A stretch of 64,000 nucleotides of DNA from Eubacteriales bacterium (GTDB lineage: Bacteria; Bacillota; Clostridia; Oscillospirales; CAG-272). The notes under the pieces are model-generated. The model worked only from the letters and a program-made list of their open reading frames with translations, ran no database searches and was not told the DNA's origin. The stretch is from assembly GCA_045636605.1 (NCBI GenBank), contig JAZTXV010000017.1, positions 62,614 through 126,613 of the forward strand. Direction: 5' to 3'. Of the stretch, positions 1 through 64,000 are shown one piece after another; within the stretch, counting starts at the first letter, position 1; the number at the start of each line of letters is the position of its first letter. The translations under genes and the position numbers were made by a program.

Positions 1-63
1 CAGTCTGCTTGCAAGACAAGCTGCGGCGTAGCAAACCAGGAATGCGAAAATAGCGACAAATAA
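1..63 (+). CDS. scfA: SCIFF (six-cysteines-in-forty-five) RiPP precursor peptide, 3' end only (5' end lies outside the window)
   Basis: Frame 1 reads QSACKTSCGVANQECENSDK* with the stop at 61-63. This matches the conserved Cys-rich C-terminus of SCIFF peptides and sits directly upstream of a SPASM radical-SAM gene. Confidence 0.8.
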   Translation, partial: QSACKTSCGVANQECENSDK

Positions 64-80
64 TTTTCTCGCATAAATTA

Positions 81-116
81 AGGACTGTTTGTCGAAGGCA
101 AACAGTCCTCTTTATA
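81..116 (+). terminator. Stem-loop between scfA and scfB (attenuator or partial terminator)
   Basis: Perfect 11-bp stem aggactgtttg (81-91) / caaacagtcct (99-109) with a 7-nt loop, followed by a weak T-tract (ctttatat). Confidence 0.5.
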
Positions 117-265
117 TGACGGCTATTTCTCGGCACGAGATTGAGCCTTGGCAAAAAATAGCTTCAAGCTACTGCGTTGGAGCTCGGTTGCAGACAACTA
201 ACGAGGTGGCTTTTTAACTAAATCGGAAAATTTTAGTTCTCGGGACAGACCGAGTAGGAGATTTT

Positions 266-1639
266 ATGGTACATCAATACAAATTAGGCGGATACAATAT
301 CGTTCTTGACGTATGCTCCGGAGGCTTGCACGTTGTTGATGACGTTGCGTATGATATAATCGAGCTTTTTGAGAGCAAAGCAAGGGACGAAATAATAAAT
401 ATAATGTGTGAGCGCCACGCCGTTACACAGGATGAGGCGAGTGAATGCTACGAGCAGGTGCTTTCCCTTAAAAACAGCGGAAAGCTATTCACTCCCGACA
501 CCTTTGAGACAATGGCGGACACGTTGAAGAAAAAGACGGCGGGAGTAATCAAGGCGCTTTGCCTTCACGTTGCGCACACCTGCAATCTGAATTGCTCATA
601 TTGCTTTGCATCGCAGGGCAAATACCACGGAGAAAGGGCAGTTATGTCACTTGAGGTGGGTAAAAGAGCGCTTGATTTTCTGATAGAAAGCTCGGGTACA
701 AGAAGAAACCTCGAGGTTGACTTCTTCGGCGGCGAGCCACTTATGAATTTTGAAATGATAAAGGAGCTCGTGGCATACGCAAGAGAGCAGGAAAAGAAAT
801 TCAACAAGAATTTTCGCTTTACTCTGACCACGAACGGACTGTTGATAGATGATGACGTAATCGAGTTCTGCAACAAGGAAATGAGCAACGTTGTTTTGTC
901 GCTTGACGGCAGAAAAAGCGTACACGACAAATACAGGGTTGACTATGCGGGCAACGGAAGCTGGGAGAGAATTGTACCCAAGTTCCAAAGGCTCGTTGAG
1001 GCGAGAGGTGGCAAAAACTACTATATGAGAGGCACCTTCACTCACTCAAATCCCGATTTCCTTGAGGACATCAAGGTGATGCTCGACCTCGGCTTTACCG
1101 AGCTTAGCATGGAGCCGGTTGTTTGCGCAAAGGGCGATAGCGAGGAGCTGACGGAGCAGGATTTTCCGATAGTTTGCAAGCAATATGAGGACCTTGCCAC
1201 ACTTATGAGAGAAAGACGTGATGCGGGCAACGGCTTTACCTTTTATCACTATATGATTGACCTGAAGGGTGGCCCCTGTATCTATAAAAGAATATCCGGC
1301 TGTGGCTCGGGAACGGAATATATGGCGGTCACGCCGTGGGGAGATTTGTACCCCTGCCACCAATTCGTCGGAGAGGAGCGCTACAAGCTCGGCGACATCT
1401 ATAACGGAGTTACAAACAAGATAGCTCAGGACGAATTTGCGTCGTGTAACGTTTATGCACGTCCCGATTGTGCAGACTGCTGGGCAAAGCTTTACTGCTC
1501 AGGCGGCTGTGCGGCTAACGCATATCACGCAACGGGTAGCGTAAAGGGGATTTACGAATACGGATGCCGTCTTTTCAGAAAGAGAATGGAATGTGCGCTT
1601 ATGCTTGCAATAGATAAGGCATTGAAGGGAAACGGCTGA
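266..1639 (+). CDS. scfB: SCIFF radical SAM maturase (SPASM-domain, thioether-forming)
   Basis: CNLNCSYC (CX3CX2C) radical-SAM motif plus a C-terminal Cys-rich SPASM region (CGSG...CHQF...CADCWAKLYCSGGC). AGGAG RBS at 256-260. Adjacent to scfA. Confidence 0.9.
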   Translation: MVHQYKLGGYNIVLDVCSGGLHVVDDVAYDIIELFESKARDEIINIMCERHAVTQDEASECYEQVLSLKNSGKLFTPDTFETMADTLKKKTAGVIKALCLHVAHTCNLNCSYCFASQGKYHGERAVMSLEVGKRALDFLIESSGTRRNLEVDFFGGEPLMNFEMIKELVAYAREQEKKFNKNFRFTLTTNGLLIDDDVIEFCNKEMSNVVLSLDGRKSVHDKYRVDYAGNGSWERIVPKFQRLVEARGGKNYYMRGTFTHSNPDFLEDIKVMLDLGFTELSMEPVVCAKGDSEELTEQDFPIVCKQYEDLATLMRERRDAGNGFTFYHYMIDLKGGPCIYKRISGCGSGTEYMAVTPWGDLYPCHQFVGEERYKLGDIYNGVTNKIAQDEFASCNVYARPDCADCWAKLYCSGGCAANAYHATGSVKGIYEYGCRLFRKRMECALMLAIDKALKGNG

Positions 1640-2970
1640 TGAGGCTTTACGAAATAATAGAGCAGTATGCCGACTCTGACTCTGTAAGAGCGCATATGCC
1701 GGGACACAAGGGCAAGGGCGTGCTTTGTGATATGGAAAAATATGACATAACCGAAATTTTTCCGTTCGATTTCGATAAAAGCATCGAGCTTGCAACCGAG
1801 CGCTCAGAGGATATGCTGACCGAAATCTACGGTACAGCAAGAAGCATTTTTTCCACCGAGGGCTCGTCACTTTGCGTTCGTGCGATGCTATATTTGGCTA
1901 TGCTTCATTCGGGCAAGGCGGGTGGCTACATTATGGCATCAAGAAATGCCCATAAGTCACTCATATCTGCGGCGGCATTGCTTGATTTTGACATAAAATG
2001 GCTATATTCCGATGCTGATAAGAGCTATCTGAGCTGCGAAATCACACCCGATTATCTTGAAAAAATGCTTGGAGAGTGTGATAAAAAGCCGTTTTGCGTG
2101 TATATTACAAGCCCCGATTATCTTGGCAGGACAGCAAAAATATCGGCTCTTGCGAGGGTGTGCGAGGAACACGGAACGCTTCTTGTGGTCGATAACGCAC
2201 ACGGAGCGTATTTGAAATTCCTGGAGAATGACACACACCCAATCACTCAAGGGGCGCATTTGTGCTGTGACAGCGCCCACAAGACTCTGCCTGCGCTCAC
2301 GGGCGGAGCATATCTTCACATATCAAAAAAGGTAGAGGAGCTCTCGAAATATGCCACTGATGCCCGTGCGCTTTTCGGTAGCACGTCGCCGTCATATTTG
2401 ATACTTTCCTCGCTTGACAGGCTAAACGATTACCTCAAAAATGAATACAGGGAGCGACTTTTTGCCTTTACCTGCAAAATGAGCGCCCTGAAGGAGCGCC
2501 TTTGCGCCCTTGGCTATGAGGTGCTTGACGGTGAGCCGTTAAAGCTCGTTATAAATGCATCCTCCTACGGCTATTCGGGCAAGCAGATTGCCGATTATCT
2601 TGAAAAAAACGGCATAATCTACGAAATGTGCGATTTGAGCTATGTTGTGCTTATGCTCACACCCGAGAACACCGACGGCGAGCTTGAAAGAATATATTTT
2701 GCGCTATCCAAGCTGCCAAGAGGCGAAAAAGTAGACGAGCATGCGTGCGGAATTTGCGCCCCTGTGCGAGTAATGTCAATAAGGGAGGCGCTGATGTCAC
2801 CTAAAAAAAGAGTACCAGTAAGCGAGGCGATAGGCAAGGTCTGCGCATCAATTTGCACCTTTTGTCCCCCTGCCGTGTCGATTGTGGTGGCAGGCGAGCA
2901 AATTGATTCCTCGGTTGCATCAACACTTGTCCGCTACGGCTTCGAGCAAATCGACGTAATAGACAGATAA
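1639..2970 (+). CDS. PLP-dependent Orn/Lys/Arg decarboxylase family protein
   Basis: N-terminus ...RAHMPGHKGKG and an SAHKTLPALTGG PLP-lysine motif, typical of the major domain of this family. Its start overlaps the scfB stop by 1 nt (TGATG). Confidence 0.8.
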   Translation: MRLYEIIEQYADSDSVRAHMPGHKGKGVLCDMEKYDITEIFPFDFDKSIELATERSEDMLTEIYGTARSIFSTEGSSLCVRAMLYLAMLHSGKAGGYIMASRNAHKSLISAAALLDFDIKWLYSDADKSYLSCEITPDYLEKMLGECDKKPFCVYITSPDYLGRTAKISALARVCEEHGTLLVVDNAHGAYLKFLENDTHPITQGAHLCCDSAHKTLPALTGGAYLHISKKVEELSKYATDARALFGSTSPSYLILSSLDRLNDYLKNEYRERLFAFTCKMSALKERLCALGYEVLDGEPLKLVINASSYGYSGKQIADYLEKNGIIYEMCDLSYVVLMLTPENTDGELERIYFALSKLPRGEKVDEHACGICAPVRVMSIREALMSPKKRVPVSEAIGKVCASICTFCPPAVSIVVAGEQIDSSVASTLVRYGFEQIDVIDR

Positions 2971-2993
2971 AATATACACATTAAAATCAAAAG

Positions 2994-3020
2994 AGCAGGA
3001 CACGTGTCCTGCTCTTTTTG
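2994..3020. terminator. Bidirectional rho-independent terminator
   Basis: 22-nt perfect palindrome gagcaggacacgtgtcctgctc flanked by an A-run and a T-run. It lies between convergent genes. Confidence 0.7.
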
Positions 3021-3124
3021 TATTTAACTGATAGGAATGAATTTTCCGTCAACTAAAATCCCCGGAGTTTTTCTTTCGTCCTCAATCAAAATAACGTTGT
3101 TGCCACGCTATCTCCGTTTTGGGT

Positions 3125-5494
3125 TTATTGATACGGGAAGAAATCTCCGTTTTCAAAGAAGCCCTTGACGGTTGTGTCATTGGCTGTCAGAGTTGCCTCT
3201 CTTGCGTTGCCTGTTGATTGGAATACGCCCTTAATAATAGCGCCCGTATGCAAGGTAAGAGTTCCCTCGCCGTTCCAATCTCCAAGAGCCCAGCGTCCCT
3301 CATAGATATCGCCGTTTGTGTATCTCATCACACCTTGACCGTGGGGGAAATTACGCTTATTTCTTTCTCCCTCGTATGAGCCGCTCATGGTTGTATCGAA
3401 CATAACGTAGGTGCTATCGGAGTCGAGTGCGCCACCGTCATTCTCGGAGTCACACACGGACTCATCCTCGCTTGGAGAGTATGTCGGGCAATCGTCACTT
3501 TCAAATGAATCGTCACCCGTCAACGAATCGCAAGATGGGTAATCGTCATTTGATGAGCATATCGGAGCATCCTCGTCGGGAATTTCGATGCCGTCAAGGC
3601 AGTCGAGGTCGTCAAGTGTCGGAATAGTGCGCTTTCTTGGAAGCGGAGCCCTGTTTATCGGCTCGTCACCCTCGATAAATTCACCGTCAACGAGCTGTCC
3701 GTAGCGAACCCTTTCCATATTTTCAAAGAATGTAACGTTAGAGGAATTGTTGCACGATTGCCAGAAAGCAGAGAAGATTGAGCCGTTAACCCAAAGCACA
3801 CCCTTGCCGTGCCAAGCATCGCCTCTCCATTCGCCACGGTAAGCCTTGCCGTTTGCATAAATCATAATGCCCTTGCCGTGTCTGCTTCCGTTTTTCCAGT
3901 TGCCCGAATATACACTGCCGCTTGCGTATGTCATAATACCCATGCCGTGTAGCTCAAGGCCGCAAATTTCACCCTTATATGTGTCGCCCGAGGGATATTT
4001 TACTCTGCCGATAGCCTTGTCATCCTCAATGAAATTTCCCAAAATAACCGTGCCGTCGTGCAAGGTATATCTGCCTATTCCAAAGGGTACATCATCCTTC
4101 CAAGCTCCCTCGTAAACGTCGCCGTCGGAGCTTATATATCTGCCGTAACCGTTAAAGCAGCCGTCAACGAAATCGCCCTCGTATGACGAGCCGTCGCTCC
4201 AAACGTATTTGCCACTACCGTTCGGCTTTCCATTAACGGAATCGCCCTCGTAGTAGCTGCCATCGTCCCAAACGTATTTGACCTTATCGTTCGGCTCATG
4301 GTCAGACTCCTCATAGTCAGACTCCTCGTAGTCAGACTCCTCATAGTCAGACTCCTCGTAGTCGGAATCCTCGTAGTCGGAATCCTCGTAGTCAAGGTCG
4401 TCATAGCCGTCATTTTCGTCGTCAATGTCACGCTTGCTGTCGTCGCCGTCAAGCTCGCACGCATCAACCTCATCGTCCTCGTCTGCGACAGGTGGCTCCT
4501 GCGGATCTGTGGAGTCCGTTGTGTTACAGCAGCCGCAAACTGTTTCTCCGTTAAGAATTTTATTTAAATTAGATGCAATTATCTCGGCATCACGGGAAAA
4601 ATCTGTCGAATTTGAAGGGTTTACCTCGGCTTCCTCGTCAATTTCCTCAATAAGATTGCCGTTTTCCCAAATGCCTCTTTTTACCTCGCCGCTTGCGAGA
4701 AAAAGCTCGCCGTAGCCGTTAAAGTCGCCGTCAACGAACTCACCGACATATGTGCCGGCAGAGGAAACGCTTCTGCCGGTGCCGTTTGCATAGCCGTTTC
4801 TGAATTCACCCTCGTAGTATGAGCCGTCGTCGAAGGTGATTCGTCCAACGCCGTTGGGAATTCCGCCTTCGTCAGAGTCGCCCTCATATGTAAAGCTTGC
4901 CCTTTCGTGCTCACTTAAGCTATCGCTTGAGTCAATAGACGGACATCCAAAGGCACGAATATCATTGTCAGCACGGCTTGAGCGCTTGTCAAACGGCTCA
5001 CGACAGTGGTCGCCCTCAACGAACTCACCGTTCTTGAAGGTACCCTCAAACCTTTCACCGCTTGGCAAAATAAGTCTGCCTATTCCGTGATATACGCCGC
5101 AGCTGAAGCCACCCTCGTAGGTTGTACCGTCAGGCAAGGAAAGCCTGCCCATTCCGTCAAAGCTTCCTTGAACGAATGCGCCCTCGTAGGCTGTGCCGTC
5201 ACCGAGAGTGAGCCTGCCCATTCCGTCGTAAAGACCGTTAAGGAAGCTTCCCTCATAGTTCACACCCGTTTCAAGAGAGAGCTTGCCAAGACCGTTGAAA
5301 TCGCCGTTGACAAAGTTACCCTCATAGGCAGCGCCCCTGGAAATCGCCAAAACGCCATAGCCGTTAAACTCACCGTTCACAAAGCCACCCTCGTAAACGA
5401 GCTCATTAGGCTTTGTAAAAACGCCTCTGCCCTCGGGAAGATTGTTTTGGTTTACGGCTCCGTCGTAGATTCCGTTTTTAAAATCAAATTTCAT
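3125..5494 (-). CDS. MORN-repeat protein with an acidic DYE(D/E)S linker
   Basis: About 20 YEGxxxxGxxxGxG MORN units in two blocks. I prefer the start at M23 of the track ORF (ATG at 5494, AAAGGA RBS). No signal peptide. Confidence 0.85.
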   Translation of the reverse strand: MKFDFKNGIYDGAVNQNNLPEGRGVFTKPNELVYEGGFVNGEFNGYGVLAISRGAAYEGNFVNGDFNGLGKLSLETGVNYEGSFLNGLYDGMGRLTLGDGTAYEGAFVQGSFDGMGRLSLPDGTTYEGGFSCGVYHGIGRLILPSGERFEGTFKNGEFVEGDHCREPFDKRSSRADNDIRAFGCPSIDSSDSLSEHERASFTYEGDSDEGGIPNGVGRITFDDGSYYEGEFRNGYANGTGRSVSSAGTYVGEFVDGDFNGYGELFLASGEVKRGIWENGNLIEEIDEEAEVNPSNSTDFSRDAEIIASNLNKILNGETVCGCCNTTDSTDPQEPPVADEDDEVDACELDGDDSKRDIDDENDGYDDLDYEDSDYEDSDYEESDYEESDYEESDYEESDHEPNDKVKYVWDDGSYYEGDSVNGKPNGSGKYVWSDGSSYEGDFVDGCFNGYGRYISSDGDVYEGAWKDDVPFGIGRYTLHDGTVILGNFIEDDKAIGRVKYPSGDTYKGEICGLELHGMGIMTYASGSVYSGNWKNGSRHGKGIMIYANGKAYRGEWRGDAWHGKGVLWVNGSIFSAFWQSCNNSSNVTFFENMERVRYGQLVDGEFIEGDEPINRAPLPRKRTIPTLDDLDCLDGIEIPDEDAPICSSNDDYPSCDSLTGDDSFESDDCPTYSPSEDESVCDSENDGGALDSDSTYVMFDTTMSGSYEGERNKRNFPHGQGVMRYTNGDIYEGRWALGDWNGEGTLTLHTGAIIKGVFQSTGNAREATLTANDTTVKGFFENGDFFPYQ
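4301..4405 (-). repeat. In-frame 15-bp tandem repeat, 7 units
   Basis: gtcagactcctc(a/g)ta x4, gtcggaatcctcgta x2 and one degenerate unit. Encodes DYEDSDYEDSDYEESDYEESDYEESDYEESD. Confidence 0.9.
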
Positions 5495-5577
5495 ATATTG
5501 TCCTTTCGTGTGGGGCTGTATCACGGAATACGCCGTGACAGAGCCCCCTGTAAAAAGCAAAATTAAGTTAGCGGCAA

Positions 5578-7779
5578 TTAGTCCTCAGATGGATAGAAGG
5601 CGCCGTAGCGCATAGAGCCACGAACAGATGTGCCACCGTCAATGAGCTCAAGAGAATCGCTATCCTTGAAATCTCTGAACATTCCCGTGTAGGTATGACC
5701 GTCACTTGATATGTAAACGCCCTTTCCAAGCCACTTGCCGTATGACCAGAAGCCGTTATATATATCTCCGCTTGCATAGCGCATCAAGCCCTTGCCGTGA
5801 GGCTGTCCGTAGTTGTTTCTTGCGCCCTCGTATGTGTCCTCGGCGGGTGGGGGCAGAGAGGAGTCGGGAATTTCAATTTCTGCATCATCGTCGGATTCCT
5901 CGTCGCCAAAGCCGCTAAGAATACCGAAGCCGTCATCGTCGTCATCATCGTCATCGGAGAAGAAGCTCATAAAGCCCTTGCCCGATTCCTCCTCGTTACG
6001 CTTAACGGGAGCCTCTGATGAAGCTGCGGTGCCTGATGTGAATACATCGTCATTTGTCTCAACGGGAGTGTTGACGGGCTCGTTCATCACAACATCGTCA
6101 ACGGGTGTGTCGAAAATTTCATCGTCGATCTCCTCGACGGAAATTACGGGAGCCTTTGCGCTCGGAGTCGGACGTGACGGTGCGTGGATTGCACCAGGTC
6201 TTGACATAGGAGTCTTTGTTCCCGTGCTGCCCGCAGGTCTTGCAGGTCTTGTGGGTGCCGCAGGCCTTGTAGGAGCGGTCGGAGCAGGCCTTGAAGAAGC
6301 GCTCGGCCTTGAAACAGAGGGCCTTGCAAATGATGAACCCGAGCTCGAAGCGGATGCTGCGGAGCTTCCTTGGAACTCGCCCTCTATCCATTCGCCCTCT
6401 TGAACCGTACCATCGGCAGATGTTAGCTTGCCGAAGCCGTGATAGTTGTCATTTTTGAACTCGCCCTCGTAAACGTCGCCGTCTGCATATACACGTATGC
6501 CGTGACCGTTGAAGTCGCCGTCAACGAATTCGCCCTCGTAGTAGCTGTTTTCGCTCCATACGTACTTACCGAAGCCCTGACGCTTGCCCTCAAAGTATTC
6601 ACCCTCGTAGTAGGAGCCGTCCTCAACCCATACGTATTTACCCTTACCGTGCTGCTTATCGCTTTTCCATTCGCCTATGTAGTAATTTCCGCTTTCCCAA
6701 ACACGCTTACCGTGACCGTTGAAATCGCCGTCAACGAAATCACCCTCGTAGTAGCTGTTCTCGTTCCAAACGTATTTACCCTTACCGCAACGCTTGCCCT
6801 CAACGTAGTCGCCCTCGTAGTAGGAGCCGTCGTCAGCCCAGGTATATCTACCTCTGCCGTGCTGGTTGTCGTCCTTCCATTCGCCGACATAGTAGTTTCC
6901 GCTTTCCCAGACACGCTTACCGAAGCCGTTGAAGTTGCCGTCGGCAAACTCGCCCTCATAGTAGCTGTGCTCATTCCAAGCATAGCAGCCGTGTCCTGTA
7001 CGCTGTCCGTCAACGAAATCACCGTCGTAATAGGAGCCGTCCTCCCAGGTATATGTTCCGCTTCCGTGACGCTTATCATTACGCCACTCACCCTCATAGT
7101 GTGAGCCATCGGGCCACGAATAAACACCGAAGCCCTCGAAGTTACCGTCAACAAACTCACCCTCATATCGCTTTCCGTCGCTCCATTTAAGCACGCCGTA
7201 GCCCTCGGGCCTTCCGTTAGAGCCAACAGGGCCGGTATATGTAGCGCCCGCAAAGGAAATTGTTCTTGACGAGCCTCTTGATGAGTGTCTTGGCGGAGTT
7301 CTCTTTGTCGGTGGCGGAGCAGTCCTTGACGGAACCTTCGCAAAGGAATTTCCGCTCATATCAAATGAGTCCGTTGAGCTGAAATCCTGTGTCCAGTCGT
7401 AGCCGCCATCCTCGGGGACTTCAATCTCGGGCTCGACCAATTCGTCATCGTCGTCATCGTCGTCAAAGTTTTCGACGGTAGTGCCGAAATCGTTCATCCA
7501 ATCGTCGCTTGCGGAGCTGAAATCGTTTGTCCAATCATAGCTCGAGCTTGACGTGCGTGACGAGCCGAACGTATCGTTTGTCCATTCGCCCTCCTGCTCG
7601 GTGCCGTTTGCGAATTTCATTTTGCCGTGGCCGTGTCTTTTTCCGTTTTGCCACTCGCCCTCGTAAACGTCGCCGTTATTCCAATAAAATGTTCCCTTGC
7701 CGTGAGGCTCATCGGCGTCATTAAACTCGCCCATATAGAAGCCGTCGTCGGTTGTGATAGATTTGTTATTCGTTTCCAT
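5578..7779 (-). CDS. MORN-repeat protein with Pro/Ser/Ala-rich and poly-Asp linkers
   Basis: Many YEGE(F/W)xxGxxxGxG units. AAGGGGA RBS. Starts 20 nt after the upstream paralog's stop. Confidence 0.85.
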   Translation of the reverse strand: METNNKSITTDDGFYMGEFNDADEPHGKGTFYWNNGDVYEGEWQNGKRHGHGKMKFANGTEQEGEWTNDTFGSSRTSSSSYDWTNDFSSASDDWMNDFGTTVENFDDDDDDDELVEPEIEVPEDGGYDWTQDFSSTDSFDMSGNSFAKVPSRTAPPPTKRTPPRHSSRGSSRTISFAGATYTGPVGSNGRPEGYGVLKWSDGKRYEGEFVDGNFEGFGVYSWPDGSHYEGEWRNDKRHGSGTYTWEDGSYYDGDFVDGQRTGHGCYAWNEHSYYEGEFADGNFNGFGKRVWESGNYYVGEWKDDNQHGRGRYTWADDGSYYEGDYVEGKRCGKGKYVWNENSYYEGDFVDGDFNGHGKRVWESGNYYIGEWKSDKQHGKGKYVWVEDGSYYEGEYFEGKRQGFGKYVWSENSYYEGEFVDGDFNGHGIRVYADGDVYEGEFKNDNYHGFGKLTSADGTVQEGEWIEGEFQGSSAASASSSGSSFARPSVSRPSASSRPAPTAPTRPAAPTRPARPAGSTGTKTPMSRPGAIHAPSRPTPSAKAPVISVEEIDDEIFDTPVDDVVMNEPVNTPVETNDDVFTSGTAASSEAPVKRNEEESGKGFMSFFSDDDDDDDDGFGILSGFGDEESDDDAEIEIPDSSLPPPAEDTYEGARNNYGQPHGKGLMRYASGDIYNGFWSYGKWLGKGVYISSDGHTYTGMFRDFKDSDSLELIDGGTSVRGSMRYGAFYPSED

Positions 7780-7799
7780 AGCTTTCCCCTTAAATTATC

Positions 7800-9230
7800 T
7801 TAATCGGCACGAAAATCGCCGTCAGTCATCGTTCCGTGTATAGCTCTTCCGTTCAAGAAAAGAGTTACGTTCAAGCTGCGCTTTGTTGACGAGAAGTAGC
7901 CCTTATATACCTTTCCATCGGGCAACGTATATGTGCCCTGCTTGTACCATTCGCCGTAAGCCCAGCCACCGTCATAGGTTGAGCCGTCTGCGTAGAACAT
8001 CTTTCCTCTGCCGTGTGGCTGTCCCTTGAAGTTCTTTTCACCGTCGTAAACGTCGCTTTGCTCGTCGGGAGTAAACTCAAAGCCCGTCATAGAGCCGTCT
8101 GTTTCCCTTCCGCCGATAGTCTTTATAACCATCTCGGACTCTCCGCAGTCGCTCCAATAGCTTGAATAATAGGTAACGCTCTCGCCGTTCTCGGAGGTTG
8201 TATATGTACCCGAGCCACGCCAAGCGCCGTCCTCCCATTCGCCATCAAAGAAATTGCCGTCAGCATATGTGTATTTACCCTTGCCGAAGAAGGTATTTTC
8301 ACGGAAATCACCCTCGTAAACGTCACCGTTTTCCATAGTGAGTGTTCCGTGACCGTTGATTTGGTCGTTTTCGTATTCGCCATCGTAGCTTGAGCCGTCG
8401 GAGAAATTACAGTGCGCCTCTCCTGAGAGCTGACCGTCAACGAATGTGCCCTCGAAGACGTCACCCGAATCCCAGGTCTTTTTACCACGGCCGTTTATAG
8501 CGCCGTTTTCCCAATCACCCTCATAGGTGCATTCGTATTCGTCCCAGCGAATAGAGCCGAAGCCGTGCGGAAGTCCGTCTGAGTTTATCTGTCCCGCATA
8601 GATTCCGCCGTCATATTCGTAATCCTCAACGTCGGAGAGGGAGTCCTCGGAAATCTCCTCAAATTCGTCCTCGTCGTCAACCAAATCGGTTGCCGCATCA
8701 AGAATTTCGTTCTCAAGGTCGGTAAAGTCAAGGCCGTCATCCTCGCCCTCGTCATTATCGGTAACCTCGTTGTACGTGTCGTTGCCCATAGGGAAGTCGT
8801 CAACGTCTGTCGGATTTTCCGCCATTGTTGTTCCGAAATCGTTTGTCCAATCGTAGCCGCTGTCGCCGGAGTCATCGCAATCGTAATCATCGCTTCCGCT
8901 TATCGTGCTATCGTCGCCCTCGTCGTCCTCGTCGTCAAAATTTTCAACGGTCGTGCCGAAATCGTTCATCCAATCGTCGCTCGTGGAGCTGAAATCGCTT
9001 GACCAATCGTTTGAGTTGAACGAGTCGTATGACCATTCGCCCTCCTGCTCGGTGCCGTTTGCGAATTTCATTTTTCCGTGGCCGTGTCTTTTTCCGATTT
9101 GCCACTCGCCCTCATAAACGTCTCCGTTGTTCCAATAAAATGTTCCTGTGCCGTGCGGCTCGTTTGCGTCGTTAAAGTCACCCATGTAGAAGCCGTCGTC
9201 AGTTGTGATGGATTTGTTGCTGCTTGCCAT
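7800..9230 (-). CDS. MORN-repeat protein (paralog, first gene of a three-gene set)
   Basis: MORN units. The N-terminal ~100 aa are nearly identical to the 5578-7779 product. GGGGGA RBS. Confidence 0.85.
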   Translation of the reverse strand: MASSNKSITTDDGFYMGDFNDANEPHGTGTFYWNNGDVYEGEWQIGKRHGHGKMKFANGTEQEGEWSYDSFNSNDWSSDFSSTSDDWMNDFGTTVENFDDEDDEGDDSTISGSDDYDCDDSGDSGYDWTNDFGTTMAENPTDVDDFPMGNDTYNEVTDNDEGEDDGLDFTDLENEILDAATDLVDDEDEFEEISEDSLSDVEDYEYDGGIYAGQINSDGLPHGFGSIRWDEYECTYEGDWENGAINGRGKKTWDSGDVFEGTFVDGQLSGEAHCNFSDGSSYDGEYENDQINGHGTLTMENGDVYEGDFRENTFFGKGKYTYADGNFFDGEWEDGAWRGSGTYTTSENGESVTYYSSYWSDCGESEMVIKTIGGRETDGSMTGFEFTPDEQSDVYDGEKNFKGQPHGRGKMFYADGSTYDGGWAYGEWYKQGTYTLPDGKVYKGYFSSTKRSLNVTLFLNGRAIHGTMTDGDFRAD

Positions 9231-9387
9231 ATCCGTTCCCCCTTGAATATTATGTCAAGAACGCATTTGCGTCCAAAATAAATGGTATGTAAGTATTTTA
9301 CTATGTGTTATGCGTGTACAGGTCACAACTTTGTGACAAGGCAGAATATACCGCACCGCACGCACTAAAATATACTTATACATACTA

Positions 9388-9416
9388 ATTATACTACACC
9401 ATATATATTTAGTCAA
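9388..9416 (-). promoter_or_regulatory. Sigma-A type promoter for the MORN gene set
   Basis: On the minus strand: TTGACT, 17-nt spacer, TATAAT. About 150 nt upstream of the 9230 start. Confidence 0.6.
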
Positions 9417-9460
9417 CCATAAAATTGACTGTTTTTAACAAAAAAGGACAAAGAGTCGCT

Positions 9461-9493
9461 CAAAAAAGGACAGAGAGCAAATGCCCTCTGTCC
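9461..9493 (-). terminator. Rho-independent terminator after the EF-G-like gene
   Basis: ggacagag...ctctgtcc stem followed by T6 on the minus strand. Confidence 0.7.
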
Positions 9494-9529
9494 GATTTTC
9501 ATTTTTGAGAGTGATTTTTCAGTCGTCGC

Positions 9530-11575
9530 TTAGTCTAAAGCTCTTGGAGCAACCTTGGCGGCGATTTGGGCGGGAACCTCCTCGTAGCGAACGAAATGGA
9601 AGGTGAAGTTGCCACGGCCCTGCGTCATAGCACGGAGAGCGATTACGTAGTCAACCATTTCCGCCTTGGGAACCTCTGCCTCAACAACGGTATATTTCGG
9701 ATGCTTGAGGTCGGGCTCCATGCCGAGAACTCTGCCACGGCGCTTATTAAGGTCACCCATAACATCACCGACCATCGACTCCGGAATGCTTACCTTAAGC
9801 GTACCGATAGGCTCAAGAAGAACGGGATTTGCCGCTGTCAGCTCCTTGTAAGCCAGGCGAGCCGCAAGCTTGAAGGAAAGCTCGTTGGAGTCAACGTCGT
9901 GATACGAGCCACCCGTGAGGTCTGCCGCAAGGTTTACCATAGGATAGCCGAGAAGCACGCCGACCTTCATAGCCTCCTCAAGTCCCTTTTCAACTGCAGG
10001 GAAGTAGCCCTTCGGCACCTCGCCGCCGACTACGCTTGTAGTAAAGGTAAGACCGTCATTTTCGCTGTGTGAGAAGGTAATCTTAACGTGACCGTACTGA
10101 CCTGCGCCACCCGATTGCTTCTTGTGCTTGCCCTCAACGCTGATTGTTTTCTTAATTGTTTCACGATATGCAATCTTCGGAGTTTGAAGCTTGATTGTTA
10201 CGCCATATCTCGTCTTAAGCTTGCAAACGACTGTATCAAGGTGAACGTCACCGATACCCTTGATAAGAAGCTCGCCCGTTTCGACGAAGTTTTCAAACTT
10301 GACGGTTTTGTCCTCGTCAAGAATTTTTGCAATAGCAGTAGCAACCTTGTCCTCGTCTCTTGCCTCGGTCTTGATTGCCATTGTCATATTAGCCTCTGGG
10401 AATACGATAGGAGCATATTCGATAGAGGATGTAAGGCACAGTGTGTCGTTTGTGTTAGTGTTTTGAAGCTTTGCGATAACACCGATATCACCGCAGGCAA
10501 GAGAGTCAACCTCTGTTTGCTTCTTACCGCAGATGGTGTAAATCTTGGAGAATTTCTCCTCGGCGCCGGTGTTGACATTCTTAAGAACCATGTCCTTCTT
10601 AAGCTCACCGTTCATAACCTTGAAGAAGGAGAAGCGACCAACGAACGGGTCTGCTATGGTCTTGAATACGAACAGGCGACACTCGCCGTCACGCTCGATT
10701 GCGATATCGGAGCCGTCGGGAGCCTTTTCAACTTTTTTTGCCGTATGTCTTGGGAATGAGTTGGCAATAGATGTAAGAATGGAGTAGATGCCACGCATGT
10801 TTTCCGATGAGCCACACCATACGGGAACGATAGAGCCTGTAATCATACCCTCGTGAAGCGCATTTGCACACTCTTCGGGGCTAAAGCGCTCGCCCTCGAA
10901 GAACTTTTCGAGCATTTCCTCGTTGGTTTGCGCGCACGCTTCCATGAAGATTTCCTCATATCTTTGAGCAATTTCAAGTCTTGAAGGAGTCATTTCCTCC
11001 TCTTGACGCTCGCCGTTTGGCAGGTAACGGAAGCATTTCATTGTCATGAGGTCAACCATCATAACGCCGTTTGCTTCCTTTATGGGAATAAATACGGGAC
11101 AAAGAGCATTTCCGAACTCCTCACGAAGCTGATTGAAAACTTTGTCAAAGTCCGCATCGGGATCGTCGCACTTGTTGATAAAGAAGGCTCTGGGAAGACC
11201 TGCGTCAACTGCGTTGTACCAGGAAAGCTCCGTTCCAACCTGCATTCCCGATTTTGCATCTACATTGATAAGGCACGCATCTGAAACACGAAGTGCGCTC
11301 GCAACCTCACCTGCAAAGCCAAGGAAGCCCGGGCAGTCAAGTATATTTATCTTAACGTTGTTCCATTCAAGGTTACAAACCGAAAGACCGATAGAGATTT
11401 GTCTTTTGATTTCCTCGGGATCGTAGTCGGATACCGTGTTTCCGTCACAAACTCTGCCAAGACGGTCTGTTGCGCCTGCACGCCAGAGCATAGACTCGAT
11501 AGTTGCTGTCTTACCGCTTCCGCTATGTCCGACAAGACACACGTTTCTGATGTCGTTTGTTAAGAATTTTGCCAT
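9530..11575 (-). CDS. Elongation factor G family GTPase (EF-G paralog)
   Basis: G1 GHSGSGKT, G3 DCPG, G4 NKCD, then EF-G domain II-V-like sequence. 681 aa. Confidence 0.85.
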   Translation of the reverse strand: MAKFLTNDIRNVCLVGHSGSGKTATIESMLWRAGATDRLGRVCDGNTVSDYDPEEIKRQISIGLSVCNLEWNNVKINILDCPGFLGFAGEVASALRVSDACLINVDAKSGMQVGTELSWYNAVDAGLPRAFFINKCDDPDADFDKVFNQLREEFGNALCPVFIPIKEANGVMMVDLMTMKCFRYLPNGERQEEEMTPSRLEIAQRYEEIFMEACAQTNEEMLEKFFEGERFSPEECANALHEGMITGSIVPVWCGSSENMRGIYSILTSIANSFPRHTAKKVEKAPDGSDIAIERDGECRLFVFKTIADPFVGRFSFFKVMNGELKKDMVLKNVNTGAEEKFSKIYTICGKKQTEVDSLACGDIGVIAKLQNTNTNDTLCLTSSIEYAPIVFPEANMTMAIKTEARDEDKVATAIAKILDEDKTVKFENFVETGELLIKGIGDVHLDTVVCKLKTRYGVTIKLQTPKIAYRETIKKTISVEGKHKKQSGGAGQYGHVKITFSHSENDGLTFTTSVVGGEVPKGYFPAVEKGLEEAMKVGVLLGYPMVNLAADLTGGSYHDVDSNELSFKLAARLAYKELTAANPVLLEPIGTLKVSIPESMVGDVMGDLNKRRGRVLGMEPDLKHPKYTVVEAEVPKAEMVDYVIALRAMTQGRGNFTFHFVRYEEVPAQIAAKVAPRALD

Positions 11576-11600
11576 TGTTCTTTCCTCTTTTCTTTATTTC

Positions 11601-11638
11601 GGCTCTGCCAAACACGAGATTGATTTCGTGACATAGCC
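11601..11638. repeat. Short copy of the dispersed hairpin element (GGCTCTG...CATAGCC)
   Basis: ggctctgccaaacacgagattgatttcgtgacatagcc. Its ends and the cacgagattga core match the long copy at 17073-17242. Confidence 0.65.
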
Positions 11639-11686
11639 TTTATTTAAAGTAAATCGGGCGCTTGCCCAAATAAACCTCATATCATA

Positions 11687-11715
11687 ATTGTATCACTAAA
11701 AAAATTACATATCAA
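11687..11715 (-). promoter_or_regulatory. Candidate promoter of the EF-G-like gene
   Basis: Minus strand: TTGATA, 17-nt spacer, TACAAT. Confidence 0.45.
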
Positions 11716-11802
11716 CCCTTTTTGTGTAATTTTGTTAAAATATACGAAATTGCACCTGACAATTTGTGCAATTTGCACAACAAAAAAGCGCACCAGCAAA
11801 AG

Positions 11803-11829
11803 AAAAAACCGCCTGCTCGGCGGTTTTTT
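11803..11829. terminator. Bidirectional terminator
   Basis: ccgcc tgctc ggcgg stem flanked by A6 and T6. Confidence 0.7.
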
Positions 11830-11838
11830 GATGTATTG

Positions 11839-12552
11839 TCAGATTTCGATAATCTCATAAAAATCCGCATCAAAGACGCAGATGGATTTTACGGTGTGAT
11901 ACGGAATGCCAAAATGGGTATTGTCCGCACCGTAGTGGAAATGCCCTTGAATTACTGCTCTTATCCTGTCGGCGTGTCTTGAAATTATGTCGTTTACCTC
12001 GGTGGCGTTACGCACCTGATGCGCGAAATCCACACACATATCGAGATTTTCGTGGATTAGCACCACGCAAGGCATGCTCGAGCTTGAAAGAGCATCATCA
12101 AGCAAGCGAAGCTGCTCGGGAGGTACGTTGGCGTCGTCCCATTTCTCGCCCGAGATATCAAAATGGCGCATATCGGAGCGATAATTTGCATCAAGAGCGA
12201 CAAGTCTTGTCTGCTCGCCGTCAAGGACAAAGGGAGCGAGGCTCACACCCGCATTTTTGAAATCCTCACGGCTTAAATCGAGGAAATCGTGATTTCCGGG
12301 GACAAGATAAATCGGAAGCGAAAGGGCCTTAAATTGCGATACACACTCCGCCAAATACTCCAAAGCCTGCGCTTTTGTGTCGCCTTGTGCGTGGTCAATC
12401 ATATCGCCGAGGCAAACGCAAGCGTCAACGCCGTTTTCCGCAAAAAGCAAGAGCATTTTTTTAAGGCGCTCAAAGCCCCGCCTCGGCTCTCTGCCAAGCC
12501 CCAGACTTTCCTGCGAGCAGTAGTGCAAATCCGAAAAAATACCGATTTTCAT
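11839..12552 (-). CDS. Metallophosphoesterase (calcineurin-like)
   Basis: SDLH, GDMIDH, GNHD and GHFH motifs. I prefer the start at MKIGIF (ATG at 12552) with a GGAGGA RBS. Confidence 0.8.
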   Translation of the reverse strand: MKIGIFSDLHYCSQESLGLGREPRRGFERLKKMLLLFAENGVDACVCLGDMIDHAQGDTKAQALEYLAECVSQFKALSLPIYLVPGNHDFLDLSREDFKNAGVSLAPFVLDGEQTRLVALDANYRSDMRHFDISGEKWDDANVPPEQLRLLDDALSSSSMPCVVLIHENLDMCVDFAHQVRNATEVNDIISRHADRIRAVIQGHFHYGADNTHFGIPYHTVKSICVFDADFYEIIEI

Positions 12553-12718
12553 AAAATCCTCCGTAAAAATCAACACTATATCTTAATTTTTATCACATCA
12601 CCGATATAAAAATCAAGTATTTTCGCAAAAAATAATCGTCTTATACTTCAAAAACGCCGTTGCCTTGGGCGGAATATTTGTAAATATATAAAAAATTAAA
12701 TTTTTTTGAAAATTTTTC

Positions 12719-12747
12719 TTTACATTTAGATATTTTTGTGGTATATT
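12719..12747 (+). promoter_or_regulatory. Candidate extended -10 promoter
   Basis: TTTACA, 17-nt spacer, TGgTATATT. Confidence 0.55.
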
Positions 12748-12803
12748 ATTTGTGTTAAATAATCTATATGCCTGAAAAAGACATAAAAAGGAAGGTATAA
12801 ATT

Positions 12804-13997
12804 ATGAGTCGTATGGTCGGTACAGTATCAAGAGGTATAAGAGCCCCCATTATTCGTCAGGGCGACGACCTTGTTGAGATTGTTACAAATTCAATTCTTG
12901 AAGCATCAAGAGAGGATGGCTTTGAAATCCGCAACCGTGACATCGTTGCTATGACGGAGGCTATCGTTGCAAGAGCGCAGGGCAACTACGCAAGCGTTGA
13001 CGATATCGCAGCCGACGTTAAGGCTAAGCTCGGTGGAGAAACAATAGGCGTTATTCTCCCGATTTTGAGCCGTAACCGCTTTGCTATCTGTCTTCGTGGT
13101 ATCGCAAAGGGAGCAAAGAAGGTAGTTCTTCAGCTTTCATATCCATCTGACGAGGTGGGAAATCACCTTATCAGTCTTGATATGCTTGATGAAAAGGGAA
13201 TCAATCCCTACACCGACGTTTTGGATCTCAAAAAATACAGAGAGCTTTTTGGCTACGAAAAGCACCCATTCACAGGTATTGACTACGTTGAATACTACGA
13301 GAAGCTTATCACCGAAAGCGGCGCAGAGGCCGAAATCATTTTTGCAAACGATCCCCGTGCAATTCTTAAGTACACAAAGAACGTTCTCGCATGTGACATT
13401 CACTCACGCTTCCGCACAAAGCGCTTACTTAAGAGCGCAGGCGCCGAGGTTGTGTTCGGTCTTGACGAGATTCTCAATACAAGCATAAACGGTAGCGGAT
13501 ATAACGAAAATTACGGTCTTCTTGGCTCAAATAAGGCAACCGAGAACCAAGTAAAGCTCTTCCCAAGAGATTGCCAAGCACTCGTTGAGGCAATTCAGGC
13601 AAGGCTTCTTGACGCAACGGGCAAGCTCGTTGAGGTTATGGTTTACGGTGATGGTGCGTTCAAGGACCCTGTTGGAAAGATTTGGGAGCTTGCAGACCCT
13701 ATCGTTTCCCCCGCATACACCGCAGGTCTTGAGGGAACTCCGAACGAGCTTAAGCTCAAGTATCTTGCAGACAACGATTTTGCAGAGCTTTCGGGCGAGG
13801 CGGTCAAGGAAGCGATAAAGAGAGAAATCGTTAAAAAGGACGGCAACCTTGTTGGAAATATGGCATCTGAGGGCACAACGCCAAGACGCCTAACCGACCT
13901 TATCGGCTCACTCTGTGACCTGACATCAGGCTCAGGCGACAAGGGCACACCTATCGTGTTTATTCAGGGCTATTTCGACAACTACACCACAGAATAA
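12804..13997 (+). CDS. CofE-like (F420-0:gamma-glutamyl ligase family) domain protein
   Basis: The N-terminal pattern ...GIRAPIIRQGDDLVEIV...DIVAMTEAIVARAQGN resembles the CofE/PF01996 fold. Recognised from memory only. Confidence 0.5.
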   Translation: MSRMVGTVSRGIRAPIIRQGDDLVEIVTNSILEASREDGFEIRNRDIVAMTEAIVARAQGNYASVDDIAADVKAKLGGETIGVILPILSRNRFAICLRGIAKGAKKVVLQLSYPSDEVGNHLISLDMLDEKGINPYTDVLDLKKYRELFGYEKHPFTGIDYVEYYEKLITESGAEAEIIFANDPRAILKYTKNVLACDIHSRFRTKRLLKSAGAEVVFGLDEILNTSINGSGYNENYGLLGSNKATENQVKLFPRDCQALVEAIQARLLDATGKLVEVMVYGDGAFKDPVGKIWELADPIVSPAYTAGLEGTPNELKLKYLADNDFAELSGEAVKEAIKREIVKKDGNLVGNMASEGTTPRRLTDLIGSLCDLTSGSGDKGTPIVFIQGYFDNYTTE

Positions 13998-14040
13998 CCC
14001 GACAAGCGTCGAGAGGCGAATTCCTCGTTTATAAAAAAGT

Positions 14041-14079
14041 AACTGCTTCTGCATAGCACGAAGCAGTTTTCTTTTTATT
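14041..14079 (+). terminator. Rho-independent terminator
   Basis: aactgcttc...gaagcagtt stem followed by a T-rich run. Confidence 0.7.
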
Positions 14080-14161
14080 TATCGAGAGCCTCGAGATTGA
14101 AATTTTGCGTTAGCTTGGCGTAATTTGAAAATTAGCCACGAAAAATTTTGTTTGTATGTAC

Positions 14162-14187
14162 GAAAAAAGACGGTCAAGCGACCGTCT
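14162..14187 (-). terminator. Terminator after the LRR surface protein gene (also works bidirectionally)
   Basis: agacggtc aagc gaccgtct stem flanked by A/T runs. Confidence 0.65.
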
Positions 14188-14194
14188 TTTTGTG

Positions 14195-16183
14195 TTATGC
14201 TACTGTGTATTCACCAAGGCCTTCCTTGCCTGATGTGATTTGTGCAGGGGTAAGAATGCTTTGAAGCTTAACCGTGTAGAGAACTGTGTCGCCTCTTGTT
14301 ACCTTGCTTGCCATAGGAGACGAGATTGCGGAGTCCTCTGCGCCGACATACTCCTTTTGGAGAAGCTGGGCGGTGCTCATATCGTCATCTGTGTAAGCAT
14401 AGCCTGCAAATACAAGCTCAAGCGATTCGTGACCTGTCATACCGTTAACGGACACATTACAATTCTTGTAAGTGATGTCAAGAGCAACCTGAAGCGCACC
14501 CTTTGTTGCGTTCAATGTGCCGTCTGCATTAAATATACCATCAGAGCCAAGGTACTTAGGATTGAAGATTACAACGCCGAAGCCAACGCTCTTGCCTGTG
14601 AGTGTCTCGTAGGTAGCAAGGCTATCGTGGCTTACCTGGTAGCCTGTTGCAATTCCGTTGTTATCGGGGCCTGCTGAGTAGCCTGATGCGGTAAAGATAG
14701 CAGAGTAGGATGTCTTTTGGTTAGTTGCAGCATTCCAAACGCTAAATTCCTTGTCAAAGCCGTTAAAGGAGATAAAGGTTGCGGGCACGCTTGTGGCTGT
14801 TGCGCCATAGTAAATTGTCTTTGTGCCTGCGTTCTCGGGGTTAAAGTCGCTAAACGGAGCAACACTCCAGCCGCTCCAAGCGCTTGCCATAGCATTGGCA
14901 TCTGCCTCGGTTCCCTTTATGATAAGGTCAGCCTTTGAGGGCTTTGATGTAACAGATGTCCAGTTGCTTGAGGAAATAATATACTTAAGTGAGCCGCAAT
15001 CCACGAATGTGTTGTTGCCGGAGCTTACCATTGTGTCGGGGAATACGATGTATTCGAGATTGTTACAGCTATAAAAGGCACCGTCTGTACCGATGTTGGT
15101 AAGCACCTTGTCAGCCGCACCGTTTTCACCCTTGATTGTACCGTTGAGAATTACAAGGCTTGTGATGTCTGTGTCACGAAGGGAGTTGTTTCCTATGTAT
15201 GTGATTGTATCAAACACAAGGTCGCCTATAATATTCGGTCCCCAGAATGCAGAACTGCCAATGTATGTTATTGTACGGGGAAGACCGTTAAATACAACAT
15301 TTTTTGAAACGCTGTTGAATGCGTATTCGGAAATCATCTCGACATTCTCGGGGAGAATGACGCTTGTAAGGTTTTTACAGTTCTGGAACGCACGAGGTCC
15401 AACATTCTTTAGCGGAGCACCCGACATATCAACGCTTGTGATAAGCGTATCACGGAATGCGTTTTCGCCAAGAGATTTGATGTTTGGTAGCTTAATGTCG
15501 CCTGAAATTTTTGTATTGTAGAAGCCTCTGCCGATTTCTTCAATGGATTCAATGCTGTTTATTGTTGCAAGTGACGAGCAGCCGTTGAATGCGGCGTAAA
15601 TTCTCTTGATGTTCTTAGAGAAAAGAACGGTGTGGAGATTAGAGTCATACTCGAAGCAGTATTGACCGAGCTGGACAACATTGGATTTTGACATATCAAC
15701 ACTCAAAAGTGTCTTTGTATTGTAAAACTCCGCATTGGAAAAGCTTATCTCGGCAGTGTAATCCTCGCCTGTTGAAGGGTTGTAGCCACGAGCCTCAATT
15801 TCAACCGTTTCAAGGCACTTGAGCTGTCTGAATACATGGTTTCCGATGCTTTTGACCGTCTTTGGAATGAATACCGATACAACAGGGGAGTTAGAGCCTC
15901 CGTTTGCGCCAAAGGCACTGTCGGCAACTGCGGTTACAACATATTTTTCGTCGGTTGTGCCGTCGCCGTCCTTATCGTAATTAACGATTTCGGGGATAAC
16001 GACATTGGTAAGAGTACCGCTTGTTCTGTTTTCGGTGTTTACCGTTGCAGTTCCGTCAAAGCCGGGATAAGCGTCGGTTTTGGTGAACGAGTAATAAATG
16101 CCGTCAACCTCAACCGCACTTACACTGACAGCCAAAAGGCAAACAGCGAAAAGCACCGTAACAAAAAGTAGTAGCTTTTTCAT
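14195..16183 (-). CDS. Secreted BspA-type leucine-rich-repeat (LRR_5-like) surface protein
   Basis: Signal peptide MKKLLLFVTVLFAVCLLAVSVSA. Repeated I/LPxxVxxIGxxAFxxCxxL units. Confidence 0.8.
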   Translation of the reverse strand: MKKLLLFVTVLFAVCLLAVSVSAVEVDGIYYSFTKTDAYPGFDGTATVNTENRTSGTLTNVVIPEIVNYDKDGDGTTDEKYVVTAVADSAFGANGGSNSPVVSVFIPKTVKSIGNHVFRQLKCLETVEIEARGYNPSTGEDYTAEISFSNAEFYNTKTLLSVDMSKSNVVQLGQYCFEYDSNLHTVLFSKNIKRIYAAFNGCSSLATINSIESIEEIGRGFYNTKISGDIKLPNIKSLGENAFRDTLITSVDMSGAPLKNVGPRAFQNCKNLTSVILPENVEMISEYAFNSVSKNVVFNGLPRTITYIGSSAFWGPNIIGDLVFDTITYIGNNSLRDTDITSLVILNGTIKGENGAADKVLTNIGTDGAFYSCNNLEYIVFPDTMVSSGNNTFVDCGSLKYIISSSNWTSVTSKPSKADLIIKGTEADANAMASAWSGWSVAPFSDFNPENAGTKTIYYGATATSVPATFISFNGFDKEFSVWNAATNQKTSYSAIFTASGYSAGPDNNGIATGYQVSHDSLATYETLTGKSVGFGVVIFNPKYLGSDGIFNADGTLNATKGALQVALDITYKNCNVSVNGMTGHESLELVFAGYAYTDDDMSTAQLLQKEYVGAEDSAISSPMASKVTRGDTVLYTVKLQSILTPAQITSGKEGLGEYTVA

Positions 16184-16240
16184 AAATCTCTCCTTGCAGG
16201 GTAGCCCCTGCGGGCATATAAAATATAATTATGTAATGAT

Positions 16241-16269
16241 ATAATACCACATAAAAAATAGTATGTCAA
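16241..16269 (-). promoter_or_regulatory. Promoter of the LRR surface protein gene
   Basis: Minus strand: TTGACA, 17-nt spacer, TGgTATTAT (extended -10). Confidence 0.6.
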
Positions 16270-16287
16270 GACAAATTGCACAAAAAT

Positions 16288-16299
16288 GGGGGGGGGGGG
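16288..16299. repeat. G12 (C12 on the minus strand) homopolymer tract
   Basis: Counted directly as 12 consecutive G. It lies 18 nt upstream of the LRR-gene -35 box. Confidence 0.95.
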
Positions 16300-16359
16300 C
16301 TTGATTTTTGTTAAAATTGCACAAAAGAATTGCCACTCTTGAAAAAGCCCTTGACATAC

Positions 16360-16388
16360 TTGACTTAGAGCGTCAATTGTGTTAAAAT
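16360..16388 (+). promoter_or_regulatory. Promoter of the HAD hydrolase gene
   Basis: TTGACT, 17-nt spacer, TGtTAAAAT. Confidence 0.55.
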
Positions 16389-16415
16389 ACAACCAATACA
16401 CAAAAGGAGCAAAAA

Positions 16416-17021
16416 ATGATAAAGAATGTAGTTTTTGATTTTGGACAGGTGCTCGTTCACTTTGTTCCCGAATATATGGTTGGCGTTTACGAAAAAAATC
16501 CCGAGGACGCAAAATTGCTTTGCGAGGTTGTCTTTGACCGTCTTTATTGGGATAAGCTTGATGCAGGCACAATAGAGAACGAGGAGGTTATGGATGCCGT
16601 AAGGGCACGCTTGCCTGAGCGTCTGCACGAGGTTGCGAGCAAAATTTACTATAATTGGATTTACAACATTCCCGAGCTTGACGGAATGAACGACCTCGTT
16701 TTACACCTCAAAAACGACCACAGGGTAGGGCTTTTTCTCCTTTCAAATATTTCAAAATACTTTGCCGAGCACCAAGGTGAAATTCCAATTCTTTCCCACT
16801 TTGATGGGCTTGTGCTCACGGGCCCTATCGGCATTGTAAAGCCGACAAGGGAGATTTTTGCATACCTGTGCGAGAAATTCGACCTTAACCCCGACGAAAC
16901 AATTTTTATTGACGATAACGAAAATAACATAAAGGGTGCGTCCGCCTTTGGTATTCACACCTACCACTTTGACGGAAACGCACAAGGATTAAGAGAATAT
17001 CTTGACAAAATTCTGAAATAA
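16416..17021 (+). CDS. HAD-superfamily hydrolase (subfamily IA-like)
   Basis: VVFDFGQVLV motif I, LSN motif II, and a C-terminal FIDDNENNIKGA motif III/IV. Confidence 0.8.
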   Translation: MIKNVVFDFGQVLVHFVPEYMVGVYEKNPEDAKLLCEVVFDRLYWDKLDAGTIENEEVMDAVRARLPERLHEVASKIYYNWIYNIPELDGMNDLVLHLKNDHRVGLFLLSNISKYFAEHQGEIPILSHFDGLVLTGPIGIVKPTREIFAYLCEKFDLNPDETIFIDDNENNIKGASAFGIHTYHFDGNAQGLREYLDKILK

Positions 17022-17040
17022 GTCACCCTGTATCTAAAAA

Positions 17041-17067
17041 AGCGGAGCATTTGCTCCGCTTTTTTTA
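17041..17067 (+). terminator. Rho-independent terminator
   Basis: agcggagca tt tgctccgct stem followed by T7. Confidence 0.8.
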
Positions 17068-17072
17068 CTTCA

Positions 17073-17242
17073 GGCTCTGTCCCAACACGAGATTGATTTT
17101 TGACGGAAAACAACCTCGAAATACCGTGTTAAAGCTCGGTTACAGACAACTAAAGAGTATGCGCCCTCGCTTCGCCTTGTATTTCTTCGTTCTTTCCTCG
17201 TCAAAAGCACTTTGTTATTCAACTCTTAGCTGTGACATAGCC
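17073..17242. repeat. Long copy of the dispersed hairpin element (GGCTCTG...CATAGCC), MITE/REP-like
   Basis: Its ends ggctctg / catagcc are imperfect inverted repeats. Contains cacgagattga (17086-17096) and agctcggttacagacaactaaagag (17133-17157), both found elsewhere in the window. Confidence 0.6.
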
Positions 17243-18337
17243 TTACTTTTTACTCTCGAAGTCCCTATCGGCAAAATCGCAAAAGCGACGAATAAGCTCC
17301 GTTTCCTTAGGATCGTATGGGCGCAGGCTCGGTCTGTACAGGTCGTGAAACCATTTTGTAAAGTCAATAGGTGCGCTCTTGTCCTCGTTATACCAGCTCC
17401 AATGCGCCTCGTAAGGCTCGTAGGTTTGATATTTTCCTGCGACAAAGCCCCAATTATAGCAACCGATATTTTCCACATAGAAAAGCGGAAAGTTCTCAAA
17501 AACCGTGTTGCCCGTGCACCTTGCAAGCCACTCTGTGTTGATAATAGGACGGCCGAGGCTCTTTAGGTGCTTGATAAGTCGTGCGTGCTCCTCAAATGAG
17601 CTGTAACAATGATAGGATATAATATCCGAGTGCTCAAGCGCGTATTCGTTTAGCTCGCTCGTGTGAAAATCGTCCTTATCAAACCACCATGCGCCAACTG
17701 TCAAGGGCTGCGAGGGATTGATTTCTCTGACTACCTCAAACATTCTTTTCAGGTGAGGCATAGTGATGCTCTCACGCCTGCTATTGCCGGGCTCGTTAAA
17801 CAAATCCCACATAAGAATACGGGAGTCGTCCTTATAGAGTGTGACAATCTCCTTTACCATTTCGAAATACATATCGGCGCTTTTTTCGTCATCAAGATAA
17901 AAATGGGGCGCAGGACCGTTATGTGTGCCGTGTTGAGAGTGCTTGCGCCCGCCGTGATAGCCTAAGTCGTAGCTCTGCTCGCCGATATCGGGCATTTTCC
18001 AAAGCTCCGTTTTAGGTGGCATACAGTCGTTTGCGAGGACTATCATACACGAAATCTCATAGCTATCAAAAAGAGAAATATATCTTTCAAATCGCTCAAG
18101 AAAGCTATCGTGCTCCTTTTCCCACACAACATACTCTAAAATCAAGCGCACACTATTAAATCCAAGCTCACGCATCACCTCAAGCTCCGCCTTGGTGCTC
18201 TCGTATCGCTCCTCGAAGTGTAGCGATTGCCATTGGTCAACACGGTTGACGCAATCTGCGCTCATATAGTTACAGCCTCTTATCCATTTTCGCGCATTGT
18301 ACCATTCCCACGCACGCTCCTTGCTCCATCTTTCCAT
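17243..18337 (-). CDS. Clan GH-A glycoside hydrolase, GH5-like
   Basis: LFNEPGN (acid/base NEP) and INTEW (nucleophile Glu) motifs. AGGAGGG RBS. Confidence 0.7.
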   Translation of the reverse strand: MERWSKERAWEWYNARKWIRGCNYMSADCVNRVDQWQSLHFEERYESTKAELEVMRELGFNSVRLILEYVVWEKEHDSFLERFERYISLFDSYEISCMIVLANDCMPPKTELWKMPDIGEQSYDLGYHGGRKHSQHGTHNGPAPHFYLDDEKSADMYFEMVKEIVTLYKDDSRILMWDLFNEPGNSRRESITMPHLKRMFEVVREINPSQPLTVGAWWFDKDDFHTSELNEYALEHSDIISYHCYSSFEEHARLIKHLKSLGRPIINTEWLARCTGNTVFENFPLFYVENIGCYNWGFVAGKYQTYEPYEAHWSWYNEDKSAPIDFTKWFHDLYRPSLRPYDPKETELIRRFCDFADRDFESKK

Positions 18338-18456
18338 TTTTCGCCCTCCTGCGCTTTTCTAATTTAATTATACATTGAACGCACAGATTTTTCAATACCT
18401 TTATAAAAACCTCGCTCAAAGGCCCGCTTTTTGACAAAGCTTTAAATTTATGACAA

Positions 18457-18485
18457 CAAAAAAACTCGGTTGAAAATCAACCGAG
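18457..18485 (-). terminator. Terminator after tRNA-Ser
   Basis: ctcggttga aaa tcaaccgag stem with a T-run on the minus strand. Confidence 0.7.
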
Positions 18486-18489
18486 TTTT

Positions 18490-18582
18490 TGGCGAAGGTG
18501 AGTGGATTCGAACCACCGCGCCATACAAGATGACCTACAGCCTTAGCAGGGCCGCCTCTTCGACCGACTTGAGTACACCTTC
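18490..18582 (-). tRNA. tRNA-Ser (anticodon GCU), class II with a long variable arm, CCA encoded
   Basis: The reverse complement folds by hand. Acceptor GAAGGTG/CACCTTC, 3-bp D stem, anticodon stem CGGCC/GGCTG with loop CTGCTAA, and T arm GGTGG TTCGAAT CCACT. 93 nt. Confidence 0.9.
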
Positions 18583-18649
18583 AAGCGAATGCTGATGCGC
18601 TACTTACTTGGCGCACAGCGCAAACCGTCGTTTGGTAGTTTGCTTTTCA

Positions 18650-18678
18650 ATTATACACAATTTTTATGCCCTTGTCAA
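18650..18678 (-). promoter_or_regulatory. Promoter of tRNA-Ser
   Basis: Minus strand: TTGACA, 17-nt spacer, TGtATAAT. Confidence 0.6.
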
Positions 18679-18740
18679 TACCTTTTTTCTTTTTTATTTT
18701 TTATTTGTTTTATTTTTAACAAGATTTTTTGAAAATACTC

Positions 18741-18769
18741 TTGACTTTTGAAAAATATTGTGATATTAT
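18741..18769 (+). promoter_or_regulatory. Promoter of tRNA-Arg
   Basis: TTGACT, 17-nt spacer, TATTAT. Confidence 0.6.
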
Positions 18770-18789
18770 ATCTTTCGCAACAAGCAAAT

Positions 18790-18865
18790 GCGCCCCTAGC
18801 TCAGCGGATAGAGTGCCCGGCTACGAACCGGTAGGTCGAGAGTTCGAATCTCCCGGGGCGCGCCA
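18790..18865 (+). tRNA. tRNA-Arg (anticodon ACG), CCA encoded
   Basis: Acceptor GCGCCCC/GGGGCGC, D arm GCTC AGCGGATA GAGT, anticodon loop CTACGAA, and T loop TTCGAAT. 76 nt. Confidence 0.92.
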
Positions 18866-18873
18866 TAAAGATA

Positions 18874-18907
18874 AAAGGACAGGTTTTTACCTGTCCTTTA
18901 TCTTTTT
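18874..18907 (+). terminator. Terminator after tRNA-Arg
   Basis: aaaggacagg ttttta cctgtccttt stem followed by atcttttta. Confidence 0.7.
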
Positions 18908-18910
18908 ATG

Positions 18911-19075
18911 TCGCACCCTGTCGCTTCGAACCTCCTTCAAAAACGCAACACGTTTTTGAATAGAGTTCGGATGCGAGCAAAAGGCGTTGAGAATTTATTC
19001 TCATAAGCCGTGCGAAGCACATTACCGTCAGGTAATGCATCTCCTATAAAGCACGCAGTGCTTTCGGGGCGCGCA
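18911..19075 (+). repeat. tRNA-Arg-linked structured repeat, unit A (candidate structured ncRNA or att-type relic)
   Basis: Shares conserved blocks with unit B and has four hairpins. Ends in atctcc...cggggcgcgca, resembling the tRNA-Arg 3' end. Confidence 0.6.
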
Positions 19076-19103
19076 GGACTTGCTCCTGTCTTTTTTGTTT
19101 ATC

Positions 19104-19265
19104 TCGCCCTTGGTTCGATTCGACTCTCCTTCAAGGCTTTGCCTTGAATAGAGTTCGCAAGTCCGCCGAAAGCCGTTGTCTGCTTGCAAGCATAAGGCTC
19201 GGCGTGACTCGTTGCCACAGGCAACGCATCTCCTATACAGTGCATCGCACTGTCGGGGCGCGCCA
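19104..19265 (+). repeat. tRNA-Arg-linked structured repeat, unit B
   Basis: Same architecture as unit A with compensatory hairpin changes. Its last 12 nt, cggggcgcgcca, are identical to the tRNA-Arg 3' end including CCA. Confidence 0.6.
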
Positions 19266-19270
19266 AGAGA

Positions 19271-19308
19271 GACTCAGTTGAACACCTAAGGTTCGCTGAG
19301 TCTTTTTT
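19271..19308 (+). terminator. Hairpin plus T-run after unit B
   Basis: gactcag...ctgagtc stem followed by T6. Confidence 0.6.
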
Positions 19309-19334
19309 ATTTTATTATACCGAATTATACACAC

Positions 19335-19366
19335 AGGACAGAGTTTTTCAACTCTGTCCTTTTTTA
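19335..19366 (+). terminator. Second plus-strand hairpin plus T-run
   Basis: aggacagagt ttttca actctgtcct stem followed by T6. Confidence 0.6.
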
Positions 19367-19384
19367 TTTTGTGCTATAATAATT

Positions 19385-20221
19385 TTATTGAGGCAATTTT
19401 CTGCTTCTGTATTTTTGCGGTGAGACTCCAAGATGCTTCTTAAAGAGTCTGCTGAAAAAGTATTGGTCACTGTACCCAACGTGCTCGCTGATTTGCTTTA
19501 TTGACATATTGGTGCTGTCAAGCATATTTTTTGCAAGCCGAAGCCTTAGCTCGATAATATATTCGTTAGGTGATTTTCCCATTTGATTTTTGAATTTTGT
19601 AAAATACCTTGAACAACTTAGTTTTTCAATTTTTGCAAGATAGGGAATATCAATTTTGTTTGTATAAAAGCTATGTATATATTTGAGTGAAGCTTTTAAT
19701 GGAGAAGTGTTGACTTTATCTAATTCGATTTTAGCAATATAAAGAATGATTTCCTGTAAAATAGACGCACACAATTGAATAGCAAGTGGTTCATTTGATA
19801 AAAATGTGTCAATTAGCTTTTTGCACTTATTGTGCATTTCAACACTAAACTCACTATCAATAATGCAGGGCAAATTATTAAATCCACATTCCGTTAAAAA
19901 TCTATCAGCATATGAGCCTGTAAAGTGTATAGATAAATAATAAGTAGGCGGATTTCCGGCAAATTGGTAATGATATTTTGGCGGAAAAATAACAAAATTT
20001 CCTTTTTTTGCAATATAGGTATTTCCGTCAATTACAATAGATAATTCTCCATTAGTAACGAATGCCAAAAAATAATCGTCTCTGCCGATGGAGCTATATG
20101 TCTCGAATGGTGTTCTAACATCATAATGTCCGGCTGTATTTATAAGCAGGGGATAATCGTTTGAGACCTTGCTGTTAAAATACAATAATTCGTCATCAAT
20201 ATATCGTATAATTTTTGCCAT
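19385..20221 (-). CDS. AraC-family transcriptional regulator (N-terminal cupin-like sensor, C-terminal HTH)
   Basis: The C-terminus ...IKQISEHVGYSDQYFFSRLFKKHLGVSPQKYR is typical of the AraC HTH. Divergent from the 20382 gene. Confidence 0.85.
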   Translation of the reverse strand: MAKIIRYIDDELLYFNSKVSNDYPLLINTAGHYDVRTPFETYSSIGRDDYFLAFVTNGELSIVIDGNTYIAKKGNFVIFPPKYHYQFAGNPPTYYLSIHFTGSYADRFLTECGFNNLPCIIDSEFSVEMHNKCKKLIDTFLSNEPLAIQLCASILQEIILYIAKIELDKVNTSPLKASLKYIHSFYTNKIDIPYLAKIEKLSCSRYFTKFKNQMGKSPNEYIIELRLRLAKNMLDSTNMSIKQISEHVGYSDQYFFSRLFKKHLGVSPQKYRSRKLPQ

Positions 20222-20381
20222 TTTTACCTCTCAATAGTATAAAAATCCATTTTTTAAAATAAGATAATCCATTGCCACGGGACTAAATATATTGTACAAT
20301 AAAATTGGAGAGATGTCAAGTGAATTGAAAACTCCATTCCTATCTATAAACTAAAAACGAATAAATTGTTTTGGAGGAAAT

Positions 20382-23300
20382 ATGAAAAGAAAAATTTTAC
20401 TGTTTTTTGTAACAGCCTTCATTTTCGTGTGCTTGCTTGCGCTTTCTGTCAGCGCTATGTCAGGCTCAGGAACAGAGGCTGACCCTTATGTGGTTGAAAA
20501 TGCAGAGGATTTCGTTTCTATTAAGAATAGCCTTTCGGCTTATTACAGGTTAGATGCAGATATCTCTGTTTCATCAAACGAAGGCGCAATCGTTGAGGGG
20601 CCATTTACAGGCGTTTTTGACGGTAACGGACATACTGTTAATGTAAATATCGTGGGCGCAACAAGTGGCACCAACACATATGATGCACTATTTGGCGTGG
20701 TTGATGGAAACGGCAAAATCAAAAATCTTACTGTAACAGGCGAAATTACCGGCTCAGATAAGGTTGCAGGCGTTGTAGGCAAGCTTGCAGGAAACGCAAA
20801 TGTAGATAACTGCGTAAACTATGCCAAGGTTTCCGGCAGAAAAAATATCGGCGGTATTGCAGGCTTGATTTATTACAGTAATTCAGGCAAAAAAGCTACA
20901 ATTACAAACTGTGTCAATTACGGCTCAATAAATGGCGCAAATCCTATAAAGACGGGACTTGACATTGGCGGTATTGTAGGTTGTATTTGGGAAACGGATA
21001 CATCTATTGTTACTCTTGCAAACTGCTATAATGCAGGTACTATTACCGCAGCGGGCGAAAACTGTGGCGGTATTGTAGGCTTTTCGCAAGCAAAATATTT
21101 TGTAAATTGCTTTAATATTGGCACGGCAAGTGCTACAAGGGGACTTGGCTCAATTATTGGCGCTACCGACGGTAATTATACTCACGATATTAAGGGCTAC
21201 TTTAACGGCACAAATTTAGAGCTTGTAGGCGCAAAATCAGGAACTATCACATCAAGCGGTAACATGATTGAATCAACAGGCGTTGCAATTTATCTTGGCT
21301 CAGGCTCAGGTATTCGTGGCGAGTTCCACTTAAACCAAGAGGTTTACGAAGCATTTTTAACTCTTGTAGGCGGTAAAAATGCTGAATATGGCGCGGTAGT
21401 ATCAACAAAAGATGTTGTTGCAGCGTTAGGTGGCAACATTCTTTCAAAGGAAGCTGAAGAAAGCGGCATGGTTATATTTGCCCCTGCTATGAAGAATGGC
21501 GAAAAGCAATATTTTTATGCTGACCCAGCAAAAGGCGAAGATTACCATTCATACAGATTTGCTTTAACAGGCTTCCCTGACACAAAGCAATCCTATAACC
21601 TTGAATTTGTAATTCTTGGCTATGTTAAGATGACTGATAAAAACGGCAATGATTTGCTACTATGCATAAACACAGTAAAATCCGATAAGCTTGCTGCAAG
21701 CGTTGACGGCACTCCATATAATTCTGTAAATATTGTTCGTGTTGCTGAGATTACAATATCAGACGGCGATTATAAGGATAATGAGGAAATGCTTGGTAAG
21801 CTTGATTACATCGTTAGCAAAAAGGAATACGGCAATAAAATTGAAATTGACGGTATTACAAGCTACGGTCATGCAAACGCTACCTTTACATCACATATTA
21901 GCAGCGGCGATACAGTAGTATTTGAAATTAACAATACATATAGCGATGAGCTTCAGGAATATCAAAATGACCTTGTAGCAAACGGCTATGCTCTTATTAT
22001 GGAAAATCAAATTAACGGAAATTACTTCTATACATACAAGAAGGATAATGCGTTAATTCACATTTCATATTATCCATTAGCAAATGAGGTTAATGTAGCA
22101 AGTGAAACATTAAATAATTTACCTGATAATTTAGCTCAGCCAAGCTACGAAAAGAAGAATAATTCCTCAATTACACAAATTCAACTTGCTGACAATGTGA
22201 CAATTAAGGAAGGCATGTCCTATGTTATTCATTTAGCTGATGGCACATTCTTCATTATCGATGGCGGCTGGTGCTACGATGACTACCTTGAAGCAGATAA
22301 GCTCTACGATATTTTAAAGGAGCTTGCAGGCAAGGATAACGAAATTGTAATCGCAGGCTGGATTTTCACACATTGCCACGGCGACCATATCGGTACGTTT
22401 AACTACTTTGTTGAAAAATACCACGATAGCGTAACGATTAAGGAGCTTCTTTATAACTTCCCATCAGATGATGACATTAGAGCAAGCGAATCAAATTATA
22501 TGCTTAATGACACTAAGCAAAGATATAACTATTTTAGAGAAATGATAGCTACGTACTTAACAGATACAGAAATCGTTAAGGTTCATAGCGGTTATAAATT
22601 CTACTATGCAAATGCAGAAATTGAAATTCTTCAAACCTTTGAGGATTTATATCCAAGCACAGTAGCGAATTATGACTTCAATTCCTCATCTACTATATTT
22701 ACAGTTAAAATTGAAGGACAAAAGATGCTATTTGTGGGCGACGTGTCCGATGTTGGCGCATCACGCCTTAATAAGACATTCGGTAATGCTTTAAAATCCG
22801 ACTTCGTTCAAATAGCTCACCACGGCTTAAATAGCTCAGGCACAATCAAGCAAATGTATATGAATGCAAATGCAACATATGTTTTATATCCTGCGCCAAA
22901 CGAATGGTACAGAAACAATATAAATAACGATGCCAATGCATATATAAACAACAACGAAAGCATTAAGCAAATTTTCGTTTCAGGCTTGCAAACGGTAAAG
23001 CTTTATCTTCCATATGACGGTATGCTTTACGATGGCGAAAGAGTTCCAAAGCCAATCGTTAAAACTGAGGTAGATAGACCTGCAAATACTGTTGAAGTAC
23101 CAGATGCATATTTTGATTTAGATATGACAAACGGTGTAATAACAGATAAAGCAGGCAATGCAACAATAAATGTTACAAACGGCGCAGTTAAGGAAACAAC
23201 AGTAACACATAACGGCGAGGAAAAGACCACAACCGCATTTACTAAGGGCGATGACGGTTATTACTATATGAATGTTAAGTTCAACGAAATTACAACCGAG

Positions 23301-23867
23301 GAGCAAATGAAGAATTTCATAATGGGCTCAACAACCTTTGAAATCTTTTTAAAGCTTGATAAGCTCCCGGGTAGCACCGTAGGACTTATTACATCCTGTA
23401 ACGGTGGTGGCGTAACACTTTACTTGCGTAAACCGGCAGGTGGTCAGCTTAACTTCCAAATCGGCTCAACGAAACCTAATGAAAACGTTGACAGTGGCAA
23501 TAGATATTCTGCGACAGTAGATATGGACGGCTCATATCCTATTGCAGAGGCAGATAAACTGCTACATATCGTTGGTAGTTATGACAGTAAAACAAATATG
23601 ATGAAGCTTTACATAAACGGTATGCTTGTTTCACAGGCAGACTTTGGTAGCGGAAGCTATAATGGTGGCGCAGGCGATGATACCGTAATCGGTATAGGCT
23701 ATAATCCACAGTATAACGAAAACAATGTTGAAGCTATAAGCAAGTACGCAGATTACGAGCTTTACGAGGCTAAAATTTATAACGTAGCCTTAACCGATGA
23801 GCAGGTAGCCCAAGAATATTGGAACTGCATTGATAATTTATTATTTACGGAGGCAGAAAATGAATAA
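20382..23867 (+). CDS. Secreted multidomain protein: GLUG-like repeats, MBL-fold metallo-hydrolase, LamG/concanavalin-like lectin domain
   Basis: Signal peptide. Repeated GG(I/V)(A/V)G...NC(V/Y)N units. THCHGDHIG (HxHxDH) and AHHG motifs. C-terminus LYINGMLV...YEAKIYNVALTDEQV, typical of LamG_3. Confidence 0.75.
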   Translation: MKRKILLFFVTAFIFVCLLALSVSAMSGSGTEADPYVVENAEDFVSIKNSLSAYYRLDADISVSSNEGAIVEGPFTGVFDGNGHTVNVNIVGATSGTNTYDALFGVVDGNGKIKNLTVTGEITGSDKVAGVVGKLAGNANVDNCVNYAKVSGRKNIGGIAGLIYYSNSGKKATITNCVNYGSINGANPIKTGLDIGGIVGCIWETDTSIVTLANCYNAGTITAAGENCGGIVGFSQAKYFVNCFNIGTASATRGLGSIIGATDGNYTHDIKGYFNGTNLELVGAKSGTITSSGNMIESTGVAIYLGSGSGIRGEFHLNQEVYEAFLTLVGGKNAEYGAVVSTKDVVAALGGNILSKEAEESGMVIFAPAMKNGEKQYFYADPAKGEDYHSYRFALTGFPDTKQSYNLEFVILGYVKMTDKNGNDLLLCINTVKSDKLAASVDGTPYNSVNIVRVAEITISDGDYKDNEEMLGKLDYIVSKKEYGNKIEIDGITSYGHANATFTSHISSGDTVVFEINNTYSDELQEYQNDLVANGYALIMENQINGNYFYTYKKDNALIHISYYPLANEVNVASETLNNLPDNLAQPSYEKKNNSSITQIQLADNVTIKEGMSYVIHLADGTFFIIDGGWCYDDYLEADKLYDILKELAGKDNEIVIAGWIFTHCHGDHIGTFNYFVEKYHDSVTIKELLYNFPSDDDIRASESNYMLNDTKQRYNYFREMIATYLTDTEIVKVHSGYKFYYANAEIEILQTFEDLYPSTVANYDFNSSSTIFTVKIEGQKMLFVGDVSDVGASRLNKTFGNALKSDFVQIAHHGLNSSGTIKQMYMNANATYVLYPAPNEWYRNNINNDANAYINNNESIKQIFVSGLQTVKLYLPYDGMLYDGERVPKPIVKTEVDRPANTVEVPDAYFDLDMTNGVITDKAGNATINVTNGAVKETTVTHNGEEKTTTAFTKGDDGYYYMNVKFNEITTEEQMKNFIMGSTTFEIFLKLDKLPGSTVGLITSCNGGGVTLYLRKPAGGQLNFQIGSTKPNENVDSGNRYSATVDMDGSYPIAEADKLLHIVGSYDSKTNMMKLYINGMLVSQADFGSGSYNGGAGDDTVIGIGYNPQYNENNVEAISKYADYELYEAKIYNVALTDEQVAQEYWNCIDNLLFTEAENE

Positions 23868-24018
23868 ATACGTATCCCCTGAAATAGAAATACTAAACGT
23901 TCATAGTGACGACGTAATTATGGCATCAAATGAAGCGGCAGTTACCTACGGCGCTCTTGAGGGCGTTGATGATGAAAATAGCAAGTCCGCAATTTTCAAT
24001 GTAAGTTTTTGGTTATAA
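23860..24018 (+). CDS. Small acidic hypothetical protein (52 aa), translationally coupled
   Basis: GGAGG RBS 6 nt upstream of the ATG at 23860. The ATG overlaps the last 8 nt of the upstream gene. Sequence MNKYVSPEIEILNVHSDDVIMASNEAAVTYGALEGVDDENSKSAIFNVSFWL. Confidence 0.4.
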   Translation: MNKYVSPEIEILNVHSDDVIMASNEAAVTYGALEGVDDENSKSAIFNVSFWL

Positions 24019-24032
24019 TACTAAAATAAACG

Positions 24033-24287
24033 ATGAAAAAACTCATATTATTTTTAACCATGATTATCGTCATAGGACTTATGTCCTGTGGCGGTAACGG
24101 TGCAGATACCGATATAATCATTGATACAAGCACCGACACAACCGTTGACACATCTACCGATACTGAAAATTCCGATTTAAACATGGACTCAGATAATAGC
24201 GATAATAACGGCGGAAACAACGATAATTCCCCTGAGGATAACGACAACGGTGCAAACGATGATTTGTGGACGGACAATAAGCAATAA
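24033..24287 (+). CDS. Small acidic lipoprotein (D/T/N-rich, low complexity)
   Basis: Lipobox MKKLILFLTMIIVIGLMSC|GG. No clear RBS. Confidence 0.5.
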   Translation: MKKLILFLTMIIVIGLMSCGGNGADTDIIIDTSTDTTVDTSTDTENSDLNMDSDNSDNNGGNNDNSPEDNDNGANDDLWTDNKQ

Positions 24288-24331
24288 AAAATATGCAGAC
24301 AAGCAAAAAGCAAGTAAGATGATATAATGAT

Positions 24332-24366
24332 GGTAGACACTAAAAAAGCAGTGTCTACCATTTTTG
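24332..24366 (+). terminator. Rho-independent terminator
   Basis: ggtagacac...gtgtctacc stem followed by atttttg. Confidence 0.7.
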
Positions 24367-24399
24367 TATATACAAAAAGCCCCTCAACCTACTGGTAAG

Positions 24400-24515
24400 G
24401 AGCACACAATATTTCCAAATATATTAAACAGACAATTTAATTCAGACAAGCCTTTACAAAAGATTGTTACCGACGTTACATACATTAAATTTCATGGTAA
24501 GTCTTACTATCTTGT
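24400..24515 (+). pseudogene. IS3-family transposase (OrfB) fragment
   Basis: FPNILNRQFNSDKPLQKIVTDVTYIKFHGKSYYL matches the conserved PNLLxRxF...P(N)xxWvTDiTYi block at the start of the IS3 integrase core. The rest of the gene is absent. Confidence 0.6.
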
Positions 24516-24582
24516 TTATTCAAATGTTTATTTGAGTTTGTTTTTCAAAAAATGCACCCAATCGGGTGTCTTTTCTGTTTAT

Positions 24583-24640
24583 CACGCCCTTGGTTCGATT
24601 CGACTCTCCTTCAAAGCACACGGTGCTTTCGGGGCGCACC
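24583..24640 (+). repeat. tRNA-Arg-linked structured repeat, mini unit C (internally deleted)
   Basis: Its 5' 32 nt are identical to unit B. They are joined directly to a terminal hairpin aaagcac acg gtgcttt and cggggcgcacc. Confidence 0.6.
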
Positions 24641-24652
24641 TTTTTCACTTGA

Positions 24653-24684
24653 TAAAAAAGACAGGCAAATGCCTGTCTTTTTTT
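24653..24684. terminator. Bidirectional terminator
   Basis: agacaggc aaat gcctgtct stem flanked by A6 and T7. Confidence 0.75.
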
Positions 24685-27010
24685 AAATCTTTACAGAAAT
24701 TTCGCTATCGTTGGGGATAAGGAGTGTGCCGAGCTCGCACATCTCGATTTTTGCGCCCGTAACGCTTGTCACCTCGCTTATGGTGCGTAAAAGTATTCTT
24801 GCGCCATTTGGCAATTTGTCAAACGAAAATCTTATTGTATCACCGTTTTTCTCGCCGATTACGGTGAACGCATGCTCGCCATCTGCATCATAAACGGTGC
24901 ATTTTGCATTTTTTGTAAGATTGAACACATGAAGGGTTGTGTTTTGTCCGTAATCGTAATCGGGCACGCAGTTATTAAAGCCCACGGGAAGAATAGTGTT
25001 CTCTCGTACATAAAGAGGTAGCGAGAAGAAATCATAGTTGTCACTATGCCATTTTCCACCGTCAAGGACCTCGTTTGTTAAAAGGTGAGTCCATTTTCCC
25101 TCGGGTAGATAGTAGTCCGCATCTCCGTTTTCGGTAAACACGGGGCAAACAAGCAGGCTCTCGCCAAGCATATACTGTGTATCAAGCGAAAGAGCATTTT
25201 TATCATTTTCAAACTCCAGCGCCATAGCTCTCATAACGGGAACGCCCGTTTTGCTCGCCTCAACGGCTTTTCCGAAAATATATGGCATAAGAGAGCATTT
25301 GAGCTCTGCAAAGTGCTTGGTAACAGCACACGCCTCCTCGCCGTTCGTCTCTCCCTCCTTGCTAAAGAGCCACGGAACTCTGTAAGATGTATCTCCGTGA
25401 AGTCTTGAATGCGTGGATAAAAGACCGAAAGCAACCCAGCGCTTAAACAAATGGTGAGGGGCAGTGTTGGCAAATCCGCTTATATCGTGGCTCCAGAAGC
25501 CAAATCCTGACATACAAAGAGAAAGTCCACCGCGTAGCGATTCCGCCATAGACGGATAGTCGGCAGTACAGTCGCCACCCCAATGAACGGGAAATTTCTG
25601 ACCGCCCACCGTTGCGCTTCTTGCAAAGAGGATAGCCTTGCCCCTGCCCTTGCTCTCCTCGAGCACCTCAAACACGCATTTGTTGTAAAGATATGTATAG
25701 AAATTGTGCATTCTCACCGGGTCGGAGCCGTCAAAATACGACACATCTGTGGGGATTCTTTCTCCGAAGTCGGTCTTGAAGCAATCGACACCCATATCGA
25801 CAAGAGCGCGAAGCTTGCCCTGATACCACTTATATGCATCGGGATTTGTAAAGTCCACAAGTCCCATTCCCGATTGCCATCTGTCCCATTGCCACACATC
25901 GCCGTTAGGTCTGTTCAAAAGATAATTTTTGTCCATAGCCTCGGCAAAAAGAGGAGATTTTTGACCGATATAGGGGTTAATCCATACGCAAATGTGGAGA
26001 TTTTTCTCCTTCATACGCTTAAGCATTGACTTGGGCTCGGGGAACATCGACTTATCCCATTCAAAATTGCACCATTCGTTTTCCTTCATCCAAAAGCAGT
26101 CATAGTGGAAAACGCTAAGAGGAATCTCCCTCTCCCTCATTCCGTCAACGAAGCTTGTTACGGTGCCCTCGTCGTATGAGGTTGTAAAGGACGAGGTGAG
26201 CCAAAGTCCGAAGCTCCACGCAGGTGGCAGAGCAGGGTAGCCCGTTATAGCGCAATAGTTAGAGAGTGCGCCCTTCATATCATCTGCGCCTATTATCATA
26301 AGGTCAATTTTCTCGCCGGGCACGCACATTTGGACTCTTGAAACCTGCTCGGAGCAAACCTCAAACGAAACAGGACCGCTATCGTTTACAAAAACTCCGT
26401 AGCCCTTGCTTGACAGATAAAACGGAATGTTTTTATAGGCGATTTCCGTACAGGTTCCGCCGTCCTCGTTCCAGATGTCAACGCTTTGTCCGTTTTTCAC
26501 AAGCGAGGTAAATCGCTCTCCTAAGCCATAAATTTTCTCCCCTATGTCAACGCTCAGGTGTGCGTCCATATAGGGACTACCGTCCTTTGTAACATATGAA
26601 ATGTAGCTTCTTTCCCACTTTTTCGCAAAGGATGTCAAATATCTGTCATTGTAGTAAAAATCAAATGTTGCGGGGTTCTTGCCGATTTCAAGGCGCATTT
26701 TTCCGTTGGTAACGGTTAAGGAGTCGCCCTTGTCGCATACATCTATCGGGTTGTCCTCTATATTAAGCTCAAATTTCGGCATTTTCTTGCGACTGCCCGA
26801 AAAATGACGAGCCTCTATTCTGAAGGAGTCCTTGCTTGGAGCGGAGATAAAAATTTCTATCATAGCGTCCTCGAGGGCTCTTTTATCCTTGTTATAGCTT
26901 ACTGTGAAAAGATAGAGCGAGCTCGAGTCGGCCCTTACCTCTCTTATTTGCGCTACCTCCATTGTGCTTGTGCCGGGCAAATCCACCCACGCACCGTATC
27001 GTATTTTCAT
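24683..27010 (-). CDS. GH31 glycoside hydrolase (alpha-xylosidase/alpha-glucosidase, YicI-like)
   Basis: KTDFGE and WGGD catalytic-region motifs. 775 aa. N-terminus collinear with YicI-type enzymes. Confidence 0.85.
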   Translation of the reverse strand: MKIRYGAWVDLPGTSTMEVAQIREVRADSSSLYLFTVSYNKDKRALEDAMIEIFISAPSKDSFRIEARHFSGSRKKMPKFELNIEDNPIDVCDKGDSLTVTNGKMRLEIGKNPATFDFYYNDRYLTSFAKKWERSYISYVTKDGSPYMDAHLSVDIGEKIYGLGERFTSLVKNGQSVDIWNEDGGTCTEIAYKNIPFYLSSKGYGVFVNDSGPVSFEVCSEQVSRVQMCVPGEKIDLMIIGADDMKGALSNYCAITGYPALPPAWSFGLWLTSSFTTSYDEGTVTSFVDGMREREIPLSVFHYDCFWMKENEWCNFEWDKSMFPEPKSMLKRMKEKNLHICVWINPYIGQKSPLFAEAMDKNYLLNRPNGDVWQWDRWQSGMGLVDFTNPDAYKWYQGKLRALVDMGVDCFKTDFGERIPTDVSYFDGSDPVRMHNFYTYLYNKCVFEVLEESKGRGKAILFARSATVGGQKFPVHWGGDCTADYPSMAESLRGGLSLCMSGFGFWSHDISGFANTAPHHLFKRWVAFGLLSTHSRLHGDTSYRVPWLFSKEGETNGEEACAVTKHFAELKCSLMPYIFGKAVEASKTGVPVMRAMALEFENDKNALSLDTQYMLGESLLVCPVFTENGDADYYLPEGKWTHLLTNEVLDGGKWHSDNYDFFSLPLYVRENTILPVGFNNCVPDYDYGQNTTLHVFNLTKNAKCTVYDADGEHAFTVIGEKNGDTIRFSFDKLPNGARILLRTISEVTSVTGAKIEMCELGTLLIPNDSEISVKI

Positions 27011-27199
27011 AATAGCTCTCCTTTAATTGATTATTCAAAACCATTCTAACACAAAATCACAAAAAAGTCTATAATTTTCTGTGTTTTCATTTTGATTTTA
27101 ATCTCGCTTGCTCCCTTACATCTGTGCTATTCTCTTTTTCTCTTGACACGTTGTGTGGATTGGTATATAATGAGGGTAGTAAGCTAAGGGAGATATGAT

Positions 27200-27616
27200 A
27201 TGAAAAAGCCGATTCATTTTCTTATTTTCAAAATCGTTGGCGTAGCCGGTGCAATTTTAGCGATAATTGCGCTTGCGCTCATTTTTACGGGCTTTGGAGA
27301 TTTTGAAAGCAACAATTTTATGATAGGCGGATTTTTACTTCCGCTCGCTATCTTTGCAACAGTTACGGGCTTTGTTATAGGCTTTAAGCCTCAAATTTCA
27401 AAAATGACCGCTCAAGGTACAAGATACATTCTTGAGGAAAATAAAGAGGAGCTAAGCGACATAGCGACAACCACCGCAGAAATTGCAAGCGAGGGAGTTG
27501 AAATGACCGTGCGCGCCGTTGCAAGAGGGCTTGAGGACACTATATTCTGCAAGCACTGTGGTGCACAAATTGACGCAGACTCCAGATTTTGCAACAAATG
27601 TGGAAAGGAGCAATAA
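27200..27616 (+). CDS. Membrane protein with a C-terminal zinc-ribbon
   Basis: Two N-terminal TM helices. C-terminus CKHCGAQIDADSRFCNKCG. Confidence 0.6.
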   Translation: MKKPIHFLIFKIVGVAGAILAIIALALIFTGFGDFESNNFMIGGFLLPLAIFATVTGFVIGFKPQISKMTAQGTRYILEENKEELSDIATTTAEIASEGVEMTVRAVARGLEDTIFCKHCGAQIDADSRFCNKCGKEQ

Positions 27617-27618
27617 AT

Positions 27619-28362
27619 ATGAGCTTTTTAGAATGGCTTTACAGCACCTATCCAAACCCGAGGGTTGACGGTGCATGGGGGGCTTTGCACATAACGGTTT
27701 TGCTTTTGAGCATTGCGTTTATTGTGCTTTCCACGATTTTTTTGAAAAAGCACAAGAAAATCCAATACTATATCCTTTTGGGAATGGCTATTACCATTAT
27801 CGCTTTTGGAGTGGTACGAAGATTTAACGGCTTTATGACCGCGCCCGAGTATTCTCTTAATAGAATTTTAAGGATTTTACTGCCAAGGCCGGGCTGTGCT
27901 ATTGCCTGTTGGCTTGTTGCGATTGCAGTCTTTATAAAAAAGAAATTCTTTTACAATTTCGCATCGGTTGTATGTATTCTTTGCACGGTGGTTTTCTTTG
28001 CATACCCAAGTGCAGGCTTTACAAACGAGTTGATTTTGTTTGAAAATCTTTACTCAATAGTAACTCATGCGCTTGCGTTCGTTATGTCAATTTGCTTTAT
28101 CACCTATGGATACACCGATTTTCAGTATCGTTCAATTTGGAGGGAGGGCATTTGCCTTGCGGTAATGCTTGCCTATACCTTCCTTGAAATTTTTGTGCTC
28201 AAAATCGACCCGGACCCCTTCTATTTCCGTGACAATAACGATGTACAGCAAATAATCCCCATAGGCTATAGCCTGTACCTACCGCTTTATCTAATCTTTA
28301 ATACGATTTACATAAATGCGTTTTATTTTATTCCTTGGCTCAAAAATCGCAAGAAAGCATAG
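27619..28362 (+). CDS. Polytopic membrane protein (possibly YwaF/TIGR02206-like)
   Basis: About 7 hydrophobic segments. I prefer the start at MSFLEW (AAAGGAG RBS) over the track start at 27589. Confidence 0.5.
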   Translation: MSFLEWLYSTYPNPRVDGAWGALHITVLLLSIAFIVLSTIFLKKHKKIQYYILLGMAITIIAFGVVRRFNGFMTAPEYSLNRILRILLPRPGCAIACWLVAIAVFIKKKFFYNFASVVCILCTVVFFAYPSAGFTNELILFENLYSIVTHALAFVMSICFITYGYTDFQYRSIWREGICLAVMLAYTFLEIFVLKIDPDPFYFRDNNDVQQIIPIGYSLYLPLYLIFNTIYINAFYFIPWLKNRKKA

Positions 28363-28368
28363 TAAAAA

Positions 28369-28398
28369 GGGCACTCTCGACCGAGAGTGTCCTTTTGT
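28369..28398. terminator. Bidirectional terminator between convergent genes
   Basis: ggcactctcg ac cgagagtgtcc stem followed by ttttgttt. Confidence 0.6.
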
Positions 28399-28941
28399 TT
28401 AGTCCTTTTGCTTGCCCTTAATGTCAATGCGGATTATGCCGACGATTATGGAAATGAGGTTCAAAATCTCGCTTGCGATAGCGCCGATAGAGCCACTGAA
28501 GCAGTTATAGATAAGCCACATTGGCGAGCTGATAAGTCCGAGTGACCTTACCACCCTTGCCTTACCTGCACGCAGGGCAACCGTCGCAATTATCATAGCA
28601 AGCACGGGCAGAGCCTCTATTATCAGGCTTCTTGTCGATATGGGTGTTTTGAAAACCAAAAATGTGAGCGGGTACGATACGGCGAAAAGCACCGCAAATG
28701 CAATAAGCCACGGGAGCGTTCTTGCTCTCGTTTTTTCTTCAAAATAGAAAATTACGGCACGCAGAGCGCCAACGAGGTTGAGAATACCGCCTACCATTGC
28801 GCCGAGAAGCAAATAATTAAGCGCAAAGGTTATTGCCGCCATAAACTGACAAACCAAAACGCCGCTTTGCTTTCTTTGCTGAAAGACGAATATATTAAAA
28901 ATCATTCCGATAATTCCGAACGCCTGAGCTACAAAATCCAT
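28399..28941 (-). CDS. YgjV-family inner membrane protein
   Basis: Small protein of about 5 TM helices, resembling YgjV. I prefer the start at MDFVAQAF (GAGGA RBS). Confidence 0.55.
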   Translation of the reverse strand: MDFVAQAFGIIGMIFNIFVFQQRKQSGVLVCQFMAAITFALNYLLLGAMVGGILNLVGALRAVIFYFEEKTRARTLPWLIAFAVLFAVSYPLTFLVFKTPISTRSLIIEALPVLAMIIATVALRAGKARVVRSLGLISSPMWLIYNCFSGSIGAIASEILNLISIIVGIIRIDIKGKQKD

Positions 28942-29096
28942 AAAATCCTCACGTCCTTCAGGCTCGCTTGTACACAAGGGCCTGTTGATTTCAAATAAAT
29001 TACCGATATTATAGCACACAACATACACCATTTCAAGCCAAAGAATAATTTTTGCAAATTTAATGTGACAGGGACGCCGTTTTTGAGCTTTTTCTA

Positions 29097-29125
29097 TTGA
29101 AACGGGGCGTTAAAAATGATATACT
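29097..29125 (+). promoter_or_regulatory. Candidate promoter
   Basis: TTGAAA, 17-nt spacer, TATACT. Confidence 0.5.
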
Positions 29126-29154
29126 GTATGTAGAACATACAAGAGGAGGCGGAA

Positions 29155-30816
29155 ATGGGATATCAAAGCAAAATAAGAGTAAACCACAGAGGCTTTCTGC
29201 CTCATAGCTCCAAGCGATTTGTGTTGGTCGAAAATTCTACGAACGATATGTCGTTTTCCGTGTTTTTGATAGATGATGTTAAACACATCAAGGTGCTTGA
29301 CGGACAAATGACATCCGTGTGCGAGGACGGACACACCTATTATGTGGGAGATTTCTCGGGCATTACCCGTCAGGGCGATTATTTTATCGAGGCGGGCGGA
29401 GCTCGAAGCCGTCAGATAGTAATCTATGACGGAGCATACGATATATGCCAAAGAATGCTCCTTCAGTATTTTACATACCAAAGATGCGGACATCCTCTCG
29501 GCTGGGCAGGCAGATGTCATCTTGATGACGGCTACATAAGCGAAACGGGCGAAAGGGTTGACCTAAGTGGTGGTTATCACCAATCGTGCGACCTCAGAAA
29601 ATCCCCCGGTGGTGTGTCAATCGGCGTTAGCGCAATGCTTCGCTTTGCATTGGACGATAAAAGCGAATGGGGCGAAATTCTTACCTGTGACGAGGTTGGC
29701 TGGGCTTGCGACTATTTTACAAAGACAATTCAGCAAAGCGGCGCTATGTATAACACTCTGAACGAGCCGTTTGGCTGGCAGGGACGTACATTTTACAAAT
29801 CTGCCGCACCGTCAAGCACACAGTGGAATGCTACTACCTCGCTTGCTCTCGGCTATCGCTATTTTGAAAAAAGGGATACAGAGCGCGCAAAAAAATATCT
29901 CGATGCCGCCTTGCGCTCCTGGAAATATATGACGGGCGAGCGCCCATACGGCGAATATTCCCACCCGAGCAAATACCCCTTGGGAATGGATCCGGATTTC
30001 TTCTATGACCAATGCAAGCGTGACTGTGTTGCCGACCTTGCGTGTCGGATTGTGTGCGCCGCCGAGCTGTATCGGGCAACGGGCGAGGCGCAATTTACCG
30101 AGTCAATGAGGCAAGCGCTTCCCAGCGTTCTGTCTGCGCTTACAGGCTATGCTCTGCGACGTGACGACAACGGCGGAATTGTCAGCGGCTCCTGCACGTA
30201 CACGTGGCTTATGGGCGGACTTTTTGCTCTGCTTGACGCATACGAGCTTTTGGGCGACCACCTGAGTCTTAAGGAGCATCTTATATCAGCGCTCGACGAA
30301 ATTTGCGCCTTTGCCGATAAATCGGTTTGGAGATGCGTTCAAATGATATATACCGATATTGAGCTTGACCGTGTATGCGGACACGAGGGCAAGACCAAAA
30401 GGGACTATATGTCGGGTACTCTCGGCTCATACAATGAATATTATTATAACAAAAGGGAAATAATCGAGCCGACCTACGCCTGCTATATCGGCACCGTGCT
30501 TGCAAGGGGAGCAACACTGCTGGGCGAGCAAAAATATATGCCCTATGCACAGGCGATAGCAGACTTGCTTATGGGTGCGGATGCGCTTGATTCAAGTAGA
30601 ATTCGCGGAATAGGCTACAACAACCCTGCTCACGCATCATACGGACAGTTTTTCCCCTCAACGCCGTTTATTGTCGGCGCCGTGGGCGTTGGCTACGGCT
30701 CGTTTGATTTTGACACGGGCGTCGAGAGCGAATACGATATGCCGTGTGTCGGGCTTTCAATGTATCTTTTGTCGGAAATCAAGAAAAATAACGACATAAT
30801 CAATAATTTACAATAA
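29155..30816 (+). CDS. Putative (alpha/alpha)6-barrel glycoside-hydrolase-like protein with an N-terminal Ig-like domain (distant GH9-like)
   Basis: The N-terminal ~90 aa resemble the Ig-like domain that precedes GH9 catalytic domains. QRCG...SGGYHQSCDLRK sits where GH9 has GGWxDAGDxxK. GAGGAGG RBS. Confidence 0.4.
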   Translation: MGYQSKIRVNHRGFLPHSSKRFVLVENSTNDMSFSVFLIDDVKHIKVLDGQMTSVCEDGHTYYVGDFSGITRQGDYFIEAGGARSRQIVIYDGAYDICQRMLLQYFTYQRCGHPLGWAGRCHLDDGYISETGERVDLSGGYHQSCDLRKSPGGVSIGVSAMLRFALDDKSEWGEILTCDEVGWACDYFTKTIQQSGAMYNTLNEPFGWQGRTFYKSAAPSSTQWNATTSLALGYRYFEKRDTERAKKYLDAALRSWKYMTGERPYGEYSHPSKYPLGMDPDFFYDQCKRDCVADLACRIVCAAELYRATGEAQFTESMRQALPSVLSALTGYALRRDDNGGIVSGSCTYTWLMGGLFALLDAYELLGDHLSLKEHLISALDEICAFADKSVWRCVQMIYTDIELDRVCGHEGKTKRDYMSGTLGSYNEYYYNKREIIEPTYACYIGTVLARGATLLGEQKYMPYAQAIADLLMGADALDSSRIRGIGYNNPAHASYGQFFPSTPFIVGAVGVGYGSFDFDTGVESEYDMPCVGLSMYLLSEIKKNNDIINNLQ

Positions 30817-30916
30817 GGCGATATGAGAAATTTATCAAGCGTGTGCTTTATAAGCGACGAAAAAATCGACTCTATGATGCTTGCGCTTAGAAATAACAAA
30901 ATAAGAGGAAAAATCC

Positions 30917-31786
30917 ATGATTACAACCCGAAATAATCTTAATTTCAACAAATTTGATTTCAATAAGCCCATTTTTGAAAACGTGAAGGCGCTCGGCAGA
31001 CCGCTTTTGGTGGCGCACCGTGGCGTGTGCGGAGCAAACGTTCCGTGTAATACCATAGCCGCATATAAAATTGCAATGGCGCAGGATGCGGATATCGTTG
31101 AAATCGACGTTGCAAAAACCGCAGACGGCGTACACTACGTTTTCCATCCGGGAATGGAGTTCCCCTTCCTTGGCAGTGAAAGACCGATCAGCGCTATGAC
31201 CTCGGCCGAGCTTGACTCTATGTATCTGCTGAACCAGGACAGAGTAAAAACAAGCTACAAGGTTCCCACGCTCAAGGAGGTTTTGCTTCTTTTGAAGGAC
31301 AGAGTCTATATCAATGTTGACAAGTTTTGGACAGACGTTGAGGGCATCTCGAGAGTTATAAGAGAGTGTGGCGTTGAGAAGCAGGTCATTGTCAAAACCT
31401 ACGGACAGAGCGAAATTCTCGACCAAGTGGCTGAATTTGCGTCTGATTTTATGTATATGTCAATGGTTTGGGGCAAGGACACGGTAACGGATTCTCTTGT
31501 CGCAAGAGGAGTAAACGTAATCGGCGCAGAGGTGCTTTTCGGAAAAGAGAGCGACGATTGCATAAGCGATGCTTACATAAATGAAATGCACAAAAAGGGT
31601 ATGCTTGTGTGGGTAAACTCTATAATTTACAACGAGGCCGATGTAATTTCGGCACATCATACCGACGATATTTCCCTGTATGATTCACCGGAAAAGGGCT
31701 GGGGCTGGCTTATAGACAGGAACATAGACATAATTCAGACCGACTGGCTTCTTATGCTAAGGGACTACATTTCAAAAAGAGGATAA
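30917..31786 (+). CDS. Glycerophosphodiester phosphodiesterase (GDPD) family protein
   Basis: VAHRGV...N(T)IAAYKIAMAQDADIVEIDV..TADGV.YVFH pattern. Confidence 0.8.
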   Translation: MITTRNNLNFNKFDFNKPIFENVKALGRPLLVAHRGVCGANVPCNTIAAYKIAMAQDADIVEIDVAKTADGVHYVFHPGMEFPFLGSERPISAMTSAELDSMYLLNQDRVKTSYKVPTLKEVLLLLKDRVYINVDKFWTDVEGISRVIRECGVEKQVIVKTYGQSEILDQVAEFASDFMYMSMVWGKDTVTDSLVARGVNVIGAEVLFGKESDDCISDAYINEMHKKGMLVWVNSIIYNEADVISAHHTDDISLYDSPEKGWGWLIDRNIDIIQTDWLLMLRDYISKRG

Positions 31787-31807
31787 ATACAACAAAGGAG
31801 AATAAAA

Positions 31808-32572
31808 ATGAGCATCAAGGTAATGAGCTTTAACTTAAGATACGACAACGAATGGGACGGCGAAAATCGTTTCACCAAAAGGCTTCCGAGGGTTATCGAG
31901 CTAATAAAAAACGAGTCCCCCGACATCATAGGCTTTCAGGAGGTAACCGAGCCTATGAGAAAAACGCTTTACGGGGCGCTTGACGGATACCTGTTCTGCG
32001 GATGCGGCAGAGATAGGGATTACCATAACGGCGAGGCGATGCTTATTGCGTATAGGTATGACGTGATTGAGCTTATAAAATGCGAAAACGTGTGGCTATC
32101 GGAAACGCCAAATGTGCCCGGCTCAAAATACGGCGGGGGCCATAGCGGATGCCCAAGAATGTACACACAGCTTCTTTTGAAGCACAACGATATTGAAAGC
32201 CCCTTCACCTTTATAAATACGCATCTTGACCACGAGGGAGGACGTATGCTTGAATCGGAGCAGCTCTGCCGTGCGATAGCGAAGCTTGACGGCCATTTCG
32301 TGCTAACGGGTGATTTCAACGCAAATCCCGACGATCCCGAGATCTTGCACATCACCGAGTCGCTTTCTCATAAAAACGCAATAGATTGTACGGCAGGTCT
32401 TGGCCCAACATTCCACGATTTTGGCAGACGCACTTCCGATAAGCAGTTGAAAATCGACTACATCTTTACAAGCGCAGTGTGTGAGGGAGCGTATAAGATA
32501 GACGACGAAGCGCCAAACGGGCTTTACTATTCCGACCACAACGCAGTAGTAGCTCTGATAAATTTAGACTAA
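31808..32572 (+). CDS. Endonuclease/exonuclease/phosphatase (EEP) family protein
   Basis: SFNLRYDN, GFQEV, NTHLDH, GDFN and SDHN motifs. Confidence 0.8.
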   Translation: MSIKVMSFNLRYDNEWDGENRFTKRLPRVIELIKNESPDIIGFQEVTEPMRKTLYGALDGYLFCGCGRDRDYHNGEAMLIAYRYDVIELIKCENVWLSETPNVPGSKYGGGHSGCPRMYTQLLLKHNDIESPFTFINTHLDHEGGRMLESEQLCRAIAKLDGHFVLTGDFNANPDDPEILHITESLSHKNAIDCTAGLGPTFHDFGRRTSDKQLKIDYIFTSAVCEGAYKIDDEAPNGLYYSDHNAVVALINLD

Positions 32573-32592
32573 CCGAAAAATCCAATCAAAAA

Positions 32593-32625
32593 CAAAAATA
32601 GCGGACACAGGTCCGCTATTTTTTG
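32593..32625. terminator. Bidirectional terminator
   Basis: atagcggac acag gtccgctat stem flanked by A and T runs. Confidence 0.75.
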
Positions 32626-32633
32626 TGTGGTAT

Positions 32634-34586
32634 TTAATTTTCTGCGTAATAGAAGGTCACGGTCATTGTTTCACTGCCTTGGAACTTTTCGCCCTGTTGG
32701 ATTTCGTAAAGCGCTCCGTTTTCGTCAACGTAGAACTCGCCCTTTGTCACAACAGCTTGAAGCGGATCCTCGAAAATAACACGGTCGTTAATTTCGATAT
32801 AGTTATAGGTGTAGCCGTCGGGAGTTTGCTCGTTATAAATGGTAGCCGTGCCGTCCTCGCCAAAGACAATTGTTGCCTCGGCGGTTGCGTTAAGAGCAGT
32901 CAAGGCGGAGTCGAAATCGGCCTTTGTTTCTGCGTTGCCGATAGCATTTTTCCAATTCTCGTCGGTGATTTGGTCAAGGTAGCCCTGTGATTTGAGATTG
33001 GAGAGCATGCTCCAGAGCCATTCTGTGGAAACGACCTTGGCATCTGTCACAACAACTGTTTTGCCACGGAAATTGTCATTTACGCTTATCCAGAAGGCAA
33101 CCTCGCCGTTTTCGTCATAGTGCCACAGAAGCTCCCTTGAATAGAGATATTCGGAAATCTTTTGCTCGTGTCTTGAATAGAAGAACACCTTGCCTGAAAT
33201 TACGGCATTGAGCGTGTTCCAACGGCTCTCACCGTCCTCGTAGAAAACATATTGAAGCTCACAGCCGTCAAATGCGCTCTCCGATATGCTCGAAACGGTT
33301 GACGGAATAATGATTTCCTCAAGCGAGGTACAGCCATCAAACACCTCGTCACCGATTGTCTTAACGCCCTTAAGAGATATTTCGCAAAGTGCGGAGCAGC
33401 CCTTTAGCGCACCTGCGTCAAGCGCGATAACAGATGACGGAAGGGTGAGGGTTTGAATATCCGTGCCTGCAAGCGCAGTGCCGATTGACACAATGCCCTC
33501 GGGGACAACAACGCTTTGCTGCACGCTTAGCACGCTATGAATTGCTTTAGCGGTAAGGTCATAAAGAATACCGTTTGCAAACGAATATTTTTCGCTGTCG
33601 CTCGGGAGCGTAAGGGTGCTTGGCGTACCGTCAAATGCGCCCATCGCAATTACGGTGTCCTTGCCTAAAATTACAACCTCGTCAACATTTTCGCCAACAA
33701 ATGTGTCTTGCGGAATTGCTATAATGGAGCTTGGAAGTGTAAGAGTGCCAATTGTGCCGTTGCCCGATACGAGCTCTCGCTTTATTTGTGTAACGGGCTT
33801 GAAATTGCACATAGCGGGGATTTCAACGGAGTCTATATCCTCGTCCACCTTTATTTGAATGAGTGTAGTAAAATCCTCATAGTCCTCTGTTTTGAAGAAA
33901 AGTCCGACATAGGTCCATTTTGCGAAAATATCGGTAACTCTGCCGTCAAGCTTGGTGCTTGATGTAAGCGGAGTGGTAAATGCCTCGTCGCAGAAGAGGC
34001 CGTCAAGCTTGTATCCGTTGTGATATAGGTTGTCAAGGCTTGTAAGGTCATTTGGCATAAGACCTGTCTTGATTTCCTCGCCACTAATGAGCGCCTGGCA
34101 TACATATCTGTAAAAATCAATAGCAGATACCTCAAGGGACCAATCAACATTTCCAACCACGATTCCATCAAAGCCGTGAACGGCTATGCTTGAGCTTGAG
34201 TATTGCCAATCAAGAGTGCAGGACGCATAATATTCTGTGAATTTGCCATTTTCGTCCATACCCTCGCTACCCTTGCGGAAGATTGCCTCGGTAAAGGGGA
34301 ACTGCTCACCCGGAGCGACACTGATTCCGCCCTCGGCAAATTCCCAATTAAGGTATTTAATTCCTGCTACCTCGGGTGCGGTAGGTGCGGTTAGTATGTC
34401 ACCTGCATTACAGGTCATCGAAATTACCTCGTCACCTGTTCCTGTAAAGTAGTGAAAATCAATGAAATAACGGGTTGTTACCTCGCCATCGCCACCGCTC
34501 TTATCACCACCGTTATCACAGCCCGCAAAGCAAAGCAGAGTGGCAAGCGCCAAGGCAAGCGCGATTATTATCTTTGTTATTTTCAT
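32634..34586 (-). CDS. BspA-type LRR lipoprotein
   Basis: Lipobox LLCFAGC|DNG. LTLPSSxIAI...F.GC..L LRR_5-like units. Confidence 0.8.
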   Translation of the reverse strand: MKITKIIIALALALATLLCFAGCDNGGDKSGGDGEVTTRYFIDFHYFTGTGDEVISMTCNAGDILTAPTAPEVAGIKYLNWEFAEGGISVAPGEQFPFTEAIFRKGSEGMDENGKFTEYYASCTLDWQYSSSSIAVHGFDGIVVGNVDWSLEVSAIDFYRYVCQALISGEEIKTGLMPNDLTSLDNLYHNGYKLDGLFCDEAFTTPLTSSTKLDGRVTDIFAKWTYVGLFFKTEDYEDFTTLIQIKVDEDIDSVEIPAMCNFKPVTQIKRELVSGNGTIGTLTLPSSIIAIPQDTFVGENVDEVVILGKDTVIAMGAFDGTPSTLTLPSDSEKYSFANGILYDLTAKAIHSVLSVQQSVVVPEGIVSIGTALAGTDIQTLTLPSSVIALDAGALKGCSALCEISLKGVKTIGDEVFDGCTSLEEIIIPSTVSSISESAFDGCELQYVFYEDGESRWNTLNAVISGKVFFYSRHEQKISEYLYSRELLWHYDENGEVAFWISVNDNFRGKTVVVTDAKVVSTEWLWSMLSNLKSQGYLDQITDENWKNAIGNAETKADFDSALTALNATAEATIVFGEDGTATIYNEQTPDGYTYNYIEINDRVIFEDPLQAVVTKGEFYVDENGALYEIQQGEKFQGSETMTVTFYYAEN

Positions 34587-34622
34587 AAGAGTTCTCCTTT
34601 GAATAATTTTTTCCTTGAGTAA

Positions 34623-35951
34623 TTATTTTTGAATAAGAATAAAGCTGTTGCGAAGCAGGGTTATCTTAAGAGAATTGCCCTCGATTTTGTACGTATCGCA
34701 TTGCGTCATGGTGTTGTTTTTATCGACAAGATAGATTTTTGCACCGTCAAGGGACGCACCCTTAAAATCAACGGTTACGGTTTTCTTGATTTCGTTGTCG
34801 TCATCGGTATAGTAGCAAACAATGGCGGAGAAGCGCTCGCCGTCGGTTGCGCCGACTGCGTAAATGCTGCCGTCATCACTCTCGCTCTTTACCTGAGAGC
34901 CAAGCTCATAAAGCTCGGAGTAGCTCTTAAAGCAATAATAGCCCTTGAGCGCACGCAGAGTGTAGAAATCAAACAGACCGTTCATCGCACAGGGGCGTGC
35001 ATCGTAGTACATAAGCATATCAATTTTGGGATTGTGCTGTGCCTGACACATACAAGCGCAAATAAATGCCGCACCCTTCATTGAAATCATTTGCTCAATG
35101 GAGTAAATCCATTCGTCACCCCAGCCACGCACGTAGTTCCATTCGTTGAGAATGCTCTCAAAGCCCTCGTAGCCGAAGCGACGGGCTATGTCATAAATTC
35201 TTGTGCCCTTTTCGCTCATTTGTCTTGGCTCTGTGCCGTACCAGTGCCACGATAGGAAATCAAGGGGTACTTTTTTGCCGTGCGTTTTTTCGATGCGCTC
35301 AAAAAATCTTTCAAGCCAATCCTCGTTCCACGCAAGAGCAGGACCGCCTATTTTAAGATTGGGGAAGCGTGCCTTAAGATGCTCCGATGCGATAATGTAA
35401 AGCTCGGTAAACTCCGCCTCAGTTCCGCCCCAGGTTCTTTTATTTGTGCTATCGTCGGGGTCGAGGTCGGGCTCGTTCCAGATTTCCCAATACTCAATGT
35501 TATAGAAAAAGCCATTTGCCCAGCCCTCTGTGTAGTGAGCGATAATATGCTCGCAAATCTGCGCCCATTTTTTGAAATCCTTAGGGGGCAATGTGCCGTA
35601 TTTCTTTATTCCGTGCTCAATCTTTGAGCCCAGACGGTAGAAGGGCTCTGCGCCAAATTCTATACATTCCGCCAAATATTTGTCCGTGCACGCAAAATCG
35701 TAGCTTGCGGGATCGTTTACATCTGCATCAAAGTCGGGGAAAATAAGATGCACATCAACTGTGTGCTCTCCGCCGTAAGATGCGTGGAAGGATGCATCGT
35801 GATTTCTTGCATAGGGAATGCGCGCCTCACGGAAAAGCTCCTGATTGCCCCTTGTCTGGTCGCCTCTTGAAACATTAGGACCGTTGTTTACTGCGTGCAT
35901 TGGCTTAATTTTGCCGACAATGCTTGAAAAATCAACTAAAACGTTGCTCAT
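34623..35951 (-). CDS. Clan GH-A TIM-barrel glycoside hydrolase, GH39-like (paralog 1)
   Basis: YWEIWNEPD (acid/base) and ILNEWNY (nucleophile) motifs. No signal peptide. Confidence 0.65.
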   Translation of the reverse strand: MSNVLVDFSSIVGKIKPMHAVNNGPNVSRGDQTRGNQELFREARIPYARNHDASFHASYGGEHTVDVHLIFPDFDADVNDPASYDFACTDKYLAECIEFGAEPFYRLGSKIEHGIKKYGTLPPKDFKKWAQICEHIIAHYTEGWANGFFYNIEYWEIWNEPDLDPDDSTNKRTWGGTEAEFTELYIIASEHLKARFPNLKIGGPALAWNEDWLERFFERIEKTHGKKVPLDFLSWHWYGTEPRQMSEKGTRIYDIARRFGYEGFESILNEWNYVRGWGDEWIYSIEQMISMKGAAFICACMCQAQHNPKIDMLMYYDARPCAMNGLFDFYTLRALKGYYCFKSYSELYELGSQVKSESDDGSIYAVGATDGERFSAIVCYYTDDDNEIKKTVTVDFKGASLDGAKIYLVDKNNTMTQCDTYKIEGNSLKITLLRNSFILIQK

Positions 35952-36086
35952 GTAAGCTCTCCTTAATTATAAGTGTTGATTATATTTTAGCATTAAGAGG
36001 GAGTAAAATCAATAGTACTTTTAAAATAATAGGTATTTTAGATTGACTTTTTGGTTATGTTATGATAAGATAACAGCATAATAATT

Positions 36087-37427
36087 TTGACCTGTGTGGT
36101 CGGAGGGGAGGACACTGTGGGAAAAATTAAAAATGCGCTTTCAAGAACGATACATTCGCCAAGTATGCCACTATATGTCCTTGCGATTATCGTTGCGCTT
36201 TCGCATATAGATATGCCAACCGATTTTGCGGACGATGCGTGGTTCTATAATATCCTTGAGGGCAAGGACGATATGTGGGAGGCGTGGAGAGCGTTTTTGA
36301 AATACCGATACGAGGTGTGGTCATCGAGAACGCTCATTGAGGGCGCGCTCATCTTGCTCGTGCGTGCACCGCTTGCTTGGAAAATACTTGACTCTGTGGC
36401 GATAATCTATATAATTTTTGAGCTTTCAAGGCTTTTAAACCCTGAAAAGAGCCTTCTGAAAAATATAATAATAGCAGTAATCCCACTCACGTTTCCGTTA
36501 AGTATTCTTTACGAGGTTGGCTTTGTTGCCACCTCGATAAACTATATAATCCCCTTTGCGTGCGCGCTACCCACAATTTCGATTTTATACAGAAGAATCA
36601 TAGGAAGAGATGTCTTAGCGCTTGAATATGCTGTTGCGTTACCATTTTTGCTTTTTGCTTGCTTTAGTGAGATTATTTGCGCGCTCGTGCTACTTGTCGC
36701 ACTCGGCTGTATTGTGTGGAAGCTTGTTTCGAGGACGGGCGTTCCGTATGCGGAGATTGCGTGCGTTGTGATTGCGATAGCATATGTTGTGTATCATCTA
36801 ACATGCGAAGGAAACGACGCAAGAGCGGAGCAGGAGGCTCTTACGTGGCTACCCGAGCACTCAAGCCTTAACCTTATCGAAAAGGCAGAGCTGGGACTCA
36901 GAGCCATGATATTTTCACTGTTTATGTATGACAAAAATATTGTTTTTGTCCTAATGTGCCTTGCGATAACTATTGTTGTAACATTAAAGACAAAAAAGCC
37001 TTTAAAAATCGCTCTTGCGTGGCTACCGTTTGCTATCTCGGCAATTTTTGGCATGCTTTCGCCAATCTTAACCAAGCTGCAATTTGTGTCGGCTATAAAG
37101 AGCAAAATTCTTGTGGCTCTGCAAGCCCCTAAAATAACCCTCGGTGGCGCTTTGTGCGACCTTGTGGCTGTATTTTTGCTGTTTTGCGTGCTTTTCTCCT
37201 TGGGAGAGGTAATAGAAAGCACAAGGGAATATATTCTTTTGTTCTATGCGCTTGGCGTAGGCTCGGCGACAAAAATAGCCCTCGGACTATCTCCTACCGT
37301 TTGGGCAAGCGGAAACAGAGGCGCAACCTTCTTGTTTATTTCAATCGCAATCGCAACGGGCGTGGCAGTGTACGAGGCTATAAGGCAAATCAAGCTCAAA
37401 TCAACAAAAACTGAAAATAATCAATAA
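36087..37427 (+). CDS. Polytopic membrane protein (about 11-12 TM; possibly GT-C-like)
   Basis: Highly hydrophobic throughout. The likely true start is the GTG at 36117, preceded by GGAGGGGAGG. A candidate promoter TTGACT-17-TAAGAT lies at 36043-36071. Confidence 0.55.
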   Translation: MTCVVGGEDTVGKIKNALSRTIHSPSMPLYVLAIIVALSHIDMPTDFADDAWFYNILEGKDDMWEAWRAFLKYRYEVWSSRTLIEGALILLVRAPLAWKILDSVAIIYIIFELSRLLNPEKSLLKNIIIAVIPLTFPLSILYEVGFVATSINYIIPFACALPTISILYRRIIGRDVLALEYAVALPFLLFACFSEIICALVLLVALGCIVWKLVSRTGVPYAEIACVVIAIAYVVYHLTCEGNDARAEQEALTWLPEHSSLNLIEKAELGLRAMIFSLFMYDKNIVFVLMCLAITIVVTLKTKKPLKIALAWLPFAISAIFGMLSPILTKLQFVSAIKSKILVALQAPKITLGGALCDLVAVFLLFCVLFSLGEVIESTREYILLFYALGVGSATKIALGLSPTVWASGNRGATFLFISIAIATGVAVYEAIRQIKLKSTKTENNQ

Positions 37428-37464
37428 AAAGCAGCCACAGGGTTACCTGTGGCTGTCTTTTTTG
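37426..37464. terminator. Bidirectional terminator
   Basis: cagccacagg gtta cctgtggctg stem flanked by A5 and T7. Confidence 0.75.
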
Positions 37465-37481
37465 CTGGATTTTTTCGCCGC

Positions 37482-38798
37482 TCAGAATTCAAAATAGAGA
37501 ATAGTGTTTCTTTCAAGGCGAATTTCAAGCGTATCGTTTTCGAATTTATAGGGACGCTCGGTCATCGTGTATGTGTCGTTTGTGACAAACACTCTTGCCC
37601 TCGACGTATCGGCACCCTTTATGCTTATGCGTACGAATTTCGGGCCGTCATCATCCTTTTCCGAGTAATAGGTAACCATGGCTCTGTGCTTTTCCCCATC
37701 AGATGAGCAAACGGCATAAACGCATTCGTCATCCGACTCCGAGAGGGTATGTGTGCCAAGCTCGTAAAGATTTGAGAATATATAGAACGGATAATAGCCC
37801 TTTAGCGGCTCCATTGTATAATAATCGAAAAGACCGTTAAATGCACCGGGACGTGCATCATAGTACATCATCATATCGAGGTCGGGGTTGTTTTGACCTG
37901 CACACATGCAGGCACTGAAGAACGCCGCACCCTTCATTGATATAATTTGCTTTATGGTATAGACAAATTGCGTTGTCCAGCATCTTACATAGTTCCATTC
38001 GTTAAGAATAGATTCTGCGTTTTCGTAGCCTGCCTCGTTTATAAGCTTGCGGATTCTCGATGCCTTGATTGACATATCCGTCGGCTCTGTCCAATACCAA
38101 TGCCACGAGAAGAAGTCGATTGGCGCACCCTGTGGTGCAACTCTGTCAAGAAATCGCTTCATCCACGCCTCGTCGCCCGCACTTGCGGGACCGCCTATCT
38201 TCAGGTGAGGGAAGCGAGCCTTAAGATGCTTTGAGGCAATCACATACAGCTCCGCAAACTCCGCCTCCGTGCCACCCCAGCATCTTTTATTTGTGCTGTC
38301 GTCGGTGTCAAGGTCGGGCTCGTTCCAAATCTCCCAGTATTCAATTCCGTATTCAAAGCCGTCTGCCCAGCCCTCGTTATAGTGGGCGATAATATGCTCG
38401 CAAATCTGCGCCCATTTCTTAAAATCCTTAGGAGGAATTGTGCCGTATTTCTTTACCTCGTGCTCAATTCTTGAGCCAAGACGGTAAAATGGCATGGTGC
38501 CGTAGGTGATGATCTGCTTCATATAGTGGTCCGTGCAGGCAAAATCATAGCTTGCGGGATCGTTTACATCTGCATCAAAATCACGAAAGATTGCGTGAAT
38601 GTCAACCGTATGCTCACCGCCATAGCCCGCATGGAACGAGGCATCGTGCGTTCTTGCAAGCGGAATACGTGCCGCCCTGTAATCGTCTTGATTTCCTCTC
38701 GTTTGGTCCTTTCCCGCAACAACGGGGCCGTTGTTTACGGCGTGCATTATCTTCATTTTGCCGAGCGCCTGTGAAAAATCAATATTAACTGTGCTCAT
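37482..38798 (-). CDS. Clan GH-A TIM-barrel glycoside hydrolase, GH39-like (paralog 2)
   Basis: Collinear with the 34623-35951 product and highly similar to it (YWEIWNEPD, ILNEWNY). I prefer the start at MSTVNIDF (GGAAGGA RBS). Confidence 0.65.
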   Translation of the reverse strand: MSTVNIDFSQALGKMKIMHAVNNGPVVAGKDQTRGNQDDYRAARIPLARTHDASFHAGYGGEHTVDIHAIFRDFDADVNDPASYDFACTDHYMKQIITYGTMPFYRLGSRIEHEVKKYGTIPPKDFKKWAQICEHIIAHYNEGWADGFEYGIEYWEIWNEPDLDTDDSTNKRCWGGTEAEFAELYVIASKHLKARFPHLKIGGPASAGDEAWMKRFLDRVAPQGAPIDFFSWHWYWTEPTDMSIKASRIRKLINEAGYENAESILNEWNYVRCWTTQFVYTIKQIISMKGAAFFSACMCAGQNNPDLDMMMYYDARPGAFNGLFDYYTMEPLKGYYPFYIFSNLYELGTHTLSESDDECVYAVCSSDGEKHRAMVTYYSEKDDDGPKFVRISIKGADTSRARVFVTNDTYTMTERPYKFENDTLEIRLERNTILYFEF

Positions 38799-38989
38799 TT
38801 TAAAAATCCTTCCAAAATTTATTGCAGAATCCCTGCAACTATATTCTATCATACGGGTGTGACTTTTTCAAGATAAAAATACAACTGACGGTTGGATATG
38901 TTGCGAAAAAATTCGGGCTTGCCTGACGAGGACACCTTAAGGGCTATTCAAAATTAAAGGTCACGGGGATTTTTTCGTGACCTTTACTG

Positions 38990-39904
38990 TTATATGAAGA
39001 TATTTATTACGCCAAGAAGCAGACCGATAATGCCACCAAGATATATAACGGCGTTAAGCTCCTTTTTCATAACCCTAAGGCATAGCGTCTCAAGCTCTCT
39101 TATGTCCATTTGATTGATTTTGCTCTCAACGACGGAGCAAACATCAAGAGCCTCGGCGGCATATCCGAGAGCACGGGCAATAGCCTCCTCGTAAATGGGC
39201 TTGAAGGCATAAAACAGTCTGCTCGTGTCTATTTTTGATGTGTCAAAAAGCTCAGATACGGGTAGAGCGCACACGGACTCAATCTCGTCTCGCACCGCAA
39301 CAGAGGCCGCATCAACGCCTCTTTCGTCAAGGAACGAGGTAACCCCCTCGCTCACCCTGGAGAGCAACGGATTTATCAGGTCGTCGGACAAAAATGCGCC
39401 GAGAATACCAAGAGAGGCCTTCTTTTCGGCAATCGCATTACGCCCCTGCTCCGCAATTATATCACCAAGTCCCATTCCCTTTAGAGCCGAAACGATTTTG
39501 TCGGCAAGGAAAAGAGAGAGCCTTTCCTTAAGCGAGGCAAGCTCCACCTCGTTTGTCAGAGATAGCGCAAGCTCCTGTGCCGAGCTGTGAGAGGCGTTGC
39601 GTACGCTTTCTGATATGGCATCAAAAATACGCTTCTCAACCGCCTCGGAGCAAAGCATATTCTTTATGTCGTCACCGGTAAACAGCTCCTCGCCGACCGC
39701 CTTTCCTATGGCGTGGGCAAGCGCGCCTCTGCGCTTCGGAATAATACCGGGAGTGAAGGGAACACGCATCCCGAAAAGCTTTTTGGGAAGGTATGGACGG
39801 AAAAGCATTTTAACCGCTATGTAGTTCGTAAAAATACCGATAATTGCGCCGATAAGCGGGCCTGAAGCATAACCGAGATAGAACAAAACCGTCTCAGTGG
39901 TCAT
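38990..39904 (-). CDS. DUF445-family membrane protein
   Basis: TNYIAVKMLFRPYLP...GIIPKRRGALAHAIG signature. Last gene of the operon, with an ATGA overlap with the upstream gene. Confidence 0.7.
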   Translation of the reverse strand: MTTETVLFYLGYASGPLIGAIIGIFTNYIAVKMLFRPYLPKKLFGMRVPFTPGIIPKRRGALAHAIGKAVGEELFTGDDIKNMLCSEAVEKRIFDAISESVRNASHSSAQELALSLTNEVELASLKERLSLFLADKIVSALKGMGLGDIIAEQGRNAIAEKKASLGILGAFLSDDLINPLLSRVSEGVTSFLDERGVDAASVAVRDEIESVCALPVSELFDTSKIDTSRLFYAFKPIYEEAIARALGYAAEALDVCSVVESKINQMDIRELETLCLRVMKKELNAVIYLGGIIGLLLGVINIFI

Positions 39905-40278
39905 CTTGTAAGCTCCTCCTCGCCCAAACGACTGCTCGTGTTTTGCTCAACCTCGTGGTTGATAATCGCAATCCTTTGGATCAGGTGATTAAGACGGTGC
40001 TTCGTTACCGACAAATCTATTGCAAGCTTAAAGAGCTTTATTAAAATAAGGAAGATAACGAACAAAAATACGAAGTTTACAGGAGAAGCAATTCCCAAAA
40101 GCTGTGTAAAGAAATTAACAATTTGAGGGAAAATGCTCATAATTAGAAGCATAACCGAGAAGCCGATCCAAAAAACTGAATCGTCAATATTAAGCTGTGA
40201 CTTTCTGATTTTTCTTATCGTATAAAGCACAACCAAAACGGATGCCACGATAAGAACTATTCTAAGCGTTAGCGTCAT
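39901..40278 (-). CDS. DUF2304-like small membrane protein
   Basis: 125 aa with 3-4 TM helices. Sits immediately after a short GT2 gene, which is the usual DUF2304 pairing. Confidence 0.6.
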   Translation of the reverse strand: MTLTLRIVLIVASVLVVLYTIRKIRKSQLNIDDSVFWIGFSVMLLIMSIFPQIVNFFTQLLGIASPVNFVFLFVIFLILIKLFKLAIDLSVTKHRLNHLIQRIAIINHEVEQNTSSRLGEEELTR

Positions 40279-40279
40279 T

Positions 40280-40984
40280 TTATTTCTCCTTTTCTATTTG
40301 CGCCTTCCTTCTGAACCATTGAACGAACAGAATAGAGAAGAACATATGGAACATATATTTTATAGATCTGCCGAGGTTGAGATAGCTTTCGCCTGCGGAG
40401 CGCTCTCTCATTTCCACTTGGATTTCGGTAACTCTTGCTCCGCTTCTGATAAGATGCGCAAGCGTATCGGGCTCAGGGCCGTAATCTGCAGTAGAGGACA
40501 TCGCCTTGATAACCGAGCGAGAGAACATTCTCATGCCCGATGTGGGGTCCTTTATATTTTTATGTACTGTCAAAATCAGTGCGAGCTGAATTAAGCGGGA
40601 GCCTATCATTCTGCCGGTGAACGGCTTCTTTTGCTCCGCAAAGCGAGAGCCGATGCAGATGTCGCACTCCTCCATTGCCTCTACCATTCTCTCAATGTAC
40701 GCAGGATCGTGCTGACCGTCGCCGTCAAACTGAATGGCATAGTCATAGTTATGCTCATATGCGTACATAAGACCTGCCTGAACACCGTCAGCCAAGCCGA
40801 CATTTATCGGCATATTAAGGTGATTGTAACCCTTTTTTCGACAAATTTCGAGGGTTTTATCCTTTGAGCCGTCATTTATTATGAGGTAGTCGTACTGCGG
40901 ATAGTTTTCGATAAGGTTATCGACAACGCCCTCAATGTTTTTCTCCTCGTTATATGCGGGGATTATTATTAAAACCTTTTTCAT
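40280..40984 (-). CDS. GT2 glycosyltransferase (polyprenyl-phosphate sugar synthase-like)
   Basis: IIIPAYNEE...INDGSKD...FDGDGQHDP motifs. Confidence 0.85.
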   Translation of the reverse strand: MKKVLIIIPAYNEEKNIEGVVDNLIENYPQYDYLIINDGSKDKTLEICRKKGYNHLNMPINVGLADGVQAGLMYAYEHNYDYAIQFDGDGQHDPAYIERMVEAMEECDICIGSRFAEQKKPFTGRMIGSRLIQLALILTVHKNIKDPTSGMRMFSRSVIKAMSSTADYGPEPDTLAHLIRSGARVTEIQVEMRERSAGESYLNLGRSIKYMFHMFFSILFVQWFRRKAQIEKEK

Positions 40985-41020
40985 TTTTAAACCCTTTTTA
41001 AAATCAAATAAAGTTGATTG

Positions 41021-42175
41021 TCAGCCTTGAAGGCCGTCTATGTAGTCGATTACCGCATCTGCCGTGAAATTCCACGTGCATGAGGTGATTACTATATCGT
41101 GACATTTTTTTGCGGCACTCTGTCTGTATTCGGGCCTGTCAAGGACGCTCATTATCGCCTCGTAAACGATGTTCTCCTCGTTGGTGGGAAGAACGATTCC
41201 GTAGCTCTCATCCTTGATAAGCTCCTTTGCGTCACCTCTTGCAGTTGTGATAACGAAGGTGTTGCACATGCTCGCTTCAATTACACAGGTAGCAAATCCC
41301 TCGGAGAAGGACGGAAGGCAGAAGATGTCACTTGCCAGGTGCATTGAGCATACCTCGGCGGCAGAGAGCCTACCAAGGAAAATGGTGTTTTTGCTCTTTG
41401 TTGGCTCAAGCTCCTCACGCAGATAGCCCTCACCCGCCAAAAGACAATACACGTCATCACGCACCTCGTTGATTCGCTTCATTACATTTATAAGCACTCT
41501 TACACCCTTTTCGAGCGTAAGCCTGCCTACGAAATCAATTACAATAGCATTTTCGGGAATGCCAAGCTCCGAGCGAAAGTCACGCACAGGATTGTCAATA
41601 TAGCCCTGAAAGCGTTCGACGTCAACGGCATTGTTAAACAGAACATCGCTTTTAATCTTAAAGTGCTTTAGCCATTCAAGCGAAGCCTTTGATGCACCGC
41701 CGAAGTGCTTACAATGACGCTTTTCGCACCAGGTAATCCAATGCTCAAACACCTCGGACATCTTGGTTGTGAGCTTGCCGCCTGTGTTGAGATGGCTTGA
41801 GCCGTGGTCGATAATGATACAGGGAAGCCCCATTTTTTTAGCAAGCTTGCACGCCCAAAGGGACAGAAAATAGAAGCGCATATTGATAATCATAAGGTCA
41901 AAGTGGCGCATCTTGAATTCCTTTGTGAAGGTGCGAAGCTCTTTATTTTTCTTGAGCACAGGAAAGCGACCTCCCATAAATTGCCTTGTGGGCAGACGGT
42001 AAACCTCAATCGAGCCGTTTTTTTCGTAATTTGGAGCGCCGTCCATTTGTGAGGTGAGAATTGTCACCTCGTGTCCCTGCCTCTCAAGCTCTCTTGAAAG
42101 GTTGAAGACATAGTTCTCAACTCCGCCTACATGTGGCAGATATTGAGAGGATACTATACAAATTTTTTTAGACAT
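41021..42175 (-). CDS. GT4 (GT-B fold) glycosyltransferase
   Basis: N-terminus GGVENYVFNLSREL, and a C-terminal E..G....E-type motif (PSFSEGFATCVIEA). Confidence 0.85.
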   Translation of the reverse strand: MSKKICIVSSQYLPHVGGVENYVFNLSRELERQGHEVTILTSQMDGAPNYEKNGSIEVYRLPTRQFMGGRFPVLKKNKELRTFTKEFKMRHFDLMIINMRFYFLSLWACKLAKKMGLPCIIIDHGSSHLNTGGKLTTKMSEVFEHWITWCEKRHCKHFGGASKASLEWLKHFKIKSDVLFNNAVDVERFQGYIDNPVRDFRSELGIPENAIVIDFVGRLTLEKGVRVLINVMKRINEVRDDVYCLLAGEGYLREELEPTKSKNTIFLGRLSAAEVCSMHLASDIFCLPSFSEGFATCVIEASMCNTFVITTARGDAKELIKDESYGIVLPTNEENIVYEAIMSVLDRPEYRQSAAKKCHDIVITSCTWNFTADAVIDYIDGLQG

Positions 42176-42184
42176 AATTTCCTC

Positions 42185-44428
42185 TTAGACGGGTAATGGT
42201 AGAAATTCTGCGACATATACATCGTAGAAGCTCATAAATATATTAAGCGCAAGGAAGCCATAGACAAGACCGTTTATCACTCGCTTATCCATTGTGTGGC
42301 GCACCTTGGAGCTTCCGACACAGTAAAGGAAGGGCATCAAAATCGGGATAATGTATCGCCATTGACAGCCGTTTACCGTGTAAAGACCGACAGGGGTAAA
42401 GGTAAGATAAAGCGCGGTTGCAACAAGACAGGTAAGTCCGAAGCAGGTGAATATGGTAACTGCCTTCATTTTGGTGCTACCCTTGAAATCGTCGCTCTCG
42501 CTCTTGTCGGTGAATGCGCAAAACGCCATAATACATAGCGCAAGTGTGCCCCAGATAAGCTTCGCGTTGCCAACATAGGCGTAGGAAACTGCCATCGTGC
42601 CCGCGTTATTAAATGAAGCATATTCGCCAAGGAATTTAAGTAAAATCTTGGTGTAGGTCCACGGATTTTTGAAAATAAAGAAGGTTTGCTGAGTTGTGTC
42701 AACATCACTTCCGCCTCGGTAGTCACCGCCAACGACACCGCTTGCCGTATTAGATATGTAAGGAAGAATAAATGTCACCACCAGTATAAGCATCGTGCCA
42801 ATGCAGGCAAGACGGTACAGGCGAGAGCCCCTTTTGGTGTTAAATTTATTCTTGCTCATAAAGAGCATTGGGAATACGAGCACAAGGTAAATTGCCTTAG
42901 GCCCGCAACCTATAATCATCGCGCCGAGCATCAAAATGCCGTCCGTTAGGGAGAATTTCTTATCGGGATTTTGTAGCTCCGAGATAAAGTAGCAAAGCGC
43001 ATAGCACACAAATGCCGTGATAAAGTAGTCATATGAGAACACCGATGCGATAAATAGCGCAGTCGGCATAAGGCAAACTGACGACATAATGAGTGCACCG
43101 CTCTTAAGGCGCTTAAGTCCAAGGTAAATTACAAACGCGTAGGTGAGCACATTTGCCATCTTTGCGATAATGAACATGGCAATATAGTTAAGCCCCGTCA
43201 TATCCGCGCACGACATCGCAAGCGCACCCGGTATGTGACCGAGGCACTTATACTTGTCGAGATTTTTGGGTGCTGTGCCCTCGTATTTTACGCTATCATA
43301 ATCAATGAGGTCAAATATAAAATCGTTTGTGTACCAGACAAATCTGTCGGTGTTAAGAGGGAATGAGCGCACCGCCTGCCAGGTGTCCGCATATGTTTCC
43401 TCGTTTCCGAACAGGTAAAGCTTCATATCAACGCATCTTGCGTAGTGGTATTCCTCGTCCCAGCCGTTTGAAACCTCGGTGGGAAGAAGCGCTGACATCA
43501 TAAAGCCACAAATAACCGTGATTACAAGGAACATTACAGGCGCGCTTGCGTTATTTGATAAAATTCTGTCGCAGATGAACAGAGCCACCGTTATCGCGCT
43601 CAAAATGAACATATACGAGATAATATCCCTTGACATTGTCGCGCCTGCAAGGCAGACGGCATAGGATATGCAAAGTGTTGCGGAGCTCAAAATAAACAGG
43701 ACGCGCACGGCAAAGGACGCATATTTTTTGCCCTTAAGAAGCGACAGCGCGCTATCGTAGCATTTTTTGATAAGCGACCATATCCATCTGTAAAAGCCAA
43801 ACCAAATTTCAACACCGCCAAGGATAGCCAAAATCACGATAATGGCAACAATCGCACCAACATTCGCGTTTTTTTGCATTCCTATAAGAGAGGTTACCTC
43901 CAGAGAAATTTTGTCAAGGGTAAAGGTGGCGTCAACATCGACTCTTAAAAGCGTGTAGGTGGTTGTCTTTGGTAAAACAACGGACGCGCTCATTCCGTCC
44001 GGGGCAACTCTTGCCTTAACGGAGTTAGGCTCGCTTAGCTCCTCGCCATTTTGCGAGAAGTACACCTGTACGACATTTGAGTTCTTGATAGGTGAGGTGA
44101 AGTGTAGGGTTATAGTATTAAATTCGTTTTTGCCACCGAGGGTAAAATACAGCTGGGGGTCATTATTTATAGGAGAGTAGGTGACATTGCTATCCTCGCC
44201 TATGACCTTGTTGTAGCCATGAACGCTAAGGCTCGGAATTTCTGCATCAAACGAGGTAATATCACTCTTATCGTAAGCGGTGCGAATTGTCACAACCGAA
44301 ATCATAAGGAGTGACAAAATAAGGCAAAGTGCAACATAGAGCGCTCTTATATGCCGTTTTGAAAAATCCCAAAGCCAAGCCCCCGCATCCTTAAGAGCAG
44401 GGACAAGCCGTTGACCTATTTTGCTCAT
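42185..44428 (-). CDS. Large polytopic membrane protein (GT-C/DUF2142-like candidate glycosyltransferase or polymer-modifying enzyme)
   Basis: N-terminal TM helix, then a soluble domain of about 150 aa, then about 14 TM helices. Lies within the polysaccharide operon. Confidence 0.5.
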   Translation of the reverse strand: MSKIGQRLVPALKDAGAWLWDFSKRHIRALYVALCLILSLLMISVVTIRTAYDKSDITSFDAEIPSLSVHGYNKVIGEDSNVTYSPINNDPQLYFTLGGKNEFNTITLHFTSPIKNSNVVQVYFSQNGEELSEPNSVKARVAPDGMSASVVLPKTTTYTLLRVDVDATFTLDKISLEVTSLIGMQKNANVGAIVAIIVILAILGGVEIWFGFYRWIWSLIKKCYDSALSLLKGKKYASFAVRVLFILSSATLCISYAVCLAGATMSRDIISYMFILSAITVALFICDRILSNNASAPVMFLVITVICGFMMSALLPTEVSNGWDEEYHYARCVDMKLYLFGNEETYADTWQAVRSFPLNTDRFVWYTNDFIFDLIDYDSVKYEGTAPKNLDKYKCLGHIPGALAMSCADMTGLNYIAMFIIAKMANVLTYAFVIYLGLKRLKSGALIMSSVCLMPTALFIASVFSYDYFITAFVCYALCYFISELQNPDKKFSLTDGILMLGAMIIGCGPKAIYLVLVFPMLFMSKNKFNTKRGSRLYRLACIGTMLILVVTFILPYISNTASGVVGGDYRGGSDVDTTQQTFFIFKNPWTYTKILLKFLGEYASFNNAGTMAVSYAYVGNAKLIWGTLALCIMAFCAFTDKSESDDFKGSTKMKAVTIFTCFGLTCLVATALYLTFTPVGLYTVNGCQWRYIIPILMPFLYCVGSSKVRHTMDKRVINGLVYGFLALNIFMSFYDVYVAEFLPLPV

Positions 44429-47400
44429 TTTATTCCAAAGTCCTCTCTTTCAAGCGTTAAATTCGGGTTGTAGTACGGGTCGCCTGCGTCACGAGTCGCT
44501 CTCCATTTAGACAGGAAGTTGTTAATCTCGCCATTGAAGCGCGCAACCTTCTCGGGGGTTGTTTCAAGTCCACGTGATTTGGACTCATAGTGATATGCCT
44601 CGGCAAACGGAGTCCAAACGATAAGGTAGCCTTCCTTTCTTATCTTCAGACAGAGGTCAACGTCGTTGAACGCAACCGCAAAGCTCTCGTCAAGGCCGCC
44701 CACCGCCTCGTAAACGTCACGTCTTATCATAACGCACGCCGCAGTAACTGCGCTGAGGTTTTGTGCAAGCGCCAAGCGTGATGCGTATCCGTAATCGCCA
44801 CGCTTGAAATACTTGTGGGAGTGGCCGGCAACTGCCATTTCAGGATCTGCTCCAATACCGATAATAACGCCTGCGTGCTGGATTGTGTCGTCGGGGTAGT
44901 AGAGCATAGCGCCGACAGCGCCGACATCCTCTCTTTGTGAGAACATAAGCATTTGCTCAATCCAATCGGGCGTCAAAATCTCAATATCGTTATTGAGCAG
45001 AATAATATGCTCGCCCTTGGCGCACTCAAAGCCGTAGTTGTTAATCTTGGAGTAGTTAAATCCCTGACCTTCCCAATAAATAACCTTGACCTGTGGGTGC
45101 TTTTCGGTCACCTCGTCGTAGTATTTGAAGGTTTTCGGGTCGGTAGAGTTGTTTTCAACCACGATAATTTCGTAATTTTTGTAGGTTGATTTTTCGATAA
45201 TCGAGGTAATGCACTTGTCAAGGTCGTCAATATAGTCCTTATTTGCGATAATTATCGAAACAAGTGGCTCGCCCACGATGTCATACTTAATTTGATAAAC
45301 ACTTGGAATGCGTGAGTCAAGAGCCTCGCCCTTAAGGCCGAGTCTCTTAAGATGCTCGTTTAGCGCCTTCTTTGCCGCAACAAGCGTATATGGCTTTGCG
45401 GAAATATCAGATGCAACAGATGCCTTGTGACATCTCCAATAGTACAAAATCTTGGGAATGTGTACGATTTTCTGCGCCTTTTCGGTCAAACGCAAAATCA
45501 TATCGTAGTCCTGACTTCCGTCAAACTCGCTTCTGAAGCCGCCAACCTGCTCGTAAAGGCCTCTTGAGAAGGTGGTCAGGTGGCAAATATAGTTGTAGGA
45601 GCGAAGCGTATCGGGTGAAAAATCGGGCTTGAAGTGCGGGTGATATGCATCGGCGGGAGTCTTGTGGAAGGTGTTTTCGTCGGTGTAGATGAAGTCCGCG
45701 CCGTTTTCGCAAATTTCCTTCATTACGCAGAACAGAGCAGACGGATGAAGCAAATCGTCGTGGTCAAACAGAGTAATATAGTCACCCGTGCTCATTTCAA
45801 GGCACGCATTTGTATTGCCCGAAATGCCGAGATTTTTCTCTAATTTCTTGTAGAGAATACGGTTGTCCCTGTGTGCGTATTTTTCAACGATCTTTTGTAC
45901 ATAGCCGTGATTTTCGTCGCTGCCGTCGGCCAAGCAAAGCTCCCAATTTGAATAGGTTTGAGCCAAAACGGACTCAATCATAGCCTTAAGATACTCCTCG
46001 GGAGTGTTATAAAGAGGAACGATAACGCTAAATTTAATGTCGCGCTCGAATTTGGTGTTCCTCTGCGCCACAAGCTCTGCGGGAGTAAACAAGGGAGCAT
46101 TCGCTTTTTTGTTTTTAGATTTTTTAAAGACCTTTCTCCATGCGCTCTTGAAGCCCTGCTCACGCCAAACCTTAAAGAATTTTCTCACCTTTAAAATCGG
46201 TCCGTGGCGGAACGGGTATTTTATGATATCAAAAAGAACTCGAAACGGCTTTGTAATCTTCCACCAGCCTGCGTTTGAGATAACCTCGTACTTGTGCGTT
46301 ACATCGGCAAGCTGACGCTTGAGGTCCTCTCTTTGCGAGATAGCCACAAAATAGTGGGTTTTATAGTGGTCAAGCTCTGCGCGAAGCTCGCCAAGCTGTG
46401 CGTCAAGTAGAGCAATATCACGGTTCGCTCTGTCAAGCTGAGTTCCGACAAGATCCGCATGGGCTCTCAGCTCGTCGAGTGCGCCGGTCAGATTGGTGAT
46501 ATGCTCGTCCCTTGCCAAAATCAAGGAGTCGAGATTTGATATGTGATTTTTTGAAAGAGAAAGCTCGTTTTCCGTTGCGGCAAGAGATGTCATTGCCGTA
46601 TCAAGCTCTGAGTCGATTGCCTCGATTGTCGAGGAAAGCTCGAAAAGCGGCGAGGAATGTGTCGTCATATTGGAAATCGTTCCCTTAACAGTCAAGGAGT
46701 CGCTTGCGCCCTCGCATTTGAAGACAAATTGAGAGTCTGCTTGGAACAAATAATAGCGCTCGCCAAGCCGTGATATATTATTGGTCGATACCAAGGAAAG
46801 AACCGCATCACCCTGAGTGCAGATTAGATTTTCAACCGTAAAGCCCTCGCCCTCACGCAAATCAACACGTGCAAGCACAGCGCCCAAGGGAACTCTTACG
46901 GTTATTTCAAAATCGCCATCGTCACATTCGGTGAAAATCGCCTCGTCTGTTTTAAATCCGCTTCCCGTGTCAAAGAAAACAGTAACCGTTTTGCTTATCT
47001 CGGGAATTTGCCATATTGTTTTGGCACCGCTTTCGACGGCAATGTCTGCCTTCAAGGCGCAAACAACAAATTGATATGCCTCGTGAGCTCCGCTTGAGCT
47101 GACAATAGCCCTTGCAAGTGGGTTTGCCTCGTCAAAGGATTGCTCGGACGAGCCGGCAGGGCAGACGGTAGCATCTATTAAAATCGGAAAAATTCCCGCC
47201 TCCTCGCAGAACGGAACAAGGCTTTGGCGTGCGAAAAAGTGAATGTGTGTGTTGTCAAGCAAACCGATATCGGTGTAGTCGAAGCGATTGCCGATAAGCT
47301 TTAAAATAATGTCTGCGTGTGCGATGTTCGGCACGGAAAAGATTATTTTTCCGTCGTCCTTCAAAAGAGAAAGCGCGCGTCTGATAGCCTTGGCGGGCTC

Positions 47401-47715
47401 TCTTAAATGCTCCAAAACGTCGGCAAAAACAAGCGTATCGAACTTAATGGTCGAAAGCTCGCTTTCCCAATCGTAATTTTCTATATCACAGCAGATAAAG
47501 CCGTCAAGATGCGCTTTTGCGGCCTCAATTGCCTCCTCGCTTATGTCAATGCCATAAGTGGTACAGCCCAAGGCGCTTTTGATGTAAGCGCAAAGCTCTC
47601 CCTTTGCGCATCCAAGCTCCAAAACGGTTTCTCCCTCGGAAATCATAGAAGCAATCATAGAGTGTGATGTTCTGCTTTCCGACGAAAAGGAGATTTCCTT
47701 ATTATACTTAAACAT
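44425..47715 (-). CDS. Fusion protein: class I SAM methyltransferase, coiled coil, and two GT2 glycosyltransferase domains
   Basis: VLELGCAKGE SAM motif. Heptad-rich region of about 110 aa (...LDTAMTSLAATENELSLSKNHISNLDSL...LRAELDHYK). Two GT2 cores (VIVPLYNT...DHDD and IIIANKD...LNND). Confidence 0.8.
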   Translation of the reverse strand: MFKYNKEISFSSESRTSHSMIASMISEGETVLELGCAKGELCAYIKSALGCTTYGIDISEEAIEAAKAHLDGFICCDIENYDWESELSTIKFDTLVFADVLEHLREPAKAIRRALSLLKDDGKIIFSVPNIAHADIILKLIGNRFDYTDIGLLDNTHIHFFARQSLVPFCEEAGIFPILIDATVCPAGSSEQSFDEANPLARAIVSSSGAHEAYQFVVCALKADIAVESGAKTIWQIPEISKTVTVFFDTGSGFKTDEAIFTECDDGDFEITVRVPLGAVLARVDLREGEGFTVENLICTQGDAVLSLVSTNNISRLGERYYLFQADSQFVFKCEGASDSLTVKGTISNMTTHSSPLFELSSTIEAIDSELDTAMTSLAATENELSLSKNHISNLDSLILARDEHITNLTGALDELRAHADLVGTQLDRANRDIALLDAQLGELRAELDHYKTHYFVAISQREDLKRQLADVTHKYEVISNAGWWKITKPFRVLFDIIKYPFRHGPILKVRKFFKVWREQGFKSAWRKVFKKSKNKKANAPLFTPAELVAQRNTKFERDIKFSVIVPLYNTPEEYLKAMIESVLAQTYSNWELCLADGSDENHGYVQKIVEKYAHRDNRILYKKLEKNLGISGNTNACLEMSTGDYITLFDHDDLLHPSALFCVMKEICENGADFIYTDENTFHKTPADAYHPHFKPDFSPDTLRSYNYICHLTTFSRGLYEQVGGFRSEFDGSQDYDMILRLTEKAQKIVHIPKILYYWRCHKASVASDISAKPYTLVAAKKALNEHLKRLGLKGEALDSRIPSVYQIKYDIVGEPLVSIIIANKDYIDDLDKCITSIIEKSTYKNYEIIVVENNSTDPKTFKYYDEVTEKHPQVKVIYWEGQGFNYSKINNYGFECAKGEHIILLNNDIEILTPDWIEQMLMFSQREDVGAVGAMLYYPDDTIQHAGVIIGIGADPEMAVAGHSHKYFKRGDYGYASRLALAQNLSAVTAACVMIRRDVYEAVGGLDESFAVAFNDVDLCLKIRKEGYLIVWTPFAEAYHYESKSRGLETTPEKVARFNGEINNFLSKWRATRDAGDPYYNPNLTLEREDFGIK

Positions 47716-47744
47716 AAATACCTCTTAACTTGCTCATTTGAGCC

Positions 47745-48476
47745 TTACATGCTCTTATATTCTCCGCATACCTCAGCGGTGTCGCCTATCATTCTCGTTT
47801 TTCCGTGGTCGAGCCACAAAATTCGGGTGCAAAGGCGTTCAATCTGTTCAATGGAGTGAGAAACGATAAGCACGGTCGTGCCGCCGCTCATCATCTCGGC
47901 AATACGCCTTTCGCACTTTTGCTGGAACAGAAAATCACCGACTGCCAAAATCTCGTCAACTATAAGAATATCGGGCTTTACAAGCGTTGCAATAGCAAAT
48001 CCAAGACGTGCAACCATACCCGACGAGAAATTCTTTATGGCAACGTTCTCGTAATCTCTGAGCTCTGCAAAATCGAGAATTTCGTCGTATTTTTCACGAA
48101 TAAATGACCTCTCAAAGCCAAGCACACTGCCGTTTAGAAAGATGTTTTCTCTTGTTGTGAGATCGGGATCAAAGCCTGCGCCGAGCTCAATCAGCGGAGA
48201 TATCGTTCCGTTTACCTCAACGCTTCCGCCACTCGGCTTGAGAATACCCGAGATTATCTTGAGCAGAGTGCTTTTTCCGCTGCCGTTAAGGCCGATAATG
48301 CCAAGCACCTCGCCCTTTTCGATATCAATCGAAATGTCGTCAAGGGCCGTGAATTTGTCGAAATTCATCTTGCGCTTCAGCTTTCTTATAATATATTCCT
48401 TTACGCTGTCAACCTTTTCCCTTGGCATATTGAAGTTCATTGTGACATTTCGTATTGAAATTACAGGATTGTTCAC
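47745..48476 (-). CDS. Polysaccharide ABC exporter ATP-binding protein (Wzt/TagH/RgpD-like, no C-terminal CBM)
   Basis: Walker A GLNGSGKST, signature FSSGM and Walker B ILIVDE. Only 243 aa. Confidence 0.85.
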   Translation of the reverse strand: MNNPVISIRNVTMNFNMPREKVDSVKEYIIRKLKRKMNFDKFTALDDISIDIEKGEVLGIIGLNGSGKSTLLKIISGILKPSGGSVEVNGTISPLIELGAGFDPDLTTRENIFLNGSVLGFERSFIREKYDEILDFAELRDYENVAIKNFSSGMVARLGFAIATLVKPDILIVDEILAVGDFLFQQKCERRIAEMMSGGTTVLIVSHSIEQIERLCTRILWLDHGKTRMIGDTAEVCGEYKSM

Positions 48477-48502
48477 TTTTTATCTCCTTTGAATATGAAG
48501 AA

Positions 48503-49750
48503 CTAAATATGAAGAACGAAATTGTCTTGACTCTTGCGGAAGGCAGTTACGCCGATTGCAAGCATCATAACGGAGAAGCCGATACAAATCAGGTTGTCCG
48601 TAAGTGACGGAAGCGTTCCGTAAATCATTACATTTCTGAAATAGGTTACATAGTGGTAAAGCGGGTTGAAGCGAATAATGCTTTGCAGCCACTCCGGCAC
48701 CATTGAGATTGGGTAAATAATCGGGGTAGCATACATCCAAACGGTCATAAACACACCCCAAAGATGTCCTACGTCTCTGAAAAATACGTTAAGCGTCGAT
48801 AAAACGAGGTTAAGACCGAGCGCAAACACAAACACGTAGAGCATAGGAACGACAAACAGAAGCATTGTCAGGTGAGGCTCGACCTGGCCTGTGATAAGGA
48901 AGATAACGAACACCAAAACGAATGCGATAAGCGAGAAAAGCATATTCACAAAAGAGAAAATAGTCTTTTCAAGCGGGAAAACGTATTTCGGCAAATAGAC
49001 CTTTTTAATAAGTCCGCCGCCGTTGATAACGGAAACGAGCGAGAAGCTCGAGGATTCCGAAACAAAGCTAAATATTATATAACCGGTGAGATAGAAAAGA
49101 GCGAAGCCACCCTCAACCTCAACACGAATAATTTGCGAGAATACAGCGGTAAGCACAAGCATCATAAGAAGCGGATTGAGAACGCTCCAAAGAATACCAA
49201 GCACGCTTCGGCGATATTTTGTCTTGATATCACGGGAAACGAGGTCATAAAGCAAATACTTGTAGCGCTTCATAGCCACAATGTCCTTCTTAAATGCCAC
49301 CTTGTCGTAGTATGCGTTAAGGAACGCCCACAAAAGCACAAGTGGCAAAACGAAAATGAAGAAGGTGAGCATAACATTTATATTAAGGCTTGTCGGGTTT
49401 ATCTCAACACGTGCGTTTTCTGCTCCCGTCACGACAATGGAGTAGGTGTATATACCGAAATTATAGTATATATCGTCATTTTTTTGCTCAATTGATATGG
49501 GCAGAATGCGCTCTCCCTCGGCGGTTGCCGCAAAAACGCTCGTCACGTGTCCGTTGACCTTGACGTTGTTTACATAGCCGTTTATAACCTGAGCTTTTCC
49601 GGCAACGGTCAAGTCCTCAAAAACCATGCTCTTATATTCATTTTTACGATTTTCAATATTGTCGGCGCTAAATCGAACGACACCGAAAAGCACGGCGAGC
49701 GCCGCAAAAAGAACGGCCGCCGACAAAAGTATAAGTCTTTTTTTCAACAT
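48503..49750 (-). CDS. ABC-2 type polysaccharide exporter permease (Wzm/RgpC-like) with an N-terminal extension of about 150 aa
   Basis: The C-terminal ~260 aa carry the ABC-2 signature DIKTKYRRSVLGILWSVLNPLL. The N-terminus has an extra TM helix and a beta-rich domain. Confidence 0.8.
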   Translation of the reverse strand: MLKKRLILLSAAVLFAALAVLFGVVRFSADNIENRKNEYKSMVFEDLTVAGKAQVINGYVNNVKVNGHVTSVFAATAEGERILPISIEQKNDDIYYNFGIYTYSIVVTGAENARVEINPTSLNINVMLTFFIFVLPLVLLWAFLNAYYDKVAFKKDIVAMKRYKYLLYDLVSRDIKTKYRRSVLGILWSVLNPLLMMLVLTAVFSQIIRVEVEGGFALFYLTGYIIFSFVSESSSFSLVSVINGGGLIKKVYLPKYVFPLEKTIFSFVNMLFSLIAFVLVFVIFLITGQVEPHLTMLLFVVPMLYVFVFALGLNLVLSTLNVFFRDVGHLWGVFMTVWMYATPIIYPISMVPEWLQSIIRFNPLYHYVTYFRNVMIYGTLPSLTDNLICIGFSVMMLAIGVTAFRKSQDNFVLHI

Positions 49751-49788
49751 ATAGCCTCAGCTTTCACACAGGGGTGTAAGTTTTGTTG

Positions 49789-49813
49789 GGCTATGCCACA
49801 AAGTGACATAGCC
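49789..49813. repeat. Minimal copy of the dispersed hairpin element
   Basis: ggctatg ccacaaagtga catagcc: a 7-bp perfect stem with the same ends as the copies at 11601 and 17073. Confidence 0.6.
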
Positions 49814-49825
49814 CTGAAAATATTG

Positions 49826-50389
49826 TTAAAATGCAAATCCGAGATCCTTCAAAAGCGGATTTTTCTTGTCCTTCTCGGACAAAAGAACATCGCCGTCAAC
49901 GGGCCATTCGATGCCGATATCTTCATCGTTCCACAAAAGGCCACCCTCGCTTGACGGGTCGTAAAGGCGTGTGCATTTATACACAAAGGTAGCGCTCTCG
50001 CTCATTACATAGAAGCCGTGCGCAAAGCCCTCGGGTACGTAAAATTGCTTTTTGTTTTCGGCGCTGAGAGCAACACCGTACCATTTTCCGAATGTTTCGC
50101 TGTCACGGCGAAGGTCAACGGCAACGTCAAAAACCTCGCCCTCAATAACTCTTACGAGCTTGCCCTGAGGGTTAGCCTTTTGAAAATGCAGACCACGAAG
50201 CACGCCCTTCTTTGAGCGTGATTCGTTATCCTGAATAAATGTAGCGGGTGTGCCGTCAAGATGCTTGACATACGGCGCAAATTCGTCGTTGAAGGTTTCC
50301 ATAAAGTAGCCCCTCGCATCGCCGAAAACGGTCGGCTCAACGACGTATAAATCCTTTATAGGTGTTTCGATAAACTTAAATTTTCCCAT
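49826..50389 (-). CDS. rfbC: dTDP-4-dehydrorhamnose 3,5-epimerase
   Basis: FGDARGYFMETF...RGLHFQ motifs. I prefer the start at MGKFKF (AAAGGAAAAATG). Confidence 0.9.
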   Translation of the reverse strand: MGKFKFIETPIKDLYVVEPTVFGDARGYFMETFNDEFAPYVKHLDGTPATFIQDNESRSKKGVLRGLHFQKANPQGKLVRVIEGEVFDVAVDLRRDSETFGKWYGVALSAENKKQFYVPEGFAHGFYVMSESATFVYKCTRLYDPSSEGGLLWNDEDIGIEWPVDGDVLLSEKDKKNPLLKDLGFAF

Positions 50390-50427
50390 TTTTCCTTTGA
50401 ATAGATTCCTTTTCCCAAAAAAGTAAG

Positions 50428-51447
50428 TTATCTGTTTTCGTACATTTTCTTGTAGTAGTCCTTGTATTCGCCGCTTATGATGTTTTCCCACCACTCACGG
50501 TTCTCAAGGTACCACTTAATTGTTTTCTTAATTCCGTCGGCAAATTTTGTTTCGGGAAGCCAGCCAAGCTCCGAGTGAATCTTCGTCGGATCGATAGCGT
50601 AGCGCATATCGTGACCTGCTCTGTCCTTAACATAGGTGATAAGGTCCTCGCTCTTGCCAAGCTCCTTGAGAATAATCTTAACGATGTCGATGTTTCTCAT
50701 TTCGTTGTGTCCGCCGATATTGTAAACCTCGCCGACACGGCCATTGTGAATGATAAGGTCGATAGCACGGCAGTGGTCCTCAACGTAAAGCCAGTCACGG
50801 ACATTGATGCCCTCGCCGTAAACAGGAAGCGGCTTGTCGTAGAGTGCATTCGCAATCATAAGAGGAATGAGCTTCTCGGGGAAGTGATAAGGGCCGTAGT
50901 TGTTAGAGCAGCGTGAAATTGTCACAGGCAAGCCAAAGGTTCTGTGGTAAGCCTGAACGAGAAGGTCAGCGCTTGCCTTTGATGCGGAATACGGGCTTGA
51001 TGTGTGAATAGGTGTTTCCTCAGTGAAGAAAAGGTCAGGGCGGTCAAGCGGAAGGTCACCGTAAACCTCGTCGGTTGAAACCTGGTGATATCTCTTGATG
51101 CCGTACTTGCGGCAGGCATCCATCATAACCTGTGTTCCCATGATGTTTGTATTAAGGAAAACTCCGGGATTTTCAATGGAACGGTCAACGTGGCTCTCTG
51201 CGGCAAAGTTGACAACGATGTCGGGGTGCTCCTCCTCAAAGATAGCATAGATAGCATCTCTGTCGGTTATGTCTGTTTTGCAGAAGCGGAAATTGGGGTT
51301 GTCCATAACGGGAGCAAGCGTTTCCATATTTCCTGCATAGGTAAGGCAGTCCACACAGATAATTCTGTAATCAGGGTGTGCCTTGAGCATATAGTGAACG
51401 AAATTTCCGCCGATAAAGCCGGCGCCGCCTGTTACGATAATTTTCAT
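50428..51447 (-). CDS. rfbB: dTDP-glucose 4,6-dehydratase
   Basis: MKIIVTGGAGFIGGNF, YSASKA and other motifs. I prefer the start at 51447 (GGAG RBS). Confidence 0.92.
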   Translation of the reverse strand: MKIIVTGGAGFIGGNFVHYMLKAHPDYRIICVDCLTYAGNMETLAPVMDNPNFRFCKTDITDRDAIYAIFEEEHPDIVVNFAAESHVDRSIENPGVFLNTNIMGTQVMMDACRKYGIKRYHQVSTDEVYGDLPLDRPDLFFTEETPIHTSSPYSASKASADLLVQAYHRTFGLPVTISRCSNNYGPYHFPEKLIPLMIANALYDKPLPVYGEGINVRDWLYVEDHCRAIDLIIHNGRVGEVYNIGGHNEMRNIDIVKIILKELGKSEDLITYVKDRAGHDMRYAIDPTKIHSELGWLPETKFADGIKKTIKWYLENREWWENIISGEYKDYYKKMYENR

Positions 51448-51484
51448 ATAAGATAATCTCCTTTGATTGTCATTATTTTGAGGG

Positions 51485-52372
51485 TTATTCGCCCTTATAG
51501 TTGTCAATAAAGCATTTCAGCGCATCTTGCCACGGACGAAATTCGTCGCCGACGGTGGCACGAAGCATCATATTGTCAAGCGACGAGTAGGCAGGGCGCT
51601 TGACGGGGGACGGAAATTCGTCGCTTGTGCAGGGTGATACAACAGCGTCAATTCCCGCAAGCTCAACGATTTTTTGAGTGAACTCAAACCAGGAGCATTC
51701 TCCGTTGCCCGTTCCGTGATAAATTCCGTATTCCTCTGTTGTTACCAGCTTTAAGAGGTGATGTGCAAGGTCGCACGCATTCGTAGGATTGCCTATCTGG
51801 TCGCAAACGACCTTGCAGGCGCCCCTTTCACGAGCGATGCTCATCATGGTTTTGACAAAATTCTTGCCGACGTACCCGTAAAGCCAGGCAGTGCGAACGA
51901 TAAAGTATTTCGAGCAAAGCTGCTTGATATACTCCTCGCCCAAATATTTTGTGCTTCCGTAAACGCTTTGCGGAGCGCAAACATCGTATTCCGTATAGGG
52001 AGAGGTGCCGTTGCCCGCAAAAACGTAGTCTGTCGAAACGTGAATGAGCTTAGCACCGTTTTCCTCGCATACAATAGCGAGATTGCGAGGGCCTATTGCG
52101 TTGGCACGGAAGGCAAGCTCCTTACCCTCGCCCTCGGCGGCGTTTACATTGGTATATGCGGCGCAGTTGATTACAGCATCATATTTTTTTGCGCCAAAAA
52201 CGCCTCTTACATCATCGAGTGCGGAGATATCGAGCGTATCAATGTCGACATAGTCAACCTCGGCGCCGATTTTCAGCACCTCGGGCACACCAAGCTCGGT
52301 ATATGAGCGCTCAAAGCATTTTCTGATTTCTGTGCCAAGCTGTCCCTTAGCACCGGTTACGAGAATTTTCAT
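51485..52372 (-). CDS. rfbD: dTDP-4-dehydrorhamnose reductase
   Basis: [22 protein letters not shown]. Confidence 0.9.
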   Translation of the reverse strand: MKILVTGAKGQLGTEIRKCFERSYTELGVPEVLKIGAEVDYVDIDTLDISALDDVRGVFGAKKYDAVINCAAYTNVNAAEGEGKELAFRANAIGPRNLAIVCEENGAKLIHVSTDYVFAGNGTSPYTEYDVCAPQSVYGSTKYLGEEYIKQLCSKYFIVRTAWLYGYVGKNFVKTMMSIARERGACKVVCDQIGNPTNACDLAHHLLKLVTTEEYGIYHGTGNGECSWFEFTQKIVELAGIDAVVSPCTSDEFPSPVKRPAYSSLDNMMLRATVGDEFRPWQDALKCFIDNYKGE

Positions 52373-53259
52373 CAGTATTTAATTTTACCCTCCGCAACCT
52401 TTCTCAAATGCTCGCCATAGGTGGATTTTCCGTATCTTTCTGCGCTTTCAAGAAGCTTTTCCTTAGAAATCCAACCGTTGATATATGCGATTTCTTCAAT
52501 AGCAGAGATCTTAACGCCCTGACGCTTTTCAATCATTTGAACGAACTGTCCCGCTTCGATAAGGCTATCCATTGTTCCTGTGTCAAGCCAAGCAAAACCA
52601 CGGCCGAGAAGCGTAACGTCAAGGTCACCGTGATCAAGGAAAATGTTGTTGAGCGCCGTGATTTCAAGCTCGCCACGCTTAGACGGCTTAACCTGCTTTG
52701 CATACTCAACGCATCTGTTGTCGTAGAAATAAAGTCCTGTTACCGCATAATTGGATTTCGGATCCTGTGGCTTTTCCTCGACGGAAATAACCTTGTTGTC
52801 CTCGTCAAACTCAACGACTCCGAAGCGCTCAGGATCGTCAACGTAGTAGCCGAAAACGCTTGCTCTGTGATTTTGCTCGGCATTTATAACCGCCTGCTTA
52901 AGCACCTTGGAGAAGCCGTTTCCGTAAAAAATATTGTCGCCAAGCACCATAGCGCAGCAATCATCGCCGATAAACTCCTCGCCGAGCAAAAATGCCTGCG
53001 CCAAGCCGTCGGGAGAGGGCTGAACCTTGTATGAGAGCTTGATTCCGTAATCGCTTCCGTCACCCAAGAGGCTCTCGAAGTTCGGAAGGTCACGGGGTGT
53101 GGAAATGATAAGAATATCCTTAATTCCCGCAAGCATAAGCGTTGAGAGAGGATAATAAATCATAGGCTTGTCATAAATTGGAAGCAGCTGCTTCGATGTT
53201 ATCATGGTAAGAGGGTAGAGGCGTGTTCCGCTTCCACCGGCAAGAACGATTCCTTTCAT
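52372..53259 (-). CDS. rfbA: Glucose-1-phosphate thymidylyltransferase
   Basis: [18 protein letters not shown]...LGDNIF. Confidence 0.92.
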
Positions 53260-54212
53260 GGTAGGTTAATCTCCTTTTTTCTATCTTCTTTTTTAAAGTC
53301 ATATCTGCCAAAAAGGTACATAAGACGAAAGACGATGCCCTCGCCGAAGGTCTGTCTGTACATTTTAGTAGTCATTATATAGCCGAGACGGGTAAAGAAA
53401 TTTCTTTGATTTTTGAAATATCTTGTTGCTTCCTTACGGTACTCGTCGGGGATTTTGTCGCCGTATTGCTCGAAAAATGCCCAAAGCTGATAGGAATACC
53501 GTCTGCTTTTGCCCGTTTTGATTCTTCCCAGTCGCTTGAAGAAATTCTGCACACGGCTCGTCTCGTAGCCTATGGCGTTGTTTCCGTGCTGTCGGTACAG
53601 GGTGGTGCATTCTCTGTCATAGAAGGCTTGACCGAAGGTGGTTGCAACGAGATACACCCACGAATCGTGAACGTCTATGTCATGCGAGAAGTAGGGCTTG
53701 AGCAGGTTGATAAGAGCGAGGTTACATACCTGAGTATGCCCAACGCAAGCGTTTTGTATCATAGCATTGTAAAAAGTCAGCGGATCCTTGGCGACAACCG
53801 TTTTTCCCTTGATTTTCAAATCCTCTGTCGTGATATACGAGCAGGCGGCATACAGATTGGGAATCGTGTCGTCCTGAGAGTCAAGCCACTCGACCGCGCG
53901 GACAAGCTTGTTTGGAAGCCACACATCGTCCTGGTCGCTAAAGGAGAAGTATTTGCAGCTCGTATCACACCGAATGACAAGCTCGTGCAGGCTTGCGTTG
54001 AGTCCAATGTTCTCGCCGTACAGAACCTCGAAGCCGTAGCGCTCTGAGTATTCACGCAAAATTTCCTTTGTTGAGTCGGTTGAGCCGTCGTCACGTATCA
54101 AAACCTTAACCTCGTCGAAGTTTTCAAGAGCGACAAAGCTGTCAAGCTGAGCGCGCACATATCTTTCGCCGTTGTAGGTTGACATAAGAATTTGTATCTT
54201 TTTTTCGACCAT
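53256..54212 (-). CDS. GT2 glycosyltransferase (first gene of the polysaccharide operon)
   Basis: [12 protein letters not shown]...RDDGSTD...SDQDD motifs. Confidence 0.8.
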
Positions 54213-54285
54213 TGTCGCATCTCCCTTCGTAAATTTTGGCGTTTTTTGTCAAATTTTAAAACAAAAATTGCTCCTAATCGTAAAT

Positions 54286-54314
54286 AGTATACCACCATTT
54301 TTGCAAAAAGTCAA
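54286..54314 (-). promoter_or_regulatory. Promoter of the polysaccharide operon
   Basis: Minus strand: TTGACT, 17-nt spacer, TGgTATACT. Confidence 0.6.
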
Positions 54315-54570
54315 TATAAACTAAAAATTTATATAATATATGTGATTTTGTGACCTTCGCTTGAACAAGCGCAGAGCTCGTCCGCCGAGGCTATTGGCTA
54401 CTTAACGGCTACCTTCAGAAGGGAGCAAAATGAGGGACAAAACAGAGAAAAACAGACACAGGGTGGCGTGTTTTTGACGATTTTGCTCGTTAAAGCTCGG
54501 TAAAATTCGTCATTTGCTTCAGCTAAACGTCAAAAAATCAAGAATTTTTTCAAATTCCAGAATATTGCTA

Positions 54571-54599
54571 TTGATTTTAATATTATAATGTTGTATAAT
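54571..54599 (+). promoter_or_regulatory. Promoter of the ABC/GldG-like operon
   Basis: TTGATT, 17-nt spacer, TGtTATAAT. Confidence 0.6.
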
Positions 54600-54692
54600 A
54601 TATCGTGGCACAGTAATGCAGTGTAACAGCGCAAGCAACGGCGCAAGAACAAGCCGAACGCTTGCTAAATTTTCAAGGAAAGGAAAAAACAG

Positions 54693-55634
54693 ATGATAGA
54701 AATCAAAAATCTTGTAAAAAGATATGGAAATCATTTTGCTCTTGACGATATCTCATTTACTGTAAATGATGGAGAAATCGTCGGCTTCCTCGGCCCTAAC
54801 GGTGCGGGAAAGTCCACGACAATGAATATAATCACGGGTTATCTTTCGTCCACATCGGGTACTGTCATTGTTGACGGCCACGATATCTTAGAGGAATCGC
54901 TTGAGGCGAAAAGGCTAATCGGATTTTTGCCCGAGCAGCCGCCGCTTTACATAGATATGACGGTTTGGGAATACCTGTGCTTTGTATATGATTTAAAGGG
55001 CTGTGAGTTTAACAAGACCAAGCATCTTGAGGAAATTTGCGAGCTTGTTAAGATTTCGGATGTAAAGCAACGCCTTATTCGCAATCTTTCAAAGGGATAT
55101 AAGCAAAGAGTGGGTATTGCAAGCGCGCTCGTTGGAAATCCAAAGATAATTATCTTTGACGAGCCGACGGTTGGACTTGATCCAAAGCAAATAATAGATA
55201 TAAGAAGCCTTATTCGTAACCTCGGAAGAAACCACACGGTTATTCTCTCCACGCACATAATGCAGGAGGTTCAGGCGGTTTGTGACAGAATTATTGTCAT
55301 CAACGAGGGTAAAATTATTGCCGACGAGAAGACGGCAAGCTTCAACAACGCAGTCAACCAAAACACAAGATACCGTGTAAAGATTTCGGGACCTCAAAAG
55401 GAGGTTTTGCGTCACCTTCGCTCGCTTGTCGGAATTGTCAGCTGTGAGCTTCACGGCGAAAGAGAGGGCGATGCCTTCACATACGATATTGAAAGCTCTC
55501 CAAGCATTGACATAAGAAAGAGCCTGTTCCGCGCTCTCGCCGACAAGGGCTGGCCGATGCTCGGTATGGAGCCGATAGGAATGGAGCTTGAGGACATATT
55601 CCTGAAGCTCATAAATAAAGGAGGTAGAAGATGA
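54693..55634 (+). CDS. ABC transporter ATP-binding protein (GldA-like)
   Basis: Walker A GPNGAGKST, signature LSKGYKQR and Walker B IIIFDEP. Confidence 0.85.
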   Translation: MIEIKNLVKRYGNHFALDDISFTVNDGEIVGFLGPNGAGKSTTMNIITGYLSSTSGTVIVDGHDILEESLEAKRLIGFLPEQPPLYIDMTVWEYLCFVYDLKGCEFNKTKHLEEICELVKISDVKQRLIRNLSKGYKQRVGIASALVGNPKIIIFDEPTVGLDPKQIIDIRSLIRNLGRNHTVILSTHIMQEVQAVCDRIIVINEGKIIADEKTASFNNAVNQNTRYRVKISGPQKEVLRHLRSLVGIVSCELHGEREGDAFTYDIESSPSIDIRKSLFRALADKGWPMLGMEPIGMELEDIFLKLINKGGRR

Positions 55635-56365
55635 TAGCGATTTTCAAGCGTGAAATGCGCTCATACTTTACAACCTCTACGGGCTATGTGTTCTTGGCGG
55701 TTGCGCTTGCTCTTTCGGGCATAGTGTTCGGCGCAAGCACTCTTTTAATGGGCTCCGGCGACACAGGTCCGTACTTTTCGCTTATGTTGTTCGTGCTTAT
55801 GATAATTCTTCCCATCCTCACAATGAAGACCTTCAGCGAGGAGAGAAGAACGAAAACGGAGCAGCTTCTGCTGACTGCGCCGATAACAACCACGCAAATG
55901 GTAATGGGAAAATTCCTCTCCTGCATTTGTATGTTTCTTGTTTTTCTTGTGCTCAGCTGTGTTAGCTTTATTCCGCTTTTTGCATATGCAAAGACAAACA
56001 CCGATGAAATAACAGAGCTTGCGCCCAATATAGCGCTTATCGTAGGAAATATGATAGCGATTATTCTTGTCGGAATGTGCTTTATTGCGATAGGTATATT
56101 CGTTTCCTCGCTTACCGAAAACCAGTTCGCAGCAGTCGTAATCACAATAGCAATTCTTCTGTTTTTGTTGCTTGTCGGACTCTTTAACGGCTTTATTGAA
56201 TCCTATGCGATAAGAACTGTTTTGAGCTGGCTTTCAATTTATTCGAGATTTACAAGCTTCACCTACGGAATATTTGACATAGGCGCGCTTATTTATTATC
56301 TGTCGATAAGCGGAGTGTTCCTGTTCTTGTCGGTGCGTGTCTTTGAGTCACGTAAATATCGTTAA
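55631..56365 (+). CDS. ABC-2 family permease (GldF-like)
   Basis: Six hydrophobic segments. 4-nt overlap with the ATPase gene. Confidence 0.75.
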   Translation: MIAIFKREMRSYFTTSTGYVFLAVALALSGIVFGASTLLMGSGDTGPYFSLMLFVLMIILPILTMKTFSEERRTKTEQLLLTAPITTTQMVMGKFLSCICMFLVFLVLSCVSFIPLFAYAKTNTDEITELAPNIALIVGNMIAIILVGMCFIAIGIFVSSLTENQFAAVVITIAILLFLLLVGLFNGFIESYAIRTVLSWLSIYSRFTSFTYGIFDIGALIYYLSISGVFLFLSVRVFESRKYR

Positions 56366-56377
56366 GGGGGTGCGACA

Positions 56378-57979
56378 ATGAAAAACGGATTTTTAAAATC
56401 ATTTGCCGACTCTCGAAAGATAAAGTATTCCTCTCTCAGTGTTGCCCTAAGTGCGATAATAATTGCGATTGTTGTAATACTGAACTCAATCACTGCCGTT
56501 CTGGCTGATAAATTCGGCTGGTACATTGATATGACGGACGATCAGGTTTTCACGCTCTCCGACGATGCGAAAAAGCTCCTCGAGGAGCTTAACGATGACG
56601 TTCAGCTGGAGATAGTTTTCCCGGCGAAAGAGGACGAAATTGAGAAAAATTACGCAAACTCCGTGACCTCGGGCTCAATAGGCTACATTCACTCAACCGC
56701 AGAGCAGATTGAGGAGGTATGCGACAATGTAACCGTTTCCTACCACGACGTAGATAAGGATTATCTGTTCTACAAGGATTTGGGAGTTCTTAACAAGGCG
56801 GGAGATAATAACATTCTCATTCTCCGCCGTGATGCGAAGGGCAACTACGTTGAGGGAGATTTCCGTGTGTATCCGATAAACTACTTCTATGTGGGCGACG
56901 AGGAGGGCAACCTCTACGGCTACAACGGAGAGCTTGTGTTTGTGTCGGCAATGCTTGCAATGGCGCAGGATACGGTTCCCACCGTTTATTTCACGATAGG
57001 ACACGGCGAGAGCTCGTTCAACGCAGATGTGATAATAGACTTTGAAAACATCAACGCAGAGTACATCAAGGGCAACATCGACGTCGGCGCGCTTGAGATG
57101 ATGAGAGTGTTCTGCGACAGTGGCTTCACGGTGAAGCCTCTTGATATCACCACCTCGGAAATTCCGAAGGATGCGCGCATAATCGTCATAAATCAGCCAC
57201 AGGGTGACCTTGATGATGCGGAGCTTTACAAATTAGATATGTATCTTAAGGACGAGGGCACGGTGTTTATGTTCACCCCTCACGACAAGGAGCTTCCTAA
57301 TTTGTATGCCACACTTGAGGCAAGCTATGGCGTTAAGGTAAACGTAAGCGCAACACCCGTCGAGGACTCCTCGACCGAGTTTGGAATAACGGGCGCAACG
57401 GGCAAGTACTATACACTTTTGGCAAATGTGTCAAAGGATGACGGAGGCTTCGCTTCAAATCAGTATTTCAGCGCTCTTAATTCATATACATCTCTTAGAG
57501 CCCGCTTCTACAATTCGGCGACCTTGACCATAAATCCCGAATATATGAACAAGAACGGACACCCCGAGGGAAGCTACTTCAAATACACATACCCGCTTCT
57601 TGAAACGACCTCAAACGCAACCTTTGACGGCGAAAAGAAGGTACATCACCTTATGAGCGTTACGTCGATTTGGGAATGGGATTATGAAAATCAGTCAAGC
57701 AAGTATTCGTATCTTGTGGTATGCCCGTCAAGCGGATTTGCATCGCCCGAGTTCTTGACGCTGTCAAGCGCACCGAATAAGGACATGGTCTTGTCCTTGA
57801 TTCAGACCACCTCGAGCATCCAAACTCCTGTCAATATGGGCTATAAGACCTTTATGAATTACAGACTTGATATAACCGACCGTCAGGCACAGGGCACAAC
57901 TATAATGCTTGCAACGATATTGCCTGCCGCTGTGGTTATATGCGGAATAGTTATTATCGTAAGGAGAAAGCACAGATAA
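56378..57979 (+). CDS. GldG-like ABC transporter auxiliary protein
   Basis: N- and C-terminal TM anchors flank a large extracytoplasmic domain. Its position after GldA/F-like genes is typical. Confidence 0.65.
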   Translation: MKNGFLKSFADSRKIKYSSLSVALSAIIIAIVVILNSITAVLADKFGWYIDMTDDQVFTLSDDAKKLLEELNDDVQLEIVFPAKEDEIEKNYANSVTSGSIGYIHSTAEQIEEVCDNVTVSYHDVDKDYLFYKDLGVLNKAGDNNILILRRDAKGNYVEGDFRVYPINYFYVGDEEGNLYGYNGELVFVSAMLAMAQDTVPTVYFTIGHGESSFNADVIIDFENINAEYIKGNIDVGALEMMRVFCDSGFTVKPLDITTSEIPKDARIIVINQPQGDLDDAELYKLDMYLKDEGTVFMFTPHDKELPNLYATLEASYGVKVNVSATPVEDSSTEFGITGATGKYYTLLANVSKDDGGFASNQYFSALNSYTSLRARFYNSATLTINPEYMNKNGHPEGSYFKYTYPLLETTSNATFDGEKKVHHLMSVTSIWEWDYENQSSKYSYLVVCPSSGFASPEFLTLSSAPNKDMVLSLIQTTSSIQTPVNMGYKTFMNYRLDITDRQAQGTTIMLATILPAAVVICGIVIIVRRKHR

Positions 57980-59667
57980 TGAAAATGAAGAAAAAGAAAA
58001 TAACCATAGCGGTGCTTTTCGGCGTGCTTGTGGCTTTGATTCTTTTGTACTTCCTCGTTATAGCGCCGCTTATGGAAAATCAGGGCACACAAACCATAGA
58101 GCCCGCAACTCCGCAAGAGGGAGAGGGCTTGTATTACGGCTCTCTTACTATGTTTCCCGTAATCAAGGATGATGATGTCATTTCGATAACGATAACCAAC
58201 TCTCACGGAACGTTTTCCTTTGAAAACAAAATAAGCGAAAGCTCCGGAAATTATGCGCTCAGGCTTGCGGAATACCCAAGGCTTACTCTCAACAGTAAGA
58301 TCCTTACCGAGCTCAGAGTTTATGCTCTGAACACTCAATGCGTAAACCCCGAGCCCCTAAGAGATTGCTCCCCCGAGATGATGGCGAAATACGGCGTCAC
58401 AAAGGACACCTGCACAGCCACCTATACAGTCAAATTCAAGGAAAACGGAGAGGAGAAATCCCATACCGTGTATATAGGTGACAAAACCCTTGCCGCAAGC
58501 GGCTCATACTTTGCAACCGTTGAGGGACGTGATGTAATTTACGAGGTCGATTCGGGCATTGAGGGCGGAATTTTGTTGGCTCAAACAGATTTTGTCGATA
58601 CTCTTATTGCCTCACAATACACAAGCACAGAGGTCGTTTACGAGGTAAACAAAATTCTCATAGGAAATTCGGGCACCTCGACTCCGTTCGTCGGAATAGG
58701 TGCGAACAGAATTGAAAATGCGGACACCGTAATGGTAAAATACACGGTACAGTACCCGACGAATGCGAAAAACGTCAGCGCAAGCACCGATTACATATCG
58801 AAGGCGCTAAATGCTCTGCTCGTTAATTTTACGGGAAGCAGAGTGGTGCAAATTGATCCCGATGAGCAAACCCGTGCAAAATACGGGCTTGACGCATCAA
58901 GCACGAAAAAAATCGTCAGCGTAGGCACCTTTGATGACAAGGAATTTGTCTTTACGCTGAGCCAAAAAATGAAAAATGAGAATGGCGTAGATTGCTATTA
59001 TCTCTATGCAGGCCCCGCAACCGACAAGGATGTGGCGCTAATAATCGAGGTAACGGCATTGGGCTACGAGTTCTTAGAGGAAGAAAACGCAATAAAATGG
59101 GTTGCTACTAACTCATTTGAGGCGGGCTTCACAAAGTATATCTACGAAAACGCCGAGGTTGGCGAAAGCGGAGTTGCAGATATCACAATATCGGCAAACA
59201 CCAATGCAATAAAGGACTTTAAGGACAAATTCATCCTTGAGCACTCACCCCATCCCACAGACGCTTCAAAGGGCGACATTCTTACCGTTACCTCGGAAAG
59301 CGGAAGATACACCTTTGTAGATTTGACTAACGTGGAGGATTCCTCGTATAAAAATGAATTTAGAAACTTTTATGCTATAATGGTAAACTATCCTATGCCA
59401 AACCGCTTCAACACCATGACGGCAGCTGAGCGAGAGGCGAAAAAGACGCAGGAAAATCTCATTCTGAGCATAAGAGTTACGTTGAATGACGGCACAAAAA
59501 TGGGCTATGACTATTATAAGCTTGATGCCGCAAACGTTATGTGCGAGTTCTTTGACGATAAAAACCCCGAGCCAACGGTGGTATTTGACACAACGATTCA
59601 GCACGTCGATATCTTTGCAACGGCGCTAAGTCAGCTCGTAAGCGGAGAGCACGTTGAAAAGCACTAA
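57979..59667 (+). CDS. DUF4340-like membrane-anchored protein
   Basis: N-terminal TM helix. TAATG coupling to the GldG-like gene. I prefer the start at MKMKKKK (57979). Confidence 0.5.
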   Translation: MKMKKKKITIAVLFGVLVALILLYFLVIAPLMENQGTQTIEPATPQEGEGLYYGSLTMFPVIKDDDVISITITNSHGTFSFENKISESSGNYALRLAEYPRLTLNSKILTELRVYALNTQCVNPEPLRDCSPEMMAKYGVTKDTCTATYTVKFKENGEEKSHTVYIGDKTLAASGSYFATVEGRDVIYEVDSGIEGGILLAQTDFVDTLIASQYTSTEVVYEVNKILIGNSGTSTPFVGIGANRIENADTVMVKYTVQYPTNAKNVSASTDYISKALNALLVNFTGSRVVQIDPDEQTRAKYGLDASSTKKIVSVGTFDDKEFVFTLSQKMKNENGVDCYYLYAGPATDKDVALIIEVTALGYEFLEEENAIKWVATNSFEAGFTKYIYENAEVGESGVADITISANTNAIKDFKDKFILEHSPHPTDASKGDILTVTSESGRYTFVDLTNVEDSSYKNEFRNFYAIMVNYPMPNRFNTMTAAEREAKKTQENLILSIRVTLNDGTKMGYDYYKLDAANVMCEFFDDKNPEPTVVFDTTIQHVDIFATALSQLVSGEHVEKH

Positions 59668-60012
59668 TGTGCTACGCACAATGCGGAGTGAGGAATGCGG
59701 AATGCGGAATGCGGAATGAAATTGCTTCGTGGGTGATTTTTAAATCAAGGCTAAACGAAAGCGGGAATTGCCTCAGGCGCTTGCCTGCGGAGTGCGGAAT
59801 GCGGAATGAAATTGCTTCGTGGGTGATTTTTAAATCAAGGCTAAACGAAAGCGGAGATTGCCTCGGACGCTTGTCCGTGCGGAATGCGGAGTGCTACGCA
59901 CAATGCGGAATGCGGAATGAGGAGTGCGGAGTGAGGAATGAAATTGCTTCGTGGGTGATTTTTAAATCAAGGCTAAACGAAAGCGGAGATTGCCTCGGAT
60001 GCTTATCCGTGC
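59668..60012 (+). repeat. Array of three ~80-nt structured repeats interleaved with a GGAATGC heptamer microsatellite
   Basis: Cores start at 59713, 59803 and 59935 (ggaatgaaattgcttcgtgggtgatttttaaatcaaggctaaacgaaagcgg...). Heptamers run at 59692-59712. gtgctacgcacaatgcgga is duplicated at 59669 and 59891. Confidence 0.9.
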
Positions 60013-60128
60013 GTGTCGAGGCTCTCGACTGCCTCGGACTCAGAAAAATAATTTGATTTCTTTTTGTAAGCTTTTTCTTCCAAAGAAAAAGCAAGGAAAT
60101 ATATGCGTAATGAAAGGACACAACAGCT

Positions 60129-62468
60129 ATGGAATACAAGTACGGCTATTTCAATGAAGCGGGAGACGAATTTGTAATAACCTCTCCCAAAACACCAAGA
60201 CCATTCGACAACTTTCTTTTTAACGACTCGTGCTATGCAAACGTGCATCAGACGGGTATTGGATGCTTCGATTACCAAATCGACGGTAAGGAGGGTATTC
60301 AGCTTTACACGGGCGTAGGAAGAATTTGTGACTACGACGTTTTCGGAAAGGACCACCTATACAACAGACTTATATTCATTCGTGACAACGAAACGGGCGA
60401 ATTTTGGACTCTCAACTGGGAGCCCGTGTGCCATCCGTATCAGGAATATAAGTGTGTGCAAGGACTCGGTTACACAGACATAACCAACAAAACAAACGAC
60501 CTTGTGTCTAAAATGCGTATATTTGTACCTATCGGCACAGACGCAGTTGAGATGTGGAAGCTCTCATTCAAGAACGAAACGGGCAAGAAGAAATCATATT
60601 CAATCTTTACATATAGCCAAATACAGTTCCGCTTCAAGTGGGGCTTTGACAGCTACGGCGATACAATGTACCGCGCAACTCGCTTTGACAAGGAAAGAAA
60701 CACCTTCTATATGACAAAGCACCCGTTCATTAAGCCACATAACTACCTTACTGCATTTATGACCGCAGATAAGGAAATCGTTGGCAGTGACGGATGTCAG
60801 AACGTGTTCGTTGGCGAATACGGAACAATAGGCGCACCCGAGGTTGTAAGAGAGGGTGCTTGCAAGAACTCGATAGGCTCTGCAAACGCAACAATATGCA
60901 CGCTTCAGTTCAATATCGAGCTTGATGCGGGAGAAAGCGACGAGATTTCTCTTATGCTTGGCGTAGGTAGCGAGGAAAACGATTCAATCGCCCTTGCAAG
61001 CAAGTACCTTGCAAATCAAGACAAGTATTTCGAGGAAATGAAATCGCACTACAAGGCGATGTATAACAAAAACCACATTACCACAACCGACGAGCATTTT
61101 GACCGTCTTATCAACTACTGGGGCAAGCACGCAACGCACTTTGGCGCAACCTGGTGCCGTTGGGGCTATAATGGCTACCGTGATATCGTTCAACACGGCT
61201 TCGGTGTTGTTTCCTTCAAGACGGAGAGAACAAAGCAGATTTTGAAGGAGGCAATTCAAAATCAGTACGCAAGCGGAATGGCAGTTCGTGGTTGGAATCC
61301 CGTTGATACAAAGGCGTACTCCGACTCTGCGCTTTGGCTTGAATTTACACTCACCGCTTACTTAAGAGAAAGCGGAGATATCGACTTTTTGAACGAGGTT
61401 TACCCCTTCAGAGATGAGGGCGAGGCAACTGTTCTCGGTCATATGGACAGAGCCCTTGACTTCCTTGAGTCGAATAAGGGTGAGCACGACCTTCTTCTTA
61501 TCAAATTCGGCGACTGGAATGACTCTCTTACCGGCGTAGGTAAGGAGGGTAGAGGTGAGAGCGTATGGCTCTCCATCGCATATGCACAGGCGCTTCTCGA
61601 AATGGCAGAGCTTGCTCGTTTTATGGGCGATGAGGCTAAGGAAAAGAACTACCTCTCTCGCCGTGAGGCAATAATGAAGGCGATCAATGAGAATGCTTGG
61701 GACGGCGAATGGTACAGACGCTGCTATACCGATAACGGCTCACCTCTTGGAAGCGTACAGAACAAGTATGCAAAGATGTTTATGGAGCCACAGTGCTGGT
61801 CACTCATTTCGGGCGTTGCAAGCGAGGAAAGAGCAAACACCATAATCAGAGCTATGGACGAGAGAATGCTCACTCCTGTTGGATATCTCCTTCTTACCCC
61901 ATCCTATAAGGAGTTCGATGCTACAATCGGACGTATCTCCTCAATGGAGCCGGGCATTTGCGAGAACGGAACAATTTATTCACATACAAACATCTGGATG
62001 ATTTTGGGACTCCTTAAATACGGCAAGGCAGACCTTGCATACGAGCTGTTCAAGAAGATAGCTCCCGGCTATATCGTAGGCGACAACACCGAAATCAAGA
62101 ACAAGTGCTTGCCATATATGTTCTCGAACTGCTACTTTGGCCCCGAGCATAAGAATAGCGCATTCCAGATGGAATATAGCTGGATTACAGGCTCTGTTGC
62201 TTGGTACACAAACACAATGGAGAACTATCTCGTTGGCGCAAGAGCAACCTATGAGGGACTCGTAATCGAGCCACATCTCCCCTTTGAGAGCGCAAAAATG
62301 AAGCGTCTTTTCCGTGGCGCAGAGTACGAAATCACCGTATCGAACCCACAAAAGAAGGCAAAGGACTACACTCTTGAAATCACAGTTGACGGCAAAGCAA
62401 TCGACGGCAACATTGTTCCCGCCTTCGCAGACGGCAAAACTCATACGGTTTGCGTAATCGTAAAATAA
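60129..62468 (+). CDS. GH94-like glycoside phosphorylase (cellobiose/chitobiose phosphorylase family)
   Basis: The N-terminus YGYFNEAGDEFVITSPKTPRPFDNFL is collinear with cellobiose phosphorylases. Catalytic-region FGDWNDSL motif. 779 aa. Confidence 0.75.
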   Translation: MEYKYGYFNEAGDEFVITSPKTPRPFDNFLFNDSCYANVHQTGIGCFDYQIDGKEGIQLYTGVGRICDYDVFGKDHLYNRLIFIRDNETGEFWTLNWEPVCHPYQEYKCVQGLGYTDITNKTNDLVSKMRIFVPIGTDAVEMWKLSFKNETGKKKSYSIFTYSQIQFRFKWGFDSYGDTMYRATRFDKERNTFYMTKHPFIKPHNYLTAFMTADKEIVGSDGCQNVFVGEYGTIGAPEVVREGACKNSIGSANATICTLQFNIELDAGESDEISLMLGVGSEENDSIALASKYLANQDKYFEEMKSHYKAMYNKNHITTTDEHFDRLINYWGKHATHFGATWCRWGYNGYRDIVQHGFGVVSFKTERTKQILKEAIQNQYASGMAVRGWNPVDTKAYSDSALWLEFTLTAYLRESGDIDFLNEVYPFRDEGEATVLGHMDRALDFLESNKGEHDLLLIKFGDWNDSLTGVGKEGRGESVWLSIAYAQALLEMAELARFMGDEAKEKNYLSRREAIMKAINENAWDGEWYRRCYTDNGSPLGSVQNKYAKMFMEPQCWSLISGVASEERANTIIRAMDERMLTPVGYLLLTPSYKEFDATIGRISSMEPGICENGTIYSHTNIWMILGLLKYGKADLAYELFKKIAPGYIVGDNTEIKNKCLPYMFSNCYFGPEHKNSAFQMEYSWITGSVAWYTNTMENYLVGARATYEGLVIEPHLPFESAKMKRLFRGAEYEITVSNPQKKAKDYTLEITVDGKAIDGNIVPAFADGKTHTVCVIVK

Positions 62469-62482
62469 TTCACATAAAACAC

Positions 62483-62512
62483 AAAAAACCGACACTCTGT
62501 GTCGGTTTTTTA
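62483..62512. terminator. Bidirectional terminator
   Basis: aaccgacac tct gtgtcggtt stem flanked by A6 and T6. Confidence 0.8.
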
Positions 62513-62580
62513 TTTAATGCTCTGTCGTAACATGATTAAAGAGCTGCTTTACAGGCTCGGAGTGTGCTTGTCAAGGTCGC

Positions 62581-64000
62581 CTAATCGGTAGGCGGAGGGT
62601 AGCATCGAGTCATATACGCAAGACTGTTTTTGAGATAGTCCTTTACAAAATCGACCTGTCCCTGCCACGAGGTGATTCGTATAAGCGAATCGGGATTTGG
62701 CCAAACATAAGTGCCGAGAAGCTTCCAACGCTCGAAATTTCTGTCAAAGCTCACCTTGTGCTCGTCAAGATATGCGTATGCCTCGGCAAGACGGTTCTCA
62801 ATTACGGGAGTGTATTGCTCCAAAAGCTCGCCAACGAGCGCCTTGAACTCCTCATGATACAAAAGATTTCCAAACCACGTGTTGTCCATTTTCGCCCAAA
62901 GTGAATCGTGACGGCGCGCACTCTCGTTGTTGCGTACGTTTCCTACACTGCGGTCAAAGTCCCACACAGGGCCACAGCAAAGCCTTCCGCCCGCATCCTT
63001 ATACATATAAAAGCTCGAATAACCGACGTCAACACACTTGAACATCTCAAAAATTATGTACGCCTTAGCAAAGGATTCTGTGTCAATTAGCGATTCTACA
63101 AGCGAATAATCGTTACCGTAGACGGCATTCATACAGCTTGTCATGTATTGCTGAATAAACGATATTTGAGATTCGCTCAGCTCGTTTGGCTCCTTAATCG
63201 AATACGGAGTGCCGTTTATGTAGAAGCTGTTTCCGTCAAGACGCTTATCAAGCTCAACAATGTAGCCTCTGTCATCAGCGCTTCCGTTATCAATATCGAC
63301 ACGCCCGTTTCCAATCTCAATTTGGTCACAAACAAGATACACTCCTCGGTATTCACCGTTCAGATAAAGGTCAACAAACTGTACCGAGCTTGTTCCCTCA
63401 AGCCCTATTGCGTCGGCGGCAGAGTAGGCGAGATAATTTCTTACAAGGCTCAAATCAAAGTGATTTGATATTAAGGTCCATTTTTTTGCCTTTCCGTTGC
63501 CAAACAGGTCAATGGCATCGTCGAATTTAATTCTGTACGAGCGCTTGTCAATCTCAAACGAGGTGTTTCCTCGTCCACGTATGTGCAATGGCTCCTTTTG
63601 AATATCATAATCACCTGCATTTGACACGGTAACAAAGCCACGAAGTCCGACCTTGCTTATTCTGTTCTCCTCGCCGTCGGTTGTAATTGACATAACCGGC
63701 AGGGTAAGGTCCTCTCTTGCAAAAATTGCAACAACCTCCGTGTCGGCGGTGACGGTAATTTGTATTGTATCGCTCGTTTCTCCCGTATCCCAGCACACGA
63801 AGCGATAGCCCGTCTGCGGAATAGCGCGGACAAAGGCGCTTTTTTCGCCGTGAGGGACGCTTTGCTTTTCAAAGCCACTGAAATATCCTTGATATTTAGC
63901 GCAGGTAAAGGTCACCGTGTGGAGCTTTTCAAACCTCGCTTCAAGAACAATGCTCTGAGTCGGCGAGTCAACACGAACCGAGGATTTTGCCCCGTCACTC
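62581..64000 (-). CDS. CotH kinase family protein with an N-terminal Listeria-Bacteroides-type repeat; 5' end outside the window
   Basis: RSYRIKFD...KKWTLISNHFDLSLVRNYLAYS...GEYRGVYLVCDQIE is typical of CotH. The reading frame stays open from 63915 to the window edge, so the track start (GTG at 63915) is probably internal. Confidence 0.75.
   Translation of the reverse strand, partial: SDGAKSSVRVDSPTQSIVLEARFEKLHTVTFTCAKYQGYFSGFEKQSVPHGEKSAFVRAIPQTGYRFVCWDTGETSDTIQITVTADTEVVAIFAREDLTLPVMSITTDGEENRISKVGLRGFVTVSNAGDYDIQKEPLHIRGRGNTSFEIDKRSYRIKFDDAIDLFGNGKAKKWTLISNHFDLSLVRNYLAYSAADAIGLEGTSSVQFVDLYLNGEYRGVYLVCDQIEIGNGRVDIDNGSADDRGYIVELDKRLDGNSFYINGTPYSIKEPNELSESQISFIQQYMTSCMNAVYGNDYSLVESLIDTESFAKAYIIFEMFKCVDVGYSSFYMYKDAGGRLCCGPVWDFDRSVGNVRNNESARRHDSLWAKMDNTWFGNLLYHEEFKALVGELLEQYTPVIENRLAEAYAYLDEHKVSFDRNFERWKLLGTYVWPNPDSLIRITSWQGQVDFVKDYLKNSLAYMTRCYPPPTD

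Follow-up and report, generated by a model that had tools for sequence, protein, structure and literature searches.

In the window, by which we denote the whole 64,000-nt stretch that was analyzed, a 461-nt gap (59668–60128) separates a DUF4340-like gene from a GH94-like phosphorylase gene. A shorter DUF4340 protein with 100% identity exists (P0001). The gap carries three near-identical cores upstream of the GH94 gene, as the preliminary description had stated, each belonging to a unit of ~84 nt, and the three units lie on the plus strand at 59713–59796 (92.1 bits), 59803–59886 (92.4 bits), and 59935–60018 (92.4 bits). A 39-nt core (GCTTCGTGGGTGATTTTTAAATCAAGGCTAAACGAAAGC) is identical in all three and was matched exactly three times, at 59724, 59814, and 59946, always on the plus strand, while none of 100 shuffled sequences contained any match. 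Read from the DUF4340 stop codon, with all features on the plus strand, the gap begins with a hairpin (TGTGC-tac-GCACA, 59668–59680) that lies directly 3′ of the stop and corresponds to the first copy of gtgctacgcacaatgcgga; at the orthologous position, the related locus L001 carries TGCAC-ttt-GTGCA. It is followed by a first heptamer array (59680–59718; 5.6 units of the AATGCGG/GGAATGC type), which begins 13 nt after the stop and includes the three perfect GGAATGC heptamers reported earlier at 59692–59712, and by unit copy 1, in which a 5′ motif (AAATTGCTTCGTGGG), an inner hairpin (TGATT-ttta-AATCA), ACGAAAGCGG, ATTGCCTC, and the terminal hairpin succeed one another. GGAATGC-type heptamers also lie between the units: a second array of 3.3 heptamers (59786–59808) separates unit 1 from unit 2, and a spacer (59877–59940) made up of two heptamers, the second gtgctacgcacaatgcgga copy (59891–59909), and a third array of 5.6 heptamers (59902–59940) leads into unit 3. 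The duplication of gtgctacgcacaatgcgga, with copies starting at 59669 and 59891, was likewise as previously described. The series ends with a hairpin GTCGAG-gct-CTCGAC and a partial repeat, gactgcctcggac (60015–60039). Tandem Repeats Finder reported a 90-nt period (2.2 copies, 91% matches) and the three 7-nt arrays at the coordinates given above.

The copies form a mosaic. The 5′ gtgctacgcaca hairpin is common to blocks 1 and 3 and the 3′ part to units 2 and 3, while copies 1 and 2 agree throughout 59 nt, after which 8 of 26 positions are mismatched (Fisher p = 3e-5); the stem variants of copies 1 and 2 are both present in other species too. The CGAGGCTCTCG hairpin module of the 60015–60039 segment is also found at 14082–14094 and in the related loci L040, L044, and L045.

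The terminal hairpins lie where they had been placed (CAGGC-gctt-GCCTG at 59774, CGGAC-gctt-GTCCG at 59864, and CGGAT-gctt-ATCCG at 59996, in copies 1 to 3, respectively) and their stems are perfectly paired, but the accompanying claim that they differ between copies only by compensatory changes was wrong, as copies 1 and 2 also differ just 5′ of the hairpin (gggaat versus ggagat) and have an indel of 2 nt on its 3′ side. The covariation itself proved real and extends across species. The terminal hairpin was 97.8% paired, with double changes at three of its five pairs, and in a set of nine sequences 43 of the 45 stem cells were Watson–Crick, with one G-T pair and one mismatch. Its covariation score of 0.71, compared with 0.25 in shuffles, was reached by none of 500, and slid registers of the hairpin were only 26–44% paired. 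All changes between the window copies are transitions. The other two proposed elements fared less well: the outer helix gcttcgt/acgaaagc needs a 1-nt bulge, and a search for compensatory change within it revealed none, while the sequence taken for a perfect 14-bp palindrome, tgatttttaaatca, has tgatttaaaaatca as its reverse complement and consists instead of two inverted arms of 6 nt separated by TT, which amounts to a stem of 5 bp closing a loop of 4 nt. Predicted folding was unremarkable, with z-scores of −0.03 and −1.37 for the whole region and −1.45 to +0.37 for single sense units.

A fourth, diverged copy of the unit was found at 13990–14075 on the minus strand, between convergent CofE-like and BspA-LRR genes that are unrelated to GH94. 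In a non-circular search, an nhmmer profile built from the seven GH94-upstream units alone recovered this copy at 14073–13999 (−) with an E-value of 4.8e-5, together with an inverted copy in L040 (E = 6.8e-4). Its 5′ domain, AACTGCTTC-N10-GAAGCAGTT, carries T-runs on both strands and is terminator-like, its terminal hairpin reads (T)CGAC-gctt-GTCG(G), and the copy has a folding z-score of −3.37. The 64-kb window therefore holds two unit loci, with three copies at 59713–60018 and one at 13990–14075 (−), and similar sequences of <200 bp at separate intergenic sites are what is expected of an interspersed repeat. Several observations count against a dispersed family: the unit occupies just two loci in the 64 kb, the exact 39-mer had no match in 185,579 species-representative genomes, a 24-mer had none in JGI metagenomes or IMG/VR, no transposase or RAYT gene was detected among the window ORFs of at least 150 aa, and the units carry no terminal inverted repeats of at least 10 nt. 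A protein-guided scan of metagenome contigs and a blastn search of two units against plasmids and phages gave no match either. Matches of TGCTTCGTG-N28-50-TTGCCTC in viral contigs (at least 120 stretches) were treated as chance; a covariance model returned a single marginal match (19 bits, E = 0.023) among the 80 loci screened. A MITE was also considered and rejected, since the only inverted repeat of at least 10 nt in 59600–60140 is an unrelated hairpin at 60070–60092 and the alignment shows no duplication at unit boundaries.

Comparison of the same gap in related species revealed that presence, absence, and orientation of the unit all vary. A single sense unit lies in the DUF4340–GH94 gap of four related species (L044, L046, L049, and L050), the unit is inverted in L040, and gaps with the same gene order are devoid of it in L001 and L047 (where only an aaattgcttc stub is seen), L045, L002, and L052; in more distant relatives the two genes are separated by 20 nt or overlap. 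The architecture is modular, with predicted stem-loops, one to three units, and from none to ~20 heptamers per gap. Between L046 and L049, the flanking coding DNA is 93–98% identical and the gap 72%, with all of the divergence inside the unit, whose interior is ~70% identical and whose stem is swapped (CGGAC versus CAGGC). Turnover of the unit is much faster than that of the flanking genes. The unit and its heptamers nevertheless persist at this one gap across species whose DUF4340 proteins share only 55–62% identity, which could mean a locus-specific function.

We conclude that the array is probably non-coding and consists of three tandem copies of a ~80-nt hairpin element belonging to a clade-specific family of small interspersed repeats. 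The members of this family are dispersed, turn over, keep their hairpin, and lack coding potential. Among the roles offered previously, the REP-like element cluster is the only one that fits the second locus in the window, the inversion in L040, the absences in relatives, and the fast turnover. Since the unit is present elsewhere in the genome and in relatives, it seems to be an ordinary interspersed repeat rather than a switch dedicated to GH94. As to its origin, the ancestral gap may have resembled that of the relatives, with a single unit between GGAATGC-type heptamer runs; misalignment of these runs by replication slippage or unequal recombination would then have duplicated the unit together with a heptamer block in the window genome, and exchange with other copies of the family could have generated mosaic copies with identical 5′ parts and different terminal hairpins. 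The single units of L046 and L050, which have heptamers on both sides, are compatible with such slippage. No terminator-like site or antiterminator arrangement was found in the gap, promoter matches there are weak consensus matches, just one of them in the last 100 nt before GH94, and the junctions of distant relatives are short or overlapping; the array thus most likely lies within, or at the 3′ end of, an ABC-DUF4340(-GH94) transcript. Whatever effect it might have would then be the one that intercistronic stem-loops generally exert on an mRNA, through its processing, decay, or coupling, and would involve neither sensing nor control of a specific gene.

One property of the locus is not predicted by a purely neutral model and counts against a repeat element: the heptamers are all in the sense orientation, with 16 sense and no antisense copies in the window gap and 17 and none in L044, and GGA is similarly biased (23:3 and 27:2, respectively). 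Heptamers occur in this gap in six species, and in L040 they stay gene-sense although the unit is inverted. These observations would suit an alternative in which the strand-specific GGAAUGC runs, presenting GGA between small hairpins, act as a multivalent mRNA platform for a CsrA, S1, or cold-shock type protein; binding would either adjust the translation or stability of GH94 or titrate the protein, and the hairpin units would serve mainly as spacers. However, the GGA context, UGCGGAAU, is a poor fit to the CsrA consensus, a second heptamer array in L001 lies upstream of the predicted operon promoter and is perhaps untranscribed, heptamers are missing from L045, L002, and L052, whose gene order is the same, and no candidate binding protein emerged. 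In favor of the platform, a similar idea has been proposed for intergenic TAACTGA heptamer runs (PMC4679880), and GGGNATC runs are transcribed near stop codons between co-oriented ORFs (PMC4692102). On balance, we consider such a platform unlikely. A broader version is distinctly unlikely, namely that the assembly in its entirety serves as an RNA platform of a type new to Firmicutes, in which strand-specific (GGAAUGC)n runs alternate with small hairpins, recruit or titrate an RNA-binding regulator, and set the ratio of GH94 phosphorylase to the upstream ABC exporter, while exchange between dispersed copies switches the hairpin stems among a few perfectly paired variants; if it were true, L001 (2060–2600) would offer more examples of this design in its trains of a constant linker followed by a variable perfect hairpin. 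The GGAATGC heptamer is also found in 37 unrelated viral contigs, mostly visibly G+C-rich, which suggests recurrent independent origin or a common cause of another kind.

The dispersal, inversion, and replacement of the units would also be explained if the hairpins acted as single-stranded DNA and were recognized in trans by an enzyme of the HUH/Y1 type, as with REP and RAYT. Occurrence in both orientations, the rapid replacement and mosaic structure of the copies, and the nearly pure Watson–Crick pairing of the stems are in line with such recognition. However, no GTAG motif of the kind found 5′ of REP hairpins was found beside the hairpins, the 64 kb of genome available contained no Y1 transposase or RAYT among ORFs of at least 150 aa, and the shortage of wobble pairs in the nine sequences is not statistically significant, and the all-transition changes fit compensatory evolution through G-U intermediates as well. 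The stronger argument that a lack of G-U pairs proves a DNA-level hairpin was discarded as circular, because the scan for small hairpins had accepted Watson–Crick pairs only; in the unbiased homologous set, with one G-U among its 45 cells, the shortage is not significant. A DNA-level role of this kind is, in our assessment, rather improbable.

Another role suggested previously, that of a cis-regulatory RNA or operator array dedicated to the phosphorylase gene, was not borne out. A sense-strand location immediately before GH94, the covarying terminal hairpin, and the single sense copies in the same gap of four relatives might all be expected of a leader RNA, with riboswitches or attenuators in tandem controlling the gene. 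Nevertheless, Rfam 15 gave no match at gathering thresholds for the window and four related loci, and under permissive thresholds returned only a chance match to CRISPR-DR16 (E = 6.4). In addition, the gap has no terminator-like site, the folds of the region and of single sense units are unremarkable, with only the 14-kb copy standing out, and the outer helix shows no compensatory change. The unit is, moreover, inverted in one orthologous gap, missing from others (L001, L045, L002, and L052), present at an unrelated convergent-gene locus, and diverged in its interior far beyond its flanks, all of which make a leader RNA very unlikely. Nor is the TGATTT-TT-AAATCA dyad conserved in orthologous promoters, as an operator would be: it is replaced by GAGTT/AACTC in L046, split by a 15-nt insert in L049, and missing in L050 and L044. 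Specific candidates were rejected on similar grounds. A cre/CcpA, Fur, or ArgR box at tgatttttaaatca mismatches at key positions, and the dyad is not conserved in orthologues; likeness to a LicT/BglG RAT antiterminator ends at GGA-ATTG, with the 3′ arm CAGGCAAAACC and a terminator both missing; the apparent sigma-54 promoter arises because a heptamer pair gives GG-N10-GC by construction and fits TGGCAC-N5-TTGCA poorly; plasmid-type iterons are at odds with the variable period and stems; and a type III antitoxin or CRISPR-like array would call for identical repeats of the right size and associated genes, neither of which was found.

A contingency locus, in which the number of heptamers would alter spacing or frame upstream of GH94 in a phase-variable manner, found no positive support. 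Repeats of 7 nt are prone to slippage, array length differs greatly among species (0 to ~20 units), and the metagenome contigs L048 and L051 end inside or beside the repeats. However, among the small number of samples available for comparison from relatives, the gaps were identical in four independent samples of one related species (L040–L043) and in two of another (L001 and L047), the arrays lie outside any conserved ORF and not between recognizable −35 and −10 boxes, and the ribosome-binding site of GH94 is ~190 nt downstream of the last heptamer, so that phase variation appears highly improbable.

The 129-aa frame at 59667–60056 (+) is indeed open and overlaps the upstream stop codon as TAATG, which would allow a repeat protein translationally coupled to the DUF4340 gene; the copies are spaced 90 and 132 nt apart, both divisible by three, and all three cores fall in the sole stop-free frame (by our own estimate a chance of ~1 in 9 to 27), yet this protein is scarcely credible, since its register contains stops in all six non-window copies (L046, L049, L050, L044, L040, and the 14-kb copy), its product has no Pfam match and no homologue among 5.8 billion proteins, no genes were called in the orthologous gaps, and 72 nt lie between the end of the frame and the GH94 ATG. 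Because GGAATGC is stop-free in all six frames, ORF length across the array is inflated, and we judge the frame to be fortuitous and non-coding.

Arrays of this type may be misread as genes, the 129-aa frame being an example, or as riboswitches, and recognition of the family prevents this error in metagenome-assembled genomes of ruminant-gut Clostridia. They probably also break short-read assemblies, two related contigs ending there. For GH94 biology the message is negative, with nothing in the array pointing to a substrate-sensing switch, while the repeat family itself offers a compact case of a hairpin that stays perfectly paired while its stem sequence swaps between copies.

Among known systems, the mycobacterial MIRU (Supply et al. 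1997) are reportedly units of 40–100 bp, often in tandem and intercistronic within operons. They have an open frame that overlaps the upstream stop, and their unit lengths keep the reading frame. The array shares the tandem and intercistronic arrangement, the frame overlapping the upstream stop, and the frame-preserving unit lengths, but its frame is not conserved in any other copy and stops short of the downstream start codon, its units carry a covarying hairpin and heptamer spacers, and the two come from unrelated phyla and have no sequence similarity. The REP and BIME elements of enterobacteria are short extragenic hairpins in mosaic clusters that can stabilize or attenuate mRNA. Like these, the array combines hairpins with other motifs in mosaic clusters, in intercistronic or 3′ regions and in both orientations; unlike them, it shows no GTAG-type 5′ tetranucleotide, no alternating inverted pairs, and no RAYT in the 64-kb window, and its stem sequence is variable, whereas that of REP is conserved. 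The BOX elements of Streptococcus pneumoniae (boxA-boxB(n)-boxC; Croucher et al. 2011, PMC3049150, where BIMEs are also mentioned) are modular, with a variable boxB copy number, spurious ORFs, and co-transcription with their neighbors. In common with BOX, the array consists of small modular intergenic repeats with one module in variable tandem number, predicted stem-loops, sites between co-oriented and between convergent genes, and ORFs that can be mistaken for genes. It differs in having no sequence similarity to BOX, in amplified blocks set apart by a 7-nt microsatellite, where those of BOX lie between boxA and boxC modules, in number (two loci found here in 64 kb, compared with ~100 for BOX), and in its host, an uncultured Clostridia lineage of the ruminant gut.

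The heptamer runs have counterparts of their own, among them the STRR, which are heptameric repeats of cyanobacteria. Tandem GGGNATC heptamers are known from Xanthomonas and Nostoc (PMC4692102), and TAACTGA heptamers from Beggiatoaceae, cyanobacteria, and Bacteroidetes (PMC4679880); literature retrieved for the heptamer dimer was judged by title and abstract to be unrelated. Like both repeats, the runs described here are tandem, 7 nt long, non-coding, strand-biased, and located near a stop codon between co-oriented ORFs, and GGAATGC matches the rotated Xanthomonas unit, GGAATCG, at all but the last two bases. In contrast to GGGNATC, it provides GG instead of GGG tracts, with 5-nt loops, which makes a stable G-quadruplex of the runs doubtful, and in contrast to other heptamer repeats its arrays are interleaved with hairpin units. 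The locus thereby gives the still unexplained strand-specific heptamer runs near stop codons a Firmicute representative, and, on the best reading, the new array belongs to the known class of small interspersed repeats, comparable to BOX, REP, and MIRU.

The sequence of 59668–60128 bears out its preliminary description, with two details excepted. Within the 64-kb window there are exactly three occurrences of a 39-mer, GCTTCGTGGGTGATTTTTAAATCAAGGCTAAACGAAAGC (59724, 59814, and 59946, each on the + strand), against none in 100 dinucleotide-preserving shuffles; the 39-mer lies in three tandem copies of a hairpin-bearing unit of ~84 nt (59713–59796, 59803–59886, and 59935–60018). Tandem Repeats Finder revealed a repeat period of 90 nt (2.2 copies, 91% matches) along with three 7-nt arrays in the gap region, and ten two-unit matches to the interleaved GGAATGC-type heptamers (≤2 mismatches; chance expectation 0.67) all fell within 59685–59927. 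The three terminal hairpins (59774–59787, 59864–59877, and 59996–60009) and the duplicated gtgctacgcacaatgcgga (59669 and 59891) were located where they had been placed. The two exceptions are tgatttttaaatca, previously read as a perfect palindrome, which has 6-nt arms around TT and is equivalent to a stem of 5 bp closing a 4-nt loop, and the outer helix, which is interrupted by a bulge. The copies also differ outside their stems. The copy number is that of a MAG assembled from short reads, although the unique hairpin sequence in each of the three copies argues against assembly duplication.

Four genes precede the gap, encoding an ABC ATPase, an ABC-2 permease, an ABC_transp_aux (GldG-like) protein, and a DUF4340 protein, and the GH94 gene lies downstream. 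No terminator-like site was found within 59300–60400, and the + strand there has two weak consensus promoter matches, of which only 60025–60052 falls within the final 100 nt ahead of GH94. The remaining window is ordinary chromosome that also encodes glycoside hydrolases, rhamnose and cell-wall polysaccharide genes, EF-G, two tRNAs, and surface proteins of the MORN and BspA-LRR types. Three neighboring MORN-repeat protein genes (3125–9230, − strand) contain internal tandem repeats of 69 nt and of 210 nt and, at 4301–4394, six copies of a 15-nt repeat. A second repeat family (18920–19270 and 24567–24640) adjoins tRNA-Ser and tRNA-Arg; its conserved flanks, gcatctcctata ... cggggcgcgc and tatc(t/a)cgcccttggttcgattcgactctccttca, the latter including the tRNA T-arm-like GGTTCGATTC, enclose hairpins with differing perfect stems (AAGCAC/GTGCTT and CAGTGC/GCACTG), and the family had no Rfam match at gathering score.

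The source genome is sparsely represented in sequence collections; in those looked up, the window's DUF4340, GH94, and 129-aa products had no exact match, and a shorter DUF4340 protein on record (P0001) is 100% identical to the window's. Protein-guided searches identified about nine related ruminant-gut Clostridia with the same operon (DUF4340 identity to the window, 50–67%), with GH94 next after DUF4340 in every locus reaching far enough downstream. In the window (54693–62468) and in every related locus, GH94 holds fifth place, after a GldA/F/G-like ABC system and DUF4340, which unusually puts a cytoplasmic phosphorylase together with an exporter-like system; the GH94 protein is not named by any NCBIfam model. 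DUF4340 and GH94 overlap in L052, lie 20 nt apart in L002, and are separated by as much as 465 nt in L044. The gap holds a single unit in L046 and L049, a single unit and a partial copy in L050, one diverged unit with ~17–21 heptamers plus a hairpin module of a second kind (shared with L001) in L044, three heptamers and one inverted unit in L040–L043, heptamers, other hairpins, and only the unit's first ten bases in L001 and L047, and neither heptamers nor unit in L045. Two metagenome contigs end 43 nt (L048) and ~89 nt (L051) past the DUF4340 stop, in or just before the repeat-rich gap, consistent with assembly breaks from repeats or length heterogeneity.

Homology alignment of nine copies supported the proposed covarying terminal hairpin, which was 97.8% paired with both-sided changes in three of five pairs (stems including CAGGC, CGGAC, CGGAT, (T)CGAC, and CTGAG) and displayed a covariation score of 0.71 versus 0.25 in shuffles, 0 of 500 reaching 0.71. 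Together with the poor pairing in slid registers (26–44%), these values indicate that the hairpin is maintained; L044, outside the alignment, carries a shorter form (CGAG-gta-CTCG). The proposed outer helix (gcttcgt/acgaa-a-gc, with the bulge) is 86% paired, with no double change and five of seven pairs departing solely via breaks, a pattern that reflects conservation of the sequence and does not count as evidence for a helix. The inner hairpin (TGATT/AATCA in the window, GAGTT/AACTC in L046, an insertion in L049, GTAT/ATAC in L040) has no evident counterpart in L050 or L044 and defies column-by-column alignment, and its evidence is thus only suggestive. Folding z-scores were unremarkable for the whole region (−0.03, + strand; −1.37, − strand) and ranged from −1.45 to +0.37 for single sense units, except for a terminator-like diverged copy at 14 kb (−3.37); Rfam returned no match. 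A further conserved hairpin, GCTTTTTCTT-cca-AAGAAAAAGC, occupies 60070–60092 (in 60053–60128), 40–60 nt ahead of where GH94 starts, and a competing TTTCTTTTT precedes it. Its counterpart in L040 and L044 is CATACTTTTTCTT..AAGAAAAAGTATG; the type is also present in L001, duplicated in L045, and absent from L046, L049, and L050, and it may be what actually regulates GH94, as the true regulatory element or operator.

Window copies 1 and 2 match perfectly for 59 nt, after which 8 of 26 positions differ (Fisher p=3e-5). Between L046 and L049, whose DUF4340 proteins are 93% identical and whose flanking coding DNA is 93–98% identical, the gap has identical edges and a diverged unit interior (72% identity overall), and the terminal stem is swapped (CGGAC for CAGGC). 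Since both stem variants recur in distant lineages, we infer that they are family-level and moved by recombination among copies, as opposed to repeated independent compensatory mutations. The covariation counts accordingly overstate how many events were independent; even allowing for this, at least five distinct perfect terminal stems are seen.

A one-mismatch search with the conserved 5′ motif ATTGCTTCGTG identified 14057–14067 (−), part of the full-length diverged unit copy (13990–14075, −) between convergent CofE-like and BspA-LRR genes. A non-circular profile rebuilt from the seven GH94-gap units only recovered this copy (E=4.8e-5) and the inverted L040 copy (E=6.8e-4), while the unit's covariance model, R1, run over 146 kb of DNA from the clade (64 kb from the host genome, ~82 kb from relatives), matched the L050 partial copy and otherwise only its own training copies, by construction. 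The 5′ domain of the 14-kb copy (13999–14075; AACTGCTTC-N10-GAAGCAGTT) looks like a bidirectional intrinsic terminator of the convergent genes, because the 5′ motif pairs with GAAGCAGTT and T-runs lie on both strands, suggesting that unit family members are usable as terminators. A short hairpin, CGAGGCTCTCG or its complement CCGAGAGCCTCGG, is found at 14082–14094 and 60015–60029 and in relatives (L040:5260–5273, L044:5186–5198, and L045:5184–5196), adjoining the unit or right after the DUF4340 stop in several species, and seems to add a third module to the mosaic.

The best-supported reading of the array is that of a small interspersed repeat, specific to the clade, whose copies here have risen to three. 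Heptamer runs flanking a single ancestral unit would have misaligned to produce this amplification; L046 and L050 still show such an arrangement. Given the nearly gapless distant relatives and the lack of a terminator, the array is probably part of the operon transcript, either inside it or at its 3′ end. As to an RNA-binding-protein platform on the GGA-containing heptamers, which we consider unlikely, the sense:antisense ratio is 16:0 in the window, 17:0 in L044, 6:0 in L050, and 3:0 in L040, where the unit itself is inverted; a second heptamer array in L001 lies upstream of the operon's predicted promoter, so that transcription of every array is not assured. Slightly less likely are hairpins at the DNA level, worked on by an HUH-type enzyme, and the window's ORFs of ≥150 aa include no transposase, integrase, or RAYT. 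A leader RNA specific to GH94 is more doubtful still. A contingency locus is very improbable, since heptamer counts are the same in the four L040–L043 samples and in L001 versus L047, giving no evidence of phase variation in these samples of two related species. A repeat protein is scarcely credible: the 129-aa frame (59667–60056) matches no Pfam family, a search of 5.8 billion proteins yielded no homologue, stops interrupt the same frame in 6/6 non-window copies, and none of the orthologous gaps has a called gene. GGAATGC is stop-free in all six frames, so heptamers lengthen ORFs automatically, and with frame conservation absent we treat the frame as fortuitous.

The feature is real and non-coding, and its structure is that of one small hairpin. 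(GGAATGC)3 or longer also occurs in 37 viral contigs (IMG/VR, L003–L039), mostly visibly G+C-rich, and the motif therefore recurs far outside the clade, usually at gene boundaries and sometimes in inverted arrays. Those in L008 and L025 would form long hairpins, and viral runs sometimes adjoin other heptamer or octamer runs (GGAGTTC, GGAGTGGT). In a goat-colon relative, the gap upstream of the ABC/DUF4340 operon (L001:2060–2600) contains a heptamer run (GAGTGCGGAATGCGGAGTGCGGAATGAGGAATGA), a train of ~8 differing perfect TG...CA hairpins with 5-nt linkers (TGAAT, ATTAA), and 4–5 units that each join a constant TCGATAT to a perfect hairpin of their own, an unexplained design of constant linker plus variable hairpin. 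Intergenic heptamer runs such as GGGNATC (PMC4692102) and TAACTGA (PMC4679880) form a described, unexplained class. The copy spacings of 90 and 132 nt keep the three cores in their only open frame, a mildly unlikely coincidence (an estimated ~1 in 9 to 27) reminiscent of MIRU elements. The array's effect is likely the generic one known for BOX, REP, BIME, and ERIC elements co-transcribed with genes (PMC3049150); the repeat family is new, while its kind is familiar.
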